From: Gemmatimonadota bacterium
Lineage (GTDB): Bacteria > Gemmatimonadota > Gemmatimonadetes > Gemmatimonadales > GWC2-71-9
DNA length: 64,000 nt
Assembly: GCA_029262195.1 (NCBI GenBank)
Contig: JAJCZX010000010.1
Span: 67,352-131,351 of the forward strand
Reading direction: 5' to 3'
The notes under the pieces are model-generated. The model made no database searches, had not been told where the DNA came from, and worked only from the letters and a program-made list of their open reading frames with translations. Positions 1 to 64,000 of the stretch are shown here, piece by piece (within the stretch, counting starts at the first letter, position 1; each line of letters begins with the position of its first letter). Made by a program: the position numbers and the translations under genes.

Positions 1-143
1 CCGACGAGGTGGTCGGGGCGCTTGAGGGATGGAGTGAATACTCCAGAGTTGCGGGGGTGCCGAAGACCTTCGTAGAATATCTTCAGCGTAGGTTTGAGCG
101 GGTTTAGGATATAGAATGTAGAGTTGGGTCACCCTGGAAGGAG

Positions 144-674
144 ATGTACGTGGAAGCTAACGATGCGAAGGGTGTTCTCCGGCCCAGGTTCACGGTCGTT
201 CTTCCTGCGAATTCAGATGAGACAATGGAACGGTTTCGTGCGGCACTCGATGAGATAGACCCCGGTCCTTCGGCGTCTGCCGGGAATCACGCTGAGTTAA
301 GAGTTCCCGTTGAGGAGTACCGCGTGTGGTCGCCCTATTTATCCTGTCAGGCTAACGATTCAGCCTGGGGGTGTGAAATCCACGCACGTTTTTCGCCGCG
401 ACCGGAGATTTGGACTCTCGTGATGTTCATTTACTTCTTCATGGTGTTTCTGGGCCTTTTCGGCGCATCGTTCGGATACGTACAGATGATGGTGGACCAG
501 ACTCCGTGGGGGTTCTGGGGCCTGCCGATAGGTGTGGTGGTGATCTTGCTGCTGCACGGGTCGAGTGTGGTTGGGCAACGGTTGAGTTCGGACCAGATGG
601 AGAGACTCAAGGCGCGGTTTGATGCGGTGATCTACAGAGCTTTCCCGGGCACTCCGGAAACTTCTGACATCTAA
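144..674 (+). CDS. hypothetical membrane protein (two predicted TM helices)
   Basis: 176-aa ORF with two long hydrophobic segments (IWTLVMFIYFFMVFLGLFGASFGYV; WGLPIGVVVILLLHG). No family recognised. Confidence 0.5.
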   Translation: MYVEANDAKGVLRPRFTVVLPANSDETMERFRAALDEIDPGPSASAGNHAELRVPVEEYRVWSPYLSCQANDSAWGCEIHARFSPRPEIWTLVMFIYFFMVFLGLFGASFGYVQMMVDQTPWGFWGLPIGVVVILLLHGSSVVGQRLSSDQMERLKARFDAVIYRAFPGTPETSDI

Positions 675-976
675 CTTCCGAAGTCTGACATAGTTGTCGG
701 TTCTGAACATCGACATCAACTCGGTGCACTCGTCGACCTCTACCTGTTCAACGGAGTCAGGATTTCTCCGGTTGGCCATGAAGCCGGAAAATGCGTTCCA
801 GGCAGCCGCGCTGTCGCCGAGACTTATTGCCGATCTGGTCTGCTGCATATCCTGCCGGGACCAGCGCGAAAGTGGAAGGGCTTTCAAGTGTTGCCCGTAC
901 GGCGGCTTTCCGGCCCTTTTGGGCGAGGCCGATGTTTCGAAAGACACGTGCGATACCAGGGTTCGAGGGAGACATG

Positions 977-1015
977 TTGATGTATTGACATCAATTTAAT
1001 GATGTCATAGCATCA
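977..1015 (+). promoter_or_regulatory. putative vapBC promoter/operator
   Basis: TTGACA (985-990), 17-nt spacer, TAGCAT (1008-1013), then the ATG at 1019, implying a near-leaderless mRNA. Overlaps two inverted repeats built from TGATGT half-sites: TTGATGT-attg-ACATCAA (977-994) and TGATG-tcatag-CATCA (1000-1015). Confidence 0.4.
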
Positions 1016-1018
1016 AAC

Positions 1019-1279
1019 ATGAGAACCACTGTCGATATCGAAGATTCCCTGCTGGTGCGGTTGCGTCATGAAGCGGTGCGGCGCGGAGTCGCCTTCAAGC
1101 ACCTCCTGAATCGACTCCTGTTGGATGGATTGGAGGGGAAGCATGAACCTCCGTCCCGTCCGTACCGATGTCCCAGCTTCTCGATGGGTACACCATCGGT
1201 AGATCTAGACAAAGCGCTCGGCGTGTCAGCTGCTCTTGAGGACGACGCCGTAACTCGCGAGCTGGAGGCGCGAAAATAG
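1019..1279 (+). CDS. vapB: type II antitoxin, VapB-like
   Basis: 86-aa ORF 6 nt upstream of a PIN toxin gene. The N-terminus MRTTVDIEDSLLVRL is typical of VapB-type antitoxins. Confidence 0.8.
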   Translation: MRTTVDIEDSLLVRLRHEAVRRGVAFKHLLNRLLLDGLEGKHEPPSRPYRCPSFSMGTPSVDLDKALGVSAALEDDAVTRELEARK

Positions 1280-1285
1280 CTGTAA

Positions 1286-1717
1286 ATGAAGTTGCTCGAT
1301 CTTAACATCCTGCTCTACGCGGTGAACCGGGACGCTCCACAACACAAAGGGGCGAAGGTCTGGCTGGAGAAGCTATTCGCGGGAGAAGAAATGATCGGGT
1401 TGTCCTGGGTAGTTATCCTCGGGTTTCTGAGGATAACTACTAACCGGAGAATCCTTCCGAAGCCCCTGGATATAGTCGGGGCTATGGCTGTTGTTGACGA
1501 TTGGATCGACCACCCTTTGGTGGCAGCCGTTCAGCCGGGAGCCGAGCACTGGAGCATAATGAGCGAACTCCTCTCCCACTCGGGCGCCGCTGGTAACCTC
1601 ACCACCGATGCCCACCTCGCGGCCCTGGCGATCGAGCACGGGTGCGAGTTGGTCTCAACCGATGCAGACTTCGGACGTTTCACAGGACTGCGGTGGGTAA
1701 ATCCTCTGGTGGCGTAG
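1286..1717 (+). CDS. vapC: type II toxin, PIN-domain ribonuclease VapC
   Basis: 143 aa. Conserved acidic PIN residues are in context (LLDLNILLYA; TTDAHLAALA; VSTDADF). Paired with the upstream antitoxin. Confidence 0.9.
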   Translation: MKLLDLNILLYAVNRDAPQHKGAKVWLEKLFAGEEMIGLSWVVILGFLRITTNRRILPKPLDIVGAMAVVDDWIDHPLVAAVQPGAEHWSIMSELLSHSGAAGNLTTDAHLAALAIEHGCELVSTDADFGRFTGLRWVNPLVA

Positions 1718-1808
1718 CGGATCGGTGGATCCGGAGTCGGTCTCACTCCTCTTTTAACTCCAAACTTTTATCTTCTATCGTAATCGTTTAGATTGCGTCT
1801 CCCGAATC

Positions 1809-1884
<76 letters not shown>

Positions 1885-1896
1885 CTCCCGTAAATC

Positions 1897-1934
1897 AAAG
1901 CCACGTCGCGACTTAGCGAAGTGGCTTTTTTTTT
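1897..1934 (+). terminator. rho-independent terminator after tRNA-Ile
   Basis: Hairpin GCCAC-g-TCGC [gactta] GCGA-a-GTGGC followed by nine T residues (1926-1934). Confidence 0.65.
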
Positions 1935-2102
1935 GAACCTCGGGTCGGGTAACAAAATTTTTTGCGGCTGTTGGTACCAGTCGTCAACGAGAAGAGCCAC
2001 CTCCGTGTCAAACTCCACAAGTTACCGATGATGCGAGGCTTTCTTTCCGTGGCGTATCGTTGTATCTTTTTTCCAAGGAAAATTAATACAATAGGAGCAT
2101 GA

Positions 2103-2690
2103 ATGCCTGCCGCTGCGAGACCGAAGCTCAAGCCTGGAAAAGTCTATCGGACCATGGATTTGGAGAAGTACGGAAAGAACGCCCCACGGTTGGCCAAACG
2201 CTTGGTTGGCGAGGGCCGACTGCATCCGTTGGGGCGTGGAATCTTTGTTCACCGGGAAACCAGCAAGTTCGGCGCTCTGCCTCCAAGCAGAGAAGAACTC
2301 ATGCGGGCTTACCTGAACGGCGGCCGTTTCATTTTCTCGGGGCCCGAACAGTGGAACGTACTCAACCTGGGTTCGACGGCACTGTTCGCCTCCCAGCTCG
2401 TTTACAACGAGGCCCGTAGCGGTGAGGTCGAGCTGGGCGGACGGCGTTTCACTCTCAGACGAGTGGCGTTTCCGCAAAACCCCGCCGCCGAGTACTTCGC
2501 CATTGACCTGATAAAGAATCACCGTCAGGCCGGTGTTTCAGTTGGACGAATTGAGAAGGCAGTTAGTAGAGCCGTGGCTGAGGGGCGGCTGAAACCTTCG
2601 GAGTTGAGGCGCAGTGCGAAACGCTATGGCCGCAAGTCCACGGAGACCGTTGTTGAGACGGCAATCTCGCGAGCCATGGAAAATAGATGA
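2103..2690 (+). CDS. abiEi: AbiEi-like antitoxin / transcriptional regulator (type IV TA)
   Basis: 195 aa. AGGAG lies 5 nt upstream of the ATG. The stop overlaps the start of the AbiEii-type gene (ATGA). The N-terminal segment (RLAKRLVGEGRLHPLGRGIFV) resembles the AbiEi antitoxin N-domain. The call rests mainly on this pairing. Confidence 0.7.
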   Translation: MPAAARPKLKPGKVYRTMDLEKYGKNAPRLAKRLVGEGRLHPLGRGIFVHRETSKFGALPPSREELMRAYLNGGRFIFSGPEQWNVLNLGSTALFASQLVYNEARSGEVELGGRRFTLRRVAFPQNPAAEYFAIDLIKNHRQAGVSVGRIEKAVSRAVAEGRLKPSELRRSAKRYGRKSTETVVETAISRAMENR

Positions 2691-3655
2691 ACCCGATTTT
2701 CTTGCATGATGACCCTGAGTTTCGCGAGCTTATCCGTTTGGTCGCTGATAAGAGGAAAGTTTCTGAGGGGATCGTAGAAAAAGATTATTGGGTGACTCAC
2801 GCCCTGTGGTCTTTAAAAGAAACAGGTCTTGAAATCTACTTCAAAGGCGGTACCTCACTATCCAAAGGCTTCGGGTTGATTGAGCGGTTTTCCGAAGATG
2901 TTGATCTTACGATTGGCCGTGGGTCACGTACTGACTTACCTGAACTCGGAAGCCTCAGGAGTAAGACGCCGGGTGCAACGAAAAAACGGCGCGTATTCTT
3001 CGAAGCTCTTTGTGTAGCTATTGATATTCCCGGCACCACGGGCGTCAGGTTGTTGGCTCCCGCCGACGGTCGTTGGATCAGTGTCGAGTGTGAGGCATAC
3101 TATCCGAAGTTGTTCGAGTTGCCAGGAAACCTGCGCCCCTTCGTGCGGCTGGAACCGGGGCTCCGTTCGTGGAAACCTCCTGCGGTGTCTCGCAACCTCA
3201 CGAGCCTGCTGCACGAGCACGTGTTGGAACTGGGACTGGTGGAGCAATATGTTGACAATCGCCCTGTCGGAATGAGCTGCGTGCATCCACTGGTAACTTT
3301 GATCGACAAGCTTGATTCCGTATCGAAGCGTTACGCGAGGGAAGTTTTCGCTCCCGAAGAATTTGCCCGGCACTACGAAGATCTAGCACATTTGATCGAA
3401 GCCGCGGGCCAATTCCCACAACTTAAGGATGAAACCAAACAGGAAATAGTTAACAATTGTTTGAAAGGACGTGAGATCCATTCGACAGACTCGGCATTTG
3501 AGCTACGGGATGCTAAACGCCGTTCTGCCCTGGAAGCCGCACACCGCGAAATTGATCCAATGTTTTGGGGCCCAAGGATTTCGATTGAGGATTGTTGTGC
3601 TCGGATTGTCAAATGGTTAACCAAGAACCCAATCGGTCCGACTTCGGGTAGGTGA
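2687..3655 (+). CDS. abiEii: AbiEii/AbiGii-family nucleotidyltransferase toxin
   Basis: 322 aa. Carries the hallmark FKGGTSLSKGFGLIERFSEDVDL nucleotidyltransferase motif of the DUF1814/AbiEii family. Confidence 0.85.
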   Translation: MNPIFLHDDPEFRELIRLVADKRKVSEGIVEKDYWVTHALWSLKETGLEIYFKGGTSLSKGFGLIERFSEDVDLTIGRGSRTDLPELGSLRSKTPGATKKRRVFFEALCVAIDIPGTTGVRLLAPADGRWISVECEAYYPKLFELPGNLRPFVRLEPGLRSWKPPAVSRNLTSLLHEHVLELGLVEQYVDNRPVGMSCVHPLVTLIDKLDSVSKRYAREVFAPEEFARHYEDLAHLIEAAGQFPQLKDETKQEIVNNCLKGREIHSTDSAFELRDAKRRSALEAAHREIDPMFWGPRISIEDCCARIVKWLTKNPIGPTSGR

Positions 3656-3769
3656 GTGCTAGGAGGGTTACAACAATGTTGCTGCGCCGGTCGACGCCCA
3701 TCGCTGCTATCGTTAGTTTAACATGCGTGAGTCGACGTCCACCGTTGCCCACCGTCGTAAATCGCGGTT

Positions 3770-4025
3770 CTGATAAGCGTGAGGTCGGCCCGCGGCGGCG
3801 AGCGTAGTGAACATCAATCGCGAACAAAGTGAGCGATGATGACTGCGTAGGCGCGTTTCCACCTGTTCATGTGGCCTGAAACGTGAGGTCGGCATGCGAC
3901 GGCAGCATGTGAGGTGAGCGACTCGATACAGCGCCATTGAAAAGAGCGGTGTGCTTGAAGTGGACCTCCGCTCGCCTTCGGCGATGTTCGGCGGCAAAAA
4001 ACCGCAGCAAATCTTCCCGGCCCAT
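3770..4025 (+). repeat. tRNA-Ile 3'-portion-like fragment A (split)
   Basis: CTGATAAGCGTGAGGTCGG (3770-3788) matches the tRNA from the anticodon loop to the 5' T stem. A second, degenerate copy CCTGAAACGTGAGGTCGG lies at 3875-3892. AAATCTTCCCGGCCCAT (4009-4025) matches the tRNA from the T loop to the 3' end. The intervening ~220 nt is homologous to the inserts of fragments B and D. Confidence 0.7.
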
Positions 4026-4040
4026 TCCAACAAGTCCTGC

Positions 4041-6437
4041 CTAATCTGAGCGGAGAACCCGAACGGGGTCCAACTTGTTCGCCCGTCGCGCCGGCAGGAA
4101 AGAAGCGATCAGCCCGACCGTTCCCTGGAGGATAGCGGCACCGACAAACACGCCGTAGTCGATAGGATTAACACCGAACAGAAGTGATGAAACAACGCGG
4201 GCCAAGGCGAGTGACATGGCTAGACCGACGATTGTTCCTCCAGCCATCCAGACGAATGACCTGCGCATTACGGTCCCGATGATCTGGCCCGACTGGGCCC
4301 CTATTGCTATTCGGATCCCGAGTTCTCGTTGTCGTTGGGAAACAAGAAAGGAAAGTACACCAAAAATCCCCACCGCCGCCAGCAACAGTGCAACTACCGC
4401 AAACCCGACTACCACAATAGCGTTGAACCTCGGCGCTGCCGAAGCCGCGCGGGATAGATCCCCGGTTGTCCCTATGTCGTAAACCGGTGTTCCGGTGGTG
4501 ATTTCTCCAATGCGAGCCATTGCCGCCGATGCGAGTGTAGGAGAGAGGTCGCTACCTCGGATGATCAGGTAGTATGGGTTCCAAGGCCACTGCCGGTGGG
4601 ATTGGTAGTATTGGAGTTCGCTTTCCGTCTCGAGCCCGACGTGCTTTACGTCGTCGACCACTCCGATGATCGTAGGCCCGGTTTCACCGTCGTTGCGAAC
4701 GGCTACTTTACCGACAGCGCTCCCGCGGGGATAAAGCGTCTCGGCCGCCGATCTCGAGACCAGGACGACCGCTCCGGACTCCGGTGTATCGGTTGGCCGA
4801 AAAAGTCTTCCTTCGAGAAGTTCTATTCCCAGGGTCGCGAAGTAATCGTCGCTGACGACGCGCTGCTGTAGCGAGATTGCCTCCTCGTTGCCGGCAGCTA
4901 CACGTTCGGCTGAATTCAGAGAACCGATCGCTCCCTGCCCGGTCAGCGGGAGAAAGGCGGTTACGGCGGCTGATTCAACTCCGGGCAACCCCTTTGTGGC
5001 TTCGAGAATTTGGTCAAGCGCGGTTGCGGTGGCTGCCATGCTTGACAAAGTAGTTGAAGGGAGAGCTATCCTCATCGTCATCGCGTCGCTGTTTGCAAAT
5101 CCCGTATCGACATGGCTCAGGGCGACAAAACTCTTAACAGTGAGGCCCGAGGCGATGACAAGAGTCAGTGCTAGCGCAAATTCGGTTGCCACGAGGGTAC
5201 CGAGCGCGGTATTTCCCGCGCGCCCCGATGAGGCGCCGCCTGATGTGAGCGTGTTGAAAGATTTGGAATGTGCCTGTTTCCAGACCGCCAGAATTCCTGC
5301 GAGGACACCTGCCAGCAACGCCAGGGAGAGCGAAACCAGCAACACGTTCGAGTCGACTGAGATCGATTCGACGCGTGGCAGTTCCGCCGGCGCGTTGCGA
5401 ATCAATAGTTTTACGCCGACGACGGAAAGGAGGACCCCCAGCAGACCGCCGATGATACCGATCAAGGCGGTTTCCGAGATCACGGCGCCAACAATCCGGG
5501 CCTTGCCGGCACCGATGGCCAGTTTCAATTCGGTTTCACGGGTGCGGGATACGCCGCGAGCCAGGGTGAGGTTAGCCAGGTTCACCGCGGCGATGAGGAG
5601 CACAAACCCTACCACCGCCTGGAGCATTAATAGCGGTCCCCTTGTGTCCCCCACGATCGCCGTGTGCAGACCCACTCCTACCGGCTTCCATCCTACGCTT
5701 CTGCGCCCGAGTTCTGCTCCCAATGTTGGAGCAAGGGCATCGAGTTCAGCGTACAATTGTTCTTCTGTAACGCTAGGAGCCAGCCGGCCCACGAGGTCCA
5801 ACCATCTGGCGGTCCATCGCGTTGTGCGGTAGTCGTGGTGAAGAAATATCTCGTATCCCTCACCGTCTATGTCTCGGAACCCGGCATCCGCGACTCCGAT
5901 AATTGTGACGGGCCGTCCGTCGACCTGGATGGCATCACCAATCACTCCGGGGTCAGCGCCGTAACGGCGGGTCCAGAGCCCGTGTGCCAGCACCGCTACT
6001 GCCGTGTCGTCCCGGTCGGAATCGAGGAAGAGCCGGCCGGCCGCCGCTCCCGTGCCAAGTGTTGGGAAAAATGAGGGAGTAACACGTGCGCCTGTAAGTC
6101 TTTCCGTCTCATCAGCGACACCGATTGTGAAGCTGTCTCCGAAATATCCTCCGAGTTCCGCCAGCGCAGCGGTCCGATTTCGGTAAGCGTCGAATTCTAA
6201 CTTGGTAAAGGAGAACCGGGGAAGGTCTTGTTCTGGATTGGAAGCCCAGAGTCGAACCAGCTCGTCCGGTTGGTCATACGGCAAGGGGGTCAGCAGAATG
6301 CCGTTGGTGACGCTGAAAATGGCTCCGTTGGCTCCCACGCCGAGCGTAAGGACCAACAAAGCCGCGACCGTGTATGCCCGTTGCCGCAGCAGAGCGCGAA
6401 TGGCAAACTTCAGATCCTGTGCGATTGCGGAAAACAT
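4041..6437 (-). CDS. FtsX/MacB-type duplicated permease (ADOP family), orphan
   Basis: 798 aa. The N-terminus (DLKFAIRALLRQRAYTVAALLVLTLGVGANGAIFS) and the C-terminal FtsX repeat ending in (LPARRANKLDPVRVLRSD) are typical of the family. GAGGAG lies ~10 nt upstream of the ATG. No adjacent ABC ATPase or PadR gene. Confidence 0.9.
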   Translation of the reverse strand: MFSAIAQDLKFAIRALLRQRAYTVAALLVLTLGVGANGAIFSVTNGILLTPLPYDQPDELVRLWASNPEQDLPRFSFTKLEFDAYRNRTAALAELGGYFGDSFTIGVADETERLTGARVTPSFFPTLGTGAAAGRLFLDSDRDDTAVAVLAHGLWTRRYGADPGVIGDAIQVDGRPVTIIGVADAGFRDIDGEGYEIFLHHDYRTTRWTARWLDLVGRLAPSVTEEQLYAELDALAPTLGAELGRRSVGWKPVGVGLHTAIVGDTRGPLLMLQAVVGFVLLIAAVNLANLTLARGVSRTRETELKLAIGAGKARIVGAVISETALIGIIGGLLGVLLSVVGVKLLIRNAPAELPRVESISVDSNVLLVSLSLALLAGVLAGILAVWKQAHSKSFNTLTSGGASSGRAGNTALGTLVATEFALALTLVIASGLTVKSFVALSHVDTGFANSDAMTMRIALPSTTLSSMAATATALDQILEATKGLPGVESAAVTAFLPLTGQGAIGSLNSAERVAAGNEEAISLQQRVVSDDYFATLGIELLEGRLFRPTDTPESGAVVLVSRSAAETLYPRGSAVGKVAVRNDGETGPTIIGVVDDVKHVGLETESELQYYQSHRQWPWNPYYLIIRGSDLSPTLASAAMARIGEITTGTPVYDIGTTGDLSRAASAAPRFNAIVVVGFAVVALLLAAVGIFGVLSFLVSQRQRELGIRIAIGAQSGQIIGTVMRRSFVWMAGGTIVGLAMSLALARVVSSLLFGVNPIDYGVFVGAAILQGTVGLIASFLPARRANKLDPVRVLRSD

Positions 6438-6604
6438 TCGGTCGGCTCCTCTTCGTGGGGGTCTGAACTAATACCGCAGCTGACCGCTTTTGGCGAGAAA
6501 AAATGTGTCAGAGTTCTGTCAGGTCTGGTCCGGCATCTTGATGATGAACCTGGAACCGGAGTTATCCAGTTGATGGTCGGGTGTTCGAAAGCCTCCCCAG
6601 CACA

Positions 6605-6746
6605 AATCGCTGTCAGTTCCACTGTCAGTTAATGTCGTAGAAGTACGACATCGAAGCGTCAAAGTTACGGCATGGCTCGGTCCAAACGGCGCAAAGTACG
6701 TTAATTTGCCGTAGTTGGCTGCTTATTCTTACAGCCCGACGGATGG
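6605..6746 (+). repeat. conserved repeat-rich block, copy B (precedes tRNA-like fragment B)
   Basis: Aligns by eye with 10179-10307 and 11771-11899. Contains direct CTGTCAGTT repeats at 6610-6618 and 6622-6630, the palindrome TGTCGTA-gaag-TACGACA, and several (C)AAAGT(T)ACG motifs plus an inverted CGTAGTTGG. Confidence 0.75.
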
Positions 6747-7039
6747 CCTGATAAGAGTGAGGTCGTCACGCGAAGGCGAGCGTAGGGAACATCAATCGCG
6801 AACAAAGTGAGCGATGATGACTGCCAACATCGCGAGTCGTTGACGAGCGATGGTTGTGAGTTGAGCGACTAAGTACAGCGCGACTGGAATGAGCGGTGTG
6901 CTTGACCGCGTCCCCGAGTTTACGAGGGGCGCGACTCTGCGCAAAGCGATTGGAACGAGCTTTGTCGCAGGAAGTTCACCTCCGCCCGCTTGCGGCGGTG
7001 CTCGGTGGCATGAAGCCGCAGCAAATCTTCCCAGGCTCA
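6747..7039 (+). repeat. tRNA-Ile 3'-portion-like fragment B (split)
   Basis: CCTGATAAGAGTGAGGTCG (6747-6765) and AAATCTTCCCAGGCTCAC (7022-7039) are separated by ~255 nt. The insert shares long identical stretches with fragment A, for example GAACATCAATCGCGAACAAAGTGAGCGATGATGACTGC. Confidence 0.7.
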
Positions 7040-7040
7040 C

Positions 7041-7649
7041 TCAATACCCATCGACCAGGTCATGCCGGAGAGTCGAAGGAAAGTCCCCCGGTTCATCCTG
7101 CGTAAGCAAAGCCATCAACCTGGGGTTGATGAACAGCTTTTCTCGTCCCGATTGTGTGTGTTCGAGCACCCCTGCGTTTGCCAACTCCCTGAGGTATGAA
7201 GATGCAGTTTGGCGTTGGCGATGCCGGCATCTACGACGTTGGAAATGCGGCAATAGGGTTGTACGAAAACCAGTTCGACCAATTCGCGACTAATAGAATC
7301 CCGGGAACCTGGCTCTGGTGAAGCTCGTTGTTTCGACCATCAACTCTCGAATTGCTCGAATGCGATTTGTGGTCCAGGCTGCGGTTTCCGTCACCGCGCC
7401 CAGCATGAAGAGTAGCCACCCTTCCCAGTCTCCGTCCTGTGTCACGGCATTGAGGAGACTATAATATTCTGACTTTTTTGCGATGATAGCGCGGCTGAGG
7501 TAAAGGATCGGAATTTCGAGTAGGCCGGTCTCTAGTAGATAGAGAAGATTGATGATCCTACCCGTGCGACCATTACCGTCGGAAAAGGGGTGAATCGCCT
7601 CGAACTGGTATTTTTGGATGCGAGGGTGATATGTCGATGTAATCGACAC
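7041..7649 (-). pseudogene. Fic-family gene remnant (N-terminal deletion plus two frameshifts)
   Basis: Near-identical at DNA level to the 3' ~60% of the intact Fic gene at 10504-11631. It retains HPFSDGNGRTGR. Sequence equivalent to codons 1 to ~190 is missing: the 5' UTR is fused at GAACTGGTA/TTGGATGCG. It has a 1-nt insertion (CTAATAG vs CTATAG, ~7290) and a 1-nt deletion (GCGTTGGCG vs GCGTTTGGCG, ~7212). Confidence 0.8.
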
Positions 7650-7787
7650 ATCGAGCTAACGTGTCGAAACAATAAGAAAAAATTGACACGTCTGCGGGCC
7701 TGGTTAGGGCTGTTATTCGGTCCTTTGGATCTGGCGCGTCCTTCCCGCCGGGGCCAGCCGAGACCGCCTTTTATTAACCGCCCTCTT

Positions 7788-8699
7788 CTAACCGCCTTTT
7801 TCTAACGCCTTCTCCGCGTTAGCCTCGGGAGAGTCCCGGCCGTCCAGCCAGCGGATCTCGACGCCCTGACGTTCCATGCGCCGAAACCACGTGTCCTGTC
7901 GTTTGGCGAACTGGTGGATCGCGGCTTCTAGCTGGGAGAACATCTGCTTTCGGGTGATGTCGCCGCGCAGGTGCTCGGTGACGTAGCGGTATTCCAATCC
8001 ATAGAAGATGAGCTGGTCATGGGTCAGCCCGCGACCCAGCAACGTCTCGACTTCTTCGATTAGCCCGTGGTCCAGCCGGTACGCCAATCGTCGCGTGATG
8101 CGCTCTCGCAGCTCGCGGCGCTCCCAGCGAACCCCGAAGACGCGCGAGTCGAGTGCGATCGACGGCGCTCGAGCGGAAGGATCGGCCTCCGCGATTTCGA
8201 TGGCGCGAATCAGGCGTTTGCGATCTTGGACGTCACTCGTATTGTGGAGCGGACCGTGTGATCGAAGCTCGGCGATCAACTGCTCCGTGGGTATCGCCTC
8301 CAGCTCGGCATGGCGTGTTGGGTCTGGCGGAGCGGACAGAAGCTGGTAGTCCTGCAGGACCGCGCTCAGGTAGAGACCGGTGCCGCCGCATAAAACCGGG
8401 AGACGCCCGCGCGAATGGATCTCTCGGATGGCGGCGATGCAGTCCCGTTTGAACTCGAAGAGGTTGTATTCGTACCCGGGGTCGGCAATGTCGATGAGGT
8501 GGTTTGGGACGGTACGGTCGTTGACCGTGTAGTCCTCCCGGTCCTTCCCGGTCCCGATGTCCATGTGCCGGTAGACCTGACGCGAGTCGGCGCTGACCAC
8601 CTCGCCGTTTGCCGCCGCGGCGACGTGAGCTGCGAGACGGGTCTTTCCGGCCGCGGTGGGCCCCAGGATACAAATTAGCGGGATCGGTGACTCAGCCAC
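7788..8699 (-). CDS. miaA: tRNA dimethylallyltransferase
   Basis: 303 aa. P-loop ILGPTAAGKT, SADSRQVYRHMDIGTGK, and overall MiaA-like layout. Confidence 0.93.
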   Translation of the reverse strand: MAESPIPLICILGPTAAGKTRLAAHVAAAANGEVVSADSRQVYRHMDIGTGKDREDYTVNDRTVPNHLIDIADPGYEYNLFEFKRDCIAAIREIHSRGRLPVLCGGTGLYLSAVLQDYQLLSAPPDPTRHAELEAIPTEQLIAELRSHGPLHNTSDVQDRKRLIRAIEIAEADPSARAPSIALDSRVFGVRWERRELRERITRRLAYRLDHGLIEEVETLLGRGLTHDQLIFYGLEYRYVTEHLRGDITRKQMFSQLEAAIHQFAKRQDTWFRRMERQGVEIRWLDGRDSPEANAEKALEKGG

Positions 8700-9927
8700 G
8701 GAGGTAATCCTCCTGGCGATAGCGGTCTTCCATTTTGAAGAGCATCCGCCGTATCCCGTCGAGTTCCGGAATGCTCAGCTCGGCCAGCGTGCGCTCGCAG
8801 AGAAAAGACCGCGCATGTGATGCCTCGGACTCCGTTCCTGGAAGGACGCTCCCGTGCCGGTCCAGCCAATCGATCAACGTCGCCCGATCATCCGTCGGCA
8901 CCCGACGATACTCGGCTTTCAGGTACTGCAAGATGCGGAGCCCGTCGAGTCGCTCGTGGCAGGCGCGGACGAATCGATCCACCGTCTTGTGGTTCTCGCG
9001 CAGTGGTTGCCAGGGGTCATCGGTGTCGGTTTTTTTGCGAAGGAATCCGTCCAGCGGAGTCTCTACCGGCGCGGCGAACAGATTGGGGAAGGCCTCGGTC
9101 GTGCGGCGAACCCTGTCGAAGAGTTCTGCAGGATAAAGTGGGTAGCGGTCGGTGTATTCGCCCTCGCACGCCGCGACGATGGCTTGACCGGTACCGACGG
9201 GAACGCGCCAGGACTTGCGGGTCGCTGGAGCGACCGGAGCGTCGGACCAGTGAAGCACCCGGCCGTGTTTGGTCAGTTTCTGCAGAAAGTAGAAGTCCTC
9301 GCCGCTGGTGCGAGGCGTCAGGCCCCCCACCTTCCGGTAGACGTACACCGGCAGCGCGATCGCCGAGCCGAGCGCGGTGAACGCGTAAGGCGACCCGATT
9401 CGCCACAGGTTGAGGGCGTAGTAGCGCATGTAGATCTCGTACCCCAACATGGCGCGCGTGACGGCGTCGTCTTCCGTGAGGGGATGGAGGTATCGCGCCG
9501 ACAGGCCGCAGGCAGTCGGGTGCCGGGCGAATGCGGCGACGAGCGACTGCAGGTAGCCCGGGGGCGTCAGGGTGTCGGCGTCCAGGCTGACGATGAGATC
9601 GTGAGGGGCGGCCGCAGCACTGATCGCATCCATCAATTCCTTCCGGGCGTGGCCGACTCCGCCCCGCTTCGGCGGCCAGCCCCGGCCCGGCGAGGTGCGG
9701 TCGATGATGCGGAGGTCGAGGTCCGTGATGGCGGAGAGCAGTTGGAGAGAGGCCTGGTTCGCATCGCGCACGACACGTCGATCCGGGTCGTGTTGCCAGG
9801 CCTCCGGTTGGTTGACGCATAGCCAGGTGACGAATCGCACTCCGTCTTGTTGCCGAAGCGCGTCGAGGCAGCCGGGAAGGCGCTCGACCTCGTCCTGAAC
9901 CGGGATGGCTACGTGGACAATCGGCAC
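8692..9927 (-). CDS. glycosyltransferase, family 2-like
   Basis: 411 aa. N-terminal Rossmann-like GT-A start (VAIPVQDEVERLPGCLDAL) and a DxD-type motif (SLDADT). Overlaps miaA by 8 nt. Confidence 0.7.
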   Translation of the reverse strand: MPIVHVAIPVQDEVERLPGCLDALRQQDGVRFVTWLCVNQPEAWQHDPDRRVVRDANQASLQLLSAITDLDLRIIDRTSPGRGWPPKRGGVGHARKELMDAISAAAAPHDLIVSLDADTLTPPGYLQSLVAAFARHPTACGLSARYLHPLTEDDAVTRAMLGYEIYMRYYALNLWRIGSPYAFTALGSAIALPVYVYRKVGGLTPRTSGEDFYFLQKLTKHGRVLHWSDAPVAPATRKSWRVPVGTGQAIVAACEGEYTDRYPLYPAELFDRVRRTTEAFPNLFAAPVETPLDGFLRKKTDTDDPWQPLRENHKTVDRFVRACHERLDGLRILQYLKAEYRRVPTDDRATLIDWLDRHGSVLPGTESEASHARSFLCERTLAELSIPELDGIRRMLFKMEDRYRQEDYLRG

Positions 9928-10178
9928 GGTTGAACCTCGGGTGACTGCATCCCCAGCGCGCCGGTACAGGCTAACCTCTCTTCCTCGACCGCTTCAAATG
10001 GCAGGAACGCCGGAGCCTCAGATTGTCGTCGGTTATGTCGTGAGCTTCAATCAACGAGGTGATCCATTCGTTCGGATTCGTCATAAAATCTCCTCTACGT
10101 CAGGAAAATTGTTCACACCGGTATAATATGTAGCCATCTTCAGGTGGCGAATGGAATGATGACTCAACGTCTCCGTCG

Positions 10179-10307
10179 AATCGCTGTCGGTTCGACTGTC
10201 GGTTAATGTCGTAAAAGTACGGCACGATAACGTCAAAGTACGGTATAGCTCGGTCCAAACGTCGCAAAGTACGTTAATTTGCCGTAGTTGGCTGCTTATT
10301 CATATGG
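10179..10307 (+). repeat. conserved repeat-rich block, copy C
   Basis: Homologous to 6605-6746 and 11771-11899 (AATCGCTGTCGGTTCGACTGTCGGTTAATGTCGTAAAAGTACGG...GCCGTAGTTGGCTGC). Confidence 0.75.
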
Positions 10308-10419
10308 CCTGATAAGCGTGAGGTCGGAACGCAAAGGCGGCAACCGCCATGTCTCTGGTCCTATCTGGTCCAACCTTTGATTTGCGGCAATCTGTGGCTT
10401 TCGAATCTCCCAGGCCCAC
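10308..10419 (+). repeat. tRNA-Ile 3'-portion-like fragment C (split, shortest insert)
   Basis: CCTGATAAGCGTGAGGTCGG (10308-10327) is identical to the tRNA. GAATCTCCCAGGCCCAC lies at 10403-10419. The insert is ~75 nt. Confidence 0.7.
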
Positions 10420-10503
10420 TTTCCACAAGTTCAAACCCGCTTCGAGGCCGTTCACTGTTTTGTTCCACCGTCCTACAGTCCGACACCTCCCACTTTGTTC
10501 CTA

Positions 10504-11631
10504 TCAAGGCTGGGAATCGAAGGAAAGGTCCCCCGGTTCATCTTGTGTCAGCAACGACATCAGCCGGGGGTTGATGAACAGCTTCTCTCGTCCCGATTGT
10601 GTGTGTTCGAGCACCCCTGCGTTTGCCAACTCCCTGAGGTATGAAGATGCAGTTTGGCGTTTGGCGATGCCGGCATCTACGACGTTGGAAATGCGGCAAT
10701 AGGGTTGTACGAAAATCAGTTCAACCAATTCGCGACTATAGAACCCCGGGAACCTGTCTCTGGTGAAGCTCGTTGTTTCGACCATCAACTCTCGAATTGC
10801 TCGAATGCGATTTGTGGTCCAAGCTGCGGTTTCCGTCACGGCGGCCAGCATGAAGAGTAGCCAGCCTTCCCAGTCACCGTCCTGTGTTACGGCATTGAGG
10901 AGGCGGTAATATTCTGACTTTTTTGTGATGATGGCGCGGCTGAGGTAAAGGACCGGCAGTTCGAGTAGTCCGGTCTCTAGCAGATAGAGAAGATTGATAA
11001 TCCTGCCCGTGCGACCATTGCCGTCGGAAAAAGGGTGAATCGCCTCGAACTGGTAGTGTGCCACCGCCATACGAATAAGTGGGTCCAACGAATCATGATT
11101 GTGAAGGAACGATTCCCAGTTGGAAAGCAGGTCGCGAAGCAAGTCAGGGCCTTCGGGGGGAGTATAGATCGTATCTCCAGTCGCCTCGTTCATCAGGGCA
11201 GTGCCGGGCACCCGCCTAATCTGCATTTCGCAGCCCTTCAGGACGGAACAGACGTTCACCGCCGTAGCGATTGAGAGCGGTTTCGCCGCGATTATCTCGG
11301 CGCCGCGTCGAAGGGCAGCCCGGTAGCGGAGCGCTTCCTTCGTGGCGGGGTCGGCACCGTCTTCTCTGCCGGGACTTGCAAATTGAAACAAGCGGTCGGC
11401 CGTCGTTACGATATTCTCGATCTCGGAACTGGCGCGGGCCTCCAGAAGCGGGATGGTATTGATGAGCACATCCTGATTGGGCAGGAGAGCACCGGCTTGT
11501 TTCAACTCTGCAATGGCGGATCGTGCGTTGATGCACGCTTTTAGAACGGGTCGCGTTTCCAGGTCAGCTTCCGGCGGCAAACGGGGCAAGTCATTGTAAG
11601 CTCTTTCTGGATAAGGTTTTAGCATGGCCAA
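10504..11631 (-). CDS. Fic-family protein (class II, auto-inhibited) with C-terminal winged-helix region
   Basis: 375 aa. Active-site motif HPFSDGNGRTGR. N-terminal inhibitory motif SSEIEN fits (S/T)xxxE(G/N). C-terminal wHTH-like segment [24 protein letters not shown]. Confidence 0.92.
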   Translation of the reverse strand: MAMLKPYPERAYNDLPRLPPEADLETRPVLKACINARSAIAELKQAGALLPNQDVLINTIPLLEARASSEIENIVTTADRLFQFASPGREDGADPATKEALRYRAALRRGAEIIAAKPLSIATAVNVCSVLKGCEMQIRRVPGTALMNEATGDTIYTPPEGPDLLRDLLSNWESFLHNHDSLDPLIRMAVAHYQFEAIHPFSDGNGRTGRIINLLYLLETGLLELPVLYLSRAIITKKSEYYRLLNAVTQDGDWEGWLLFMLAAVTETAAWTTNRIRAIRELMVETTSFTRDRFPGFYSRELVELIFVQPYCRISNVVDAGIAKRQTASSYLRELANAGVLEHTQSGREKLFINPRLMSLLTQDEPGDLSFDSQP

Positions 11632-11684
11632 AATGAGTTCCTGGATGCGGAAGTGATATGTCGATGCAATCGACGCATCGGGCT

Positions 11685-11724
11685 AACGTGTCGAAATAAT
11701 AAGAAAATTTCGACACGTTGACAA
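11685..11724 (-). promoter_or_regulatory. putative Fic promoter embedded in a perfect 13-bp inverted repeat
   Basis: On the minus strand the promoter reads TTGTCA, 17 nt, TATTAT. The inverted repeat AACGTGTCGAAAT-9nt-ATTTCGACACGTT (11685-11719) spans the spacer and -10. A second inverted repeat, GTCGAT-tgc-ATCGAC, lies in the ~58-nt leader. Confidence 0.45.
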
Positions 11725-11770
11725 GAACTCAGTTTTAGGGCTGGATTTAGCTCCTTCTCGACCTCGTTAG

Positions 11771-11899
11771 CTGGGTGTCGGTCTTACTGTCGGTTAATGT
11801 CGTCAAAGTACGGCATGGAAGAGTCAAACTACGGCATGGCTCGGTCCGAAACGTCGCGGTATACGTTAAGATGCCGTAGTTGGCTGCGTATTGGGCTGG
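11771..11899 (+). repeat. conserved repeat-rich block, copy D
   Basis: Homologous to copies B and C (GTGTCGGTCTTACTGTCGGTTAATGTCGTCAAAGTACGGCATGG...GCCGTAGTTGGCTGC). Confidence 0.7.
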
Positions 11900-12073
11900 C
11901 CTGATATGCGTGAGGTCGGAATGCGAAGGCGAGCATTGTGAGTTGAGCGACTTTGCGCGCTGCAAATTCGCCGCTCGCCTGCACCATTCTGCAATCCCCC
12001 GTTCCACTGCGATACCCAAGTCATCTGATCAGATCAGCGTTTAATCTGCGGCTTCCAAATCTCCCAGACCCAC
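11900..12073 (+). repeat. tRNA-Ile 3'-portion-like fragment D (split)
   Basis: CCTGATATGCGTGAGGTCGG (11900-11919) and AAATCTCCCAGACCCAC (12057-12073) are separated by ~135 nt. The downstream flank (…CGACTTAGC…TTTTATTTTT, 12081-12130) resembles the terminator region after the intact tRNA. Confidence 0.7.
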
Positions 12074-12247
12074 TTCCCGCAAAGTTGAGCTCAGCTCCGA
12101 CTTAGCTCCTGGCAGGGTTTTATTTTTCGTGCCGAAAAGTGGCCTACTGTCGGGGGCTGCTGTCAATTGATTGCCTGCCGTCCCTTGGCTGCAGATGGAC
12201 CCATGCGTTAGTCGGCGTGACGATCCGTTGCCAGGGGGCTGATGGAT

Positions 12248-12276
12248 ATCCGGCCAGCCCGTCGAGCTGGCCGGAT
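12248..12276 (-). terminator. stem-loop downstream of the lipoprotein gene (possible terminator)
   Basis: Perfect 11-bp stem ATCCGGCCAGC / GCTGGCCGGAT with a 7-nt loop. No U tract on either strand. Confidence 0.3.
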
Positions 12277-12330
12277 GGATCCTGTGGGTGCGCTTCGGGC
12301 CTTGCCCAACTCAAAAAATACTCCGGGCCG

Positions 12331-12828
12331 TTACCGCCGAAAAACAACCTCGTGGGATTCAGATTGTCGGGTACGCGGGTCGACTGTAAGTGTCGCAAAA
12401 ATTTCGTCACCTTCAAGTCTGAGGTTGGTCAGGGCCATAATAGGTAGCGTACTGAAATCGCGACTCAAAGTAATCGTGGTGCCGTCGAGAGCAAATTCTC
12501 CTTCTTCTTCGACCAATGAACGGCCGTCGGGATCCGAAGCCACGGCACCCATAGAGACAGCCGTCAGGGCTTTATTCGTAATTACGAAAGAAGCCTTGTA
12601 GTCGGTCGCTCCCAATGCAATGGTTCCTCCTCTCCAGTGACAGCAGCCCCGGTCGGGGTCCTGGGGTAGAGTCTGGCCATTGAAGGAAACCATTGTATAA
12701 ACGGACGGCTCCGTTCGGCCGTCTGAGCAACCTGAAAAAATAGTGACCCCCACCAAGCCAACGACGAGAGACAAGAATCGAGGTGAGTACCCGAAACGGG
12801 GTTTGTCGATACCCTTGTTCAAAGACAT
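12331..12828 (-). CDS. hypothetical lipoprotein
   Basis: 165 aa. Signal peptide with lipobox (LVGVTIFSGC SDG). Confidence 0.6.
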   Translation of the reverse strand: MSLNKGIDKPRFGYSPRFLSLVVGLVGVTIFSGCSDGRTEPSVYTMVSFNGQTLPQDPDRGCCHWRGGTIALGATDYKASFVITNKALTAVSMGAVASDPDGRSLVEEEGEFALDGTTITLSRDFSTLPIMALTNLRLEGDEIFATLTVDPRTRQSESHEVVFRR

Positions 12829-13178
12829 TCTTTACCTCATTCGCTAGGGCTGCGAAGGTGAGCAGCCCGGTTTTCGTGAAATTCGGTTTGGGTGAAGCCA
12901 AGGTGTTACGGCGTTGGTTACCCAGCATTCCACACCGGGTTCCGGCCGGTGGGCCCAGTGGTGCTGTGGGAAGGGTACAAAACAGCCAATCTTCCTTATT
13001 ACCGAAAGGGAACCGAGCGCCTCTCGCAATTGATCCAAGTCGGGCCGCCGGTAGCACTTGATGATGGTGTTGACATCCTTCCGGCCCACCGAGGGCACAG
13101 AGTTGCTTCGGAGGGAGCTGGTCGGGTGGTTGCCTCCTTCTCAGACCGTGCCAGGTCTGAATTCCACGACGAGGAGAT

Positions 13179-13421
13179 CTAATTTCGCCCCAGTGACCAA
13201 TTCACCAATTCTTTCACAGCGGCAACCAGAGCGACACCCCACAGAGTTGCCGCAGTGGCTATCTGAACACATATCCCGGCCGCTATGGCTAACAAGATCA
13301 CACCGGAAGCGACAGCAACCGACTGGGAAACGACTACCAGTCCTCCCAGGACTGCTACCGAAAACATTATCAAGGCCACCGTTGGCCGGGTGAGCCCGGG
13401 AACTCTTTCTTGAGTGAACAT
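13179..13421 (-). CDS. small hypothetical membrane protein (2 TM)
   Basis: 80 aa with two hydrophobic helices. AGGA lies ~10 nt upstream of the ATG, and the gene is downstream of the sigma-54 promoter. An alternative-frame ORF (13141-13536) overlaps it completely, so the frame is uncertain. Confidence 0.4.
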   Translation of the reverse strand: MFTQERVPGLTRPTVALIMFSVAVLGGLVVVSQSVAVASGVILLAIAAGICVQIATAATLWGVALVAAVKELVNWSLGRN

Positions 13422-13531
13422 TGGCGCCAGGTCCTTTCCGCCGATGAGCCCCGTTTTTTCGCATCCCCTGTGTCCTTAAGATTTGGTCGAATGACACGCT
13501 AATCAAATGCTCACCTCCAATATCATTCACT

Positions 13532-13547
13532 TGCATTTCCCGGGCCA
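13532..13547 (-). promoter_or_regulatory. sigma-54 (-24/-12) promoter
   Basis: The minus strand reads TGGCCC-GGGAA-ATGCA against the consensus TGGCAC-N5-TTGCA. The GG and GC dinucleotides have the canonical spacing. It lies ~100 nt downstream of the sigma-54 activator gene and points at the small ORFs. Confidence 0.5.
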
Positions 13548-13643
13548 GACGCGTCGGTATATAGGACGTAGTTGTTGGCCGGGAGGCTGGAACCTGTGTT
13601 ACAAATTCGTGATTTTCGGAACCGCGTTTGTTTCAGTTGTGAA

Positions 13644-15044
13644 TCATTCGTCGCGCGTTCGCCGATAGGCCTTTGGGTCGATCGAATATTTGGTGAGCTT
13701 GCGCCAGAACGTGGGGCGGCTGATACCTAACTCTTCCGCGGCGTGCCCCGAATGTCCTGCATTGTTGATGAGTGCGGCAACGACGGTTTCTGCTTCGGCA
13801 CGTTGGAGGGGGAACCACTGTTGCGTACCCAAATGAGCGTCCATGAGAGGTCTGGGCGGCTGCAATTCTTCCGGCAAGTGACGGACATCGATGAGTCCTG
13901 AGTGGCAAAACGCGAACGTGTACTCGATGATATTCATCAATTCCCGAGCGTTGCCGGGGAATTGATGCCTGATCAGGATTTCGGCCACGGCCGGGGTGAC
14001 GCCGTCGACGTTTCGACCGGTCTTAGTATTGAAGCGTTCAATGAAATGATCGATCAGGTAGGGGATGTCTTCCTTTCGCTCCTTCAACGGCGGTATCGAA
14101 AGCCGCACAACAGCCAGGCGGAAATATAGGTCATCTCGAAAGAGACCCTGCTTGACCATGTCGGGAAGTTTTTTGTTGGTTGCAGCCACTACTCGTACAT
14201 CGGCTTTGAGCGGACCCGTTCCGCCAACGGGCTCATATTCTCGTTCCTGCAACAACCGCAGCAATTTCCCCTGGGTTTCCGGCAGCAAGTCACCGATCTC
14301 GTCGAAGAAGATAGTACCGCCCTCGGCCGCTTTGACCCGACCGGGTTTATCTTTTTTAGCGTCTGTGAAGGCACCCTTCTTGTATCCGAACAACTCCGAC
14401 TCAACCAGATTCGTCGGCAGTGTACCGCAATTGACCACTACATAGGGTCCGGCTTTTCGATGCCCCAGGTTGTGGATTGCTCGTGCTATCAACTCCTTTC
14501 CGGAGCCGCTCGGGCCTTCGATCAGTACGGTACTTTCGCTTTCTGATATCTCGGGCAGAATCCGAAACATCTTCTGGAATGCCTCGCTTTTTCCGACAAT
14601 GTCCTCTACAGTGTGCTGCGAATGAATTTCACGCCGAAGTTGCTCGAGGTCGGAGAGATCCCGGAATGTTTCGACAGCCCCAATGACGTTGCCGGTCTCG
14701 TCACGAAGTACCGCTGCGTTGATGTGGATTGGGATTTTGCGGCCATCCTGGCGAGTAATACGGGCAGGGCGCTCAGTGACCTCAATATCTGTATCCCATA
14801 TTTTGCGGATCGGGCAGTCGGAAGCACAGAGGTCGGAGTGAAAAACATCAGAGCAGGATCTACCGATGGCCTTTTGAGCCTGGACTCCCGTGATTCGCTC
14901 GGCGGCGCGGTTGAATGAAGTTATCCTGAGTTTTTGATCAACCGTAAACACTCCGTCCGCAATGTTTTGCAGAACGATCTGGAAGAACTCTGGTTCCGTC
15001 TCCGGTCGCATTGCAATCCCGATCAGATCGGCGGGGCTGGGCAA
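13644..15044 (-). CDS. sigma-54-dependent transcriptional activator (PAS-AAA+-Fis HTH)
   Basis: 466 aa. N-terminal PAS-like region, Walker A GPSGSGKE, GAFTDA loop, ESELFGY, and C-terminal Fis-type HTH (AAEELGISRPTFWRKL). No receiver domain. Confidence 0.92.
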   Translation of the reverse strand: MPSPADLIGIAMRPETEPEFFQIVLQNIADGVFTVDQKLRITSFNRAAERITGVQAQKAIGRSCSDVFHSDLCASDCPIRKIWDTDIEVTERPARITRQDGRKIPIHINAAVLRDETGNVIGAVETFRDLSDLEQLRREIHSQHTVEDIVGKSEAFQKMFRILPEISESESTVLIEGPSGSGKELIARAIHNLGHRKAGPYVVVNCGTLPTNLVESELFGYKKGAFTDAKKDKPGRVKAAEGGTIFFDEIGDLLPETQGKLLRLLQEREYEPVGGTGPLKADVRVVAATNKKLPDMVKQGLFRDDLYFRLAVVRLSIPPLKERKEDIPYLIDHFIERFNTKTGRNVDGVTPAVAEILIRHQFPGNARELMNIIEYTFAFCHSGLIDVRHLPEELQPPRPLMDAHLGTQQWFPLQRAEAETVVAALINNAGHSGHAAEELGISRPTFWRKLTKYSIDPKAYRRTRDE

Positions 15045-15145
15045 TTGTTATTTGGCCAACCCTGCCCCCGCGTTGGCATAGCCGATCCAACGAGCGGGAA
15101 ATGTTGATACACGGTCAGGATATAAAGGGGGGCGTGACGTGGTGG

Positions 15146-15340
15146 TTAAAAACCCGTTAGAATGTCCTTAGACAGGGGAACTAAATGTCGTTCTCTAAGT
15201 GCTGCAAGCGCATCCGTTGCCCAGTCGAGTAGGGCCGCGGTAAATATTCCCAGGCCCATTGGAATGGTGATTCCAGAATGGCGGATTGAGAATAGTGAAT
15301 TCTGCATTGCCGTCCGCCATTCAGTCTTCTGCAATCTCAT
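15146..15340 (-). CDS. small hypothetical protein
   Basis: 64-aa ORF between two same-strand genes. GAGG lies ~8 nt upstream of the ATG. It has one hydrophobic segment. Confidence 0.3.
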   Translation of the reverse strand: MRLQKTEWRTAMQNSLFSIRHSGITIPMGLGIFTAALLDWATDALAALRERHLVPLSKDILTGF

Positions 15341-15363
15341 GGTCCAACCTCACTCTCGCACCG

Positions 15364-15621
15364 TCACACCTCGGCCTCGCCTCTGACACCTTTGGTGCTT
15401 AACAGAGTCCACATGCTGATCAACGCCCAGGCCGCTTCGAGCACAACGAAACCGACACGTCGGTCGGCGACTGCGACTACGGTGAGAAGGCCGGCCCCCA
15501 CGATGTTAGCCCACAGATAGAGCCGGTTCGTGTTGTTGCACCGGTTACGATGAAGGGCGAGATAGGCGCCAAGCACGCAGGCGGCTCCGAGCGATGATGC
15601 TCCTTGTAAAAACAATTCCAT
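15364..15621 (-). CDS. small membrane protein (3 TM)
   Basis: The ORF is open from 15702, but the internal ATG at 15621 has GAGGT ~5 nt upstream and begins directly with the hydrophobic core (MELFLQGASSLGAACVLGAYLAL). Confidence 0.55.
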   Translation of the reverse strand: MELFLQGASSLGAACVLGAYLALHRNRCNNTNRLYLWANIVGAGLLTVVAVADRRVGFVVLEAAWALISMWTLLSTKGVRGEAEV

Positions 15622-15812
15622 TCTTACCTCGGTGATTGTATTCGGGCTTAAGGGGTCGGGCAATCGTAGTTGGGGGCTATGGAAGAGAAAACCGGTCTTC
15701 AAATCACCGCAATGTTACGCTCCGTTTTATGTCGGAAGGTACAACGTGGAGACGCCAGACACGGCCGACGTGAGTAAAAAGAGATGTGGTAGGAGCCGGT
15801 CCGCCGCCGCAT

Positions 15813-15832
15813 GCGGCCCCCTAAGGGGCCGC
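15813..15832 (-). terminator. stem-loop just downstream of the S9 peptidase gene
   Basis: GCGGCCCC-ctaa-GGGGCCGC, a perfect 8-bp GC-rich stem. No U tract. Confidence 0.3.
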
Positions 15833-15848
15833 TTCGGCCGGTGTCAAT

Positions 15849-18302
15849 TTAGGGCGTTAATTCTTCTCTTGGAGCCGCGTCTTTTACATAGCGATTCAAC
15901 CATTCTGTCATCTCCCAGGTCATGTGCATGACCGACTCCCGCGCGCGGTAGCCGTGGCTCTCGTCGGGCAACATCACGAGGCGAGCCGTACCGCCCAGGC
16001 CCTTCATGGCAGCAAACATCCGTTCACTTTGCATGGGGAAAGTGCCAGAGTTGTTGTCAGCCTCTCCGTGTATCATCAACATTGGTTCGTCGATTTTGTC
16101 AGCATGCATAAAGGGCGACATCGCGAAATATATTTCCGGGGCCTCCCAGAACTTTCGTTCCTCGGCCTGGAAACCAAACGGCGTGAGGGTCCGGTTGTAG
16201 GCTCCGCTCCGGGCGATCCCAGCCCTGAAGAGATCTGAATGTGCCAGCAGGTTGGCAGTCATGAATGCTCCGTATGAATGTCCGCCGATGGCCACCCTAT
16301 TCGGGTCGGTCACACCACGGTCGGCCAGTAAATCGATGGCCGCGCGAGCCCCGGTGACCAGCTGGTCGATAAAAGTATCGTTGGGTTCGACGTCGCCCTC
16401 GCCAATAATCGGCAACGATGGATCATCGAACACCGCGTACCCCGCCAATACCCAGGGGATGGGTGACCACCACCCAACTCGCGTGAATTGGTACGGTGAA
16501 CCCTGCACCTGGCCTGCTGCATCAGCGCTTTTGTACTCGGTTGGATAAGCCCAGAGAATCGTTGGAAGCGGGCCATCGCGGTTTTCGTAGTCGGGGGGAA
16601 GGTAAAGCGTCCCGGTAAGCCCCACACCATCGGCTCTTGAATAGGTGATCATCTCTTTGGACACTTCGAGCATCGCGGGGTAGGGGTGCTCAATGTCGGT
16701 AATCTGGTGAAGATCACCGCTACCTAAAGTGCGAACAAAAAAGTTGGTGGGTTCGGTCTCGGATTCGCGGCTGGTCAACATCGTCATTCCATCGGAATCG
16801 AGGATGTCGATGGCGCGCTCGTAGTACGGGGCCTGAGACCTCCACAATCGTTTTGTGTTACCGGTTGCCAGTTCCAATCGATCCAGGAAAGGCCTGTCTC
16901 CTTCGGCGGATGCTCCGTTTCCAGCAAGGAAGATATGCCCGTCGTCGGAAATCCGAAGAATTGAAGTGCCCCACTCGGATCGTTCTGTCACCGGGGTTCC
17001 CGGATCGTTGTAGCGATCCTGCCAGGAGTAGTCGAACAAAGTAATGCCCGGAGCTGATGGATCATTAGGTTTGACCAGGAGCCCTTGCTGGTTTCTTGTG
17101 CGCCACCACCAGCTCCAAACCAGAGCATGTTCACCGTTGCCCCAGGTAACACCGCCGAATCGTTGAGCCAACACGACCAGCGAGGTGGGCTGCGTGTTAA
17201 AAGGCGCCTCCAGAAGGAAGACCTCGTCACGGATTTCGGCCTCCCGCATTACGTCCCCGCCGTCACGCGCCTCGGTCCACGAAAGTGTCGCGGCTGCGTC
17301 ACTGCGCCACGAAACCGACCTCGGCCCCTCAGCCACTGATCCGACTCCTATCGGAATATCGTCCGCCAGTGGGAGGTCAGCCACAGTATGGACCACGTTT
17401 CCGTTTCGGTCCCAAACTTCAATCAGATTGGGAAAACGCGACGCGGGAACCTGATAAGAAAATGGCCGATGGCGTTGTTGCACGAGGATGAAACGGCCGT
17501 CGGGAGAGGTGTTGATACTTGAAAAAATGCCCGGATCACCAAGGTGGACCAGGGCGCCGGACAACGAGACCGAAGCCAACTGAGCGGTGAAATAGTAATC
17601 AAAGAGTTCTTCGTCGTGCACGTTTTTCAACATGTCCTGGTAAGTTCGCGCGGGGGTCGCTTCGCCCAGGTTCTGTTGAATGGTAGGTCCGGTTGGCACC
17701 CCGTCATCGGCCGGTACAGCGCCTCTGCCCTCCGGAATCAACTTCACGATCAGAGTCGAGTTGTCTGCCCAGCGTAGCGATGCCCCGTAAGTGTCGTTGA
17801 CTTCGCGATTTGTCAGGCGTTCGGCGCGTCCGCTGGTAACATCTGCTTTCCAGAGTTCGATATGATCCGCTGTCGTCACCAGAAACGCGATATTAGCTCC
17901 GTCGTCCGCCCACAGAAGGTCGCTTATTCTCCCGTCGGCGGGCACACCTGTGACTGCACGCTCGGTACCATTCGTGATGTGTTTCAAGGTCAGTCCGTTG
18001 AACCACCCGCTTCGACTCGGACCATTGGTAGCAGGCTTGATTCGCACACCTGCCAGGCGCAGTTCCGGTTCTGCCAGTTCTGATATGGGAGGGAGACTCG
18101 GGCGGTGCATGAGCAACATCCAGTCCTTCCCAGGTGCGACCGAAACACCGGGAGTCGGAGGAGCATCGACGATAGCGGCCAGATTCGCCGGTGGTGTTTG
18201 GTAAACAGCGGCAGTGGTCAGGGGCTCTTGCGCCTCGAGAGCGACGGTTGCCAGGGTGATACCAAGAGCGGACGTGATGGAATACTTTATCGGGCTCTGC
18301 AT
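15849..18302 (-). CDS. S9-family serine peptidase (prolyl oligopeptidase/dipeptidyl-peptidase type) with N-terminal beta-propeller
   Basis: Nucleophile elbow GGHSYGAFM in an alpha/beta-hydrolase C-terminus. I prefer the start at the internal ATG 18302 (GGAG upstream, followed by a signal peptide MQSPIKYSITSALGITLATVALEAQ). The ORF is open to 18416. Confidence 0.9.
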   Translation of the reverse strand: MQSPIKYSITSALGITLATVALEAQEPLTTAAVYQTPPANLAAIVDAPPTPGVSVAPGKDWMLLMHRPSLPPISELAEPELRLAGVRIKPATNGPSRSGWFNGLTLKHITNGTERAVTGVPADGRISDLLWADDGANIAFLVTTADHIELWKADVTSGRAERLTNREVNDTYGASLRWADNSTLIVKLIPEGRGAVPADDGVPTGPTIQQNLGEATPARTYQDMLKNVHDEELFDYYFTAQLASVSLSGALVHLGDPGIFSSINTSPDGRFILVQQRHRPFSYQVPASRFPNLIEVWDRNGNVVHTVADLPLADDIPIGVGSVAEGPRSVSWRSDAAATLSWTEARDGGDVMREAEIRDEVFLLEAPFNTQPTSLVVLAQRFGGVTWGNGEHALVWSWWWRTRNQQGLLVKPNDPSAPGITLFDYSWQDRYNDPGTPVTERSEWGTSILRISDDGHIFLAGNGASAEGDRPFLDRLELATGNTKRLWRSQAPYYERAIDILDSDGMTMLTSRESETEPTNFFVRTLGSGDLHQITDIEHPYPAMLEVSKEMITYSRADGVGLTGTLYLPPDYENRDGPLPTILWAYPTEYKSADAAGQVQGSPYQFTRVGWWSPIPWVLAGYAVFDDPSLPIIGEGDVEPNDTFIDQLVTGARAAIDLLADRGVTDPNRVAIGGHSYGAFMTANLLAHSDLFRAGIARSGAYNRTLTPFGFQAEERKFWEAPEIYFAMSPFMHADKIDEPMLMIHGEADNNSGTFPMQSERMFAAMKGLGGTARLVMLPDESHGYRARESVMHMTWEMTEWLNRYVKDAAPREELTP

Positions 18303-18513
18303 CGGTAATTCTCCGAAGGGTTCGCGGAGAAAATATCCCGGTTTCGATGGTCCGGTAAGAGGCCGGATTACAAGGTCGTCAGGTTGGGTTGACCTGCCGG
18401 AAGTCCGACCCCCCATGTCAGGCTATCGCCCCAATGATATTGTCACAAGTCCAGGAAGGCTGTGGAGCGAAACATCATGATGCCAATCTCCGTAGATTGT
18501 CCATGTCGTCGAT

Positions 18514-20769
18514 TTGCCTAAGCGGAGTGATTCAATATCACCGGGTGGCGGACCTTTGATTTCCCAGGATCGCCGGGCACCCGAAAAACGCCCCTCCTTC
18601 AACGCAGCTAGCTGGCTTACTGCCGTAGTTGCAGTGGTGGCGGCCTGTGCGTTTGGCGCCAACCCACGCCTGGAGGCGCAGGTGCCGGGAGACACGACCA
18701 CCTACGCCAACGAACAAACCCGCGACCTGATCAATGGTGCGCGGTTGAGGCACCTGGTTCAGGACACTTTAGTAAAAAAATACAGGGCGACGATTACCTC
18801 GAGAGCCGACGGACGTTTTGCGCCCGGCGATTTCGACCGAGGGTTCCCGGCTTTCTCCCACCAGATGGCTTCGCGGATTTCATGGTCAGCTCCCAATCGT
18901 CTCAATATGGAAGTTCTTGGTAGTCGCCTCGAGTCGGCGCGAATCCCTGGTTGGAGCGATAGAGCGTGGAACGGGTTCTGGGTCGATCTCTTTTCAGCGG
19001 AGCCTTTTTTCGTACCGCGTGCTTTCAATGACAGCATTCAGATGATCGGCGTGCCGAGTACTGCTGCGCTCCATCCGCTGGCGGTTGAAGGGGAATTGTA
19101 TTACCGCTACTCGATTGTCGACACGACAACGATGGAATCTTCAATCAGAACCATCCGGGCGGTTCAGATCGAAGTCGAACCGAAGGCTGAGGGTCCAAGT
19201 TTCGTCGCTGGCAAGATCTGGGTGGACGCTGGCACATTGGACGTGGTTAGAATGGCGATCGTTTTCGTAGGTACTGAGGTGCTGGATGATGACGAAGATG
19301 AAGAGCTAGAAATGACCCATGCCGAGGCGAACCTCGAGTATGCGCTGTACGAAAACCTCGCCTGGATGCCACAGAGACAAATTATTCTGGTCGGTTGGAA
19401 GGTCCCATTAGCCGGGGGGCTGAGGCTGCGGTCGCAGATTGTAACGGAGTTTTCTGATTATGTACTCAATCCCGGCACACCATCGCTGACACCTGTCGAT
19501 GGTCCTACGATCACCCGGCGAAACCACCGCATGGCGTGGGATTGTGACGAAGTTATGATGTTCGGCGATGCCGAAAGAATTGAGGAATGTGGTTCGAGTT
19601 GGATTAGATCTTCGACTGTGGTCAACGGCATTGAATTCACCGCGACGGTTCCACCTTTGGATTCTCTGGAGGCTTTCGTATGGGAGGAACCCCTTGAGCT
19701 TGACGCTACTGCCGCTGAGAGGGATGCGGGTGATGAAGTCATTGCAGAACTTGCTCGCGTTGCCACTGACCATTACGGCCTGAGGCCGTCAACACCGGGG
19801 AAGTCGAACAGCTTGCTTACGGTGGCTCGGAAGGCTCCGCGTTTCAACCGGGTGCAGGGCCTTTCACTGGGGTGGGACGAACAAGTTACTTTTCCTGGAA
19901 CGTTCTCCTCAATCGCTGGTTCAGCGAGGTTCGGATTATCCGACAAGAGACTGCTTGCCACGGTCGCGTTTCGAAGGGATGCGCCGGAGTCGTTCCTGGA
20001 GGTTTCTGTGGGACGGAGCCTTAGGGAAACCGAACCATGGACGAACGGACAGTCCCTTGGTGCCTCAGCCAAATCCCTGTTCCTCGGTTGGGACGATGGT
20101 GACTACTTCCTCGCTGAGGGCGGGTTCGTCAGGCTTGAAGGGCGCACCGGGTTTTTCCGAAACAAGACGCTGAGGTTGGGATTTGAACGGCAGTCCAGCG
20201 TAGCCAGTTCGACCGGGTCGGTCATAAACGACGTTCTGTTCGGCGAACGGGCTTTTCAGGCCAATCCGTCGATTGCCAAGGGCGATTTCGCAGTGGGCTC
20301 GCTGGAACACAGGGATGTTAACCAACGTCGCGACATTCGAATAGGAGTCGGGGGGCAGGTCTCCGACTCACTGATTGCCGGCCGTGTTTGGGGGGCGATA
20401 GCGTTTCCTTTGTCGATTGGTGACTCTCGGATTCTGATCCGGGCCAGTGCTGGAACGGTCTTTGGCGATTCGCTCCCGCAGCTCAATTTCAGATTGGGTG
20501 GGCCGCAAACTGTCCCCGGCTTCCATTACGGATTCGGAGCGGCCGAAAGTTTTTCAGCGTTGAGCGCCGAGTGGGAGCTTGTCACCAGCGACTGGGTCGC
20601 CCCGGTACTGATCGGAGGTGTGGCAACCCCGCTTGATGAATTTGATTCGATGGTGGGGCTCGGTGTCGGGCTCGCGTTTTTCCAAAATTGGTTTCGGATC
20701 GATGTGACCGGCGGGGTGCAACCCTCAACGTCGCCTAGAGTCGATTTCTATTTCCAAATCCCCCGATAA
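18514..20769 (+). CDS. Omp85/BamA-like outer-membrane beta-barrel protein (hypothetical)
   Basis: 751 aa. The N-terminal hydrophobic stretch ends in AFGANPRLEAQ. C-terminal motifs resemble the surface-antigen barrel (NFRLGGPQTVPGFHYG; GLGVGLAFF..WFRIDV). The start is uncertain (TTG at 18514). Confidence 0.55.
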   Translation: MPKRSDSISPGGGPLISQDRRAPEKRPSFNAASWLTAVVAVVAACAFGANPRLEAQVPGDTTTYANEQTRDLINGARLRHLVQDTLVKKYRATITSRADGRFAPGDFDRGFPAFSHQMASRISWSAPNRLNMEVLGSRLESARIPGWSDRAWNGFWVDLFSAEPFFVPRAFNDSIQMIGVPSTAALHPLAVEGELYYRYSIVDTTTMESSIRTIRAVQIEVEPKAEGPSFVAGKIWVDAGTLDVVRMAIVFVGTEVLDDDEDEELEMTHAEANLEYALYENLAWMPQRQIILVGWKVPLAGGLRLRSQIVTEFSDYVLNPGTPSLTPVDGPTITRRNHRMAWDCDEVMMFGDAERIEECGSSWIRSSTVVNGIEFTATVPPLDSLEAFVWEEPLELDATAAERDAGDEVIAELARVATDHYGLRPSTPGKSNSLLTVARKAPRFNRVQGLSLGWDEQVTFPGTFSSIAGSARFGLSDKRLLATVAFRRDAPESFLEVSVGRSLRETEPWTNGQSLGASAKSLFLGWDDGDYFLAEGGFVRLEGRTGFFRNKTLRLGFERQSSVASSTGSVINDVLFGERAFQANPSIAKGDFAVGSLEHRDVNQRRDIRIGVGGQVSDSLIAGRVWGAIAFPLSIGDSRILIRASAGTVFGDSLPQLNFRLGGPQTVPGFHYGFGAAESFSALSAEWELVTSDWVAPVLIGGVATPLDEFDSMVGLGVGLAFFQNWFRIDVTGGVQPSTSPRVDFYFQIPR

Positions 20770-20798
20770 ATGCGGATCCTCTGATTTGTTGGGGTCCT

Positions 20799-20910
20799 GG
20801 GCCACAACGTGGGCATCCGGGCAACTAAAGTCGCTGGCAGGAACCTCCGTGATGCTTCAGGTATTGCCGATGGTCGATACATCTGAAAGTGAATGCTCGT
20901 AGAAAAAATA
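20799..20910 (+). repeat. conserved intergenic element, copy 1
   Basis: Aligns with 27222-27345. The 22-nt stretch CATCCGGGCAACTAAAGTCGCT is identical, followed by GGCAGGAAC and further similar sequence. It lies in a convergent intergenic region. Confidence 0.6.
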
Positions 20911-21045
20911 TTTGCGTTTCAATGGTGCGCTAGGAGGCGAACGCGAGGTCGCCAGATGGGGTGACAGGTCGGAAGCCCATTTGCGAAAGGAGTTGGTGTT
21001 TAACGATTAAGTCTGCGGAGACAAGGACGGTTACGAGTGTTCGGT

Positions 21046-22020
21046 TCATTCAATTTCGTCGTTCCGGTCGTTTGCCGGGGGCGGTGCGGGGGAAAGCAAA
21101 GAAATCGCTTTGTATTCCTCGGTAGTTAGTTTGATTTCTGCTGCTGGGAGGATCTCGTTCAACTGTTCGAGGTTCCGGGCACCGATTATTGGCGCGGTTA
21201 CCGCCGGGTGCCTGCCGGCCCAGGCGACGGCCAGAGCAGCAGGGGAGTAGCCAAGGTCCCGCGCGAGCGCTGCGAAACGCGTGGCGAGTTCGAAATTCGT
21301 CTGGCTCCCATACCTACTGGAATACATGGTGCTCTCGGCCAGCCTCCCTGATCCTTTGCCCTGTAGGTCGTATTTCCCCGTGAGTAGCCCTCCTCCGAGT
21401 GGGCTGTAACAAATCACGCCGAGACCTCGGGCCTGGGCGAGGGGTAGGATTTCGACTTCTGCTTGCCGTTTGGCGAGGTTATACATCGGCTCCAGGCACC
21501 CGACACTCCTCCAGCCATTTGCCTCCGCCCAGCCAAGGGCTAACGCGGATTGCCACGCGGAGAGGTTGCTGAGGGCTGGGTAAAGGATTTTGCCATGTTG
21601 AACGAGTATCTCGAGGCCCCGCAGTACCTCTTGGAGAGGAATTCCAGCCGGAGGACGGTGAATGAAGTAAAGGTCAATGCGGTCGGTCCGGAGGCGTTTG
21701 AGGCTCGCTTCGACTGACCGGAACATGTGGTAGACGCTAGCCCCTTGGGCGTTGGGATCGCGCCCGCTGCGATAGCCGAATTTGGAGGTGATCACGACTT
21801 CGTCGCGACACGATTGCGTCAGGTCTCCGAGAATTTGCTCGGCCCGGCCATCCCCGTACACATCCGCGCAATCGAAGAAATTCAAACCATGGTCGCGACA
21901 AGCCGAAAACATTTTCGAAGAAGTGGCCTGGTCGGTTTCCGATCCAAACGTCATCGTTCCGAAACAAAGGGGCGAGACTCGTATGCCGGTGCTGCCAAGA
22001 AATCGGAAAAAATCACTCAT
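21046..22020 (-). CDS. aldo/keto reductase
   Basis: 324 aa. LCFGTMTFG and FDCADVYGDGRAEQILG are typical AKR N-terminal motifs. Confidence 0.92.
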   Translation of the reverse strand: MSDFFRFLGSTGIRVSPLCFGTMTFGSETDQATSSKMFSACRDHGLNFFDCADVYGDGRAEQILGDLTQSCRDEVVITSKFGYRSGRDPNAQGASVYHMFRSVEASLKRLRTDRIDLYFIHRPPAGIPLQEVLRGLEILVQHGKILYPALSNLSAWQSALALGWAEANGWRSVGCLEPMYNLAKRQAEVEILPLAQARGLGVICYSPLGGGLLTGKYDLQGKGSGRLAESTMYSSRYGSQTNFELATRFAALARDLGYSPAALAVAWAGRHPAVTAPIIGARNLEQLNEILPAAEIKLTTEEYKAISLLSPAPPPANDRNDEIE

Positions 22021-22027
22021 CTGTACC

Positions 22028-22384
22028 TCACGCTACCGGTGGAGTTGCGTCTGATATGTAGGGCATTAGGGGTTCTATGCCGAGCAAACGGGCGTATACG
22101 GCAAGAGCGCCGCGGTGGTGAGCCGTATGATCCGTGATGGAGTTGACGATGGCGCAGCGCGGCAAGCCGCACATGATCCTCTTGTCTGCGATGGGAGCAA
22201 ATAATTCTTCCCTTGATGTATTTTCGATGATATTCGAAACGTTTTTGAAGGCTTTTTCCAACCCTTCATTTAATGGTTGGTTTTTGGTGGTGCCGTGGCG
22301 GTATCTATTCAAGGAAAAGTGGGTTTGCTGGTGACGTGATTCGACCGGGTTACCACAACCACACAAGTTTGGCTGAGTCTCCAC
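22028..22384 (-). CDS. DinB-family protein (start uncertain, possibly longer)
   Basis: The C-terminal HTAHHRGALAVYARLLG is characteristic of the DinB/YfiT four-helix-bundle family. Confidence 0.65.
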   Translation of the reverse strand: METQPNLCGCGNPVESRHQQTHFSLNRYRHGTTKNQPLNEGLEKAFKNVSNIIENTSREELFAPIADKRIMCGLPRCAIVNSITDHTAHHRGALAVYARLLGIEPLMPYISDATPPVA

Positions 22385-22553
22385 CTCAAAATAGTCAGCC
22401 TGTTCGAAGCTGTCTTGCGGTATTCTGTCATTTCATGCCGCAAAAACGACAATTAAATGAAAGCTCAGGTCAAGAATGCGAGGGGACCCTGGGTGCCGGG
22501 TTTTTTGGGCATTGCCGAACGAGTTTTCCTTGCTTCACGAGGTCCCCGAAAAA

Positions 22554-23360
22554 TTAGCCTTTCGATCGATCGCTCGTCGGGAGGGGACGTGAGTGCTGAA
22601 AGTACTTTCCAGGTGTGGTCCCAAGAACCCGTCTGAACATTGCGATGAACGCACTTGTGTTGTCGTAGCCGACAGCCAATCCCGCGGCCGCGACAGAATC
22701 ACCTGCCGCGATTCGTTCCAACGCGTGGAGGGTTTTGACGAGTTGCACCCAACGCCCGAATGTGAGCCCGGTCTCCTGTCGAAAGAGGCGTTCAATGGTC
22801 CTTGGGCTTGCTCCGCAACCTCTGGCCAAAAGGGAAATCGGTTGAACAGTCGATAGGTTCTCTCGGACTTTTTCTACGACCCGACGCGCGCGGGCATCTG
22901 ACGGGAAAATTATCTTGAGTTCGGTTTCGTTCCTATGAACGATCTGATCAAAGAGGACGGCGGCCAAACGTGCATGCTCCGGCACGTTATCCAGGAGCAT
23001 GCCCAACCGGGCTGATTCCAGAATCAATTCCCGCAAAAGCGGCGCGACATCCACAACGCAACACGGCGTGGATGGGTGCCGGGCTAGGTCTGGACGGAAA
23101 TAGAGTGTGCGCATCCAAACGTTGCCGGTCGTCTTTAACGAGTGTTCGAATTTGGCCGGTATCCAGACGGCTCGGTGGGATGGAACTACCCATGTACCGG
23201 CAGGTGTTTCTACGGTAACAACCCCCCGAGTGGCATATATCAACTGGTGCCAATCGTGTTTGTGCGTGCGGATTATGTGTTTGGACGGGAGCCTGACAGA
23301 TAGCGACCGCACCACTATTGATTTTTCTTCAACTTTTTCGGGTTGGCGGTTTTGCGGCAT
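22554..23360 (-). CDS. AraC-family transcriptional regulator (cupin N-domain)
   Basis: 268 aa. C-terminal double HTH (ASPRTIERLFRQETGLTFGRW…GYDNTSAFIAMFRRVLGTTPGKY). Confidence 0.9.
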   Translation of the reverse strand: MPQNRQPEKVEEKSIVVRSLSVRLPSKHIIRTHKHDWHQLIYATRGVVTVETPAGTWVVPSHRAVWIPAKFEHSLKTTGNVWMRTLYFRPDLARHPSTPCCVVDVAPLLRELILESARLGMLLDNVPEHARLAAVLFDQIVHRNETELKIIFPSDARARRVVEKVRENLSTVQPISLLARGCGASPRTIERLFRQETGLTFGRWVQLVKTLHALERIAAGDSVAAAGLAVGYDNTSAFIAMFRRVLGTTPGKYFQHSRPLPTSDRSKG

Positions 23361-23438
23361 ATGTTGTCAGAATACTGCAAGACAGCATAAACCGATAGGG
23401 CTATTTTGAAGCCCTAACCAACTAACCCGGAGATCGAA

Positions 23439-23813
23439 ATGCCCAACCCCGTAGCTCACTTCGCCATCCACGCCGACGATTGCCAGCGAGCAAAAACATT
23501 TTATGAGAAGGTCTTTGAATGGAATTTCGAACCATGGGGTCCGCCAAATTTTTGGAGGATCATTACGGGGTCGGGCGACATCCACGGGGCTCTTCAAGAA
23601 CGTCGCGAACCGGTTACTGGAGGAGGACTAATCGGTTACGAGTGTTCGATTGCGGTGGATGACGTCCATGCTATCGCGAAAGCAATAGAACAACACGGCG
23701 GCAAGGTAACGCAACAGCCATTTTTGATTGAGAATGTGGGCACACTAATAATGTTCAGGGACACCGAGGGCAACGTTGCCGGGGCTATGCAGTTTGTTGA
23801 AGGTGTGCAATGA
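23439..23813 (+). CDS. VOC/glyoxalase-family protein
   Basis: 124 aa. VAHFAIHADDCQRAKTFYEKVFEW is typical of the VOC fold. Divergent from the AraC gene. Confidence 0.85.
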   Translation: MPNPVAHFAIHADDCQRAKTFYEKVFEWNFEPWGPPNFWRIITGSGDIHGALQERREPVTGGGLIGYECSIAVDDVHAIAKAIEQHGGKVTQQPFLIENVGTLIMFRDTEGNVAGAMQFVEGVQ

Positions 23814-23871
23814 AAGCCGTCTTTGCCGAGTCAGGCATATGCGGTCGCCAGGGCGCAAAGGAGATATCGTG

Positions 23872-24051
23872 ATGATATCCCGGTTGATAGTGGCCAAGTT
23901 CGCGTCTGTTCTTGCAATCGTTTTCTTGACACAATTGTCCATTCAACACCTGCTGTTCGGCCATCCGGTCGGACGCTCCGTCATTGAAGCCGTGATTTGG
24001 TCCGGTATTGCGGCGACTATTCTAATGAAGAAACGGATGTTTAGCTTGTGA
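23872..24051 (+). CDS. small membrane protein (2 TM)
   Basis: AAGGAG (23858-23863) lies 5-8 nt upstream of GTG 23869 / ATG 23872. The ~59-aa product has two hydrophobic helices. Confidence 0.5.
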   Translation: MISRLIVAKFASVLAIVFLTQLSIQHLLFGHPVGRSVIEAVIWSGIAATILMKKRMFSL

Positions 24052-24092
24052 TTCCGAGGATTTAAAAGGGATCGGGACGCACGATCACCAGC

Positions 24093-24776
24093 TCACCAAT
24101 CCATAGTGACGATAAAATTTTCTCCTCTCGAGGATAACCGCACTCCACGTCCATCGCCGTATCGTGAGGCAAGGCGCAAGACAAACATTCGGTCAAGCAC
24201 AGCCGCGCCAAGGGCTCCGGCCAGGTGGACTCTGCGTTCACTCCAATCGAGGCACAGCCGACACATCGGGCGGCGGCCCTTTCGCATGCTGGCGAGATCC
24301 ACCCCTAATCGCTCGCACCAGGTTTCTCCAAATTTTGTGAGTACAAGCTTTTTGTCGGTGCCACGAACGATCCGTTGTTTGCGGAGTCGGTCCAGAAGGA
24401 GCACTCCCATCTCTCCAGCGAGATGGTCATAACAAATCCGAGCCCTCCGCAGGCCCTCTTCTCGCGGGCCCGGCAACGTCGTCTTCGGGCGGTTGGTTGG
24501 AGGAGCGATCACCATGAGTGACTCGATCGCGGTCGCCACTTTGGCATCGGCGATGCGGAAATATCTGTGCCTTCCCTGCCTGACGATCGTCAACAGTTTC
24601 GCGGCCACGAGGCGGGAAAGGTGGGAACTGGCGGTGGACGGAGTCACCTCTCCTTCGAGTGCCAATTCGGTTGCGGTACGTGCCTGTCCGTCCATTAAGA
24701 CAGAAAGCATCCTCGTGCGGGTCTGGTGTCCGATCAGAGTGGCCACCGAGGAGATGTCTGGTGTCTCGTCGTGCAT
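24093..24776 (-). CDS. ArsR/SmtB-type winged-helix transcriptional regulator with C-terminal extension
   Basis: 227 aa. The N-terminal segment LIGHQTRTRMLSVLMDGQARTATELALEGEVTPSTASSHLSRLVAAKLL is an ArsR-type HTH. Confidence 0.8.
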   Translation of the reverse strand: MHDETPDISSVATLIGHQTRTRMLSVLMDGQARTATELALEGEVTPSTASSHLSRLVAAKLLTIVRQGRHRYFRIADAKVATAIESLMVIAPPTNRPKTTLPGPREEGLRRARICYDHLAGEMGVLLLDRLRKQRIVRGTDKKLVLTKFGETWCERLGVDLASMRKGRRPMCRLCLDWSERRVHLAGALGAAVLDRMFVLRLASRYGDGRGVRLSSRGENFIVTMDW

Positions 24777-24811
24777 ACTTTGAGAATAATCAAAGTATGC
24801 ACGTTGGCCAA
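24774..24811 (-). promoter_or_regulatory. putative promoter/operator of the ArsR-type gene (leaderless layout)
   Basis: Perfect inverted repeat CATACTTTGA-gaataa-TCAAAGTATG (24774-24799) that includes the start codon. The minus strand reads TTGGCC, 17 nt, TATTCT, 6 nt, ATG. Confidence 0.45.
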
Positions 24812-25049
24812 CCGTTATTATTTGAACGGTCCCCCCCCCGATCAGACCAACCTTCTCCGTTTGCTGGTCGGTTTGGGCTCAAGTTGCCGTGGAGTGGGTG
24901 CCTCGCACACTTTGGTCGTGATCAAAGCATAGAACGGCTGGGAAACATATTTTTCATCCACTTGCAGTTGGGCAGTGAGCCCAATTTTCGGCCTGCGTTT
25001 CTGGATACAGTTCGACCTTAAATTCCCAACGATTTTCCCGAAAAGAGGA

Positions 25050-26096
25050 ATGGAATTGAAAATTTCTTTTGTGCTGATCGGCGTTTTTCTTGTTCCTCTG
25101 AACGTGGCTTTCGGGAGACAAGCCCAGGGCCAGCAAACCTATCGGCTGGATTCCCCGATCGACGGCTTGGAGCTATTTCTCCGACGACAAGCCCCTGCGG
25201 GTGCGCCCCGCCACACTGTACTTATGGTTCACGGAGCTACCTTCCCCTCCGCCCTCGCCACGGGGTTCCGATTTGATGGACGGTCGTGGATGGACGAACT
25301 AACCGAGGCAGGCTTCGACACCTGGGCTCTCGATTTTCTCGGTTACGGCGAGTCGGACCGGTATCCTCAAATGTCCCTTCCGCCGACGGCAGGGACGCCG
25401 CTGGGTAGAGCCCCGGAAGCGGCTCAACAGATTCAGCGAGCGATCGAGTTCATTCGTTCACGAACCTCGAGTGATCGCGTTTCCATGGTAGCCCACTCAT
25501 GGGGTACAATGCCTGCCTCTTTGCTGGCGGCGCAACGCCCTGATCTCGTAGAGCGGTTAGTCCTCTTTGGTCCCATTGCTCCCCGCAATGGTGAGCTTGG
25601 CGAGGCCGAACCTTTCCCGGCCCACCACGAGGTTACCGAAATGGATCAACGAAGTCGTTTTCTTTCAGAGGTTCCCCAGGGGTATCCACGTGTTTTACTT
25701 GAGCGCCATCTCGTCGAGTGGTTGCTGGCATATATGTCGAGCGATTCGCTTTCCTACACACGCGAACCCCATTCTGTCCGGGTCCCGTTCGGCCCAATCG
25801 CAGACCTACTCGACCTGTGGTCCGGAAACGAATTCCCCTATCGGCTCGCCGACATTAAGGCACCTACGTTGATAGTGCGGGGTGAATGGGACACAGCTTC
25901 GTCAGACGAGGATACGAGAAATATTTTTTCAGGGCTTACGGCAACATCGACAAAGCGGCTTTCGACAATCGGTCGCGCGACGCACCTGATGCATCTAGAA
26001 ACCGGGCGTCACCAACTTTATCGTGACGTGGAGAGCTTCTTGGCGGGACCCGATGTTGATTCTTTGGTGGGTGGTGCGTTAGATGACGGGATATAG
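25050..26096 (+). CDS. alpha/beta hydrolase (secreted)
   Basis: Nucleophile elbow VAHSWGT. I prefer the start at ATG 25050, which gives the signal peptide MELKISFVLIGVFLVPLNVAFG. The ORF is open from 24975. Confidence 0.85.
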   Translation: MELKISFVLIGVFLVPLNVAFGRQAQGQQTYRLDSPIDGLELFLRRQAPAGAPRHTVLMVHGATFPSALATGFRFDGRSWMDELTEAGFDTWALDFLGYGESDRYPQMSLPPTAGTPLGRAPEAAQQIQRAIEFIRSRTSSDRVSMVAHSWGTMPASLLAAQRPDLVERLVLFGPIAPRNGELGEAEPFPAHHEVTEMDQRSRFLSEVPQGYPRVLLERHLVEWLLAYMSSDSLSYTREPHSVRVPFGPIADLLDLWSGNEFPYRLADIKAPTLIVRGEWDTASSDEDTRNIFSGLTATSTKRLSTIGRATHLMHLETGRHQLYRDVESFLAGPDVDSLVGGALDDGI

Positions 26097-26940
26097 GAGC
26101 CGGGACCTGAGAACCTTGCGATCTCTTCATCAGCGAGACGGCCTTTTCGTTCTACCGAACGCCTGGGATGTCTGTAGTGCGCGAATATTTGCGAAAGGGG
26201 AGTTTGGTGCCGTGGGCACGACAAGTGCCGGAATCGCTGCCAGTAATGGGTACTCCGATGGGGAAAAAATCCCCTTCCAACTCATGCTCGATTCGATAAG
26301 CGAAATCGTTGCAGGGATTGATGTTCCGGTAACTGCCGATCTCGAGGCAGGGTACTCGAAGAATGTGAATGAAATCGCCAAAAATGTGGTTAGGGTAGCT
26401 AAGACAGGCGTCGTCGGCATCAATTTAGAAGACAAACGCCCGGGGGACGGTTGCCTACTGTCGATCTCTGACCAGATTGAGGTGATTCGAGTGGTCCGTA
26501 ACATAACCGAGAGCTACGGGCTTTCACTCTTTATTAACGCCAGAACCGATGTTCTCTGGGGACACAACGATTCTTCGGCCACCACCATCGAAAATGTTAT
26601 CCGACGATGCGTGGCCTATTCCCGCGCTGGGGCAGATGGTGTCTTTGTCCCCGGGCTTTTGAAGGTTGAGCATATCGTTCAATTGCTACGAGAAATCGAT
26701 GTGCCTTTAAATGTTTTGGCGCTTCCGGGCGGCTCGGACATTGCCTGCCTCCAGGAACTGGGTGTGCGAAGGTTGAGCCTTGGGTCGGGCCCTATGCGCA
26801 TGGCCATGAGTGCTGTTGTATCCCTGACGCGGACGATAAAGGAATCGAAATCGTTTGATAAACTGTTCGCAGGATGTTTGACGTACGCCGAATTGAACGA
26901 TCTCTCCAGCGGAGGCCAATCCGCCCGAGAACACGAATAG
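26083..26940 (+). CDS. isocitrate lyase / PEP mutase superfamily protein
   Basis: 285 aa. LPNAWDVCSARIF…GTTSAGIAAS…PVTADLEAGY matches the ICL/PEPM TIM-barrel signature regions. Overlaps the upstream hydrolase gene by 14 nt. Confidence 0.85.
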   Translation: MTGYRSRDLRTLRSLHQRDGLFVLPNAWDVCSARIFAKGEFGAVGTTSAGIAASNGYSDGEKIPFQLMLDSISEIVAGIDVPVTADLEAGYSKNVNEIAKNVVRVAKTGVVGINLEDKRPGDGCLLSISDQIEVIRVVRNITESYGLSLFINARTDVLWGHNDSSATTIENVIRRCVAYSRAGADGVFVPGLLKVEHIVQLLREIDVPLNVLALPGGSDIACLQELGVRRLSLGSGPMRMAMSAVVSLTRTIKESKSFDKLFAGCLTYAELNDLSSGGQSAREHE

Positions 26941-27221
26941 TGAGCGAACCCCGGGTACTTCTCAAATCGTTGAGGCCGCAGGGGCGACGAACCGAACCTC
27001 GCAAGTAATTTTGGCCGTATGGGTGAGATCCTCGATGCCTCGACTTCGGATTCGTTTGTGGGGTTTACCGAGTTCGAGGAGGGGAAGACACACATGACCA
27101 CGCACCCAAATAAGGCTTTATGAGGCCGACCCCAGGCCTGAATTGAGACAGGTTTACGAAAACATGAAGATGCTGGCTAGCGGGGAGTCGATAATTTATT
27201 TCTAATGACATAGCGGATTTC

Positions 27222-27345
27222 GGCCACAGCGGTGGACATCCGGGCAACTAAAGTCGCTTTGGCAGGAACTTCAGTGGTGCTTTACTGTATATCCGATAAT
27301 GGATATATCCGCAAGTGGATGATATCTTCGTGGGGGACAAAAATA
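27222..27345 (+). repeat. conserved intergenic element, copy 2
   Basis: Homologous to 20799-20910. Contains the inverted repeat TATATCC-gataat-GGATATA (27289-27308). Ends ~35 nt upstream of the Kelch lipoprotein gene. Confidence 0.6.
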
Positions 27346-27379
27346 CGAACGATCATAACACCAAGCCTCGGGCTGAGAC

Positions 27380-28438
27380 ATGACTATCCTGGCAAATATT
27401 AATCGAAAATCCACTCCAATCGGGATTGGGGCCTTCTTTCTTCTCACCGTAGTAACAGCGAGCTGTTCCGCCGACGGCCAAACGCCGACCGACTCCGAGA
27501 CATATCCCGACGCTCGCGGATACGCTCAGTTGATTTCCCATCCGCCATCGGGCACCGTGATTCTTTTTGGTGGTGAAAGCAACCGCCGCTTCTCGTTCGA
27601 GGCGATCTGGTCGTATGACCCCGCCGAGGATACCTGGAAGCGATTCGACACTCCCGTGCATCCTGTGGCCGTCGGTGGAACAGCTGCTGCCTACGACGCC
27701 GAGTCGGATCGGATCGTTTTTGTTTTTAGTACCAGATTAGATTCCTCTGCTCCCCGGGGGTATGTGCGTTTGAGTGAAACCTGGGCCTTTGACGTGTCAT
27801 CTGGACAGTGGACGAAAATGAATCCGGATCCCGCCCCGTTTGGCCTGATGGGAGCCCGGATGTCTTATGACTCCGAATCGGACAGGATCATTCTTTTCGG
27901 GGGAGCTGATTTCACGAGTGATCCGGCGGAGTGGTTCAACACGACGTGGAGCTACGATTTCAACTCCAATTCGTGGACTGAGATGCCCAACGGGGGTAAC
28001 CCCCCGGGTCGCTCCTACTTCGGCATGGCTTATGACGAAAACGCGGACCGGGTTCTCGCTTTCGGCGGAAGCCCTGATGGGGTTGCGGCCAGCATGTGGT
28101 CCTACGATTACAACGAGAACAACTGGGAGAGCATTGAATATTCCGGAGATGCGCAACCGGATCACCACCCTTTCATGATGTATTCGCCTGACATGGATCG
28201 GATGCTCTACGTCGTCGGCGAGTCCTTTTCGGCTTTCGATTACAACACCAGATCGTGGACATCGCTGCCCTGGAGCCCCGATCTCGGGACAAGGTACTTC
28301 ACCGCTTTGGCTCCTGCACCGGGAACCGGTAACGTGGTGTTGTTCGGCGGCGGTCCGCGGGGGATGCAATACAACAACGATACCTGGGTTTATAATGCCG
28401 AATCAGGCTGGGAGCGGAGGGGTTCCGGCGACCGTTAG
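27380..28438 (+). CDS. Kelch-repeat lipoprotein
   Basis: 352 aa. Lipobox (VVTASC SADG). Repeated units of the form …FGG…W.YD….W… typical of Kelch beta-propellers. Confidence 0.85.
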   Translation: MTILANINRKSTPIGIGAFFLLTVVTASCSADGQTPTDSETYPDARGYAQLISHPPSGTVILFGGESNRRFSFEAIWSYDPAEDTWKRFDTPVHPVAVGGTAAAYDAESDRIVFVFSTRLDSSAPRGYVRLSETWAFDVSSGQWTKMNPDPAPFGLMGARMSYDSESDRIILFGGADFTSDPAEWFNTTWSYDFNSNSWTEMPNGGNPPGRSYFGMAYDENADRVLAFGGSPDGVAASMWSYDYNENNWESIEYSGDAQPDHHPFMMYSPDMDRMLYVVGESFSAFDYNTRSWTSLPWSPDLGTRYFTALAPAPGTGNVVLFGGGPRGMQYNNDTWVYNAESGWERRGSGDR

Positions 28439-28541
28439 GAACCAGGTTCTGGAGGCAAGTCCGCGTCCAGTCTGAATAAGTGTTGTTCCCATGACGGATC
28501 CGTGCTTGCATATTAGGCGGCAAACAACGGATAGGTGAATC

Positions 28542-29693
28542 ATGGCGCGCGACAGACGGGATTTCATAAAAACGACTGCTCTGGCAGGTGGTGCGTTTGC
28601 GTTCGGAGTTCCACGACCCCCGATAGTCCTGGAAGAGATTCTGGTGGACAAAAAACCGTCGCATCCCCTGGACATCCTGATACTTGGTGGAACGAGTTTC
28701 CTGGGCCCCCATCAGGTCGCGTACGCCCTGGGACGAGGACACAACGTTTCCATCTTCACCCGGGGGCGGACACAACCCACGGTCCACAAAAGACTGTTCA
28801 CTGAGGTTGAGCATCTGGTAGGAGACCGTGCCGACAATCTTTCGGCTCTCGAAGGCCGAACCTGGGATGCAGTTATCGACAATTCGGGCAACAGAGTGAC
28901 CTGGACCAGGGATTCCGCCAGCCTTCTCGCCGACACGGTGGGCCACTACCTCTACACGTCTTCCACCGGTGTTTACTACCCCTACCTCGGTTCTGACATC
29001 CGGGAGGATCAGGAGTTGGTACGCGAAGTCCCGGGCGGTCTCGACGAAGTGCGGCAGATGGAGTACGACTACGGAGTCATGAAGGCCAATTCGGAGACTG
29101 AAGCGCGACGTGTTTTTGGTAACGACCGAGCAATAGTGGTGCGGCCCACTTATATGATGGGGCCGGCCGATCGGACCGATCGTTTCCCTTACTGGCCCGT
29201 CCGGCTCGATCGAGGTGGAGAAGTGATGGTGCCCGGCAACCCGCATGATCCGGTCCAGTACATCGACGTGCGTGATGTGGCTGAATTCATGATTCGACTT
29301 GTCGAGAACCGGACAGGCGGGACCTTCAATGCGGTTGGACCTGCCTCCCCAACCGGCATGCGGGAATTTGTGTTCGGAGCGCACGCGGCGTTTTCGTCCC
29401 CGGTGGACTGGATCGCAATTCCCGACTACGAGTTCCTGAAGGAACACCATGTCCTGGACGCGATACCGTGGATCATGCCCGTTGATGAGAACTTCGGCTC
29501 GGCCCGAGTGGATAATAGACATGGGATTGCGAACGGATTGACGTTCAGGCCGTTGGCCGAAAGTTGCCGAGACATTCTGGAATGGTGGAATTCGGATGCC
29601 GTTACCGAAGAACGTCGTCAAAACATGCTACGCGGCGAAGGTTCTTTGATGGCCCGTGAACCTGAAATCATTGCCGCTTGGAGGGCGCGATAG
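28542..29693 (+). CDS. NAD(P)-dependent epimerase/dehydratase-family protein with twin-arginine signal
   Basis: 383 aa. Tat-type N-terminus MARDRRDFIKTTALAGGAFAFG. Rossmann motif ILILGGTSFLG. Confidence 0.85.
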   Translation: MARDRRDFIKTTALAGGAFAFGVPRPPIVLEEILVDKKPSHPLDILILGGTSFLGPHQVAYALGRGHNVSIFTRGRTQPTVHKRLFTEVEHLVGDRADNLSALEGRTWDAVIDNSGNRVTWTRDSASLLADTVGHYLYTSSTGVYYPYLGSDIREDQELVREVPGGLDEVRQMEYDYGVMKANSETEARRVFGNDRAIVVRPTYMMGPADRTDRFPYWPVRLDRGGEVMVPGNPHDPVQYIDVRDVAEFMIRLVENRTGGTFNAVGPASPTGMREFVFGAHAAFSSPVDWIAIPDYEFLKEHHVLDAIPWIMPVDENFGSARVDNRHGIANGLTFRPLAESCRDILEWWNSDAVTEERRQNMLRGEGSLMAREPEIIAAWRAR

Positions 29694-31082
29694 ATGAATG
29701 CTCTTAGGGGTGAGAGACCACTGTCTATGAAGTCTTTCCTTGTTTTTGCGACGCTGATCGCGGTGGCCAGTCTTTCGACCATCGGCAAAGCACAAGCTCA
29801 AGAACGTCCGTTCGGGAGCCTGAGGGATCAGGCAGTCCTGCAACAACGTTGGCTGGAGGAGCGCCTTGAAACCGTCCTTCCCGGTTTAATGCGAGAACAC
29901 GGTGTGTCGATGTGGGTCGTTCCCATGCGTGAATACAATGAGGATCCGGTTTTCCGAACTCTGGTTTCGCCTACGACCTTTGCGGCGCGGAGGCGCACTA
30001 TTTACATCTTTTATGATCGTGGGGTAGGAGAGGGAGTTGAGCGCATCGCGTTGGGTGGTACCTCCCAGGGTGGAGCTTATCAGGCAGTGCGCGGTACGCA
30101 AGAAACACCTGACGGCAGGCGACAGGAATTGTGGGGTGCAGACCAGTGGCGCCTCTTCGCTGATGTCGTGCGGGAAAGGGACCCGGCCAACATCGCCGTG
30201 AATATCTCCCACGAGTTGAGTTTTGCTGACGGGCTCTCGGCCGGTGAGTGGGAGCAGATGCAAGCAGCGCTGGGGCCAGAGTTGTTGGCGAGAGTTGTAC
30301 GGGCGGATCTTCTTCCGGTGGACTACATGGCGACGCGTGTGCCCGACATGTTGCCTGTCTTTCGGCGCATGACGGAGCTTGTGTACGAGATCATCGGCAC
30401 CGCGTTTTCTAACGAAGTGATTATACCGGGAGTGACGACTACCGAAGATGTCGTTTGGTGGATGCGGCAGCGCGTCAACGACCTCGGCCTTGGTAGCTGG
30501 TTCCAACCGTCGGTGGAGGTGCAAAGGCGGGGTGGGCTCTCGGAGGACCAGAGCGGTTCCACTGTGATACTGCGAGGAGACGTTTTGCATTGCGACTTCG
30601 GCATCGTTGCACTGGGCCTTCATACTGACACCCAACACATGGGCTACGTCCTCCGAGTTGGCGAGAGCGATGCGCCGGAGGGTCTCAAACGTGCACTCGT
30701 TAACGCCAATCGTCTTCAGGACATTACCATGGACGAGATGACTGTCGGTCGTACGGGAGATGAGGTGCTCGCTGCCGCGTTGGCGAGAATGAATGAGGTC
30801 GGGATTGACGGTTCAATTTATTCTCATCCGGTTGGAGATCACGGGCATGCTGCGGGTGGTTTAATCGGTTTGTGGGATCGGCAGGATGGTGTGCCTGACC
30901 GGGGACAGGTGCCCCTGCGTCCATCTGTCTACTGGTCCATAGAGTTACAGGCCACTACCGCGATGCCGGAATGGGGTGGGCAACGAGTACGGATGGCTTT
31001 GGAAGAGGACGCCGAACAGACGGCGGAGGGGCCAATGAGATGGATTGTTAAACGTCAGACTGAGTTTCACATAGTTCGGTAG
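29694..31082 (+). CDS. M24-family metallopeptidase (Xaa-Pro aminopeptidase/creatinase-like), secreted
   Basis: 462 aa. Signal peptide from the second Met (MKSFLVFATLIAVASLSTIGKAQA). Pita-bread-fold metal-ligand regions (HCDFGI…, HPVGDHGHAAG, ELQ). Confidence 0.85.
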   Translation: MNALRGERPLSMKSFLVFATLIAVASLSTIGKAQAQERPFGSLRDQAVLQQRWLEERLETVLPGLMREHGVSMWVVPMREYNEDPVFRTLVSPTTFAARRRTIYIFYDRGVGEGVERIALGGTSQGGAYQAVRGTQETPDGRRQELWGADQWRLFADVVRERDPANIAVNISHELSFADGLSAGEWEQMQAALGPELLARVVRADLLPVDYMATRVPDMLPVFRRMTELVYEIIGTAFSNEVIIPGVTTTEDVVWWMRQRVNDLGLGSWFQPSVEVQRRGGLSEDQSGSTVILRGDVLHCDFGIVALGLHTDTQHMGYVLRVGESDAPEGLKRALVNANRLQDITMDEMTVGRTGDEVLAAALARMNEVGIDGSIYSHPVGDHGHAAGGLIGLWDRQDGVPDRGQVPLRPSVYWSIELQATTAMPEWGGQRVRMALEEDAEQTAEGPMRWIVKRQTEFHIVR

Positions 31083-31340
31083 GCTCTGGGTGCCGGGCGT
31101 TGGGAGAGCAACGTCAAAAACTTTCGCACTCCATCCTGGTGCCGAAGATTCTTCCGCGCATGCCCGCACGACTCATGGATTCCTCCATGGCGGTTGTGCC
31201 TCCCGATCTGGCGATCATCCCATCTCCTCTTCCCGAGTGGTGTGCCATTCAGGGTGACGCTTTTTCAGGGCCTGAAGCCTTATCCCTTGACATTCTATGG
31301 GTGGAAAGATATTCTCCAGTAGACATTCTACTGGAGAAAG

Positions 31341-31673
31341 ATGCCACGAGAGAAAACCGCCCTGCTGCAGGGCACGCTGGACATGCTCATCCTCAAGGCT
31401 CTGGATCGTGAGGCGAAACACGGGTATTCTGTGGCCCGTACGATTGAGCAAGCCACTGACGACGTGCTGAGTGTGGACGAGGGGTCTCTCTACCCGGCGT
31501 TGCACCGCATGGAAAGGAAGAAATGGATCGAATCTTCCTGGGGACTTTCTGAAAACAACAGGCGGGCCAAATTTTACGAAGTCACCAACATGGGGCGAAA
31601 ACAATTGTCAGTTGAAACTTCAGAATGGACCCGCTACTCCCACGCAATCGAACAGATGTTGCACACACCGTGA
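31341..31673 (+). CDS. PadR-family transcriptional regulator
   Basis: 110 aa. LDMLILKAL…HGYSVARTIEQ…GSLYPALHRMERKKWIES is canonical PadR sequence. Confidence 0.93.
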   Translation: MPREKTALLQGTLDMLILKALDREAKHGYSVARTIEQATDDVLSVDEGSLYPALHRMERKKWIESSWGLSENNRRAKFYEVTNMGRKQLSVETSEWTRYSHAIEQMLHTP

Positions 31674-34354
31674 AGGGCACCCGAGATAGTAAGGTACGAC
31701 TTCCGCTCTGGTTGAGGAGAATCGTCTTGCGCCGTAAACTGGCACGAGACATCGATGAAGAACTTCGGTTCCATCTCGACATGAGGGCTGAAGAATATTC
31801 TCAGGAAGGTCGAGGAGCAGCACGCCGCAAGGCGCTACAGCGTTTCGGGGACTTCAAGTTAGTTGTGGAAGCATGTCGATCTGCTGGTAAACTGCCGCCA
31901 CCCCCTGGTACAAACGAATCAGCAATTGCACGCTTGTTATCGAGGTTTGGGGTTTCGATGATAGACGTGAGGTTGGGGGTGCGAATGTTGACGAAGCATC
32001 CAGGTTTGACGGGCGCGGCGGTTTTCGCCCTCGCCGTCGGTATACCTGTCGGGTTGGCCCCTATGCATGCCGCGCGGATGTTCGAGGCTGATCCCCCGTT
32101 TGAAGAAGGACGCCGAGTACGGATTCTCAAGAACCTGGATGCCGGAAGTGCCAATTGGGTACCGTCGTCGTTGCAAGAATTTTTCCAATGGAGTGATGCA
32201 CTGTCGACCTTTGAAGCGCTCGGCGTTACGAAAGGGTCTCTGTACAACATCATCTCAGATGACGGGTTGGCCGAACCGGTTCCCGGCGCCGTCGTATCTG
32301 CTTCAACGTTTAATATTCTGAGAATTTTACCGCAAATGGGGCGCACACTTGACCCTTCGGACGAGTTGATTGGAGGTCCGGAAGTGGTGGTGATCGGACA
32401 TGCGGTGTGGAAATCTCGCCTTGACGGGGATCCTGACGCCATTGGCCGGACAATCCGAATCGGAGGAGTCCCACACACAGTGGTCGGTGTTATGCCGGAA
32501 GGATTTCTCTTTCCCTTTCGTGAAGGTCTGTGGTTACCACTGCGGACCAACAGGCTTGATGAGACGCTTCTAAAGGCCAGGGGCTATCTCGTGTTCGGGC
32601 GTTTGGCGGATGGAATCTCCCTGCATCAAGCTCAAGCCGATCTCAGTGTGGTTGGTCGCCGTATGGCGGTTGAGTCTCCGGAAACGCATGCGCTGCTTCA
32701 ACCGGAGGTCGTGGCTTTTACAAAGGGACTTTTCGGAATTAGAGGCGGCTTACAGAAGGAGCAAGGATTCTACGCGTTCCAGGTACTGGCACTGCTGATA
32801 CTGGTGGTCGCGTGTGCTAATGTCGGAATGTTGATTTTTACCCGCACGGTGGCGCGGTCAGGGGAGTTGGCGGTGCGCACTGCATTGGGGGCCAGTCGCG
32901 CGCGGGTTGTAATGCAATTGTTTGTCGAATCCCTTGTGCTGGCCGTTCTGGCGGCAGGGGTCGGACTTTTGGTGGCGGACCAGATCTCGTCGAGCCGTTT
33001 TGACATGATTGCTGATGTTTCGCCTCCCTGGTTCGATCTGGGAGTGACACGATGGACCGTGGCCTGGGCGTTTTCTCTAGCGGTTTTGAGCGCCGGTGTT
33101 ATGGGGGTCGTTCCGGCTTTGAAGGTGACGGGCAAAAAGGTTCGGAGGCACATCCTTGGCGCTGGCGAGGGACGCTCCGGTGTGCGTTTCGGCGCACTGT
33201 CCAGCGCACTCACGATCGCAAACGTGACGCTTGCGGTGGCAACAGTGCCCCTGGCTGTAGGAGTGGTCGATGGATTGACTGAGACACAAGAAGGAACCAC
33301 GTTCGAAGCAGACCAGTTTCTGTCGGCACGACTCCGAATGCCGCACACGGAACCGGCACGAGCCAGCGCAATTCGACTCGAGTTGATCCGGCGCCTTGAG
33401 GCCGAACCGGGAATTCGCGGTGTTGCAGTTGGGACCTCCTTGCCAGGGATGGACCACCCAAGCGGGAGGATCGAACTGGATCTTGATGACGATTCGAGCG
33501 ATCCCAGGGGTCGGCGCGTTTCTAGCGTGCACGTCAACGTCGGGTATTTCGACGGGTTGGACCATCCGATTCTAGCCGGGCGAGGATTCGAGTATGCCGA
33601 TCTGAGCGGAGATCGCTCGGCCGTTATCGTCAACACCAACTTTGTAAACAACGTTCTTGGAGGCCGCAATCCGTTGGGGATGCGTGTTCGGTACGTGACC
33701 AGGCCGACTGGCGGGCAGACTGAGCCATGGCTGGAAATAGTGGGTGTCGTCGGTTCTTTTGCAGCGATTGACGCAGGGCTTTTTCATGTCCTTCCTCCCG
33801 AGGAAACTGAGCGGGTGTTACTTGCCGTTCATGTCGGTGACGAACCAGAGTCATTCATACCTCGAATGCGCGCACTCGCTGCCGAAGTGGATCCCGCTGT
33901 GATCATATCTCGTCCAATGGCGTTAAATGAGGTGTTCTCTTTCGCGGTGTACGTGACAGATTGGATCACTTGGGGCGGTCGAATCTTGACTGGGATTTTA
34001 CTGGCGCTGTCGGTGTCGGGGATTTATGCGATAATGTCCTTTACGGTCGTTGAACGGACGTCGGAAATCGGTATCCGGATTGCATTAGGGGCGCAACGAA
34101 GCTCAATCGTGTTAAATGTCGCAAAGCGAGCCTTGGTTCAGCTTTTCGCGGGCATCGTGATCGGAGTGACGATAGCTCTCGGGCTGCTAACCGTGCTTAA
34201 GGGTGGCGGTGCGATTCCGACCCAATCTCCGTTGGTTATGGCCACTGCGCTCGGGTTGGGCGTCACAGTTTTGATCGGGGTATTGGCCTGCACAGCGCCG
34301 ACGCTTCGAGCGCTGAGGATAATGCCGACCGAAGCGCTCCGCGGTGATGGGTAG
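31670..34354 (+). CDS. FtsX/MacB-type duplicated permease (ADOP family)
   Basis: I prefer the start at GTG 31670, which overlaps the PadR stop (GTGA). N-terminal prefix (DIDEELRFHLDMRAEEY), two FtsX repeats, and the C-terminal tail APTLRALRIMPTEALRGDG. Confidence 0.9.
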   Translation: MKGTRDSKVRLPLWLRRIVLRRKLARDIDEELRFHLDMRAEEYSQEGRGAARRKALQRFGDFKLVVEACRSAGKLPPPPGTNESAIARLLSRFGVSMIDVRLGVRMLTKHPGLTGAAVFALAVGIPVGLAPMHAARMFEADPPFEEGRRVRILKNLDAGSANWVPSSLQEFFQWSDALSTFEALGVTKGSLYNIISDDGLAEPVPGAVVSASTFNILRILPQMGRTLDPSDELIGGPEVVVIGHAVWKSRLDGDPDAIGRTIRIGGVPHTVVGVMPEGFLFPFREGLWLPLRTNRLDETLLKARGYLVFGRLADGISLHQAQADLSVVGRRMAVESPETHALLQPEVVAFTKGLFGIRGGLQKEQGFYAFQVLALLILVVACANVGMLIFTRTVARSGELAVRTALGASRARVVMQLFVESLVLAVLAAGVGLLVADQISSSRFDMIADVSPPWFDLGVTRWTVAWAFSLAVLSAGVMGVVPALKVTGKKVRRHILGAGEGRSGVRFGALSSALTIANVTLAVATVPLAVGVVDGLTETQEGTTFEADQFLSARLRMPHTEPARASAIRLELIRRLEAEPGIRGVAVGTSLPGMDHPSGRIELDLDDDSSDPRGRRVSSVHVNVGYFDGLDHPILAGRGFEYADLSGDRSAVIVNTNFVNNVLGGRNPLGMRVRYVTRPTGGQTEPWLEIVGVVGSFAAIDAGLFHVLPPEETERVLLAVHVGDEPESFIPRMRALAAEVDPAVIISRPMALNEVFSFAVYVTDWITWGGRILTGILLALSVSGIYAIMSFTVVERTSEIGIRIALGAQRSSIVLNVAKRALVQLFAGIVIGVTIALGLLTVLKGGGAIPTQSPLVMATALGLGVTVLIGVLACTAPTLRALRIMPTEALRGDG

Positions 34355-34460
34355 AAGTTCGCGAAGCTCTGGTCAGACCACCGATTTTCAAAACGGAGTA
34401 GTACCTAGGTTGTTGTGGCGAAATCAGAATCCAGGCTGCGCTCGAATCGAGAACCCACTT

Positions 34461-34490
34461 GTACAATATATCCGCACGGATATATTGTAC
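34461..34490 (+). promoter_or_regulatory. perfect palindromic operator overlapping a leaderless-type promoter
   Basis: GTACAATATATCCG-ca-CGGATATATTGTAC has 14-bp perfect arms. TTGTAC (34459-34464), 16 nt, TATATT (34481-34486), 6 nt, then the ATG at 34493. Confidence 0.55.
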
Positions 34491-34492
34491 CT

Positions 34493-34996
34493 ATGAACCC
34501 CATAAAATCTCTGAGGGACAAAGCATCTATCACTCAGGCCCAACTCGCCGAGTCTGGGGCAACGTCTCAACCCACCGTGGCGGCATACGAATCTGGACGG
34601 AAGAGCCCCACCATCAACACTGTGGTGCGGCTTGCGGGTTCGGTGGGTTTAGAACCGTCGATCGAATTCCATCCGCCTATGACGAGAGAAGATCGACGCT
34701 CACTGAGTTTGCATCGTGCAATCGCTCAACGTCTCATGGAGGGGCCAGCCGAGGTGCTTACTCTTGCGCGGGAGAATCTTGCCAGGATGAATGCTCGCGC
34801 GGGAGAATCTGCGTGGCTGAAGGAGTGGGACTTGTTGCTCGCACGCCCGGTTGACGCCCTGTTGCCGGTTCTCGCTGACAGGAGTCCCTGGGCAAGGGAG
34901 TTGCGGCACGTCACTCCATTTGCCGGTGTGTTGTCAGCGGCGGAGCGTGCCGCTGTGTACGCTGGGTTCCGGGAAAAGGAGTTTGATTCCTGGTGA
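34493..34996 (+). CDS. XRE-family HTH protein (putative antitoxin/regulator)
   Basis: I prefer the start at ATG 34493, immediately after the palindrome. HTH: ITQAQLAESGATSQPTVAAYESGRKSPTINTVVRLA. The stop overlaps the next gene's GTG (GTGA). Confidence 0.8.
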   Translation: MNPIKSLRDKASITQAQLAESGATSQPTVAAYESGRKSPTINTVVRLAGSVGLEPSIEFHPPMTREDRRSLSLHRAIAQRLMEGPAEVLTLARENLARMNARAGESAWLKEWDLLLARPVDALLPVLADRSPWARELRHVTPFAGVLSAAERAAVYAGFREKEFDSW

Positions 34997-35541
34997 AGAA
35001 AGAGGAATTTGAGCATGCCGTTCGAGCAGCGGGGGCCGTTATCGACTCTAACGAGCTGCTTGTGATTGGAAGCCAGGCCATTCACGCGAGTTTGAGCGGT
35101 GACATCCCAATCGAAGCGAGGAGGTCGGTCGAAGTTGATATCGCCGCGATGGATGATCCTGATGGACGATTGGCAGATCTCATCGATGGGTCGATCGGAG
35201 AGGCGTCGATGTTTCATTCCACATTCGGGTATTACGCCCAGGGTGTGGTGGAATCCACTGCAACCCTCCCCGGTGGTTGGCGTGATCGACTGGTTCGCTT
35301 TGAAACCCCTGCGACTAACGGGGTTGTCGCGTGGTGTCTTGAAATCCACGATCTGTGGATTTCAAAGTCCGTCGCGGGGCGCACCAAGGATCTCGAGTTT
35401 TGCGAAGCTATTTGTCGTCGAGGACTTGTTGATCCGGGAGAACTTTCAGACCGCCTCGAACGAGTGGAAAATTTGGATGTCAGGATTCAATCAACCGTGT
35501 TGGGTCGTGTGGACCGTTGTGTAAAAGGCAAAACAAAATGA
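34993..35541 (+). CDS. nucleotidyltransferase-fold-like protein (DUF6036-like; recall-based)
   Basis: 182 aa, translationally coupled to the HTH gene. LLVIGSQAIHASL…VEVDIA…HDLWISKSVAGRTKDLEF resembles minimal NTase-type partners of XRE proteins. Not verified by search. Confidence 0.55.
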   Translation: MKKEEFEHAVRAAGAVIDSNELLVIGSQAIHASLSGDIPIEARRSVEVDIAAMDDPDGRLADLIDGSIGEASMFHSTFGYYAQGVVESTATLPGGWRDRLVRFETPATNGVVAWCLEIHDLWISKSVAGRTKDLEFCEAICRRGLVDPGELSDRLERVENLDVRIQSTVLGRVDRCVKGKTK

Positions 35542-35684
35542 CTAACCGCCTCGAAGAACTAAAAGCCGTCCTCGCCGGTAAATACGAGATCGAGGAGGTT
35601 TCCGATACCCTCCAGGTAAAGAACGGCGAGCCTTTGCCATTCAGCCGACCTGAAGTCCCCTCTTTTTTATTTGTCGAGTTGTAG
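35538..35684 (+). CDS. 48-codon ORF overlapping the preceding stop (ATGA)
   Basis: MTNRLEELKAVLAGKYEIEEVSDTLQVKNGEPLPFSRPEVPSFLFVEL. Below the cutoff of the ORF track. The only support is the ATGA overlap. Confidence 0.25.
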   Translation: MTNRLEELKAVLAGKYEIEEVSDTLQVKNGEPLPFSRPEVPSFLFVEL

Positions 35685-35765
35685 ATCTTCGTCACGTCGG
35701 TTGACCAATTCTGGGTCGGATAACGGTTAAATTAATACGTTGAGGGAACGTAGTGGGATTGGAAA

Positions 35766-36863
35766 GTGTCTGAGGCGATGGTGATGAAAAACTACATAGC
35801 TCGAAGATTGTTGCCCCTGGGGATTCTGGTGATTGTTGTGGCGTGCGATCACACGGAATCCTTCAATCTGCCGACTCGCGAACCACTGGGCCCTTTCCCG
35901 CCCGACCCCGGTAATTCGTTTGTAACTCGACTCACGTTTAATACCGGGGACGATCGAAATCCATCTGTGCACGGGAGCACTCTGGTCTTTAGCCGGTTCG
36001 ACGCCGTCCGGTTTGACCGCGACCGCTGCATTGCCTTCATGCCGGTCGAGGGCGGCAGGATTTTCAGGATGGAATGCCCCAACGGGGGCCGCCCCGACCT
36101 CGTCGTCAACGCCTGGTTGAATCCTGCGATTTCGCCTGACGGTGCTCGTATCTCGTTCGTAGCGGAGGAGAGTAACGCCAGGCTACTTCAGAATCAGCCC
36201 GCAAAGAGACAATTGTTTGTCGCTCCGATCGATAGCCTGGATCGCGCAATCGCTTTCAACCCGAGCGCTATCCGGGTGACGAGGGGGGGGATCAACGACT
36301 TTCGCGAAGTGGTCTGGGTCGATTCAACTACCGTGCGGTTCATTGGGGGAACGGGCGGTTTCAACGCCCTGGGACGAGACACCATCTTTTCTCCTCTCGG
36401 TCTTTTCGACTGGGAAGTCAATTCCGGAAGTGTCACGCTTGTCTCCGGAATTCTCAACCCGATTGCACACACCATTGCCCCTGACGGCGGCATTTGGTTT
36501 ATTCGAGCCGCCGATTCTTCAACTATCCACCACGTACCGTTGGGAGCCGTGACATCGGTCCCGGTACCGTTTGACTGGTCCGGAGTTTCCGACGTACCAG
36601 GAGTGATGTGGGACATTGACAATCTGGACGGTTTACCTCTAGTAGCGGTCCGTACGGAAGTCAAAGGAGGTGACACGCCCCCCTTTGATGCCAACATAGT
36701 GGAGAACCACGTCTTCTTGCTCCATCCCGGAACCGCCGTCGCGGATTTGGTGTGGGTCGGCGCCACCCCGCGCAGCGTTGTGGCGATTCCAGGCCAGCAG
36801 GCGGTGGTGGCCGAGATTCAACAAACCACCGGCGCCAACCTTTTCATGCTTCTGAAGCGATGA
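35766..36863 (+). CDS. PD40/TolB-like beta-propeller lipoprotein
   Basis: 365 aa. Lipobox (LVIVVAC DH). PD40-like motifs (NPAISPDGARISFVAEE; DDRNPSVHGSTLVFSR). Confidence 0.6.
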   Translation: MSEAMVMKNYIARRLLPLGILVIVVACDHTESFNLPTREPLGPFPPDPGNSFVTRLTFNTGDDRNPSVHGSTLVFSRFDAVRFDRDRCIAFMPVEGGRIFRMECPNGGRPDLVVNAWLNPAISPDGARISFVAEESNARLLQNQPAKRQLFVAPIDSLDRAIAFNPSAIRVTRGGINDFREVVWVDSTTVRFIGGTGGFNALGRDTIFSPLGLFDWEVNSGSVTLVSGILNPIAHTIAPDGGIWFIRAADSSTIHHVPLGAVTSVPVPFDWSGVSDVPGVMWDIDNLDGLPLVAVRTEVKGGDTPPFDANIVENHVFLLHPGTAVADLVWVGATPRSVVAIPGQQAVVAEIQQTTGANLFMLLKR

Positions 36864-36912
36864 ATCGGTGCAAAGAGTGGCGCCGCGGCCTCGGGTTCAC
36901 CTCCGGCATTGA

Positions 36913-37287
36913 CTAATCCACGTGTTGATCGATCAGGACGGGGTTGCCGTCGGGATCAACAAGGGCCAGACTTGCGGGACCGTCAACGGTCTCGTCCGCT
37001 TCGGACGTGAGAGTTAGGCCGTTTGCCTTCAGGCTTTTCTGTATCTCCCTGATGTCATCAAAAGCGTCGAGGGCCTCGGCTTGATTGGACCAACCGGGAT
37101 TGAAGGTCATTGTATTGCGTTCGAACATTCCCTGAAAAAGACCGATTGTCGTTTCACCGTTCCGCAGGATAAGCCAGTTCTGGGTTACGTCTCCGCCAAC
37201 CTGCTCGAATCCAAGTTTCTCATAGAAATTCTGTGATGCGGTGATGTCCTTGACCGCAAGGCTGATGGAAAAGGCTCCAAGTTTCAT
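36913..37287 (-). CDS. VOC/glyoxalase-family protein
   Basis: 124 aa. [21 protein letters not shown] and …[13 protein letters not shown] are typical VOC sequences. Confidence 0.85.
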
Positions 37288-37382
37288 ATTGTATTTTCTT
37301 TGTATGGTTGAAGGTGCTGGTTTGTTGAATCATCAAGGGGATTCTTAAATAACTAATCATTGCTTCTGGAGCTTTACAAATC

Positions 37383-38321
37383 TTGCGAAACGATAGTGCC
37401 ACGTCGGGCGAGGAACGCTTGTACGTGGATCGGGTTAACCGGGCGATCAACTACATTCTGTCGAACCTGGATCAATCGCTCAAACTTGACGTTGTTGCAG
37501 TGGTGGCGGGGTTTTCGCCGTTCCATTTCCATCGGATTTTCAAAATGATGATCGGCGAATCGCTCGCCGAATTTGTGAAACGAGTGCGATTGGAAAGAGC
37601 GGTTGCGTTGCTTTCACGCCAGGATTGGGCAACACGCAGGAAACCGTCTCTGACTGACATCGCCTTTGAGTGTGGATTCACTTCTTCTTCCGATTTTTCG
37701 AGAAGCTTCAAACATAGCTATGGCGTGCCACCGAGCCGGTTCGACGTCAAAGAATTCAGGTCGGCGCGCCGCCAGGAATGGGAAGCTGCAATCGCGGACC
37801 CTGAACGTCGGCACCTTTTGAAGCGACTGGAGCCCGGTGCGAACCCGGATAATTTTGAAGTGTGCATCCGATCGTTACGTCGCCGAACAGTTGCTTATAT
37901 TCGCGTTGCGGACTCATACCGGCCGAACGCGGTTCCCGAGGCAGCGAGCCGACTTGTTGACTGGGCGCAGAAGAAGGGTCTCGCCGATGGTCAGTGGTTG
38001 GGATACATGTGGGATGACCCAGAAATTGTTCCGCACGACAAGTGTCGATACGACGTGGGACTTGAAGTGCCACCCGGTGAGACGGCCCACGGCGAAGTCT
38101 GTCTTATTGAATTCCCCGAGATGCAGGTTGCCGAATTGGAGATATACGGGTCCATCGATCTGGAAATACGTGCGCTGGACTGGATGTTCAAAACGTGGCT
38201 TCCGTTCTCCGGTTATGTGCCGGGCGCACATCCCTGCTTCGAAGCATGGATCGGGCGACCTTTTGCCCATGGATTCGAAAAATTTGAATTGACCGTGCAG
38301 GTCCCGATAGAGACGGGATAA
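37383..38321 (+). CDS. AraC-family regulator with GyrI-like effector-binding domain
   Basis: 312 aa. AraC HTHs (FHFHRIFKMMIGESLAEFV; IAFECGFTSSSDFSRSFKHSYGVPPSRF) followed by a GyrI-like C-terminal half. Confidence 0.88.
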   Translation: MRNDSATSGEERLYVDRVNRAINYILSNLDQSLKLDVVAVVAGFSPFHFHRIFKMMIGESLAEFVKRVRLERAVALLSRQDWATRRKPSLTDIAFECGFTSSSDFSRSFKHSYGVPPSRFDVKEFRSARRQEWEAAIADPERRHLLKRLEPGANPDNFEVCIRSLRRRTVAYIRVADSYRPNAVPEAASRLVDWAQKKGLADGQWLGYMWDDPEIVPHDKCRYDVGLEVPPGETAHGEVCLIEFPEMQVAELEIYGSIDLEIRALDWMFKTWLPFSGYVPGAHPCFEAWIGRPFAHGFEKFELTVQVPIETG

Positions 38322-38396
38322 ACTGTGTCGCGGTGGCACGGCGGCACAGATGCAAAGAATCCGTGCACCAGTGCCGCCGAGCCCCGGTCCTCTGAT

Positions 38397-39629
38397 TCAT
38401 CTGCCAAGAATGTTGCCGATCTCAACCCGATAAATATTTGCCGGCGGATGTCGGTCGCTCGTGAAATAGAGATATTGCCCATCACCTGAAACGAACGCTC
38501 CGTATTCGTTCGCGAACGAGTTGATTGGTTCCCCGAGGTTAGCTGGCTCCGACCATTCGCCATTCTCGAAAAAGCTTACGTACAGGTCGTCGTTGCCAAC
38601 CTGTCCCTCGTGTCCGGCGGAACTACCAAGAACCATGTAGCTGCCGTCGCGGGCAACAAACACGCTCATTTCGTCGTTGTCGGTATTTATCGGTGGACCG
38701 AGGTTCTGCGCCGGTCCGTTTCCGTCCCAGAAGTAGATATCCTGACCGCCGATTCCGCCTTCGCGTTGTGACGAAAAGAAAATTCCGGTGTCTGTAACTG
38801 ATGGCTGGTAGTCAGCTGACGGCGAGCTAACCGACAACACCTGCGGCGTACCCCAGGAGCCGTTGGACGACAGAGTTGCTTGCCAAAGATTGTAAACCTC
38901 CGCTGTGTCGCCGGGAAATATTGGGCGTTGTGAAGCGAACAGCAGTCGGAAACCATCTGGAGACAGCGCAGGTGAACGGTCGCTGTGAGTTCCAGAAAAC
39001 GACAATGGCTCGGGCTGGGTCCAGGCACCAGCTTCCAGTCTTGTCGTCATCATTGTCTGGTGTCCGAAATCGTTCTGATAGGAACTGAAATAGAGAGTTG
39101 TCCCACCGGGGTCGAATGTTGGAAAAGCTTCTCCCCGCTCGGGAGCGGAGATTGCATCTGACTGCCATGGTGTCATTGCGAATTGGTTTGCCAGGTCCAG
39201 GGGGAAGGTCTCGTCCGCGAGAAGTGCTCCAAGCAATTGCACATCCCGATTCCCTCCGAGCCTCAAGGTCCCTGTCAAAGAATCCCCGGTGACGGTTATC
39301 TCCATACTGGTAGCTGGAGAACTCGTTGCGAATGTCACAGTGCTGGTATCCTGGTCGGTTGCTCTAAGTGCTACATGGAAGGGAAAGCCCAGAGAAACTG
39401 TGATTCGGCCACGGTAGCCGTGGTCTGTCATTTCCAATTCCAGTCGTGCTGGCAGTTGGTTCTCTCCGAGCGAGGCCTGGACATCATAAACTCCATCAAC
39501 GGGAATGGGATGGTCCGACTCGCCGCAGGCTGAAACCCCGAAGCACAGAGCGGTGATGACTGTGAATTTGACGAGGTGGTGAAGACGAGGAGGGGAGAAG
39601 TTAAGGCGGACGGTGTGGAGACGGCGCAT
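38397..39629 (-). CDS. PD40/TolB-like beta-propeller lipoprotein
   Basis: 410 aa. Lipobox (FGVSAC GESD). Repeated PD40 units (SPALSPDGFRLLFASQR; GQDIYFW; GAFVSGDGQYLYFTSDR). Confidence 0.75.
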   Translation of the reverse strand: MRRLHTVRLNFSPPRLHHLVKFTVITALCFGVSACGESDHPIPVDGVYDVQASLGENQLPARLELEMTDHGYRGRITVSLGFPFHVALRATDQDTSTVTFATSSPATSMEITVTGDSLTGTLRLGGNRDVQLLGALLADETFPLDLANQFAMTPWQSDAISAPERGEAFPTFDPGGTTLYFSSYQNDFGHQTMMTTRLEAGAWTQPEPLSFSGTHSDRSPALSPDGFRLLFASQRPIFPGDTAEVYNLWQATLSSNGSWGTPQVLSVSSPSADYQPSVTDTGIFFSSQREGGIGGQDIYFWDGNGPAQNLGPPINTDNDEMSVFVARDGSYMVLGSSAGHEGQVGNDDLYVSFFENGEWSEPANLGEPINSFANEYGAFVSGDGQYLYFTSDRHPPANIYRVEIGNILGR

Positions 39630-39855
39630 CGTAAATTTTATCCATGTAAGAGTAGTGTTATATCTTGTGATACAATACGAACCAGCTACTCAAGGGTTTC
39701 AAAACCCTCCCCGAATTCTGTATCCGGGGTTCTGTCACTCCGCTGACCAGTTTCACCACATTTGGTGCCCCCTGCAGGCGTAGAAATGGTACCAATTGTG
39801 AGCTAAAAAAGGGACCACCCGCCGCCGCCGAACCTAAAACACGGAGCAAAAAGTA

Positions 39856-42012
39856 GTGAAAAAGGATCCCCTTCTGAAACTTGCTGGAGTCGCGACGCTT
39901 CTGCTCCTGTTGCATCAACCGGAGTTACGTGCACAGATTCGCACACCGCTGCCGCCTGTCGCCCACAGGGTCGACCAGGTCGATGTGTATCACGGAGTTT
40001 CCGTGAAAGACCCGTTTCGCTGGTTGGAGGATATGGAATCGGAGTCTTCGCTACGGTGGATAACTGCCCAGGATTCGTTAGCACGAAATGCCATCGAGCC
40101 TTTGGCACAGAGGCAGTCGATTCTGGAGTTCCTAAGAGGGACCCAACCCGGTAGCCGGTCTAGTACACCGCACGTTCGTTCCAATGGATATTTTCACCAG
40201 CTGTCGTTTCGGGATGGCGATGAGCAAGTCGTTCAGATAGTGCACCGCAGTCGGGAAGATTCTCCGACCAGGGTCCTCGTTGATCTGCGCGATTTTGATG
40301 GAGCGGAGAGGTTTGCGGCTCTGGTCGGGTCGGGTTCCCCTTCATTTCAGGTCAGTCCGAATGGTCGGTACCTTGCCTTTGGACTCTCGATCGATCGACA
40401 ACGTTGGACGAGATGGCACGTTTACGATGTAGAACGTGACCGGTTACTGGCCGATGAGATATTTGGCATCAACACCTCTATGTACACGACAGTGTGGTGG
40501 AGTCGTTCGAGTGAAGGTTTTTATTATTCCTCCACAACTCCCCCCGAAAATGGCGATGTGGCAGGTGCCCCCGACCTTAGCAACCAGAAGGTCCGGTTTC
40601 ACCGCGTTGGAACCGACCAGGACTCGGATACTGTCGTTTTTGAAAGCCCTGAAAACCCTGACTGGCGCTACTGGGTCACCAGCTCCGGTGAATCGGATGA
40701 ACAGATTGTCGTTGAGTCTTCGAACGGTGCCGATCGTTCGGCGTTTGTGCTGGATCCATGGGGCGACGCCGATCCTGTGGAGCTTTACCGCGACGAATCA
40801 CTACGCATCGGCGTGTTGGATTTCGTTGATGGTCGAGTACTGGCATTGACTCATCGGGGGGCTCCGAAGGGAAGGATCGTCTCAATTGATCCGACTGCAG
40901 CGAGTCCCGCTGATTGGGACGAAGTGATTCCCGAAGATTCCGACGCAACGTTGTTTGCTGCCTGGTACCTTGGTGACAAAATAGTCGCGCAGTACACGCG
41001 GGACGCTCTTCCCGAGGTCGTCGTCTATTCTTCGGATGGGGGATACAGAAGAGAGCTTGAACTTCCGTATATCGGTTGGTTACGGAGCGGGTTCAGTGGT
41101 GATCGCGATCAGACTGTGGCTTCCTTTGATATCCAGGGAACGGCTGACCCGGGTAGCGTTTACACGGTGGACCTGACTTCGGGGGAGACGAGTCAATTCC
41201 ACAGCTCTGCCGAGGGGTACGACCCGTCGAAATATGTCACGGAGCAGGTCTTCTATCCGAGCAAAGACGGAACGATGGTCCCGATGTTCCTCATGTATCT
41301 GAAGGGCCTTGAAAAAAATGGAGACAATCCTGTTTGGTTGTTTGCATACGGGTCGAATTGGTCGGCCGCCCCGTGGTACCAAACTCAACATCGCGCCTGG
41401 CTGGATATGGGTGGCGTTTACGCGCTGGCCAACGTGCGAGGTGGCGGCGAATACGGCCAGGCGTGGATAGATGCAGGATCGAGGGTCAACAAACAGGTAG
41501 GAATTGACGACTATATAGCCGCTGCGGAATACCTGGTGGACGCAGGGTTTTCTTCCAACGAAAAACTTGTCGCTAACGGCGGAAGCGCCAGTGGTCCGAT
41601 TGCCGGAGCAGCGATAGTCCAGCGTCCCTATCTGTTTGGAGCGGGGTTAATCAGTTACCCCGTTTTGGATATGTTACGTTACGAAGCTCTGAGCAATCGT
41701 CTCAGTGCCAATTTTGGCAGTGTCCAGAACGAGGAAGAATTCCGGGCCCTGCTCCAATGGTCACCCTATCACAATATCGCTGACGGCCAATGTTACCCTC
41801 CGACTCTCATTTCACACGGTGATCAGGACGTTCTCGCGCCCACAGCGCATTCGTACAAATTTCTAGCGGCGATGCAATCTGCTCAGGGATGCGAAAACCC
41901 GATTCTCTTGCAGGTTGCCTGGGGTCGAGGCCATACAGTTGGAGGGCTGGAAGAAAGAGCGAATCAACTGGCATTCCTGGCGGAATTGTTCGAAATGTCA
42001 TCTCCAGAGTGA
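39856..42012 (+). CDS. prolyl oligopeptidase (S9A family)
   Basis: 718 aa. Signal peptide, DPFRWLED N-terminal motif, catalytic-Ser region ANGGSASG, and GRGHTVGG near the C-terminus. Confidence 0.92.
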   Translation: MKKDPLLKLAGVATLLLLLHQPELRAQIRTPLPPVAHRVDQVDVYHGVSVKDPFRWLEDMESESSLRWITAQDSLARNAIEPLAQRQSILEFLRGTQPGSRSSTPHVRSNGYFHQLSFRDGDEQVVQIVHRSREDSPTRVLVDLRDFDGAERFAALVGSGSPSFQVSPNGRYLAFGLSIDRQRWTRWHVYDVERDRLLADEIFGINTSMYTTVWWSRSSEGFYYSSTTPPENGDVAGAPDLSNQKVRFHRVGTDQDSDTVVFESPENPDWRYWVTSSGESDEQIVVESSNGADRSAFVLDPWGDADPVELYRDESLRIGVLDFVDGRVLALTHRGAPKGRIVSIDPTAASPADWDEVIPEDSDATLFAAWYLGDKIVAQYTRDALPEVVVYSSDGGYRRELELPYIGWLRSGFSGDRDQTVASFDIQGTADPGSVYTVDLTSGETSQFHSSAEGYDPSKYVTEQVFYPSKDGTMVPMFLMYLKGLEKNGDNPVWLFAYGSNWSAAPWYQTQHRAWLDMGGVYALANVRGGGEYGQAWIDAGSRVNKQVGIDDYIAAAEYLVDAGFSSNEKLVANGGSASGPIAGAAIVQRPYLFGAGLISYPVLDMLRYEALSNRLSANFGSVQNEEEFRALLQWSPYHNIADGQCYPPTLISHGDQDVLAPTAHSYKFLAAMQSAQGCENPILLQVAWGRGHTVGGLEERANQLAFLAELFEMSSPE

Positions 42013-42497
42013 TAATCGGTTGCAAACCTGACTGCAATTCTGCGGATTGACGCAAATTGGATACGTTTTGTCGCAAATTTGCCGTAGCGCAGAAATTGGT
42101 GTCGAAGTATCATGGGCCTGATGATGGGAGAAACCAGGGACCCGTGAAGTTTTGGTTTGGTACGTGGAGATATTCGTGTACGCGACAGCAAGAAGGATTC
42201 TGCGTAAGACGCCCGTGGCGCCACGCCTCAAGAAGTTGGCGTATCGCTCGTACGGTGACCTGCCGTGGGTCTGTCGGCATGGTGAATTGATAAAGGGCGC
42301 ATCGTTTGACAGCTACGAACCCGGTGGGCTCGTTTTGACCACGGTTTACTACTGCTCGGACAAAGCCTGTGATCAAAAAGTTCTTGAGGAACCGCCGGTT
42401 ACAGATCGTGGCGGCGGATGTAGATCTGCGTCACTTCTAAAGCCCTGGTCAAAGGCAACGCCGTAACCGGTACCCCCCGCCGAGGCCTGTGCCTCGG

Positions 42498-42821
42498 TTA
42501 GGATTCGATTTCGTGAATCAATTGTTTCATGCGCACGGCGTAGCTGCACAACGCTTTGCGTCCTTTGCTTGAGAGCTTCAACAAAGTCCTCGGCCGTTTG
42601 TCCACGAATTCTTTGTTCACCGTGATCAAACCTTCTGCTTCGAGCTTCGAGAGGTGGGAAGAAAGATTGCCCTGAGTCAATTCGGTCTGTCGCATGATGA
42701 AAAGGAAATCCGCAGCGTCGACCGCATATAGATGGCAAAGGACCATAAGACGCGCCGGTTCATGCACTGTGCGGTCGATCCCGTATGCAGCGGTTCCCGC
42801 ATCCTGTTTGGCGTTAGACAT
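42498..42821 (-). CDS. winged-helix transcriptional regulator (ArsR/MarR-like)
   Basis: 107 aa. HEPARLMVLCHL…TQGNLSSHLSKLEAEGLITVNKEF. Overlaps the upstream membrane-protein gene by 8 nt. Confidence 0.8.
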   Translation of the reverse strand: MSNAKQDAGTAAYGIDRTVHEPARLMVLCHLYAVDAADFLFIMRQTELTQGNLSSHLSKLEAEGLITVNKEFVDKRPRTLLKLSSKGRKALCSYAVRMKQLIHEIES

Positions 42822-43476
42822 CGTTCATTCCCCTGTGGGAATACTCATCGATTGGATAGCGCCTCACGAATTTCGTGAGCAAAGTGAGCCCTGTGGCGAC
42901 GATTGCCGCACCGGTGACGACTAGAGTCATCGCTGGTTGTGCATGCAGGGCGTGGGAGGTGACCGACATTGTCACCAGAAGAAAAGCGTAACCGTATAAT
43001 CTCCCTATCTGAAGCACCAAACCGCCGGTTGCGAGCGGTACCGAAAGAACGATTCCGGGAAGGAGGGCCCTGTTGTCGGCGGTCCAGCCCTGGACACGGT
43101 CGGGTCCCGCAACGAGGAACACCAGGGTGACGAGGCAAAAGAGTAATGCCACCCCTACCGTCGCTTTATTGCGCCTCAGGGTACCAAGTCTTTCTTCTTT
43201 CAGACGTACAAAGCCCGATCGTGGTTCAACAAATCGACTCCGTAATTTTCGCCAGATTGGTACGGTGAGGACCACAAGGCCCGCCGTCAATTGATCGAGA
43301 TCTGTTCCCAGTACCAATGCGAAATTCAATACGAACGCGCCGAGTATTATGTCGGCAATTCCGTCGTCTACAAAAGCCCGAAAGGCCCGCCGGTCGGGAC
43401 CGTCTATGTGCGCATGGTTTTTCGGCAAGATCAGCTTCCATGTGGTTAATCGAGAGAAAGATATTTGCCTGATCAT
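42814..43476 (-). CDS. hypothetical polytopic membrane protein
   Basis: 220 aa with ~5 hydrophobic helices. Co-oriented with, and overlapping, the wHTH gene. Confidence 0.6.
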   Translation of the reverse strand: MIRQISFSRLTTWKLILPKNHAHIDGPDRRAFRAFVDDGIADIILGAFVLNFALVLGTDLDQLTAGLVVLTVPIWRKLRSRFVEPRSGFVRLKEERLGTLRRNKATVGVALLFCLVTLVFLVAGPDRVQGWTADNRALLPGIVLSVPLATGGLVLQIGRLYGYAFLLVTMSVTSHALHAQPAMTLVVTGAAIVATGLTLLTKFVRRYPIDEYSHRGMNDV

Positions 43477-43596
43477 GGTAACGCAATCATGTTTGTATTA
43501 CAATACAGTTTGTATCGCAAACTATTTGTGCAGTTTTTTCGGTAATACTCGTACATCGATTGAAAAAATCACAACCCAACGGGAGGCAACGAAGAA

Positions 43597-44079
43597 ATGT
43601 TAACCGGGAATTCATCTGGTCCGGCGGATTCAGCCGGTATCGTCTTGGCTGCCCCTTTTTACTTTGTCCTGGCGTTGGCGGTGAGCTTTTTGCTCGATTT
43701 TCTGAAACCGACTCCCCTGGTTGCGCAGCCACTGCCGGAAACGGTTGGTTATCTGATAGTCGGCCTGAGTTTTGTTTTGTTATGGTTAGTGGACCGTGAA
43801 TTCTCGGCGTGCGAAACCAGCTCCAGTTGCAGGCTGGGCGATTCCGCTTTGATCGTTTCTGGCCCCTTCAGGTTTTCAAGAAATCCCGGGTATCTGGCGA
43901 TGGCAGTCATGCTGATCGGATTGGCTCTTACCACCAACAGTCTTTGGCTCATCGTGATGATTGCACCGGGCTGCTATGCCGTTTACCGGTTTTGCATTCG
44001 CAAGGAGGAGGCTTATCTCGAAAGGAAGTTTGGAGATAACTACCGGCGGTATCGGAATTCGGTGAGACGGTGGTTTTGA
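43597..44079 (+). CDS. isoprenylcysteine carboxyl methyltransferase (ICMT)/phospholipid methyltransferase-family membrane protein
   Basis: 160 aa. GPFRFSRNPGYLAMAVMLIGLAL…EEAYLERKFGDNYRRY is the characteristic C-terminal motif region. Confidence 0.8.
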   Translation: MLTGNSSGPADSAGIVLAAPFYFVLALAVSFLLDFLKPTPLVAQPLPETVGYLIVGLSFVLLWLVDREFSACETSSSCRLGDSALIVSGPFRFSRNPGYLAMAVMLIGLALTTNSLWLIVMIAPGCYAVYRFCIRKEEAYLERKFGDNYRRYRNSVRRWF

Positions 44080-44094
44080 CATGTGAAAGGCCCG

Positions 44095-44910
44095 TTAATC
44101 CGGGTCAACAAAAAACACCCTCGTCCTGGTGTCGCCGTTATCATCCGTTGCGGTTACCTTCACCCGAATACGCGGCCCCGACGACGCATCAAGGGGCAGG
44201 CGATCTCCATCTCGGCTGAGGTGCCCGGAGATTGACGCCCAACCCGGGCCGCTCGATAAAGTAAGCTTTGAGCTCAGGTCGGTTCGACCAAACGCGCTTC
44301 CCGCTGAGCCGAGAATGTCGTCGATCCAGTCCACTCCTATGCTCCCACTTGTAACCAGGTGGACCTCATCCAGAACCACTGAGCCCGGTTTCCAATCGTG
44401 GTTGGGGTTGGATGGAGTCGCCTCAAAGCTGGCATCGATATCCCAATCGAAAACACCTTGTCCGATGCGTTGACTCTGATCGTTCATGTCGATAGAGACC
44501 ACACAGGGTAACTCCGGACCTTCTCCCTCTTCCTCCCCGGTGGGCGTGCCCCCGCCGTCTGTCCCGGTTTCTCCCGGTAACTCGTCCTCCGGGGGTGGAG
44601 TGGGTTCCTCGACCTCGATTGGATCGCACACCCATTGTGCGTGGAGACGGGCTTGAATGCGGAAGACATAAATCTCACGCTTCCAGTTGTAGTGCCCCTC
44701 GACGGCTAGTTCTTCAAACGAATAGCTAAAACCGTGGGGGTTGGTACATCCCTCAGGGCACGTCAGTCGTTGCCTTCGCGAGTCGGCCCACCGCTTCGCC
44801 TGGTTGCGGAGGCGACCCCTCGCGGCCTCGAAGGCATCAACGGCGGTTGCTCCGAGCGCCTGTTGCGTCCAGAACGTCACGGTTCGGATTCGTTGAACTT
44901 CGCAAGCCAT
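44095..44910 (-). CDS. hypothetical protein (two domains joined by an acidic Pro/Gly/Glu linker)
   Basis: 271-aa ORF with no signal peptide and no recognised motif. It lies 109 nt downstream of, and co-oriented with, the blaI-blaR1-like pair. Confidence 0.5.
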   Translation of the reverse strand: MACEVQRIRTVTFWTQQALGATAVDAFEAARGRLRNQAKRWADSRRQRLTCPEGCTNPHGFSYSFEELAVEGHYNWKREIYVFRIQARLHAQWVCDPIEVEEPTPPPEDELPGETGTDGGGTPTGEEEGEGPELPCVVSIDMNDQSQRIGQGVFDWDIDASFEATPSNPNHDWKPGSVVLDEVHLVTSGSIGVDWIDDILGSAGSAFGRTDLSSKLTLSSGPGWASISGHLSRDGDRLPLDASSGPRIRVKVTATDDNGDTRTRVFFVDPD

Positions 44911-45019
44911 GGTAGCCGTTCCCTCTAATCAAATTGCGGTGTTTTGTTTGTGCCAAGAAGTATCGAAGGGAACCCCGTCTGGTGTCCAGTGCCCAGAAAC
45001 GGTGACGACGCCACCCTGA

Positions 45020-48000
45020 TTATAGTTGGCGGAGAGCTTTGCCCAGTGCGATACCGAGCTCTGCGTGAAATGAGGCGTCTCTCAACCTCGGTTCATTGAC
45101 GTTGAACTGGATAAGGACCGCCGGAACGGCAGGCGGCCGCAGAACGGCGAAGCGTGATTGACGCGGGTATACCGATTCGACAATTTCGTCGACTAGCAGT
45201 TGATCCGACAGGATGGATGCAAACCTTTGACTAGCGGTGTCGGATGGGAATGTGTACATCGATAACGAGTTGTATGGGCGATTGCTGTGGGATGGATCCA
45301 CGTGGATGGACACCAAAGCGATCGCATCATTCGAACGCGCGAACTCCTGCGGAATTCTTACTCCCCGACCCGGCTCGATCTGGGGCTTAACCAGTACTCG
45401 AAACCCCTGCGAGGTAAGTTCCACGGCGATTCTTTGTGCTGCTTCGAGGTTGACGATTTTTTCCGCTACTCCTCCGTCAAGAATGCTGCCTGTGTATTCT
45501 CCGCCATGTCCGGGCGCGAGGACAACTAGCGGCGTGCGGGTGTCGGGACTCGTTTGTGAAATCTGAAGTTCTCTGGCTGGGACCACCGGCCCACACGTTC
45601 GGGATGAGGTTCCAAGGACTTCGTCTATGTCGACCGGTGTCCAACGTTCTCCTGAGATATCATCGCCTGCTCGATAGAAGAGAGTTACAACTCCGAGCAC
45701 ATGCTGTGCGTGGTAGATAGAACTTATTTGAAGGGCTGAAACCCTGTGCACTGGAATAAACCGGTTGCTCATGCGTTCCGTACGTGCCAGAGGCTGCCCG
45801 TTGTAGTTGGTAGCGGCGATGGTCGGGCACAGAAAGTTCACGTTGTTTGCACCCGACACTATGCCATACTGCCAGGTTGTGTTGTCGCGACTGAATTTTA
45901 CTCGAGCGCCGTCTTTGAGAAGCAGAGGACGCGGTGGTCGAATAACTCCGACCTGTTGTACACCTGATGCCCTCCTATCGCAAAATATTAGCCTGGACTG
46001 GGTCCGCGCTTTTTCGTAGTCAGATTCAATTGTGGCAACGGCCGCTGTGAACGCCGCTTGTATGTCCGCGTTCCCAGGAGCGGGGTTCGCCTGTTGGGTG
46101 CAGAGGAGGGTGAGCAGCTCGACCTTGTCGTGATCGGACTCAAGGTTGCCAATGTGTCTCACCGACTTGATCGCGGTTTCGTTGTCCAGGGTCGCCGTTT
46201 CGAGAAGTCTGGCAATAACTCGAGCACGTTGATATGAAGACGAAAGGTCTGAAATCCCCTGGAACCATGCCGCGCGTGTTTCGGAGTCTACATCATCGCG
46301 GGCAATTGCTGAGAGCACTAGCTCTGCACGAGTCTCTTCAACTTCAAGGGCAGTCGCCGCTTCCATGATCGAACCGATAAATGCTGGTGTCGAAGGTTGG
46401 CGCACCAATAGCGAACGCAACACTCGAAGTCGGTGCTGGTCGGAACGGAGGTGAGACAGGGTCGGGACAAATGTCGATGGCAACGTTTGATCGACTGAAA
46501 AGGTTGCCCCCACTCTAATCAACAGCGCGGTCAATTCGTCAACCGCGTCAATGGTGGTGGACACCTCCAGAACCTGGAGTGCGGCAGCTGGGTTGGCCTG
46601 GAGAGCAGTCGTCAAAATGGACGCGGCGTCCACGTCGGCTTCTATGGTGGCAACCCATGGGAAGAACGCCGCCCTGAGTTCAGGTGTCCGTTGAAAATCG
46701 ACCGCCATATCTTCCAGTAGCACGGCGAGTTCGCCTTGCGAACGGAACAAGGGTATCACCCGCTCCGCTGATACGATTCGGTCGTTGTCATCCACGCTCT
46801 CGCTGTTTAACAGGGCTGTCAGGTAAAGTCTGCGTCCAATGCCGGTCCGCAGTTGGTCAATTTCTTCGAGGAGCGAATCGACCCCGAAGTTGTTGAGAAT
46901 CCACGTGGCTCGCTCGGTAGCGGAAATGTGTGTGCCGCGAAAAACTTCGGTAAGAATTTGAGTAAATTCTTGTCTGGCGGCTGAGTCGAATGCTGCCTCC
47001 TCGCCATCTACCATCCACTTCCAATCGATCCGACCCAGCCTATCTGATGTGAACTCGATTTGTCGACGCAGGTCGCCCTTTTTGAAATCGACTTCGAAAT
47101 AACCCCGGGGGCTGATCCCATCCAGGTCATCGAATCCGTCGTTAAAGTTCACGTCCCCTGCCACATGAATGTCAACACTACAATCGAATCCGCCCCACCT
47201 GAATCCGTTAGGAGCGCTCGTCGGCCGATTGACCTCACGTTGCCGGCTGGCTTCGTCCATCACTGCCGCCATAAACGCTGATCGCGCTACGTTGGGCTCT
47301 CGGCATTCGAACGGCAATTCGATGTCCTGGGTCGCAGAGGTGCTAGCAGGCGGGGGTTCTACGGTTTGAATGACCGTTGTCGGTGGTGGGAGGCGGGGGG
47401 TGTTCGCGGCGTGTTTCGTCTCCAGCTCAATAGTCCCGGCAACTGAGGTTGTACTATCTGCGGCAGTCGTTGCGACTCCTATGGGAGTGAAGAAGAGCCC
47501 CGTCAGCAGGAGAATTGGGTAAGCGCGTTTTCGGGTCATAGGGGTCCTCTCCACGTCGGGCAGCAACATTCGTCGGAGTCTGTTCCGAAGTCGTGAACGT
47601 CCCAGCGCAGGTACGCCTACAGCGAGTTGGGCACTTTTTTGATACCGCGCCACGGTGAGGATGCTTTCGGCGTAACCGGACGATTTTCTACCGGTGGAAA
47701 GGACCATGTCATCAGCAGCTAGCTCTGATTCGACGCGCAGGCGCCATACGGCCACCCACACCAGGGGGTTGAACCATTGAATAGCTGCGGTAGCCATGGA
47801 AACCAGCTGCACGGCGTGGTCTCGTCGCGCGACGTGCGATAGCTCGTGGAGCAGGATGTCTCGCTTCCTGTTTTCTGGCCATCCGTAGGACCCCGCCGGA
47901 AGGAGGATAACCGGATTGAATGTCCCCCAGGTCATGGGTGTTTGTCCCTTGATTCCTTCAAGCAACATAGGAGGGTTGTGCGTGCCGAGTTCGCCGGCCA

Positions 48001-48580
48001 CTGTACCGCACAGGGTTTTCCATTGGCGGTCGGTGATCTGTTTCGCGTGACGTTTTAGCCACGCCAGGCGACCGATGCCGATCAGGCCGTAAAGTAGAAC
48101 GGAGAAAACACCCAGAGCCCAAACCGCCACTGTCCAGTTTGACCAGTTTGTAGGAGTGGAGGGAGAGGGGAGGAGGGAGGGGGAGAAGGCTGGTTCTGTT
48201 TCGGCCGCAGTCTCAGCCATTTGTTCGTTGTTGGGCGGAGTCGTTGGGATTGGCGTGACCGACAGAGGGCTTCGTTCAGCGACGACTTCTGCCCGAGGTA
48301 GCCTGTCGACCGCGCTGGATTGTTCAGGCTGGTTCGTTTCGCTGCGAATCAGGTTCGCCGGGGACCAGTTGGGAAGAAACATCCCTAACGGGAGTAGAAG
48401 CGTGCATGCCAGGCCCGCGGCCCACAGCAAGTGCCGTGTTGCGGCGGAGGTTTTGCGCATGGCCAGGGTGATCAACCCGATAAGTCCCAGCAGTAGGAAG
48501 GCCTTGGCCATCTGTTCTACCAGGAGCGATGACACGCTTGTTGCGAACTGGCTTGTCGCCCCGTTGAAAAGAAGTTCCAT
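45020..48580 (-). CDS. BlaR1/MecR1-type M56 peptidase sensor fused to a large repeat region and a C-terminal Amidase_3-like domain
   Basis: 1186 aa. N-terminal TM region with LLHELSHVARRDH (HExxH of M56). Central region with recurring S(D/S)(Y/H)xKxxxLxxL-type units. The C-terminal ~210 aa carries VVLAPGHGG…AEK…LVSIHVD…RFAVLRPPAVPAVLIQFN, resembling N-acetylmuramoyl-L-alanine amidase (Amidase_3). Confidence 0.85.
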   Translation of the reverse strand: MELLFNGATSQFATSVSSLLVEQMAKAFLLLGLIGLITLAMRKTSAATRHLLWAAGLACTLLLPLGMFLPNWSPANLIRSETNQPEQSSAVDRLPRAEVVAERSPLSVTPIPTTPPNNEQMAETAAETEPAFSPSLLPSPSTPTNWSNWTVAVWALGVFSVLLYGLIGIGRLAWLKRHAKQITDRQWKTLCGTVAGELGTHNPPMLLEGIKGQTPMTWGTFNPVILLPAGSYGWPENRKRDILLHELSHVARRDHAVQLVSMATAAIQWFNPLVWVAVWRLRVESELAADDMVLSTGRKSSGYAESILTVARYQKSAQLAVGVPALGRSRLRNRLRRMLLPDVERTPMTRKRAYPILLLTGLFFTPIGVATTAADSTTSVAGTIELETKHAANTPRLPPPTTVIQTVEPPPASTSATQDIELPFECREPNVARSAFMAAVMDEASRQREVNRPTSAPNGFRWGGFDCSVDIHVAGDVNFNDGFDDLDGISPRGYFEVDFKKGDLRRQIEFTSDRLGRIDWKWMVDGEEAAFDSAARQEFTQILTEVFRGTHISATERATWILNNFGVDSLLEEIDQLRTGIGRRLYLTALLNSESVDDNDRIVSAERVIPLFRSQGELAVLLEDMAVDFQRTPELRAAFFPWVATIEADVDAASILTTALQANPAAALQVLEVSTTIDAVDELTALLIRVGATFSVDQTLPSTFVPTLSHLRSDQHRLRVLRSLLVRQPSTPAFIGSIMEAATALEVEETRAELVLSAIARDDVDSETRAAWFQGISDLSSSYQRARVIARLLETATLDNETAIKSVRHIGNLESDHDKVELLTLLCTQQANPAPGNADIQAAFTAAVATIESDYEKARTQSRLIFCDRRASGVQQVGVIRPPRPLLLKDGARVKFSRDNTTWQYGIVSGANNVNFLCPTIAATNYNGQPLARTERMSNRFIPVHRVSALQISSIYHAQHVLGVVTLFYRAGDDISGERWTPVDIDEVLGTSSRTCGPVVPARELQISQTSPDTRTPLVVLAPGHGGEYTGSILDGGVAEKIVNLEAAQRIAVELTSQGFRVLVKPQIEPGRGVRIPQEFARSNDAIALVSIHVDPSHSNRPYNSLSMYTFPSDTASQRFASILSDQLLVDEIVESVYPRQSRFAVLRPPAVPAVLIQFNVNEPRLRDASFHAELGIALGKALRQL

Positions 48581-48973
48581 CTACCTACCCTCCCTTTTTG
48601 CGGTCTCTATCATAGCGGCCAGTTCATCCAGTTCTCTCTCTGTTAGACTTGCGGCGCCGTCTTCCAACAATGCGACCACGGTTTGGCTTACCGATCCCTC
48701 AAAAAATGTCCCAACCAGTTGTTTGATAGCGGAGCCCCGGACTCTCTCTCGCGGCGTAGTTGGAAAGAACGTGTGCCTGGTGCCATCCATCCGGTGTTGG
48801 AGGTGACCCTTTTCCTCCAGGATTTTCAGGAGTCGCCGAACTCCTGAATAACTGGGTGGGCTGGACATTCGTTGCCGGACCTCGAGGGCGCTTGCCGACC
48901 CGCTCTGGTAGACGATGTCCATCATTTCCCGCTCGCGCCTCGTAAGATTGCCGTATTCATTTGGAGTTTTCAT
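48581..48973 (-). CDS. BlaI/MecI/CopY-family transcriptional repressor
   Basis: I prefer the start at ATG 48973 (MKTPNEYGNLTRREREMMDIVY…). The winged helix is typical of BlaI. Its stop directly abuts the sensor gene's ATG (TAG-ATG). Confidence 0.92.
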   Translation of the reverse strand: MKTPNEYGNLTRREREMMDIVYQSGSASALEVRQRMSSPPSYSGVRRLLKILEEKGHLQHRMDGTRHTFFPTTPRERVRGSAIKQLVGTFFEGSVSQTVVALLEDGAASLTERELDELAAMIETAKREGR

Positions 48974-48980
48974 GGAGCCT

Positions 48981-49016
48981 GTGCACAAAAATTAGCAAGT
49001 GCACAAAAAGTAGCAT
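48981..49016 (-). promoter_or_regulatory. tandem direct repeats upstream of blaI (candidate operator)
   Basis: The minus strand reads TGCTACTTTTTGTGCAC then TTGCTAATTTTTGTGCAC. These are two adjacent 17-18-bp repeats, each ending in the palindromic hexamer GTGCAC, 7 nt upstream of the ATG. Confidence 0.45.
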
Positions 49017-49055
49017 CTGGCGTCAAAAAAAACCAGACCTGCCCTGCGAGCCGGT

Positions 49056-50957
49056 TTAGGGGTCGGCAGCGCGAATAACTTCCAGTATCGCCGCTCCGTA
49101 CTTTTTGATCTTTGACGGGCCAATCCCGTGGGCAAGCGCCAATCCCATTTCGGTAGTAGGCCGCAGTGATGCGATCTCCCGCAAAGTCCGGTCGCTGGCG
49201 ACGACGTAAGGTGGAACTTTGCCTTTGCGGGCCGTTTCGAGTCTCCAGGATCTGAGCTCTTCAAACAGGCCTCTGGCCTGGGGATCAAGGTTGTCATTCT
49301 GCCCGGAGCGTCTGCGGCGAGGACTTCCCTTACTGCTGGCGGCGACCTGCTTGCTGGTTCGTGAAGGGAGTAGGAGCCGGGCGGGGCGACGCTCTCGTAT
49401 TACATCCTGGCCCTCTTGCGTCAACACAACGACGGGGCGTTGTCCTCCGTGGAAATCAACCCAGCCGGCTGTCACACATCGTCGCAGGACGGTGAGAATC
49501 CAGTCTTCTTTATACTCTGCTAACGTTCCGAAGGTGGGAGTGAGAGCAAGACCGGACCAATCAAGTCGTTCGTCTTTGGCACCCTTGAGTAGTTTCGCGA
49601 CGGCTTGAATGCCAAAACGACCGTTTACTCGGGCCACACCGCAAAGGGCTTTCCGAACGATGGTCGCGGTTTCATCTTCGTTCTGTGAGTCGTTGTCATC
49701 CATCTCGAGGCACACGTCACACCGTCCACAACCCGAAAGGGTTTCCTCCTCGTCACCAAAATATCTCAGTATGGTGTCGTGTCTGCAGCTTCCTCCCTCG
49801 GCCCACCGCATCAATTCGAGAAACAGATTCCATTTATGGCGAACAACGTTTTCGTCAATTGCCCGGCTTTCGTAGTCACCCTCGATCAAGGTCCTCCTCA
49901 ACGCCATGTCGCCAGGGGATAAGATGAGCAAACAGGTGGCGTCCTTGCCATCTCTTCCCGCTCTCCCTGCCTCCTGGTAGTAGGCTTCAACCGAACTCGG
50001 TGGTGCAAGGTGTGCGATGCATCTAACATCTGCCCGGTCTATTCCCATGCCGAACGCGTTTGTTGCGACGACTATTTCAAGCGCGCCGGATGCAAAGGCC
50101 GTCTGCACGCGGTCCCTTTCAGGGCCAATCATACCGGCGTGATACGCTTCGGCACGCCAGCCGATTTCGGCGAGCCGTTCGGCTTCGGCCTCCGTCCTTT
50201 TGCGGGTTGGGCTATAGATGATAGCCGTGCCAGCAGCGCTCCCCGGGGCACCGAGCGCTTCTTTCAGCAAGAGATCTACGTGCGTGTTGCTCTGTGCTCG
50301 CCGTTGTATTTCGCTGACGCGGAACGAAAGGTTGGGTCTTGCGAATCCTTTCAATAGCTGCGGAGTATCTGGCGGGAGTCCGAGTCGGTCTAGTATTTCG
50401 TCTCGCACAATGGGCGTGGCGGTGGCTGTACAGGCGAGCACCCGAGCGTTGGGGAGGCTTTTTAGCAACTCGCCGATTCGCATGTAGTCGGGTCTGAAGT
50501 CGTGTCCCCACTCGCTGATGCAGTGCGCTTCGTCAACGGCAACCAGGGGACATTCCAGACGATTAACCATTGCGCGAAAGCCGCCAAAGTTGAGCCGCTC
50601 GGGGGCCACATAAATAAGATCGTATGCGCCGCGAGACGCTTCCGCTACGCGGTGTGCCATCTCGCCTGAGTCGACGGTTGCTGCAAAGTAAGTAGCGTTT
50701 ACCCCGCGGTTCTGGAGGGCTGAAACCTGGTCGTGCATCAGCGCGATAAGTGGAGAAACCACAATCGTAGTGCCAGGGAGCATCGATGCGGGAAGCTGGT
50801 AGGCCAGGCTCTTTCCACCTCCGGTCGGAGCTACGAGGAGGAGGTTATCGCCCGATAGTATTGTTTCGATGGCTTCGCGCTGGCCGGGCTTGAAAGAATC
50901 GTAACCGAGTTTTTGTAGCGCGGCATCCAGATGCGACGCTCCCAGAGCCGGGTTCAA
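49056..50957 (-). CDS. recQ: ATP-dependent DNA helicase RecQ
   Basis: 633 aa. PTGGGKSLAYQLP, VAVDEAHCISEWGHDFRPDY, a Zn-binding Cys cluster (CRHD…CGRCDVC), and a C-terminal HRDC-like region. The start codon is TTG in the ORF track. Confidence 0.95.
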   Translation of the reverse strand: MNPALGASHLDAALQKLGYDSFKPGQREAIETILSGDNLLLVAPTGGGKSLAYQLPASMLPGTTIVVSPLIALMHDQVSALQNRGVNATYFAATVDSGEMAHRVAEASRGAYDLIYVAPERLNFGGFRAMVNRLECPLVAVDEAHCISEWGHDFRPDYMRIGELLKSLPNARVLACTATATPIVRDEILDRLGLPPDTPQLLKGFARPNLSFRVSEIQRRAQSNTHVDLLLKEALGAPGSAAGTAIIYSPTRKRTEAEAERLAEIGWRAEAYHAGMIGPERDRVQTAFASGALEIVVATNAFGMGIDRADVRCIAHLAPPSSVEAYYQEAGRAGRDGKDATCLLILSPGDMALRRTLIEGDYESRAIDENVVRHKWNLFLELMRWAEGGSCRHDTILRYFGDEEETLSGCGRCDVCLEMDDNDSQNEDETATIVRKALCGVARVNGRFGIQAVAKLLKGAKDERLDWSGLALTPTFGTLAEYKEDWILTVLRRCVTAGWVDFHGGQRPVVVLTQEGQDVIRERRPARLLLPSRTSKQVAASSKGSPRRRRSGQNDNLDPQARGLFEELRSWRLETARKGKVPPYVVASDRTLREIASLRPTTEMGLALAHGIGPSKIKKYGAAILEVIRAADP

Positions 50958-52327
50958 AACTGGATCCTCGTAAAAACGCTTACAGATTGCAGCCCACCAC
51001 CGTAGTCCGGTTTGATCTCGTCATCCACCCAATGAAGGGCGCCGGCAATTCCAACTCCCCAGATCGTCGAATCTTGCGACAGGATGTCGTAGACAAGCCC
51101 TCCCTCAATCTTCCCCAAAGAAAAGATGCTACTGTGCCGCGAATCGGCGGGAGGTAGCAGCTCGGTCTTGCGACCCGTCTCCAGTCTTCCGAAAACGGTA
51201 GCCGCTCCATGCCGTAGAGATGATTCTAACAGGAGGGCAGACGTTATTTGTGATGGAAAAAACAGTATCAGTGAATCCTCGGGGATGTTCGGAAGTTCGG
51301 CCAGTCCAATGAAGTGGTCCAAGACCGCGGGCGAAAAAGTACGCCTCGCCTCCCGCAGGGGAATCATGGCCTCCTCGTTCTTATTCCGCCCAAGGGCGAG
51401 AGTAGTCTGCCATTCGCCGTTTCCGAGTGGTCGGTTGTATGTGGCAGACAGGGTAAGTCTGAGGACACTTATCCCGGGGTGAAGTTGCTCGGGATCGATC
51501 AATTGAGCGACACTTCCTTGAAGCACGAGCTTGTCAGAAGGACGACTGGTGGCGCGAAATGCCCATGAATCAAACCGCGGGGTTTCAGGCCCCCAGCGGT
51601 TTTGGTCGGGTTCGCGGCCGTTGAAAACAGACGCTTCGATCTGCGTTTTGTTGTCGGTAACGAGTCCGAGAGTCAAAACTCCATGAGCTATGTGTGTGGC
51701 GTCCAGAAAATGGTGACTAATCGGAGCAACCGGATTTGTTCTCCCCGATCCGCGATGCATGAAAGCGGTTGGCCCGATTGCAGGTGCACCGACCGGCGCA
51801 GCGTAGAAAAAAACAAGGTCCCGTGGAGAAACGGGTATCTGATACTCGGCCGAAGCTTCCATAATGAGATCGTGCGGGTGTTGACGGTCGGTGAGTGGCA
51901 AAACTCCGTCGGACGTTTCCCCTGTTTGTAATAGCAATGGGTAACCGTCCCGTCCTCCCGTGGCTTCTAAAGAACCCATCAATCTCAACGTGAGGCGACC
52001 AGGTCCCAATCCCCGTGTTGCCATCACCATCAGCATGTTCGTGCTAAACCCTTCGTTGTCGCCCCGAGGGCCTGGGTCGTCGCGGTAAATGAATGAGCCA
52101 GTTCCGCTGAACATCAACCGCCATCGGCCCGAAGTGACCCGGATTCCGCTGTGCTCCACCGAAGGGAGGGCCACGCTCGTACCTGATTCGTGAGCTATCC
52201 ATCTCGTTCGCCCCACCGCCGTATCAGCTACCTGCGTAGCAACCGGACCGGCCAGGAGTAATTGAGCCAGCGCTGCAACCATTAGGTCGACCGCCCGGAA
52301 AGATTGGCTGAGGTTCCTCGGTTTCAT
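50954..52327 (-). CDS. hypothetical outer-membrane beta-barrel protein
   Basis: I prefer the start at ATG 52327, which gives a signal-like N-terminus (MKPRNLSQSFRAVDLMVAALAQLLLAGPVATQ). The C-terminus ends …VSVFTRIQF, with the terminal Phe typical of OMPs. The stop overlaps the recQ start. Confidence 0.55.
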   Translation of the reverse strand: MKPRNLSQSFRAVDLMVAALAQLLLAGPVATQVADTAVGRTRWIAHESGTSVALPSVEHSGIRVTSGRWRLMFSGTGSFIYRDDPGPRGDNEGFSTNMLMVMATRGLGPGRLTLRLMGSLEATGGRDGYPLLLQTGETSDGVLPLTDRQHPHDLIMEASAEYQIPVSPRDLVFFYAAPVGAPAIGPTAFMHRGSGRTNPVAPISHHFLDATHIAHGVLTLGLVTDNKTQIEASVFNGREPDQNRWGPETPRFDSWAFRATSRPSDKLVLQGSVAQLIDPEQLHPGISVLRLTLSATYNRPLGNGEWQTTLALGRNKNEEAMIPLREARRTFSPAVLDHFIGLAELPNIPEDSLILFFPSQITSALLLESSLRHGAATVFGRLETGRKTELLPPADSRHSSIFSLGKIEGGLVYDILSQDSTIWGVGIAGALHWVDDEIKPDYGGGLQSVSVFTRIQF

Positions 52328-52350
52328 GGTCAGTAAGTTAGTTTCTAAAC

Positions 52351-54243
52351 ATGTATTCACTAGCGGTCTCCTTATCTGACACTGTCGGGTTGAACCTACC
52401 GGCGTTCACGTTTGCCCTGGCTCTGGCGGCGGGGATGATCGCTAACGCCCTTGCCCACCACCTGCGCTTGCCGGGGATCGTTTTGTTTCTGGCTGCCGGT
52501 GTTATGCTTGGCCCCGAATTTCTAAATGTGGTTCGTCCGGAAACTCTGGGCAGCGGGCTCGATACCATTGTTGCTCTGGCCGTAGCCGTGATTCTGTTTG
52601 AGGGAGGGCTCAACCTCAACGTCAGCAGGTTGAAAAGCCAGGCTACCATTATCCGCAGGTTGGTGACGATTGGTGCGATAGTCACGGCCATCGGAGGTAC
52701 ACTTGCGGCTCTGTGGGTGATGGGTTGGCCGTTGTACCTATCGGTGATTTTTGGAACGCTGGTCATCGTTACCGGGCCCACGGTGGTATCTCCCCTCGTG
52801 CGAAGGATTCGTCTCACACCTCGGTTGCAGACAATCCTGGAGGCCGAGGGCGTGTTGATTGACCCCATCGGTGCGGTAATCGCGGTGGTCACCCTGGAAC
52901 TTGTGCTCGATCAATCATCCGGGAGCGCCGCCGCTCTTGGAGTACTTGGCCTTCCGACTCGTTTGTTGGTTGGGGCGGCGGTAGGGGCGTTAGGCGGGTT
53001 TCTCATCGGGTTTGTGCTCGGACGGGAACATGTAGTGCCCGAAGAGCACCGCAACATGTTCACATTAGCTCTGGTGCTGGCGTTATTTGCGGCCAGCGAA
53101 GCGATCATAGCGGAAAGCGGCATCATGGCCGCACCAGTAGCGGGGATCGTTGTCGGCAACATGCGAACACGGGTGCGAGAGGAGTTGCTCGAATTCAAGG
53201 AGCAACTCACGACGCTTCTGGTAGGAATGTTGTTTGTGATACTGGCGGCGGATGTGAGCGTTTCTGAAGTGACTGGCCTGGGGATCGGCGGAGTCGTAAC
53301 CATTGCGTTGCTGATGTTTGTTGTCAGGCCCCTTGATGTGGCCGTTTGCACCTACAAATCAGACCTGGCCCTAAAGGAAAAAGCCTTCATCGCCTGGATA
53401 GGCCCCAGGGGCATTGTCGCGGCTGCGGTTGCCTCGCTCTTCGCGCAACGGCTTACTGCCAATGGGATGGAAGGAGGGCCCCAACTGCAGGCATTGGTGT
53501 TTGCAGTGATCGCGGCAACGGTCGTATTACAAGGTCTTTCCGGGGCTCCGATAGCGGCGGCGTTAGGGTTGCGGCGCACCAAGGATCAGGGCTTTGCAAT
53601 AGTTGGTGCTAACGGAGTCGGTCTTGCCCTGGCAGGTGTCCTGCGGGATTCAGGCCACCCGGTCGTGATTGTTGACTCAAACGCGGTATTGTCTGCCGCC
53701 GCAAAAGAGTCAGGGTTCGACGTAGTTTACGGGAACGCCGCCAATCCTTCGGTTATGTATCGCGCTGATCTGGAAGGGCGTCGCGGGTTCGTTGTTACGA
53801 CCATGAATGACGGAGCGAACCTCCTTATTGCTAACAGGGCGCGAGACGAGACGCGAGAGGTCCCGACTTTCGTAACCATCACCCGTGACAGTTCTGCTGT
53901 CACCGAGGAGCAGGTTTCGGATGACGGGCACCGGCTACTTTTTGGACGGGGAGTGGATCTCGCCCAATGGGACCACATGCTGCGTTCCTCTGCAACGAAA
54001 ATTTCGCGTTGGATCTACCAGCCCAAAGAAAACAAAGAGAGTTGGAAAGAGCTGGTAGGCGGTCAGAGACGTGCCGACGCCCTTTTTCTTCCGTTGGCGG
54101 TTGCTCAGAAGGGTCGCGTTGCTCCGCTCGACGACCGAACCAACATCAATCCGGGGGACGTTGTTGTTGTGGTGATGCCAGAAAAGCAATCCGCTTCTGT
54201 TTCCGACCGTTTGTTGGAAATTGGTCTGCTGCCGGTAGAATGA
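52351..54243 (+). CDS. cation:proton antiporter (CPA1/NhaP-type) with C-terminal TrkA/RCK domains
   Basis: 630 aa. About 12 TM helices, then a Rossmann GxGxxG (IVGANGVGLALAG) and a TrkA-C-like tail. Confidence 0.88.
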   Translation: MYSLAVSLSDTVGLNLPAFTFALALAAGMIANALAHHLRLPGIVLFLAAGVMLGPEFLNVVRPETLGSGLDTIVALAVAVILFEGGLNLNVSRLKSQATIIRRLVTIGAIVTAIGGTLAALWVMGWPLYLSVIFGTLVIVTGPTVVSPLVRRIRLTPRLQTILEAEGVLIDPIGAVIAVVTLELVLDQSSGSAAALGVLGLPTRLLVGAAVGALGGFLIGFVLGREHVVPEEHRNMFTLALVLALFAASEAIIAESGIMAAPVAGIVVGNMRTRVREELLEFKEQLTTLLVGMLFVILAADVSVSEVTGLGIGGVVTIALLMFVVRPLDVAVCTYKSDLALKEKAFIAWIGPRGIVAAAVASLFAQRLTANGMEGGPQLQALVFAVIAATVVLQGLSGAPIAAALGLRRTKDQGFAIVGANGVGLALAGVLRDSGHPVVIVDSNAVLSAAAKESGFDVVYGNAANPSVMYRADLEGRRGFVVTTMNDGANLLIANRARDETREVPTFVTITRDSSAVTEEQVSDDGHRLLFGRGVDLAQWDHMLRSSATKISRWIYQPKENKESWKELVGGQRRADALFLPLAVAQKGRVAPLDDRTNINPGDVVVVVMPEKQSASVSDRLLEIGLLPVE

Positions 54244-54485
54244 GCCAAACTGTGCTTACTCGACCGTTTCTGTCAACCAACCCGGTTTGAAAAGAACAGA
54301 ACGGGGAGCGCAATTGAATCGATCTTGCTCGATCGTTTCCACTGGATTACGCTACGACGCTGCGGAATGTTCTCGAGTTGGCCTTCGTGACAGTTGTGCC
54401 GGGTCACGGTCCGATCGATCACAACCCGCGGCCGAGGATTCAGGGGATGATCGACGAGTTTGTTCTCCGGGGGGACGTCTATCTT

Positions 54486-54893
54486 CTAACGTCTATCTTT
54501 TTCCATACTCGCCAGAACCAAGGCCGCAGCGACAGCCGTGAAGACTGAATGGTGAAACGGCGTTACCCATCCGCGCCCCAACATCATGCTTACCCCAAAC
54601 GTGAACATCAAAACGCTGGCTGCAAACGCCACACGGGCTGTTTGAAAGCCGACTAAGAGGCAAACCCCGAATGTTATTTCGCTGATTGTGGCGATCAGGC
54701 CTGCGAGGGGAACCATCGAGTCGGGGAGGTAAGGGGTAATTTCCGCGACTGAGTCGAGGAAGAGATCCCATTCCTTCCAACGTGGTAAAGCGGACACCAG
54801 GAAAGTGCTGGCGAGCCCGAGTCGCAGCAATATGGCGATGCGGGGCCGAAGGATTGCCTGGATGGATTCGAATCCTTTGTCCAATACGCTCAA
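54486..54893 (-). CDS. DoxX-like membrane protein
   Basis: 135 aa with 4 hydrophobic helices. Overlaps the upstream peroxidase-like gene by 4 nt. Confidence 0.5.
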   Translation of the reverse strand: MSVLDKGFESIQAILRPRIAILLRLGLASTFLVSALPRWKEWDLFLDSVAEITPYLPDSMVPLAGLIATISEITFGVCLLVGFQTARVAFAASVLMFTFGVSMMLGRGWVTPFHHSVFTAVAAALVLASMEKDRR

Positions 54894-56992
54894 AAGAACT
54901 CCAGTAGATCCAGCAGGTTGTTGATTTCATCTCTTTCGAGTCTGCGATGCGCGTTTGTCATGTCAGCAGGAGGGACATGGTGCCAGGAGTCTGAGCCATT
55001 GTAACGGAACCTCTCCAAAACGTCTCGTAACGTTTGAGAGGAGCCGTTCGTGAAGTACGGATATTTTTGCGTCACTCTGCGCAGGCTGGTGACGCGCGTG
55101 CCGCGAGGCGACACATAGGGCTCGATGCCCGTCTTACTAAAATGCGGAGCGCCCCAAACCAGGTCGTTCTGCTCCGACTCCAGCCACGTTGGCCACTCTT
55201 CGTGTTCGACGCCTTCGAACCGATTAGACGTTGTGAAGAGCGGTTGGTGGCAAAACCCGCAGCGTTGGCGGAACGTTTCGATCGCGGCGCGGGCGCCCTC
55301 GGTTAGCGGCGTTGAGTCCGCACGGAGCGGATGGTAGGGACGCGAATAACTCGCGAGGTAAGAGAGAAACGCGCGTCGTAGCATTTCTGGTCCGATGCTG
55401 TCAGGGAGTTCGACGAAATGAGCGAGCCATGGATAATCGTGAGTTTGCAAGCTGAACAGCTCGGTGCCGTCACCCTGGTTGGCGGCCTTGAATTCCGCCA
55501 GGGTCATTGAAGCCATGGTCTCATCACCGCCTCTGGAAAAAAGCGGGACGTTATTGGCCAGGCCCTGTACTGGTTTTGTCGTAGCAAAAATTTGCTCTCT
55601 GCCAGTGTAGTGGGTGCGCCCGTCGATGCCGCCTTCGAAGTGGCATGTTTCACAGGTAAAACGCGACAGGACTGAATCGGAAACATTGTTGGGTGCCATC
55701 AACTCCGTGAAGATCAGCATCTCGCCAAGAAAATTGAGCGGGTTGCGAGTTGTGCTGCTGGGGCGGTATGAAGGAGTCATGTCCGCCGAGTGAGTTGATG
55801 GCGACAGGCTATAGATGGCGTCCACAAGTGTGTTGGCGAGGGTAAGTCCCGTCAGACCGCCTTCGCCAAACGTAAAGTCGGTTGTACCCGGGGGGACGTT
55901 TCTCGACTCCACCGGCTCAAAGGTCTCTCCGGTCCGTTCGAGTTCGGTTATCACTCCGGAGCCGAATCCGGCCGCGAAAATGGTGGATGTCGGAACGTTA
56001 CGGTCACGGAACCGAACGACTTTCGGCGTGATCATGCCCAACTCCGAAACATTCTTTGAGGCAATCAGTCCTGGCTCGGTACCGGGCTGCTGAAAGGAAT
56101 AAAGGAAGACGAACGAGTCTACCCACCCAAACTCGCCCCCGGTCCGGTCGAGCGGGCGATCTTCCACCCCTCCGATTGCGATACGAAGCCCCTCCCCATC
56201 GGGCGCTATATCGAATCCCCACATTGGCCCGGCATGGGCGATGGCTGTGGCACCGGTTATGTCGGGAATGCCATGTTGCGTAGGAAGCAGCAGGAGCTTG
56301 TGGTCCAACAACAGGTTGACGGCCAGGTATCCGTTAGAGTATTCCAGGTCGATCGGTTCGGCGCCGATCTGGTATTCCGAAATCTCGAGTGCCAGATCGG
56401 AAATATTTCCGTTGCGAATCCGCCTGCTCCAATCGGCTGGCAGCTTTATCCGAACCAGCATGTCACGCCAGGGGTCGGTTAGAAAAATCGTCCTGTCGTC
56501 AGGTAGGAATTCCACTTCTCGAATCGATACAACGCCCGGCAGCGAGAGTTTGCCCAGTTCGGAGATATTTCCTGACCCCACTCGATAGAAACCAAGTTCG
56601 TTTGACAGTTCGCCACCCACGACGATGATACCGGAATCAACCTCTTCCCAGCCCGCCGGAGATGGGGGCGTGTTGACCCGTGCTATGTCTTCGAAAGATG
56701 AATCGAGAAGGACCATCTCAGACGAACCCCGCATCAAAACCAGGAACTCCCCCGATCGTGGGGCGTCCATGATGCGGTAGGGGTCGTCGCCAAAAGATGG
56801 GGCCGTGGTCGAGTCTATCAACTCCAGCTCGAGGTCGAGTAAGCGCTCGAACATCTGGTCCTCCGGAGACAATCCGCAGGCGCTGGTTAACATGACGACA
56901 CCGAAGATGGCCAGGGAAGCGCGGAGCGCCGGGCGATTATTCAGCCCGGCGCCCAAAACACCTTTAAAAGTTTGACGTGAGGTGTTTACCAA
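54890..56992 (-). CDS. lipoprotein with C-terminal di-haem cytochrome c peroxidase-like domain
   Basis: 700 aa. Lipobox (VMLTSAC GLS). Two CxxCH haem-binding motifs (CETCH; CGFCHQPLFTT, the latter like the CCP/MauG second-haem region). The N-terminal ~400 aa are unassigned. Confidence 0.78.
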   Translation of the reverse strand: MVNTSRQTFKGVLGAGLNNRPALRASLAIFGVVMLTSACGLSPEDQMFERLLDLELELIDSTTAPSFGDDPYRIMDAPRSGEFLVLMRGSSEMVLLDSSFEDIARVNTPPSPAGWEEVDSGIIVVGGELSNELGFYRVGSGNISELGKLSLPGVVSIREVEFLPDDRTIFLTDPWRDMLVRIKLPADWSRRIRNGNISDLALEISEYQIGAEPIDLEYSNGYLAVNLLLDHKLLLLPTQHGIPDITGATAIAHAGPMWGFDIAPDGEGLRIAIGGVEDRPLDRTGGEFGWVDSFVFLYSFQQPGTEPGLIASKNVSELGMITPKVVRFRDRNVPTSTIFAAGFGSGVITELERTGETFEPVESRNVPPGTTDFTFGEGGLTGLTLANTLVDAIYSLSPSTHSADMTPSYRPSSTTRNPLNFLGEMLIFTELMAPNNVSDSVLSRFTCETCHFEGGIDGRTHYTGREQIFATTKPVQGLANNVPLFSRGGDETMASMTLAEFKAANQGDGTELFSLQTHDYPWLAHFVELPDSIGPEMLRRAFLSYLASYSRPYHPLRADSTPLTEGARAAIETFRQRCGFCHQPLFTTSNRFEGVEHEEWPTWLESEQNDLVWGAPHFSKTGIEPYVSPRGTRVTSLRRVTQKYPYFTNGSSQTLRDVLERFRYNGSDSWHHVPPADMTNAHRRLERDEINNLLDLLEFF

Positions 56993-57363
56993 CCGCTATC
57001 GCCACCCCTGGATTGACCGGTGCCCCGCCTGCGCTCTTCTTCCTTGACGGTAATTGATACTTTCATCTCGGTGCTGCCGCTCGAGGCGTCGGCCATCACA
57101 GTAGTCTCCTCCAGGATGCTCGCGATTTGCTCTTCTGTAAGAACTACATCGTAGGTTCGGCGATTGAGAGCTCTGACCCAGTATTCAGTTTTCCCGCGTT
57201 CGAGTGAACGAACGGTGAGGTTGTGTTCTTCGACCTGTTCGTGGACAGTGGCGCCGACAGGCCCCATTGTCACGACGACTATTTTTCGAGCATTGCTCCA
57301 CGCGAGGACTGAGAGGGCGATAACGGGAACAGCAAAGAAGGTAGACAGTTTTTTGAGCCGCAC
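56986..57363 (-). CDS. hypothetical exported/anchored protein
   Basis: 125 aa with an N-terminal signal/anchor (MRLKKLSTFFAVPVIALSVLAWS). Overlaps the next gene by 7 nt. Confidence 0.5.
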   Translation of the reverse strand: MRLKKLSTFFAVPVIALSVLAWSNARKIVVVTMGPVGATVHEQVEEHNLTVRSLERGKTEYWVRALNRRTYDVVLTEEQIASILEETTVMADASSGSTEMKVSITVKEEERRRGTGQSRGGDSGW

Positions 57364-57518
57364 GGTGAATCTCCTGTTTTAGCGGGTTTGTGGTTCGCCT
57401 CAAAGTACCCCGGAATGACCGTCGAGGTGTTATGGAAGTGTCAGGGCTCGGTCAGAAAAAATATCCGAATAGGTGCACTGTGGCACGGAGGCACCGGTGA
57501 AGGGAGGATGGGGCTCGT

Positions 57519-60137
57519 TCAATCGGTTCTCAGGGCTGTGACCGGATTGATTCGTGACGCCATCAAAGCGGGGCCGCTTGCTGCTACCGCAGCCGCGATC
57601 AAGAGCAACCCGAGCGCAGCGCCATAAACCAGGGGTTGCACCGGGTCCGTTCCATGGAGGAATACACTGAGGCCGGTCGCGCCCCACCAGGACAACATCA
57701 GGCCGAGACCAAGGCCTGCAATTACGGGCTTTAGTCCGTCAAGCACCGTGTGTCGGAAAACCGCCGCTGGTGCTTCTCCGATCGCTATCCTGATCCCTAT
57801 CTCGCGGCGCCTCGAACGGACCGCGTGGTTCACCATGCCGAAAATCCCCACCGTGCCCAAAAGGGCGGCGGCTAAACCGAAGGCGCCGACCAGGATGGCG
57901 AGAAAATTTTCTTTAGCGAGCGACGTGTCCACTAACGTGGAGAGGGGCCGCATACGTGATAGTGGCATTTCGGGGTCCATATTCCAGGTGGCTTCCCGGA
58001 TCTGCCTGACGGCGACGTCTGTTTCGTTGTCCGTCCAAACGACCAAACGCCTCCACCGGGTCACCCACGGCAGGCCGATTGCCATTGAAGGTAGGTACAC
58101 CTGCGGCCACGACCGGTCGGCTAGGCTTTCGTTCGGGGTGTCTCCCACAACACCAATTATTTCTTTCCACGGACGGTTTTCAGAAAATCGCATCCGGCGT
58201 CCCACCGGATTGACTCCGGAGAGGAGCTGGTTCGCAAAGGATTGACTTACGAGGACAACATTGCGCGTCCCGTCCCGTTCGGCGGAATCGAAGAATCTGC
58301 CCGTCACGAGGGGAATGCCCATTGCTCGGAAATACCCTGGAGTAATGGCCTGAAACCCACCCGTGGTTTCCGCGCCGTCAGGATTGGGGTTTCCTTCGAC
58401 GTAGTAGTAATTCCACAATCCTCCCTCTAGGGGAAGTGATGTCGTTGTGCCTGATGCCTTTACTCCGGGAAGCAGGTCGAGGCGTCTTTCCAACTCTTCT
58501 GTGAAGTTTTCGACGTCCCGGTCAGTCGCGTATTTCGATGCCGTAAAATTGAGATCAACCGTAACCCGGTTCTCTATCGCAAATCCGGTTTCGTTTGACC
58601 GCAGGTCCAGAATTGTTTTTCCGAGCAGCCCGCCGGCCACCAGGATGATCGTGAGGATCGTAGACTGAGCCAGCACCAGTATTCCGCCGGGCAGGTTGTT
58701 CCCTGGCCTGGCGGCGCCCGTGCCCTTACCTACACCGGACATGGCCCGACTCAGTGATCTCCCGGACAACTGTAGTGCAGGAATGAGTCCTGATATTGCG
58801 CCTGCGGCAATTGAAATTCCAACGGTGAAAGCGATGACTCGACCGTGTATTCCTATCTCGTCGATCCGAGGAAGGTTGGCCGGGACGAAACGCAGGATAG
58901 CCGAGAGGATGGGACGGGCTGCTACCATGCCCGCCAATCCTCCGACTAGCCCGAGCATAATCGACTCCAGCAGTAACATGTTGATCAGTCTACCTCGGCT
59001 GGCGCCAAGAGCGATGCGAATAGATAGCTCCCCTGTGCGTGCCATTCCCTTTGCCAGTACGAGTCCGGCTACATTGGTGCACGTCATCAACAAAAGAGAA
59101 GCTACCGCGACCAAAAGCAGCGTTAGAGCACCGTTGAAGGGCTGCCGAATGGCGTCGTGGAGGCGGGTGACCCTGATACTCCAATCTCCCCGCCCGGGGA
59201 AAGCCTGCGCGATGTCAAGGCCGATCGTTTCTAACTCTTGCGTAACAGATTCTGGATTTGAAGAAGCGGCTACTCGCCCGATAACTCCGATATTCATCGC
59301 CAGGTTGCTGGCGCGGTCACCGGTTAGGTCGAGCGGGGTCGCCAGTTGTCCCAATCGTAATATTTCTAGCTCGTTCGGATAGACTCCAACGATTGTGTGG
59401 TCCCGCCCGTCCAGCCGCATGGTTTTTCCGATAGCCTGCTCCGGCCCAGAAAAAAGTCTTTCAGCAAGACCCATTGAGACGAGCGTGACCGGTTCTCCGG
59501 AGGAAAAATCCGAGGGGCGGAAATATCTGCCGGCGACCGGTTCAATTCCTGCAACAGAGAACAGGTTGGTTGTAATATTGGAACCCTGGACTCTCAGCGG
59601 TTCGTTGTTGTCTGAGGCGAGGTTGTAGGCGGCGCTGCTGAACGCAGCGATCCCTTCAAGTGAGGTGGCGTTTCTACTCCACGCCAGGAAACTTGGAGCT
59701 GCGACCCCAGCCAGATCCCCTTTCGTCTCATGGACTCTTACGAGATTGGATGCATCGCGAACTGGGGGGTCTTTTAGAATCACCGTGTCGAAAACTGAAA
59801 AAACCGCGGCTGTCGATCCAATGCCGAGTGCAAGGACGGCTACCACCAGGAGCGAATGTCCCGGTTGGGATACCAGTCGTCGGATTATTGTTCTGTCTGG
59901 GAAGAAATTGATTTTCATTTTGTTTTTGGGGTTTCGTTCTGAAGGGTGCTTTGACCGAGTCAGCCTGGTTCGGGTGCCGCTTACGGCTGCGTCTTTAAGC
60001 GCGAAAAGAAAAACGAGCCAGGGTTTAGAAGACGCGCCCACGTCTTCGGCCATCGCCCGCAAAACCTGTTCTTCGTACTCCGCGAGAAAACGTCGGGTGT
60101 AAAACAGGCGAATCCACCGTCGGAATAGTTGCTCCAC
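57519..60137 (-). CDS. FtsX/MacB-type duplicated permease (ADOP family)
   Basis: 872 aa with a GTG start 2 nt after the PadR stop. Two FtsX repeats and the C-terminal tail ASRINPVTALRTD. Confidence 0.9.
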   Translation of the reverse strand: MEQLFRRWIRLFYTRRFLAEYEEQVLRAMAEDVGASSKPWLVFLFALKDAAVSGTRTRLTRSKHPSERNPKNKMKINFFPDRTIIRRLVSQPGHSLLVVAVLALGIGSTAAVFSVFDTVILKDPPVRDASNLVRVHETKGDLAGVAAPSFLAWSRNATSLEGIAAFSSAAYNLASDNNEPLRVQGSNITTNLFSVAGIEPVAGRYFRPSDFSSGEPVTLVSMGLAERLFSGPEQAIGKTMRLDGRDHTIVGVYPNELEILRLGQLATPLDLTGDRASNLAMNIGVIGRVAASSNPESVTQELETIGLDIAQAFPGRGDWSIRVTRLHDAIRQPFNGALTLLLVAVASLLLMTCTNVAGLVLAKGMARTGELSIRIALGASRGRLINMLLLESIMLGLVGGLAGMVAARPILSAILRFVPANLPRIDEIGIHGRVIAFTVGISIAAGAISGLIPALQLSGRSLSRAMSGVGKGTGAARPGNNLPGGILVLAQSTILTIILVAGGLLGKTILDLRSNETGFAIENRVTVDLNFTASKYATDRDVENFTEELERRLDLLPGVKASGTTTSLPLEGGLWNYYYVEGNPNPDGAETTGGFQAITPGYFRAMGIPLVTGRFFDSAERDGTRNVVLVSQSFANQLLSGVNPVGRRMRFSENRPWKEIIGVVGDTPNESLADRSWPQVYLPSMAIGLPWVTRWRRLVVWTDNETDVAVRQIREATWNMDPEMPLSRMRPLSTLVDTSLAKENFLAILVGAFGLAAALLGTVGIFGMVNHAVRSRRREIGIRIAIGEAPAAVFRHTVLDGLKPVIAGLGLGLMLSWWGATGLSVFLHGTDPVQPLVYGAALGLLLIAAAVAASGPALMASRINPVTALRTD

Positions 60138-60139
60138 GC

Positions 60140-60487
60140 TCAGGTCGTCCTGAGGACGCCGATGGCAGTCGCGTGTGTTACCAGCTCCGCCAGGCGCACG
60201 GCCTCTGCTTCAAGTACTTTGGCACCGAGGTCGGTAATTTCATAGTCAATCCTGCGGCTGTCGTTGCCTGGCCGCGCTTTGCGTTTCTTTATCAATCCAT
60301 GAGATGAGAGGCGTTGGATGGATTCGTACAGCGTTCCCGGGCCGATCTTCACTTTGCCTGTGCTCAAATGACGTACCTGCTTCATCATTTCATAGCCGTG
60401 CGATGGTCCCTCTGCCAGAGCCAGCAGAAGATGAAAAAAACGGGGTGTCAGTGGCAGGAAGTCGCCGGGTTCTTTGTTGGATGTCAT
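60140..60487 (-). CDS. PadR-family transcriptional regulator
   Basis: I prefer the start at the internal ATG 60487 (MTSNKEPGDFLPLTPRFFHLLLALAEGPSHGYEMMK…GTLYESIQRLSSHGLI). The ORF is open to 60556. Confidence 0.9.
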   Translation of the reverse strand: MTSNKEPGDFLPLTPRFFHLLLALAEGPSHGYEMMKQVRHLSTGKVKIGPGTLYESIQRLSSHGLIKKRKARPGNDSRRIDYEITDLGAKVLEAEAVRLAELVTHATAIGVLRTT

Positions 60488-60581
60488 GGTTGCCGATATA
60501 CCGGTACCCGAAGCATCGGGATGAAGTTCCGTTCTCCCCTCTTTTGTTCGATTCAAAGGAAATGAACGAAAGGAGGTGGTT

Positions 60582-61997
60582 TTAGCGGACCGGAATTCCC
60601 CGTAGTAAAACGGCTTTTATGTCCCTGATGGCAGTGATGTCGTCGAGCGGATTGGACCCCAACAATACGAAGTCACCGATTTGACCAGTTTCGATGGTCC
60701 CCCGGTCAGTGAGTCCCAAATATCTGGTCGGGTTTACCGTAGCCGTTGCCAATGCCTGTCGTGGTGAAAGGCCCGCTTGCGTCATTAACTCCAGTTCGTC
60801 GTGGAGGCTCGATCCAGGGTAAACCCACGGAACGCCGAGGTCCGTTCCTGCTAACAGGAGTACGTTTGAGTTGTTCAACTGCCCCACGACTGAAATCAAA
60901 CGGGAATACCACTCGCGCTTGGTGTCAACATCGAATAGCGAGTAGAGTCGGTTGGGTTGGCTCCATGCGTTCTGCACCTCCTCCGGTAGGAAGCCAAAAC
61001 GTGGGTCTGTGCGCAGCGACTCTTCGATACCGGCCAGTAGAATGCCCCTATTGGAGACCAGTGTCGGAGTGATTGCGGTGCCCTGGCGGGAGAAGATCGA
61101 AAAGAGGTCGCTGGCCCGTTCGGGGTCGAATTCGGTGACCATTCGGGTTCGTAATTCCACGAAGTGAACAATGGTTTCACGGCTCGGGCTATCGGAGAAT
61201 GTGCCCGCGATGAAGTCTCTGAACTCGTCCCCGGCCACCGACGATTCTTCCAGGATTCCTTGCAGGTGTTCCTGTGACGCCATACCGGCTATGCTCAGCG
61301 TGGATGCTGCGAACGGAGGTGGGACGTGTCCGGCGACAGGGAAGTCCCTCTCTGCAGCTTCCGCGAGTACGGCTTCCAGCAAAGGGAGAGTCATCCTGTT
61401 GTAAACTTTTATGAAATGAGCTCCCCGATCAATTAAATCGCGCACCGTTGTGCGTGCTTCGGTAGCGTTCCCGACTTCCCTGATGGCGGGGTTTATTTCA
61501 TCGGGCGAACGGCCTGGCGCATCGATAAGCGGCCCGGGAGCGACAATTGTGGGGCCCCTCACAATTCCGGACTCAATCGAGCGATTTAGTGTGTGGATGG
61601 AGTCGAGAGATATAGGTCCGTTCATGTCGCGCACCCCCGTGACACCGTGTTTCAGCAATTCGGGGAAAACAAAGGACTCCATCAGGGGGCCGAAGATGTG
61701 AACATGCATGTCCCATAAGCCGGGGATTAGGAACCCTCCCTGCCCATCGATGACAGTTGCACCATCCGGAATTTCGATGCTGCCCGAAGGCCCGAGCGTC
61801 GAAATTATCCCATCAACAAGAAGGATCGTATGACCGGAGAGAAGGGAATCTTCAGCCATTGTAACAAGATTTACGTTCGTGATAACTACCGGCGCCCCCG
61901 GCCCCTGCTCGGCAGCAACCGCGGTGACATTGGCCAGGACGGCTATGAGCGCAAGACGAACTGAAAGTCTCCGGAGGCGGCGAGGGAATTTGTTCAT
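60582..61997 (-). CDS. amidohydrolase-family metallo-hydrolase (secreted)
   Basis: 471 aa. Signal peptide, HxH metal motif (LWDMHVHIFGP), and the later AGTD motif of the amidohydrolase superfamily. Confidence 0.9.
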   Translation of the reverse strand: MNKFPRRLRRLSVRLALIAVLANVTAVAAEQGPGAPVVITNVNLVTMAEDSLLSGHTILLVDGIISTLGPSGSIEIPDGATVIDGQGGFLIPGLWDMHVHIFGPLMESFVFPELLKHGVTGVRDMNGPISLDSIHTLNRSIESGIVRGPTIVAPGPLIDAPGRSPDEINPAIREVGNATEARTTVRDLIDRGAHFIKVYNRMTLPLLEAVLAEAAERDFPVAGHVPPPFAASTLSIAGMASQEHLQGILEESSVAGDEFRDFIAGTFSDSPSRETIVHFVELRTRMVTEFDPERASDLFSIFSRQGTAITPTLVSNRGILLAGIEESLRTDPRFGFLPEEVQNAWSQPNRLYSLFDVDTKREWYSRLISVVGQLNNSNVLLLAGTDLGVPWVYPGSSLHDELELMTQAGLSPRQALATATVNPTRYLGLTDRGTIETGQIGDFVLLGSNPLDDITAIRDIKAVLLRGIPVR

Positions 61998-62692
61998 GAT
62001 TTTAGTCTCAGGTATTGGACAATGGCATCTCCGATCTCGTCAGCGATTTTGTCGTCGGTGAAATCAATTCCGTATCCGGGCATTGCGCCTCCAATCACTG
62101 CCTCACGCAAACTGACGGTGCCCATCATTAAAGCCACGTTGACCGCTGAGCGCGGGGACCGGTGGGCGATCTCGCCGGAACGCTTCAGGAGTTCGCTCCG
62201 AAAGAGTTCCCGGGCGTAATCCCGCACCGACGCAGACTCCCTGGCGAGGATTCCGTCGCTGGGGAGGCCGGCCGGCCAGTTTTTCATGACTTCACGTATC
62301 TCCACTTCATGGGTCCTGAAGGCTACTACAGTCGCTTTGGTCCAGGTTCTAACAAAATGAATTGCGGTTTTTCCACTTACCAGTTGGACCATGGTTTCAA
62401 GACTGGAGCGAGTCTCCATGGTGACCGCCGCCATCATGACCTCAAGGAGGGAATCCTTATTTCGGAACCGCGCGTAAAACCCTCCTACCGACGTTCCGGC
62501 GTGAGCGACGATTTCGGCGACAGAGAGTTGGTCGTATGGTCGTTTCTTTATTAAATCGCGCGCGGCGCGGACGATTGAACTCGCCGTTTTGCGGCTCCTG
62601 GTTTGGAGATGCCGAGCCTGGCCGGGAAGGGTTAACAGGATTGGATCGACGGATTTGGAACTACCCGAACCGTCTCTAGTGTTGATTCTCAT
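61994..62692 (-). CDS. TetR/AcrR-family transcriptional regulator
   Basis: 232 aa. N-terminal HTH YDQLSVAEIVAHAGTSVGGFYARFRNKDSLL. Overlaps the amidohydrolase gene by 4 nt. Confidence 0.88.
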   Translation of the reverse strand: MRINTRDGSGSSKSVDPILLTLPGQARHLQTRSRKTASSIVRAARDLIKKRPYDQLSVAEIVAHAGTSVGGFYARFRNKDSLLEVMMAAVTMETRSSLETMVQLVSGKTAIHFVRTWTKATVVAFRTHEVEIREVMKNWPAGLPSDGILARESASVRDYARELFRSELLKRSGEIAHRSPRSAVNVALMMGTVSLREAVIGGAMPGYGIDFTDDKIADEIGDAIVQYLRLKS

Positions 62693-62826
62693 AAATAAGA
62701 ATAAGAATCTGATTCGTTTTATGCAAGGAGAATAAATTCAAACTGTGAATTTTTGGAGTTCCGCTTGCTATTCCCTCCCCGTGAGGGCACGTTTTGGCCA
62801 GTGAAAACGGTTAAATATGGAAGGCA

Positions 62827-63648
62827 ATGGATTTGAAACTCGATATTTTTGGCGCTACTCACGTTGGACACAAGCGCAAGGTCAACGAGGATCAGTTCTT
62901 TACCGCGCGTTTGCGAAAGAGTCTGGAGATCCGAGGGACATCGGTGGAGAAGATCCCAAGGTTAGAACGACTGAGGGGCGCCAATGCAGAAGTGTTGGTA
63001 GTGGCGGACGGAGTCGGGAGCGCCGGCGCCGGAGACGTTGCCAGCGGCACAGCGGTCCAGGCTCTGGCTGGTTACATCGGGGAAGTGGTTGACTGCTGTT
63101 ACGTCCACGACATGAATCTCGAACACGAGTTCATGGAGCAACTGGAGAAGTCGTTCACCAGGGCCCATGAAGCTGTAATGCGCGAGTTCGGAATTGGGGA
63201 AGGGAAGAAAGGACCAGCAACCACGCTCACGCTCGTGACGCTTGTCTGGCCGCGAGCCTATATCGTCCATGTCGGTGACAGCCGCTGCTATTATCAACGG
63301 GGTGGCCAGCTCCAACAACTCACCGAAGACCAAACCATGGGTGAGGCGATGTTGGATGCAGGAGTTATGACGGAAGAACAGGTGGAGAACGCAGGGCTCG
63401 ACAATATCCTGACCAGCGCCGTGGGCGCAGAAATGGAACCACGCCTGGGGTTGATTGATCTTGAACCTGGTGACTCAATGATTCTGTGTAGTGATGGCCT
63501 TACCAAGCATGTTACGGACGATCAAATTTCGAAGACGCTTGCTCGCGGTGCGTCCGCAGAGGAGACTTGTGGCGTTCTTGTGCAGGCAGCGCTGGACGGC
63601 GGCGGTAGTGACAACATCACGGTTATCGTGGTGCGGTCGGGTGGCTAG
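62827..63648 (+). CDS. PP2C-family Ser/Thr protein phosphatase
   Basis: 273 aa. THVGHKRKVNEDQF, VVADGVGSAGAGDVAS, and GGSDNITVIVV are canonical PP2C motifs. Confidence 0.92.
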   Translation: MDLKLDIFGATHVGHKRKVNEDQFFTARLRKSLEIRGTSVEKIPRLERLRGANAEVLVVADGVGSAGAGDVASGTAVQALAGYIGEVVDCCYVHDMNLEHEFMEQLEKSFTRAHEAVMREFGIGEGKKGPATTLTLVTLVWPRAYIVHVGDSRCYYQRGGQLQQLTEDQTMGEAMLDAGVMTEEQVENAGLDNILTSAVGAEMEPRLGLIDLEPGDSMILCSDGLTKHVTDDQISKTLARGASAEETCGVLVQAALDGGGSDNITVIVVRSGG

Positions 63649-63723
63649 TCAGCAAAGATAATAACAAATAAGTTTGTCCAGGGGATCGCGTCCCGGAGTG
63701 GAACGCAGTTAACAAAGGTAGAA

Positions 63724-64000
63724 ATGGCGACCAAAAAAAAAGCAACGAAAGCTACTGGTAAGAGTGGAGACGGATCCGGAGCGCAGGGTGAAAACCTTGA
63801 AGTGGTCCGCGACCTGCTGTTCGGGTCCCAGATGCGTTCTGCAGAGGATCGCATGGTGCGGCTTGAAGAACGTTTGCAACGTGATCTGGACCAATTGCGC
63901 GACAGTGCTGCCAGACAGATAAGCGATCTCGACAAGGCGTTTCGCAAAGAGGTGGCGGCTCTCACGAAAAAACTCAAGACCGAACAGGACAAGAGAGCAG
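63724..64000 (+). CDS. hypothetical coiled-coil protein, 5' part (runs off the window)
   Basis: ATG at 63724 opens a frame that stays open to the window edge (MATKKKATKATGKSGDGSGAQGENLEVVRDLLFGSQMRSAEDRMVRLEERLQRDLDQLRD…). It is absent from the ORF track because it has no stop. The antisense ORF 63645-63992 is judged spurious. Confidence 0.5.
   Translation, partial: MATKKKATKATGKSGDGSGAQGENLEVVRDLLFGSQMRSAEDRMVRLEERLQRDLDQLRDSAARQISDLDKAFRKEVAALTKKLKTEQDKRA

Follow-up and report, generated by a model that had tools for sequence, protein, structure and literature searches.

The stretch of DNA analysed here, 64,000 nucleotides from a Gemmatimonadota bacterium (the window), carries an intact tRNA-Ile(GAT) gene and four copies of the 3' half of that gene (fragments A to D), each of them interrupted in the T arm. 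Are these split copies the scars of nested integration, or parts of a structured RNA? An earlier note on this DNA had set two readings side by side: nested integration by recombinases specific for the anticodon loop and the T loop, followed by decay to scars, or a transcribed, tRNA-derived structured element that travels with a Fic module. Most likely the pieces are relics of DNA recombination, possibly still recombination substrates, and not tRNA or RNA genes, and the evidence for a new functional RNA is not good.

An Array of Gene Cassettes beside the tRNA-Ile(GAT) Gene

The sole intact tRNA that ARAGORN and Rfam found in the window is tRNA-Ile(GAT). Its gene, followed by a terminator hairpin, is the left anchor of an array of gene cassettes in tandem, and fragments A to D punctuate the 13-kb stretch to its right (Table 1). 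Reading rightwards, the tRNA gene is followed by the AbiEi-like and AbiEii genes, fragment A, the MacB/FtsX permease gene, an arm with fragment B, a truncated Fic gene with its operator, miaA together with a GT2 glycosyltransferase gene, an arm with fragment C, a full SoFic-like Fic gene with its operator, an arm with fragment D, two small ORFs and a sigma-54 activator, and a remnant of the 3' piece (remnant E) that is the probable right limit of the array. The cassettes are delimited by the junctions, and the spacing from C to D, 1592 bp, is that of one Fic islet. The putative AbiEi-like ORF (2103-2690) had no Pfam match and is assigned by position only. No integrase (Phage_integrase) was present among the 30 window ORFs scanned.

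Toxin-antitoxin modules flank the tRNA gene on both sides, a putative VapBC-like pair recognised by eye upstream of it at 1019-1717, and the AbiEii gene with its putative AbiEi-like partner at 2103-3655. At the other end of the array remnant E is followed by a strong inverted repeat, AATGGCGGA...TCCGCCATT, and the remnant may mark the original right end.

Table 1. Features of the array in the window, from left to right.
Feature	Coordinates	Strand	Basis and remarks
Intact tRNA-Ile(GAT) gene	1811-1885	+	ARAGORN; Rfam RF00005, 77.9 bits
Islet 1 cargo: putative AbiEi-like antitoxin gene, then AbiEii toxin gene	2103-3655	+	AbiEii, Pfam PF08843
Arm A	3660-3768	+	Direct repeat GTCGACGYCCAYCG, two copies; read from sequence
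Fragment A	3769-4025	+	5' piece 3769-3788; M1-M2 3789-3810; hairpin module 3811-3846; second 5' piece 3875-3892; ~65-nt unit 3893-3957; AAGTGGA 3958-3964; 44-nt T-loop insert 3965-4008; 3' piece 4009-4025
MacB/FtsX-type permease, cargo	4041-6437	-	Pfam PF12704 and PF02687
Arm B	6598-6746	+	CTGTCAGTT twice; three GTC..AAGTACG-type repeats; GCCGTAGTTGGCTGC
Fragment B	6747-7040	+	5' piece 6747-6766; M1-M2 6767-6788; hairpin module 6789-6854; unit copy M3a 6855-6905; unit copy M3b 6921-6971; AAGTTCA 6972-6978; 44-nt T-loop insert 6979-7022; 3' piece 7023-7040
Truncated Fic gene with conserved operator/promoter	7041-7720	-	93% identical to full copy
GT2-miaA operon, conserved chromosomal gene pair within the array	7788-9927	-	Pfam
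Arm C	10172-10307	+	Orthologous at 96% to the F2 arm of L151
Fragment C	10308-10419	+	5' piece 10308-10327; M1 10328-10339; then C-specific sequence with a GGCGG/CCGCC hairpin; T-loop-like segment and 3' piece 10400-10419
Full SoFic-like Fic gene (10504-11625) with promoter and palindromic operator	10504-11740	-	Pfam PF13784, PF02661, PF21248; promoter scan
Arm D	11770-11899	+	Similarity to arms B and C
Fragment D	11900-12073	+	5' piece 11900-11919; M1 to unit start 11920-11952; D-specific sequence; 3' piece 12056-12073; then trailer and terminator-like hairpin
Remnant E, 3' piece only	15235-15259	+	CCGCGGTAAATATTCCCAGGCCCAT, end of T-loop insert and 3' piece

Anatomy of the Split 3' Halves

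The 5' piece of the fragments, CCTGATAAGCGTGAGGTCGG, extends from the anticodon loop through the 3' anticodon stem and the variable region to the second base of the T stem. Searched with three or fewer mismatches, a limit at which 0.01 matches are expected by chance, it was found at 1842 in the real tRNA and at 3769, 6747, 10308 and 11900 in the fragments, whose copies have 0-2 mismatches. The 3' piece, AAATCTTCCCAGGCCCAC, which runs from the T loop to the 3' end, was found again with that limit at 7023 and 15242, and in degenerate form at 4009-4025, 10400-10419 and 12056-12073. The repeats thus go far beyond chance, and the split tRNA-like fragments reported before are real. Identity to the tRNA begins in all copies at the anticodon loop (tRNA position ~30), with non-tRNA sequence upstream, and the block of identity is interrupted by 67-256 nt in every copy of the window and of its relative L151 (see below). 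As had been noticed, no copy in the window has a contiguous tRNA 3' part: where the real tRNA has only AAGTTC between the two pieces, the fragments have 72-256 nt of partly homologous sequence, namely 220 nt in A (3789-4008), 256 nt in B (6767-7022), about 72 nt in C and 136 nt in D. Each tRNA-derived piece in the window has 1-3 changes, and these copies are more decayed than those of L151.

The homology among the inserts, also described earlier, was confirmed in its details. A 77-nt block is 92% identical between A and B, GTGAG(G/T)TGAGCGACT occurs in A, B and D, a second internal CCTGAAACGTGAGGTCGG lies in A at 3875-3892, and D corresponds to B with a deletion between GCGAGCG repeats. All copies have in common the first 12 nt of the insert, NNNGCRRMGGCR (module M1), and most of them continue with the motif TGAGCGACT and then a hairpin (module M3). 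The inserts of the window consist of this unit of M1, motif and M3 hairpin, as in L151, with nested additions: a hairpin module with GCGAGCG repeats at its borders and a second insert of 44 nt in the T loop, at TTCA^AAT, in A and B; a second copy of the unit in B only; and a second core (5' piece) stacked inside fragment A only. C and D part from the other copies once past M1 or the start of the unit.

Three possible sources of the insert were rejected. Its similarity to the tRNA trailer/terminator was not significant (z at most 2.5), nor was that to degenerate copies of tRNA-Ile, except for the explicit second core in A, and a position weight matrix scan for the arm-type sites of the upstream arm gave no significant result in the insert.

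Direct-Repeat Arms Upstream of the 5' Pieces

Each 5' piece is preceded by an arm rich in direct repeats. Arms B, C and D, of ~130 nt each, are 83-90% identical among copies and, together with the arm of fragment F2 in L151, belong to a type that has CTGTCRGTT twice and GTC..AAGTACG three times. Arm A is unrelated to arms B, C and D, and the arm of the other L151 fragment, F1, is of a third type, with ATGTTCGCAAACAT and GGGTTACGTTT repeats, so that there are at least three types of arm with 2-5 direct repeats each. By their arrangement these repeats are candidate arm-type sites of a tyrosine integrase, for which direct repeats of this kind are typical. The 15-mer GCCGTAGTTGGCTGC had 120 matches in viral contigs, none of them beside a tRNA core. 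That the arm might be a hidden, degenerate tRNA 5' half was ruled out, the Rfam tRNA model giving no match at E<=10.

An inverted repeat, GCTTAT...ATAAGC, spans from the arm's end into the anticodon-loop piece (10293-10320, 11885-11912, 6720-6758). In D it reads GCGTAT...ATATGC, both sides being changed with a G-T pair kept, a single case of paired change.

A Simpler State of the Insert in a Relative

The contig L151 is 96% identical to the window over 7806-10339, including arm C and the 5' piece, and the homology breaks at 10339, 12 nt into insert C. L151 has two fragments, F1 and F2, on either side of GT2-miaA. In both of them the 5' piece is followed by an insert of 67-68 nt and then by the complete AAGTTCAAATCTTCCCAGGCCCAC. 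These copies are simpler than those of the window. In the T stem the L151 insert separates G50 from A51 precisely, no tRNA base having been lost, and in F2 it has AA on both sides. It is the T stem, on its 5' strand (G50^A51), and not the T loop that is primarily interrupted, most clearly so in L151. Such a clean insertion is not a product of conservative site-specific recombination.

Between F1 and F2, 1 of 44 positions differs in the tRNA-derived parts and 13 of 69 in the insert (p=0.008). The tRNA-derived pieces are thus far better conserved than the insert between them, which argues against inert scars. Their low divergence has two fitting explanations: recombination or conversion may keep renewing the pieces from the tRNA gene, or both pieces may still be in use.

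Uninterrupted tRNA-Ile Attachment Sites in Viral Contigs

A 19-mer of the 5' piece was present in 39 viral contigs, and in every one that shows the sequence downstream the T arm and acceptor end are uninterrupted. About 14 of these contigs have non-tRNA sequence upstream of the piece and represent att-like sites. Given this contiguous 3' half, the split form is derived. One viral contig, L119, presents the whole plan, with GCTGTCAAC three times, the core, the uninterrupted 3' half, GGTGTCAAT twice and then a tyrosine integrase gene. The arm and 5' piece of the window agree with this layout, but the interruption does not.

The split form itself was not encountered in the viral contigs, where split tRNA-Ile patterns with gaps of 25-55 and 55-85 and the unit-junction pattern each gave 0 matches. 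In 185,579 species genomes the junction pattern GTGAGGTCGKMMYGCRRMGGCRGC gave 12 matches, all of them chance matches in GC-rich coding sequence, and none of the 12 had the tRNA piece upstream. BLAST of the arm with fragment B against plasmid and phage collections returned no match, and neither a covariance model of the unit nor BLAST revealed further copies of the insert in the 64-kb window and 10 related loci.

At 11200-12766 L119 has the complete tRNA-Ile attP-like region, including the terminator, with the adjacent tyrosine integrase of 416 aa; among the viral contigs this integrase had no relatives besides L119 itself. The region is a useful reference for the tRNA-Ile target site.

Fic Genes and Their Linkage to the Fragments

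Homologues of the Fic protein are very numerous, at 56-74% identity, and no exact match to that of the window is on record. In 89 other Fic loci (664 kb) a tRNA-Ile fragment was found once, in L016, and no partial duplicates of tRNAs around Fic were seen in the loci with tRNAs nearby. With a tRNA-Ile core at only 1 of the 89 loci, Fic is cargo of some elements at the site and not the partner of the fragment. L151 agrees: Fic adjoins neither F1 nor F2 on the sequenced flanks, the contig ending ~80 nt beyond F2. That part of the second original reading in which a structured element travels with Fic is therefore not supported. What alone travels with Fic is a ~100-nt palindromic operator upstream of the gene, widely conserved in the 89 loci.

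The single tRNA-Ile fragment found, in the Gemmatimonadota genome L016, is also split. It has an arm of TGTCGRTT repeats, and its 3' half reads GGTAG-T, then 50 nt, then CAACT-CTACC-CAGGCCCA. The insert is unrelated to that of the window and lies within the T loop of a tRNA-Ile variant, which is intact in L110 and L119. A T-loop split that arose independently here is a hint of some systematic process.

The Fic upstream region lies at 11640-11740 and 7615-7715 in the window and is conserved in many contigs unrelated to one another, L013, L015, L016, L137-L139 and others. Its nested palindromes (TCGACAGGTC, GACCTGTCG and ATCGACAGGTC, followed by ACGTGTCGAAA...TTTCGACA) overlap the predicted promoter and are probably an autoregulatory operator, putatively for the C-terminal winged-helix domain. 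The truncated Fic gene (7041-7649) has lost ~600 bp internally, which code for the N-terminal half, relative to the full gene (10504-11625), and has kept the operator.

Probable Attachment-Site Junctions of Integrative Islets

It is fairly probable, in our judgement, that the fragments are attachment-site junctions (attR- or attP-like) in a tandem array of small, now integrase-less integrative islets. The first original reading, that of scars, is right in kind: the 5' pieces start at the anticodon loop, behind direct-repeat arms, they delimit tandem cassettes, and A has two stacked cores. Anatomy, arm repeats, array, the simpler L151 state and the contiguous form seen elsewhere are direct observations; how the 67-bp insertion came about, and in what order the changes followed, we infer. 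The islets would have used the anticodon loop of tRNA-Ile(GAT) as crossover site, each junction being made up of a direct-repeat arm, a core (anticodon loop and 3' anticodon stem) and an R side to the right of the crossover. In normal elements R is an unbroken tRNA 3' half, and integration thereby repairs the gene. In the lineage of the window and L151, R may have gained the precise insertion of ~67 bp between G50 and A51 of the T stem, and the interrupted R would then have spread from junction to junction, through recombination at the core or through gene conversion. The copies of the window may have grown further by the GCGAGCG-bounded hairpin module, the tandem copy of the unit, the 44-bp insertion in the T loop and, in A, the stacked second core. 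The intact tRNA at 1811 would owe its 3' half to an element with uninterrupted R. Since interrupted junctions cannot rebuild a working tRNA, they would mark integration into pseudo-sites or decay after displacement. With no integrase in the scanned window ORFs, recombination activity is inferred from anatomy alone.

A second recombinase specific for the T loop, as the first original reading had supposed, is rather unlikely. The fragments would then be composite sites, the 5' piece being the core of an anticodon-loop integrase, the T arm and 3' end the core of a T-loop integrase, and the insert a spacer with the remnant arm of a T-loop-type element. Both tRNA-derived pieces being near-identical to the tRNA while the insert diverges is in keeping with this. 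C and D also keep a whole T-loop-like segment (TTCGAAT/TCCAAAT) after a degenerate left half-site, the extra insertion in A and B is exactly in the T loop, and so is the split of L016. T loops are reportedly a known class of integrase target (Williams 2002). However, conservative recombination is expected to leave an insert flanked by a duplicated T-loop-to-3'-end block, and no insert is so flanked, those of L151 included. The primary break falls within the T stem, on its 5' strand, rather than in the loop, the left junction common to all copies means that a single event suffices, and neither type of integrase was found in the window ORFs scanned.

Structure of the Insert

At the gathering thresholds of Rfam 15 the sole match was the real tRNA, and at E<=10 on 3400-15600 there were 0 matches in the fragments. 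The Infernal/Rfam scan that had been proposed for these fragments thus assigned them to no family, whether tRNA, tmRNA, intron or ribozyme. The 9-bp bulged hairpin highlighted in the earlier note as a conserved one exists (3811-3846, 6789-6824), but it is not family-wide, being present only in A and B, where its sequence is identical and as such carries no covariation information.

The M3 hairpin behaves differently. Its consensus is paired in 92% of cells, and three pairs are changed on both sides with pairing kept, all of them in one paralogue (M3b); 12-29 of 500 shuffles reach the observed measures. In column shuffling M3 had a z of -2.8 for the plus strand, with 0 of 300 shuffles reaching so low a value, and of -0.7 for the minus strand; the other segments of the insert ranged from -0.8 to -1.8 (plus strand) and stayed near 0 (minus strand). 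Single compensatory changes are also seen in the M1 stem, where CACGC/GCGT becomes CATGC/GCATG, and in the M4 stem, where T-A in one of A and B is C-G in the other. In this set of 5-8 copies from two closely related strains, the compensatory changes of M3 give suggestive but weak support for conservation of a plus-strand structure, and the RNA part of the second original reading keeps this modest trace. Terminator-like hairpins on the plus strand come after D and after F2. The promoter scan predicted no plus-strand promoter.

We therefore weighed whether the insert is a functional, hairpin-rich plus-strand module in the attachment region of the islets, either as a structured RNA of tRNA origin or as a site in single-stranded DNA, for example a transfer origin or an accessory site of recombination. 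The pairing in M3 with its three double changes and strand difference, the compensatory changes in the M1 and M4 stems, the motif TGAGCGACT conserved beside the hairpin and the terminator-like hairpins after D and F2 would all follow from it. We nevertheless hold it unlikely. The copies are few and from two close strains, the three double changes all fall in M3b, and modules are gained and lost between close relatives. Correction of quasi-palindromes can yield compensatory-type changes without selection, and so mimic it. Moreover, there is neither an Rfam match nor a predicted plus-strand promoter, and no homologue was found outside the lineage of L151 and the window in species genomes, plasmids, phages and viral contigs.

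The bolder proposal that the interrupted 3' half is a maintained composite recombination site, in which two conserved tRNA-derived cores and a hairpin-rich spacer with plus-strand structure serve to shuffle integrase-less cassettes, is quite improbable. If it were true, cassettes of one to three genes (Fic, AbiE, the permease, even GT2-miaA) would be shuffled integron-like with the functional tRNA untouched, and the spacer would be an RNA signal or a single-stranded-DNA signal.

Improbable as well is a chance landing of miniature mobile or palindromic elements (REP-, RPE- or MITE-like) in a neutral tRNA fragment as the origin of the ~67-nt unit and the other small inserts. In its favour, the insertion is precise, with 0 target bases lost and AA to either side of it in F2, the modules are rich in hairpins, nested and repeated, and three independent small insertions (44-68 nt) fall within a T arm of 17 nt; against it, there is no further copy in the 64-kb window or the 10 related loci, and terminal inverted repeats are absent.

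Two further complementarities were observed. GGCCTG at the start of the 5' piece (10305-10310) can pair with CAGGCC in the 3' piece (10409-10414) in an acceptor-like helix of 6 bp, which has equivalent positions in B, D and F2 and is not conserved in A or F1; the complementarity arises in part because GCCTG is present twice in tRNA-Ile. The GGCGG/CCGCC hairpin of fragment C (10336-10348) is weakly terminator-like on the minus strand, which is the Fic strand, and lies ~160 nt past the Fic stop codon.

Relation to Known Systems

Displaced fragments of tRNA genes and tandem islands at tRNA genes, together with their tyrosine integrases, have been described (Islander database, PMC4383910; tRNA gene fragments, PMC9897764). 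The array resembles Islander-type islands in the repeat of the tRNA 3' portion from the anticodon loop, the direct-repeat arms beside the core, the stacking beside one intact tRNA gene and the cargo of toxin-antitoxin and defence-type genes. It differs from them in that every copy has its tRNA block broken in the T arm, when all of the att sites examined for comparison were contiguous, that no integrase remains in the array, and that a core operon lies inside it. The array is a variant of the well-known displaced tRNA fragments and island accretion, and its unusual feature is the shared interruption.

In CIMEs of the ICESt1/ICESt3 type, cis-mobilisable segments without an integrase, integrative elements grow by accretion. 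Like them, the array has integrase-less segments bounded by att sites in tandem with other elements, and its sites may by analogy be shuffled by recombination at a shared core; unlike in CIMEs, no helper element or integrase was identified for it, and its mobilisation is putative. Downstream of the tyrT gene of E. coli, 178-bp repeats that are short, close and in tandem are co-transcribed with the tRNA and yield the rtT RNA. These likewise repeat partial tRNA 3' ends with non-tRNA sequence downstream of a tRNA gene, but have neither intervening genes nor an interruption of the T arm. With integron cassette arrays the window shares units of one to three genes bounded by structured sites of variable length with imperfect hairpins; it has no IntI integrase, attI or attC consensus, however, and its sites are tRNA-derived with arm-type repeats.

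If the fragments are only scars, the locus is a well-resolved case of island accretion and decay at a tRNA gene, and shows that displaced tRNA fragments can mislead annotation. If the site is maintained, it would represent a class of attachment site that no longer rebuilds the tRNA and serves cassette exchange at pseudo-sites, with an integron-like assembly of defence and toxin genes. This second possibility is open because the tRNA pieces are better conserved than the insert and because of the compensatory changes in the hairpins.

The GT2-miaA Operon inside the Array

The presence of the GT2-miaA core operon within the array is unexplained by a simple history of tandem integration. Relatives match it at 83-96% identity, 83-90% apart from L151, and only over 7806-9945; their flanks are unrelated. 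An empty tRNA-Ile site was sought through the synteny of these relatives, and none was recovered, the flanks differing in every one of them. The homology to the relatives ends no more than 20 nt from the ends of the genes. Both the window and L151 have the gene pair between att-like fragments, and the predicted minus-strand promoter of GT2-miaA, at 10150-10123, lies beyond the limit of this homology and is common only to L151.

Follow-up and report, generated by a model that had tools for sequence, protein, structure and literature searches.

The attP site of phage lambda carries on its P arm the arm-type sites of the integrase Int together with sites for Xis, IHF and Fis; the arm-type motif is present on both arms, and the int and xis genes lie beside attP. 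Clusters of attC sites may occur without an integron integrase, and are then known as CALINs. Islands residing in tRNA genes, as catalogued by Islander, each comprise an integrase and a contiguous 3' tDNA fragment, with the anticodon loop and the T-loop/junction as the common crossover subsites within the tRNA genes (the subsites of Williams 2002; PMC4383910); arrays of three or more are rare (4/3919; PMC4383910). Elements that lack integration and transfer genes and keep their att sites have been described as CIMEs, and their accretion gives chimeric att sites (PMC5704250). In the tycheposon-built islands of Prochlorococcus, each new integration at a tRNA gene displaces the earlier elements outward, and only a partial tRNA lies between adjacent elements (bioRxiv 10.1101/2020.12.28.424599).

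The feature analysed here is a non-coding, repeat-rich block of about 130 bp, located at positions 10179..10306 of the window (i.e. the whole 64-kb stretch of DNA studied) and present there in three copies, all on the + strand. We interpret the block, with moderate confidence and on the strength of its sequence features, as the conserved arm of an att site used by small integrative segments that form a tandem stack downstream of a tRNA-Ile(GAT) gene. Of the options raised for it in an earlier note on this DNA, namely a recombinase arm-type site as in attP, an iteron origin and a multi-site operator, the arm-type site is the best supported. Tandem tRNA-integrated segments without an integrase are a known structural kind; the sequence family of the block is new.

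Displaced tRNA-Ile pieces and unrelated cargo

The array runs, in + strand order, from an intact tRNA-Ile gene through cargo segment E1, tRNA fragment A, segment E2, block copy 1 with fragment B, segment E3, block copy 2 with fragment C and segment E4 to block copy 3 with fragment D. The tRNA-derived pieces fall into an anticodon type and a T-loop/3'-acceptor type (T type). The features are listed below, with the basis of each assignment given in brackets.

1811..1885, +, intact tRNA-Ile(GAT), the anchor of the array (ARAGORN; Rfam RF00005, 77.9 bits)
2103..3655, +, segment E1: a 195-aa ORF and an AbiEii toxin (Pfam PF08843)
3770-4028, +, fragment A region, which lacks a block: a pair of anticodon-type pieces and a single T-type piece
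3770..3788, +, anticodon-type fragment A1, without block (repeat families, nhmmer)
3874-3892, anticodon-type fragment A2, a degenerate second copy (repeat families)
4008..4028, +, T-type fragment A (repeat family, nhmmer)
4041..6437, -, segment E2: ADOP-family duplicated MacB/FtsX permease (Pfam; TIGR03434, 728 bits)
6605..6745, +, block copy 1 (alignments, within-window BLAST, nhmmer)
6746..6783, +, anticodon-type fragment B (6746-6768) with the conserved 15 nt after it (alignments, BLAST)
7022..7042, +, T-type fragment B (95% identical to tRNA positions 1867-1887)
7060..10084, -, segment E3: internally deleted Fic copy (7060-7650), miaA (7788-8699), family-2 glycosyltransferase (8692-9927) and a 37-aa ORF (9971-10084) (Pfam, repeat families, GC composition)
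10179..10306, +, block copy 2, the feature under study (alignments, motif listing, shuffle test)
10307..10342, +, anticodon-type fragment C (10307-10329) with the conserved following segment (repeat family, BLAST)
10400..10424, +, T-type fragment C (repeat family, nhmmer)
10504..11760, -, segment E4, a SoFic-like Fic segment: intact SoFic-like Fic gene (10504-11631) and palindromic promoter region (11642-11718) (Pfam, repeat family, promoter scan)
11771..11898, +, block copy 3 (alignments, BLAST, nhmmer)
11899..11936, +, anticodon-type fragment D with the conserved following segment (repeat families, BLAST)
12053..12078, +, T-type fragment D (repeat family, nhmmer)
15233..15259, +, isolated sixth tRNA-Ile 3'-end fragment, GCCGCGGTAAATATTCCCAGGCCCA, of the A/B type (nhmmer E 0.068)

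The tRNA-Ile gene has its own terminator-like hairpin and T-run directly 3' (about 1893-1936). Behind this intact target gene are five anticodon-type and five T-type pieces, all in the tRNA's own orientation and, like the repeated modules in general, restricted to 1.8-15.3 kb of the window; they extend over 10-13 kb downstream of the gene. The modules separate, and the fragments bound, accessory cargo that is mutually unrelated: AbiE, the ADOP permease, the miaA-glycosyltransferase operon and the duplicated Fic gene. An intact tRNA gene accompanied by same-orientation fragments around unrelated DNA is the signature of site-specific integration. The miaA-glycosyltransferase segment has a GC content of 63.6%, compared with about 55.5% for the rest of the window; the Fic copies of E3 and E4 diverge by 7%, and a sigma-54 activator gene adjoins the array.

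The tRNA-like fragments reported in the earlier note are real. The anticodon-type pieces cover only the 23 nt from the anticodon loop to the variable loop of tRNA-Ile(GAT), and a separate piece with the T-loop, the 3' acceptor and a few flanking bases follows 73-251 nt after each of them. Fragment C (10307-10329) matches tRNA positions 1841-1863 at 23/23 bases and fragment D at 22/23; in B, C and D alike, the identity to the tRNA begins at G30. Set against a lambda-type core, in which inverted half-sites surround an overlap of 6-8 bp, the tRNA has CACGC-CTGATAA-GCGTG and the left half-site of the modules is only ..TGGC. Because of the distance between the two types of pieces, the displaced 3' half of the tRNA is split: non-tRNA sequence of 73-251 bp intervenes in every unit, and the contiguous 3' fragment typical of Islander islands is lacking. 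This interruption is the only unusual feature of the arrangement.

The complete junction module consists, in order, of the block (130 bp), the anticodon-loop segment (23 bp), a conserved stretch (15 bp), a variable stretch (60-235 bp) and the T-loop/3'-end segment, the distance from the block to the T-type fragment being variable too. Fragments A and B are homologous over their whole length (84-92%), and C and D share both ends (BLAST). Fragment A (3767 onwards) carries no block, as the earlier note had stated and as both a profile search and the sequence confirmed; the data are also consistent with the different history proposed there for the AbiE segment. The isolated fragment at 15233-15259, whose Smith-Waterman score against fragments A and B was equalled by at most 1/300 shuffles, lies beyond the sigma-54 activator gene and has no adjacent block or anticodon-type piece. 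It is possibly an older boundary of the array, in which case the block-bearing part would make up only the younger portion of a longer array.

Conservation and internal repeats of the block

Within-window BLAST aligned copy 1 (6605-6728) with copy 2 (10179-10301) at 90.4% identity over 125 nt (E 4e-32), copy 2 (10195-10339) with copy 3 (11786-11931) at 83.6% over 146 nt (E 6e-21), and copy 1 (6621-6727) with copy 3 (11786-11892) at 84.3% over 108 nt (E 2e-12). The three copies are thus 84-90% identical and do align over their whole length, as had been claimed, and nhmmer with a profile built from them detected no fourth copy in the 64 kb. All three adjoin an anticodon-type core (3/3). The similarity to the tRNA starts at the end of the block, in keeping with the earlier description; the homology between the copies does not end there, however, but crosses the 23-nt tRNA-like segment and extends about 15 nt further (..ACGCGAAGGCGAGC), so that the conserved unit measures at least 170 bp. 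Likewise, the abutment of the block on the tRNA-like sequence is exact in copies 2 and 3, whereas in copy 1 a 12-nt insertion (6731-6742) separates the block from the core.

The short motifs listed in the earlier note were all recovered. The 9-mer CTGTC(A/G)GTT occurs twice per block with a 12-bp period, its first instance in copy 3 reading GTGTCGGTC. Copy 1 has the palindrome ATGTCGTA-N4-TACGACAT in perfect form, whereas in the other two copies the right half reads TACGGCA and the palindrome is imperfect, the form common to all copies being ATGTCGTA-N4-TACG(A/G)CAT. Each block further contains three direct CAAAGTACGG-type motifs, spaced by 21 and 31 bp, together with one CCGTAGTT in inverted orientation; in copy 3 the third of the direct motifs has decayed (CGGTATACG). 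The positions of the principal repeats in copy 2, according to the motif listing, are as follows.

10184-10192, CTGTCGGTT, first instance
10196-10204, CTGTCGGTT, second instance
10206-10217, +, TnnCGTAnTTTG-type 12-mer
10213-10224, -, TnnCGTAnTTTG-type 12-mer
10234-10245, -, TnnCGTAnTTTG-type 12-mer
10265-10276, -, TnnCGTAnTTTG-type 12-mer
10280-10291, +, TnnCGTAnTTTG-type 12-mer

Three TGTCG repeats are 12 and 10 bp apart, i.e. about one helical turn, and the five TnnCGTAnTTTG-type sites, which occur in both orientations, are spaced by about two and about three helical turns. Copies 2 and 3 contain 19 and 21 self-repeat pairs, against means of 2.2 and 1.4 in dinucleotide shuffles, and these values were reached by 0/300 shuffles in either case; copy 1 contains six pairs (shuffle mean 1.9), a value reached by 20/300. 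No CAAAGTACGG-type motif was found beyond the blocks, nor across the core on its other side, where a different heptamer, GAGCGAY, is clustered. In the three-copy alignment, 60/73 motif columns are conserved compared with 35/68 spacer columns (Fisher p 1.4e-4), the motif set having been picked after the alignment was seen and the 12-nt indel being counted among the spacers.

These data bear on the possibility that the block is an inert passenger, copied along with one ancestral junction through repeated integration, tandem duplication or unequal homologous recombination, and that its internal repeats have no present role. We consider such a scenario rather unlikely, although it is the main rival of the arm reading. 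It would fit the co-duplication of the whole module, rather than of the block alone, as well as the lack of a recombinase nearby and the degradation of one motif in copy 3. Moreover, the seemingly concerted G-to-A changes in copy 1 sit at CpG sites, which makes parallel mutation plausible. The divergence of the block (10-17%) is similar to or above that of the adjacent duplicated Fic DNA (7%); as it is no lower, it gives no sign of purifying selection or of a present function, and the block may be a relic. On the other hand, the motif columns are better conserved than the spacer columns, and the strong self-repetition and the helical phasing call for an original function, most simply the binding of proteins at an att site. 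The passenger scenario therefore differs from the arm reading only in whether the sites still work.

Other candidate roles of the block

A coding role of the block was ruled out by the 1-nt indels that distinguish the copies and by stop codons in all frames of copy 2. A conserved-looking minus-strand peptide, ..CRTxTTLTDSxTD.., in whose frame the paired G/A changes would be synonymous, was dismissed for the same kind of reason, the 1-nt indels shifting the frame between the copies. The block is not the 3' end of a gene shared by the three sites either, the 3' UTR or terminator of a widespread gene being an identity that the earlier note had named as one that would speak against its view: each copy has different genes as neighbours and is placed 5' of them.

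This 5' position raises the question of regulation. The block lies upstream of the start of a minus-strand gene in 3/3 cases, at 168, 95 and 140 bp for copies 1, 2 and 3, respectively, and distal to the predicted promoter; it might accordingly be a multi-site operator or activator region of the first minus-strand gene of each segment. The sigma-54 activator gene next to the array and the C-terminal wHTH domain of the Fic protein (PF21248, Pfam) would be in line with this role, which we nevertheless deem improbable. The distances to the promoter and the start codon are not fixed, the three downstream gene sets are functionally unrelated, and no block accompanies the duplicate of the Fic promoter region (7615-7691). 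In addition, an identity of 84-90% over 130 bp, together with a co-conserved tRNA-like core, indicates common descent and not a shared operator. What makes the operator suggestion of the earlier note weak is the placement of promoters: no sigma-70-like promoter was found within the block, the predicted promoters of the minus-strand genes fall between block and gene, and there is no sigma-54 -24/-12 site near any block. The last observation also leaves a sigma-54 enhancer unsupported.

A role at the RNA level is very unlikely in our estimation. On this view, a structured + strand RNA would include the block and run on into a mimic of the tRNA anticodon arm, and the consensus fold of the + strand (-40.8 kcal/mol) does look stronger than that of the - strand (-18.9 kcal/mol). 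The + strand fold is rich in G-U pairs, and several one-sided changes preserve the pairing. However, the + strand is locally rich in G and T (positive GC skew), which may contribute to the strand asymmetry; only three sequences are compared, and double changes affect just two pairs. Folds of the block in single sequences were no better than those of dinucleotide shuffles (z +0.13 to -1.96; on the + strand +0.13 to -1.12), and those of the longer units had z values of +0.10 to -2.31, only one of them below -1. No promoter-like site was found upstream on the + strand, and in Rfam 15 the block had no match at the gathering threshold or at E<=5, the tRNA alone being recognized.

The iteron-type origin that the earlier note had considered, or an oriT, carried by each segment, is hardly credible. 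Only the clustering of short direct and inverted repeats speaks for an origin. No Rep, relaxase or mobilisation gene was found with Pfam and NCBIfam among the larger ORFs, no DnaA box is present in or beside any block, and the 500-bp windows containing the blocks have 50-54% GC with no marked AT-rich stretch. The repeats are 9-13 nt long, present in two to three copies and spaced by 12, 21 and 31 bp, unlike iterons of 17-22 bp with a regular period, and the three copies are all located within 5.3 kb of one chromosome.

Some further identities were considered and rejected. A degenerate 5' half of the tRNA is not hidden in the block, as local alignment performed no better than with shuffles (p about 0.5-0.7), and a transposon end was ruled out by the lack of an inverted partner. 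Two minus-strand CTGTCG-like matches at 13307-13325 lie within an ORF and show no wider similarity. An integron attC site does not fit either, since the block has only local inverted repeats, not a whole-site palindrome, and no IntI was found with Pfam; its GTT-containing heptamers, GTTAATG and GTTAATT, do not fit the RRR of GTTRRRY when inspected by eye.

The proposed att-site arm, related systems and the host lineage

Under the att-site arm reading, the 23 bp identical to the tRNA would be a present or past core, corresponding to the anticodon-centred subsite of tRNA-integrating islands, at which a tyrosine recombinase would exchange strands with the tRNA gene. The adjacent block would represent the P arm, and its phased repeats would serve as accessory sites for the arm-binding domain of the integrase, an excisionase or an architectural protein in the building of a recombination complex. 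Repeated integrations at one tRNA gene would then have produced hybrid arm-core-arm junctions between neighbouring segments.

The comparison with attP suggested in the earlier note holds for the fixed place of the block at the tRNA core, against variable distances to the neighbouring genes (95-168 bp) and to the T-type fragment, and for its phased, conserved repeats. As in the lambda P arm, non-coding DNA of some 130-160 bp flanks the core on one side and carries helically phased short motifs, which are putative binding sites here; two or more instances of a short motif lie no farther than about 150 bp from the core. The comparison does not extend to the other arm and to the enzymes: the motifs occur here on one side of the core only, neither int nor xis was found next to the site, and binding is a prediction from the DNA letters. 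More generally, no integrase, excisionase, transposase, relaxase or Rep was found with Pfam and NCBIfam among the larger ORFs of the 64 kb, nor among the called genes of the 8.7 kb that precede the window. With no recombinase gene nearby, the segments would be either decayed relics of the CIME type or users of a recombinase encoded elsewhere in the genome. The split 3' halves of the tRNA also count against an arm, as they do not fit the model in which an integrating element restores the tRNA, unless extra events are invoked.

In an alternative segmentation of the array, the true direct repeats would be the T-type fragments, and everything from block to insert would form a long right arm. It better explains the sister relationship of E3 and E4, which have similar right ends (BLAST) and share there 14 nt right before the T-type piece as well as a CTCCC variant; E1, E2 and the isolated sixth fragment share another variant, GCCGCRG. 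The T-type segmentation puts a variable 97-275 bp between the block and the crossover, a position less suited to an intasome arm. With either segmentation, the block belongs to the junction module and not to the cargo.

Among described systems, the arm reading brings the array close to the CIMEs and the elements ICESt1 and ICESt3, with which it shares segments that have kept att-type repeats without integration and transfer genes (here, none among the larger ORFs scanned), tandem stacking at one target gene with hybrid att sites between neighbours, and cargo including toxin-antitoxin or defence genes (PMC5704250). It differs from them in having no known related autonomous element or integrase, in the very small size of its segments (1.6-3.4 kb), in its target, the anticodon/T-loop region of a tRNA-Ile in an uncultured Gemmatimonadota-related lineage, and in the two separate tRNA pieces at each junction. 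The islands catalogued by Islander are likewise marked by an intact tDNA followed by displaced tDNA fragments of the same orientation at segment ends, and the starts of the fragments here match the anticodon-loop and T-loop/junction subsites (PMC4383910); the differences are the missing integrase and the interrupted 3' half. With the tycheposons, the array has in common successive tRNA integrations with partial-tRNA separators, and degenerate remnants and extra partial tRNAs scattered over the island (bioRxiv 10.1101/2020.12.28.424599). That study describes integrase-bearing elements and integrase fragments, none of which is seen here; the passages of it considered here mention no conserved 130-bp arm, and the two systems have no sequence relationship.

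There is also a resemblance to integrons and CALINs, in that small segments without a recombinase form an array in which each has a recombination-site-like module of about 130 bp, with copies highly similar within one genome, as are the repeats of chromosomal integrons. One may thus envisage a working, integron-like cassette platform on a tRNA gene, with the recombinase supplied in trans. Each cassette of one or a few genes (defence or toxin genes, a permease, a tRNA-modification operon), itself without a recombinase, would have a module of about 170-440 bp (the block and the core mimicking tRNA-Ile), a recombinase encoded elsewhere would shuffle, excise and insert the cassettes, and the block would play the part of attC in a hitherto undescribed system. 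We regard this as quite unlikely. In contrast to integron sites, the modules show neither an R''/L''-L'/R' whole-site palindrome nor a GTTRRRY core on inspection by eye, and they include tRNA-derived sequence; IntI is missing, and the cargo genes are equipped with promoters of their own and have the module 5' of them.

If the att-site arm reading is correct, a single tRNA gene in a poorly sampled lineage gathers defence and accessory genes by means of stacked mini-islands. The occurrence of anticodon and T-loop subsites in one module could record two integrase specificities competing for one tRNA. The block would provide a concrete DNA probe for the partner recombinase and for further cassettes in the same genome. 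The practical value lies mainly in annotation, as the module flags island boundaries that integrase-based island finders would miss.

A search for further copies, which the earlier note had proposed for the genome or metagenome bin, yielded none in the rest of the 64 kb, and pattern scans of GTDB representatives, JGI metagenomes and IMG/VR returned no homologue of the block or of the core plus its flank. Of two exact patterns scanned against the GTDB genomes, one had no match and the other had 58, all of them attributed to chance by BLAST. The matches in IMG/VR were 42 unrelated phage coding regions with the 16-mer TGCCGTAGTTGGCTGC, two stretches of GC-rich coding DNA with GTGAGGTCG..., and a single two-anchor match with no similarity to the module by BLAST; blastn against plasmids (PLSDB) and phage records likewise gave no homologue of the block. 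The best Fic homologues are at most 74% identical and reside in different defence-island settings; on those contigs whose DNA could be read, neither a tRNA nor the block accompanies them. Neither BipA nor the sigma-54 activator has close relatives on useful contigs. The nearest named relatives of the host are Gemmatimonadota, to whose proteins BipA is about 70% identical, and it is 88-89% identical to the versions on two short contigs. The organism itself is present in the NCBI MAG contig (390,953 bp) and in Logan assemblies of SRR15505512-17, whose contigs from this organism end precisely at the repeat modules.

Independent assemblies and the limits of the array

Short reads from the organism that carries the tRNA-Ile(GAT) array were also assembled independently (Logan contigs from SRR15505512-17), and five of these contigs (L001, L061, L062, L112 and L114) end at window positions 1840, 3817/3838, 6719, 10292 and 10792. 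Each of these ends falls either within a repeated module or within the Fic duplication. Because the contigs break within repeats, the repeats are confirmed as real in the samples; by the same token, the order of the cassettes in the metagenome-assembled genome depends on how its assembler resolved the repeats.

At every junction of the array, 73-251 bp interrupts the 3' half of the tRNA sequence, between the 5' strand of the T-stem and the T loop:

3791-4007, insert in the tRNA 3' half
6769-7021, insert in the tRNA 3' half
10330-10399, insert in the tRNA 3' half
11922-12052, insert in the tRNA 3' half

The inserts have sub-modules in common, e.g. TGTGAGTTGAGCGACT, and also share GAGCGAY heptamers (six, on the + strand). 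One more tRNA fragment lies farther out:

15233-15259, sixth tRNA-Ile 3'-end fragment (GCCGCGGTAAATATTCCCAGGCCCA)

It is found 3 kb past the last copy of the repeat-rich block, beyond a sigma-54 activator gene, with neither a block nor an anticodon-type piece (anticodon loop to variable loop) beside it, and hints that the array has an older boundary on its outer side.

Candidate regulatory sites

The Fic gene is present twice together with its upstream region (7060-7735 and 10504-11760, approximately 93% identity), the first copy missing approximately 545 bp from its 5' half. The upstream region common to both copies (7615-7691, equivalent to 11642-11718) contains two palindromes, ATGTCGAT-GCA-ATCGACRCAT and AACGTGTCGAAA-N14-TTTCGACACGTT. 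These are adjacent to, or overlap with, the best match there to a sigma-70-like promoter, and probably constitute an autoregulatory operator.

A match resembling a sigma-54 -24/-12 element (TGGCCCGGGAAATGCA; 13532-13547, - strand) occurs directly upstream of the ORF at 13141-13536, such matches being no more numerous across the window than expected by chance. The sigma-54 activator gene (13644-15044) adjoins this match and ORF.

Cargo and neighbouring genes

The operon at 7788-10084 comprises miaA, a family-2 glycosyltransferase gene and a 37-aa ORF, and its GC content is 63.6%, compared with approximately 55.5% in the DNA around it. The apparent cargo of the island thus includes a tRNA-modification gene. 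Within the segment at 2103-3655, a 195-aa ORF precedes and overlaps the gene for the AbiEii toxin; this ORF occupies the place expected of an AbiEi antitoxin and has no match in Pfam or NCBIfam. Further toxin-antitoxin modules occur upstream of the tRNA gene, which is therefore situated within a wider region of accessory genes:

window 1286-1717 and L062 7241-8822, a PIN-domain protein after an 86-aa ORF and an HTH-HipA pair

The 64-kb window also encodes three large duplicated MacB/FtsX permeases (4041-6437, 31625-34354 and 57519-60137). The first, located inside the tRNA array, matches TIGR03434 (ADOP family) with 728 bits; the other two were assigned by Pfam scan only.

Follow-up and report, generated by a model that had tools for sequence, protein, structure and literature searches.

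A BlaI/BlaR1-type gene pair whose M56 sensor-protease ends in a degenerate amidase-like domain

Introduction

What does a BlaR1-like sensor-protease respond to when it has no penicillin-binding domain and ends instead in a domain resembling a peptidoglycan amidase? Most BlaR-like proteins sense signals other than beta-lactams and adjoin BlaI (PMC13492132). We analysed such a pair in a 64 kb window (the whole stretch of 64,000 nucleotides), for which an earlier note, made from the sequence, had proposed a proteolytic switch gated by the binding or cleavage of muropeptides.

Results

The gene pair and its candidate operator

The repressor and M56 sensor-protease genes adjoin on the minus strand, in that order, and are preceded by a short tandem repeat:

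48981..49015, minus strand: candidate BlaI operator, two tandem 17-nt boxes (sequence reading and direct-repeat detection)
48581..48973, minus strand: gene for a winged-helix repressor of BlaI/MecI type, 130 aa and a stop (PF03965)
45020..48580, minus strand: M56 sensor-protease gene, whole, 1186 aa (list of open reading frames)

Both open reading frames given in the earlier note, 45020-48580(-) with 1186 aa and 48581-48988(-), are present, and its assignment of a BlaI/BlaR1-type pair was borne out by Pfam, in which Penicillinase_R (PF03965, 79.5 bits, cutoff 22.6) and Peptidase_M56 (PF05569, 97.2 bits over aa 128-335, cutoff 31) both score above cutoff. The junction is also as described: the repressor TAG (48583-48581) directly touches the M56 ATG at 48580, upstream of which lies a Shine-Dalgarno-like run, GGGAGGG. 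We infer that the operon is translationally coupled. This order, with the repressor gene directly preceding that of the sensor-protease, is also found in the BlaR1/BlaI and MecR1/MecI systems of Staphylococcus aureus and Bacillus licheniformis. No beta-lactamase, PBP2a or cell-wall gene was found near the pair, whose neighbours are RecQ, a 271-aa unknown ORF and a PEMT-like methyltransferase. Given the phyla of the nearest relatives (Rhodothermales, Acidobacteriota, Gemmatimonadota), the uncultured bacterium that carries the pair is probably diderm.

The whole of the repressor can be aligned to MecI (1SD6/1OKR), and like BlaI and MecI it is a full-length Penicillinase_R winged-helix protein; however, the Asn-Phe bond at which those repressors are cut is Ala-Leu at the aligned position. 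Its start is likelier ATG 48973 than the upstream in-frame TTG 48988, because public assemblies record exactly the 130-aa protein. The two boxes, TGCTACTTTTTGTGCAC (box 1, 49015-48999) and TGCTAATTTTTGTGCAC (box 2, 48997-48981), recur with a period of 18 bp, each enclosing the palindrome GTGCAC; a -35-like TTGACG lies beside them at 49026-49021, and 7 nt separate the end of box 2 from the repressor ATG. Within the window, TTTTTGTGCAC occurs solely at these two sites. The boxes may act as a BlaI operator, although the assignment amounts to a repeat beside a start codon and we treat them as a candidate only. At another M56-amidase locus, the TTGACA promoter preceding BlaI lies between two TGCTAA-type palindromes, an arrangement comparable to the boxes here.

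A BlaR1-like protease on a long periplasmic stalk

The M56 protein divides into a membrane and protease part and a predicted periplasmic part of five pieces, which we list with the HELSH motif and the codon of Gln1158:

47459..48580, minus strand: membrane and protease part, aa 1-374 (PF05569, hydropathy, BlaR1 alignment)
47834..47848, minus strand: HELSH zinc-binding/catalytic motif, aa 245-249 (sequence reading and BlaR1 alignment)
47210..47458, minus strand: linker following TM4, rich in Pro, Thr and Ser, aa 375-457 (predicted to be disordered and in the periplasm)
46985..47209, minus strand: eight-strand beta module, aa ~458-532 (AF2 pLDDT 87-95)
45977..46984, minus strand: alpha-solenoid of 19 helices, aa 533-868 (AF2 mean pLDDT 84.6)
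45536..45976, minus strand: bridge, aa 869-1015, beta-rich and unique to the 1186-aa protein
45023..45535, minus strand: Amidase_3-like domain, aa 1016-1186 (PF01520, phmmer, AF2, Foldseek)
45107..45109, minus strand: codon CAG, Gln1158, at the family's catalytic Glu position (alignments)

As the earlier note held, the membrane N-terminus carries HELSH, at 245, and Pfam finds no PF00905 transpeptidase (penicillin-binding) domain in the protein. The M56 gluzincin residues are H245-E-L-S-H249 plus Glu286, and aa 152-309, with the HExxH and ExxxAD motifs, align to the BlaR1 cryo-EM chains 8EXP-8EXT. Hydropathy and K/R-rich loops predict four transmembrane helices (~19-41, 51-69, 151-169 and 353-374) and place a Pro-rich loop, aa 70-150, in the periplasm. 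The four-helix M56 unit, the HExxH motif, the ExxxAD Glu and a sensor outside the membrane after TM4 are all shared with BlaR1 and MecR1. From hydropathy and BlaR1 homology, the M56 site is predicted to be cytoplasmic and ~810 residues periplasmic, and with the positive-inside rule the amidase-like domain falls outside the cytoplasm. The resemblance to BlaR1 stops at the sensor: PF00905 is missing, the ectodomain measures ~810 aa as against ~250 aa, and the NCBIfam model blaR1_generic scores 90.9 bits against its 400-bit cutoff.

The linker has no Pfam match, and pLDDT is below 50 over model residues 1-43. Beyond it lies the beta module, conserved in an M56 subfamily (P0002-P0013, P0033 and others), and then the solenoid, built of ~8.5 two-helix repeats of ~34 aa made of degenerate 'SDYEK' units, in which the S-D/S-Y/H-x-K motif is still clear in three only (aa 781, 815 and 853). 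The helical repeats that had been read as ~450 aa long are thus present but span ~290-340 aa (aa ~533/580-868), with the beta module before them. Among solved structures the solenoid resembles only generic TPR, HEAT and designed repeats; its homologues match in several staggered registers and stop right after it.

At least 17 other M56 proteins end with this repeat-bearing ectodomain, none of them with an amidase. Relatives from Acidobacteriota, Thermoanaerobaculia and Longimicrobiales MAGs (P0002-P0013, P0024, P0033 and P0038) have in common with our protein the M56 part and the ectodomain of aa ~458-868 (E 1e-36 to 1e-10), including the motif S-D-Y/H/F-E-K/L-x-x-x-L; repeat conservation is far higher in them than here, and they stop after the last repeat, with neither bridge nor amidase in any. 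Homology and modelling show that linker, beta module and solenoid form a long stalk, a sensor module common to other M56 proteins.

The fusion is genuine

That family members terminate at the equivalent of aa ~868, and that the sequence comes from metagenome assemblies, raises the possibility that an M56-solenoid sensor gene and an adjacent secreted amidase gene were joined artificially in assembly or annotation, through loss of a stop codon or through a frameshift. We regard this as very improbable. The 147-aa bridge is one unbroken open frame, GC content shows no break at the join, and independent M56-Amidase_3 fusions are known (PMC13492132). Furthermore, the sequence beyond aa 374, bridge included, has neither a hydrophobic segment nor a start codon leading into a signal peptide, and the identical 1186-aa product (P0001) is recorded in two assemblies, NCBI and Logan. 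On these last two grounds we take the fusion to be genuine.

Neither local searches nor an exhaustive one over 1.84 billion representatives found a homologue of the bridge, which also has no Pfam match at E<=10; its pLDDT is 29-61, and the model is unreliable for the bridge and the inter-domain geometry. The whole protein is likewise a singleton, with no orthologue among ~5.8 billion clusters and 1.84 billion representatives.

An Amidase_3 fold that has lost its catalytic Glu

The domain beyond the bridge is real, although smaller than the ~210 aa first assigned to it (~171 aa, 1016-1186). Amidase_3 (PF01520) matches aa 1019-1158 at 59.1 bits, against a cutoff of 27, over profile positions 1-142 of 174; a phmmer search of the PDB returned 5EMI at 6e-12; and the AF2 model (pLDDT 85-97) superimposes on AmiC2, CwlV, LytH and AmiP with Foldseek TM scores of 0.72-0.77. 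As judged by Pfam, the AF2 model and Foldseek, the C-terminus is a bona fide Amidase_3 fold.

The zinc-ligand landmarks noted earlier are where they were said to be, GHGG at 1024, AEK at 1039 and SIHVD at 1091, and the triad His1025/Glu1040/His1093, invariant in relatives, is kept. In CwlD, zinc is bound by His49, Glu65 and His133, Glu53 positions His49, and replacement of Glu199 by Ala abolishes function (PMC8496864). A fourth catalytic landmark had been overlooked: the family's 'P-A/S-V-L-V-E' reads 'PAVLIQ' here, with Gln1158 in place of the catalytic Glu. Among the 133 nearest relatives this position is Glu in 127 and never Gln. Tyr1029 replaces the acid that holds the first zinc-binding His in position, and substitutions are present at seven more sites with conservation of at least 98% in alignment A2 (109 sequences). 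The changes include D1022A, D1029Y, T1065K, R1066P and R1077P, of which D1022, T1065, R1066 and R1077 are 98-100% conserved in A2, and five residues are deleted just after the catalytic strand. In all, 13 of 32 conserved columns are changed, as against a mean of 1.6 (sd 1.2, maximum 7) in 109 family members, and the domain is by far the most degenerate of ~260 Amidase_3 sequences examined.

Could the domain nevertheless be an active MurNAc-L-Ala amidase, either in a bifunctional protein or as a sensor of turnover, with Gln1158 or a neighbour serving as general base? The unbroken zinc triad and GHGG/EK/SIH motifs would allow it, and Glu1165 follows a few residues beyond Gln1158 ('QFNVNEP'). We nonetheless consider activity improbable, in view of the absence of Gln from the catalytic position in all 133 nearest relatives, the effect of E199A at the equivalent site of CwlD, the loss of the His-positioning acid and of D1022, T1065, R1066 and R1077, and the deletion past the catalytic strand. 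The muropeptide cleavage envisaged earlier is therefore unlikely. Since the catalytic Glu, the His-positioning acidic residue and near-invariant residues are gone, the tip domain is, from its residues, most likely a non-hydrolytic pseudo-amidase that can at best bind cell wall.

Other M56-amidase fusions

The combination of M56 and Amidase_3 is not new. An InterPro survey of ~15,000 M56 proteins lists Amidase_3 (PF01520), with TonB_C, M23 and others, among the domains in nine architectures with at least 100 entries (PMC13492132, J Bacteriol 2026). The survey gives this class no residue-level or functional analysis, and beta module, solenoid, bridge and degenerate amidase together are not among its described architectures. 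Our own search for the architecture found three further fusions that begin with M56 and end with Amidase_3: P0021 (875 aa), P0192 (553 aa) and P0163 (627 aa). Their amidases are canonical and reach 146-155 bits across the whole profile, as against 59 bits here, and those of P0021 and P0163 are 25-26% identical to our domain; none of the three has the beta module or solenoid. The catalytic strand reads 'VLVE' in P0021 and P0192, which have the full catalytic set, and 'VVID', with Asp, in P0163; catalysis may thus matter in the class, which would favour activity here too. P0021 is preceded on three contigs by an overlapping 135-aa BlaI gene, whose promoter has two TGCTAA-type palindromes.

CenIR of C. 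difficile is a BlaIR system tied to cell-envelope homeostasis, with the Amidase_3 enzyme Cwp6 in its regulon (PMC13492132). Like CenIR and the surveyed BlaIR systems, our locus places an M56 protein lacking a transpeptidase domain beside BlaI; CenR, however, has a short, largely disordered tail where our protein has a folded amidase-like domain.

Discussion

We propose, at a probability of about one half, that the locus encodes a one-step proteolytic switch of the BlaI/BlaR1 type whose amidase-like end is non-catalytic and may bind peptidoglycan. Insect PGRP-SA and PGRP-LC, of the Amidase_2 fold without a zinc site, and the degenerate LytM factors EnvC and NlpD are non-catalytic homologues whose hydrolase folds serve regulation or recognition. 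The PGRPs belong to another amidase fold and another kingdom. Closer in fold, mycobacterial CwlM is an Amidase_3 homologue serving as a regulator, not a hydrolase (PMC4946905); it too puts a peptidoglycan-hydrolase fold to regulatory use, but as a cytoplasmic protein whose action on MurA follows phosphorylation. None of these proteins is fused to an M56 protease, and a receptor role here is one that we infer.

The tip may instead be a decaying, functionless appendage, with the beta module and solenoid doing all the sensing of a ligand unrelated to peptidoglycan. At least 17 M56 relatives stop right after the repeats, the sequence is exceptionally degenerate, its Pfam match is weak and truncated beside those of the other fusions, and a singleton without orthologues or nearby cell-wall genes would fit such a history. 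Yet 318 codons have stayed open past the family's usual end, the Amidase_3 model is compact and confident, and GHGG, E-K, S-I-H and the three zinc ligands are intact, although ligand retention alone is statistically not unusual, as 19 of the 32 conserved columns are retained. On balance we think decay possible but doubtful. D1022A, D1029Y, T1065K, R1066P and R1077P could have destroyed substrate or metal binding as well. A muropeptide-binding gate is a hypothesis, weakened because the beta module and repeats make up the whole sensor side in at least 17 amidase-free relatives; as these presumably signal with beta module and solenoid alone, the tip may be dispensable.

In the switch that we favour, the 130-aa repressor would probably bind the two tandem TGCTAnTTTTTGTGCAC boxes overlapping its own promoter and keep the operon off, while the M56 protein, predicted to sit in the inner membrane by its four helices, would turn its intact HELSH245-249 and Glu286 site towards the cytoplasm. 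Outside, the stalk carries the lineage-specific bridge and, at its tip, the Amidase_3-fold domain, which might bind or dock at the MurNAc/stem-peptide junction of peptidoglycan or on released muropeptides. A change in tip occupancy, relayed through the stalk, would then lead the M56 protease to cleave the repressor and derepress the operon.

A BlaI-type repressor gene abuts the gene of an M56 membrane protein

Both minus-strand open reading frames reported by the earlier note are present exactly where it had placed them:

48581-48973, minus strand, gene of a BlaI-type repressor
45020-48580, minus strand, gene of a 1186-aa M56 protein

The repressor matches PF03965 (Penicillinase_R, BlaI/MecI/CopY) at 79.5 bits (cutoff 22.6) over profile positions 1-114 of 115, and aligns end to end with MecI (MecI residues 7-119). 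Translation probably begins at the ATG at 48973 and yields a protein of 130 aa, and an identical protein is recorded in public assemblies. As had been claimed, the TAG stop (48583-48581) directly precedes the ATG of the 1186-aa reading frame; since this abutment lies behind a GGGAGGG run preceding the M56 gene's ATG, the two genes are translationally coupled. The M56 gene has a cognate PF03965 gene directly upstream, a feature of M56/BlaR1-like sensors. Repressors of the MecI/BlaI type have an Asn101-Phe102-type scissile site in the dimerisation helix; the repressor described here has no Asn-Phe site, 'VLNFVE' of MecI being aligned with 'VVALLE'.

The membrane part carries a complete gluzincin site

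Peptidase_M56 (PF05569) is found at residues 128-335 with 97.2 bits (cutoff 31), bearing out the domain proposed in the earlier note. phmmer matches the protein to the BlaR1 chains 8EXS/8EXP at 8e-6, and residues 152-309 align with the BlaR1 cryo-EM chains 8EXP-8EXT. The previously noticed HELSH motif (H245-E-L-S-H249) pairs with BlaR1 'HEYAH', and 'ESELAADD' (Glu286) pairs with BlaR1 'NEVEAD' (the ExxxAD motif), completing the gluzincin site; the HExxH and ExxxAD columns are near-invariant in our alignment A3. Unlike bona fide BlaR1/MecR1 beta-lactam sensors, the protein has no match to the transpeptidase family PF00905 in a Pfam search, so the penicillin-binding sensor domain is indeed missing. 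Against the NCBIfam blaR1_generic equivalog it scores 90.9 bits where the cutoff is 400, over the membrane-protease part only (profile positions 100-313).

Hydropathy analysis gives four membrane segments (approximately 19-41, 51-69, 151-169 and 353-374) in a register that matches BlaR1, and the K/R-rich loops (42-50, 170-190 and 325-352) are those expected to be cytoplasmic. On the strength of this homology and the positive-inside rule, we predict a four-TM topology in which all residues after 374 are periplasmic; the amidase-like domain, whose location in the cytoplasm would have refuted the earlier note's reading, is thus predicted to lie in the periplasm.

A predicted solenoid ectodomain with a 318-residue extension

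The membrane part is followed by a Pro/Thr-rich linker of about 80 residues and then by a region modelled with a mean pLDDT of 84.6 and a pTM of 0.77. In this model, eight strands (residues ~458-530) form a beta module that leads into 19 helices (residues 533-868), which from residue ~580 are predicted to be arranged as about 8.5 two-helix repeats of around 34 residues each. The repeats are degenerate 'SDYEK...L..L' units, the motif being obvious in relatives. Neither the linker nor the beta-module/solenoid region matched any Pfam family at permissive thresholds, and among solved structures only generic TPR, HEAT and designed solenoids are similar. The beta module and repeats are, however, common to at least 17 M56 proteins (E 1e-36 to 1e-10) from Acidobacteriota, Thermoanaerobaculia and Longimicrobiales MAGs, so that the window protein belongs to the same subfamily and carries an extra 318 residues.

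All of these relatives terminate right after the last repeat, a pattern that would also be expected if two genes had been merged in assembly. No signal peptide or hydrophobic stretch occurs in the extension or anywhere else after residue 374, and the identical 1186-aa protein is present in two assemblies; on these grounds we reject a merged-gene artefact, and consider an assembly artefact very improbable. The first 147 residues of the extension form a bridge (residues 869-1015) that is poorly modelled and looks beta-rich. It has no homologue, including in an exhaustive search of 1.84 billion representatives, and no Pfam family at permissive thresholds.

The C-terminal domain has an Amidase_3 fold

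The assignment of the C-terminus to Amidase_3 stands: PF01520 matches residues 1019-1158 at 59.1 bits (cutoff 27), although the match is partial (profile positions 1-142 of 174). A phmmer search of the PDB retrieves AmiC2 (5EMI, 6e-12), AmiC, AmiA, AmiB and CwlV. A word-indexed search for homologues of the last 287 aa returned one weak hit only; because the domain is too divergent for that method, we replaced it with an exhaustive HMMER search of the 1.84 billion representatives. This gave 1979 hits at E<=1e-3, those examined all being amidase domains, with the nearest relative 35% identical (E 1e-15). In the GTDB species genomes, a search for orthologues turned up only M56-domain relatives, at no more than 38% identity.

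Structure prediction and comparison, which had been proposed as a check, agree with the profile match. The AF2 model, built from a 110-sequence alignment, has a core (residues ~1016-1186) with pLDDT 85-97 and the Amidase_3 alpha/beta fold. In Foldseek this core matches 5EMI (E 1e-14, TM 0.72), 4RN7 (0.75), 1JWQ (0.74), 7TJ4 (0.75) and 7B3N (0.77), superposing on AmiC2, CwlV, LytH, AmiP and a CD630 amidase with target-normalised TM of 0.72-0.77.

The amidase-like domain has lost catalytic residues

The Zn-ligand positions pointed out by the earlier note are all retained. H1025, E1040 and H1093 form a putative zinc-binding triad, and in the nearest relatives the three columns hold His in 154 of 154, Glu in 154 of 154 and His in 153 of 155 sequences. 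Retention of the triad was considered as a sign of selection and rejected as statistically weak (p about 0.2, with 19 of 32 conserved columns kept).

The catalytic position differs. Gln1158 ends the 'P-A/S-V-L-V-E' strand where the family has Glu, an equivalence that rests on four independent alignments; relatives have Glu at this position in 127 of 133 cases, Asp in three, another residue in three and Gln in none. A second alignment, A2, was gathered independently and holds 109 Amidase_3 proteins, of which 108 have Glu here. Of the 32 A2 columns with at least 80% conservation, the window domain departs from consensus at 13; for ordinary members the mean is 1.6 (sd 1.2, maximum 7). The departures include D1022A, D1029Y, T1065K, R1066P, D1069E, R1077P, G1105S and E1158Q, the first six of which are each seen in 0-9 of ~150 relatives. 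Near-invariant sites have been lost in this way, namely the Asp before PGHGG, the Asp/Glu at His+4, the T-R motif and the Arg at the 'L..R' position.

The amidase CwlD offers a point of reference: its zinc is bound by His49, Glu65 and His133, Glu53 holds His49 in position, and Glu199 is presumed to be catalytic, its replacement in E199A abolishing function (PMC8496864). CwlD Glu53 (His+4) corresponds to Tyr1029 and Glu199 to Gln1158. A still-active amidase could draw on the retained triad, but the Gln at the catalytic position, the loss of other near-invariant residues and the behaviour of CwlD E199A contradict the cleavage of muropeptides that the earlier note had entertained, and hydrolysis by the window domain is, from its residues, distinctly unlikely. 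Judged by sequence, the domain belongs to the Amidase_3 fold family by descent yet fails the family's catalytic test.

The same departures bear on the main rival explanation, in which the amidase-like tip is a decaying appendage and the conserved beta module and solenoid do the sensing. That relatives end at the solenoid would suit this explanation; that the core is still predicted with the family fold speaks against it. We regard a decaying tip as somewhat unlikely, and an active amidase or an assembly artefact as less likely than that.

M56-Amidase_3 fusions are a known architecture

A search for earlier descriptions, which the earlier note had left to architecture databases, shows that the combination of M56 and Amidase_3 is already catalogued (PMC13492132). 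In that 2026 study of C. difficile CenIR, ~15,000 InterPro M56 proteins fell into 254 architectures; only ~6% had a beta-lactam-binding domain, 96% were within five genes of BlaI, and Amidase_3 (PF01520) was named among the domains of the nine architectures with at least 100 entries (PMC13492132). We found three further fusions: P0021 (875 aa), whose gene follows and overlaps a BlaI gene on three contigs, and, from the exhaustive search, P0192 (553 aa) and P0163 (627 aa). All three have a canonical amidase domain that matches the whole profile at 146-155 bits; the domain of the window protein is degenerate. Their catalytic strand reads VLVE, except in P0163, where it is VVID. The last of these has a K/N-rich, low-GC-looking composition and, in 'PSVVIDFG', an Asp for the catalytic Glu, yet scores 155 bits against Amidase_3. 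Variation of the catalytic residue may recur among M56-linked amidases.

The finding is real and the domain calls of the earlier note were accurate; the architecture is already known, and the window protein is a singleton. It stands apart by having a solenoid ectodomain and a degenerate active site together, an arrangement of which we found no second case in the collections searched.

A candidate operator and the gene neighbourhood

The stretch from the RecQ stop (49056) to the repressor ATG (48973) contains a -35-like TTGACG (49026-49021) and, with an 18-bp period, two tandem 17-nt boxes, TGCTA(C/A)TTTTTGTGCAC. Both boxes include a GTGCAC palindrome, and the end of the second lies 7 nt from the repressor ATG. 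The box core is found nowhere else in the window, and the boxes do not contain the TACA/TGTA motif. At the P0021 locus, a pair of TGCTAA...TTAGCA palindromes brackets a TTGACA promoter, and by analogy with this pair it is plausible that the boxes are the repressor's operator. A promoter and terminator scan around the operon gave no better-than-chance signal.

The palindromes at the P0021 locus (L082, positions 5505-5585, JGI metagenome 3300056828), TGCTAATTAATTTAGCA and TGCTAAATTAATTAGCA, are near-identical, lie around the TTGACA -35 element upstream of BlaI and look like a textbook pair of operators; their half-site TGCTAA is similar to the way in which the window's boxes begin.

The neighbours include RecQ, a Na+/H+ exchanger, two large MacB/FtsX-type permeases, a prolyl oligopeptidase and a PEMT-like methyltransferase; no neighbour gene indicates cell-wall metabolism. 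Features of the window are:

1811-1884, plus strand, tRNA gene, the window's only Rfam match at the gathering threshold (77.9 bits)
31625-34354, plus strand, permease of 909 aa with MacB periplasmic-core and FtsX domains
35766-36863, plus strand, 365-aa ORF with no Pfam match at E<=1e-5
42498-43476, minus strand, overlapping pair: a 220-aa multi-pass membrane protein of no family, then a 107-aa HTH_34/ArsR-like winged-helix regulator
43597-44079, plus strand, PEMT/ICMT-like membrane methyltransferase, divergent from that pair
44095-44910, minus strand, 271-aa ORF, 109 bp downstream of the M56 gene, with a GAGGGA ribosome-binding-like site
50954-52360, minus strand, 468-aa ORF without a Pfam or PHROG match, overlapping the start of RecQ by 4 nt
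54890-56992, minus strand, 700-aa ORF with no Pfam match at E<=1e-5
57519-60137, minus strand, permease of 872 aa with the same two domains

The 271-aa ORF may be co-transcribed as the third gene of the operon: no box precedes it and no terminator lies between it and the M56 gene. Pfam, NCBIfam and PHROG give no match for it or for two other unannotated ORFs. The 271-aa product has no signal peptide and an acidic, Pro/Glu/Gly-rich middle, and a terminator-like hairpin (44133-44114) lies at the 3' end of the ORF. Duplicated orphan permeases of the MacB/FtsX kind are abundant in Acidobacteriota and Gemmatimonadota and give a hint of the window's taxonomic surroundings. The 468-aa ORF ends '...VFTRIQF', with the kind of aromatic C-terminus that outer-membrane beta-barrels typically carry; this would be in keeping with a diderm host.

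A possible peptidoglycan-directed switch

We propose a BlaIR-type switch in which the repressor would bind the tandem boxes and repress its own operon, the intact M56 gluzincin would cleave the repressor at the cytoplasmic face, and the long periplasmic stalk would carry at its end an Amidase_3-like module that is non-catalytic and may bind muropeptides or dock onto peptidoglycan. This is the best-supported reading, and we put its probability at roughly one half. Its closest functional analogy is found in the non-catalytic PGRP receptors of insects. CwlM provides a precedent for an Amidase_3 homologue acting as a regulator (PMC4946905).

An unlikely but more specific form of this switch has the receptor spanning the periplasm, its Glu-to-Gln pseudo-amidase acting as a 'substrate trap' on the MurNAc/stem-peptide junction of the sacculus or on released muropeptides, so that altered wall integrity or composition would be relayed through the rigid solenoid stalk to M56 cleavage of the repressor. 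If true, the substrate-trap receptor would be a bacterial counterpart of the non-catalytic PGRP receptors, and, leaving beta-lactam sensing aside, the system would be the first of the BlaIR family to have an identified ligand.

A single metagenomic sequence, for which no orthologues or linked cell-wall genes were found, limits the practical value, and the architecture class has been catalogued already. M56 proteins with a peptidoglycan-amidase fold at the C-terminus are the subclass whose ligand, peptidoglycan or a muropeptide, can be guessed and tested. If the window domain is functional, its metal triad kept and Gln in place of the catalytic Glu, this would argue that such sensors need binding and not hydrolysis, and the domain would be a ready-made, non-hydrolysing receptor for binding studies.
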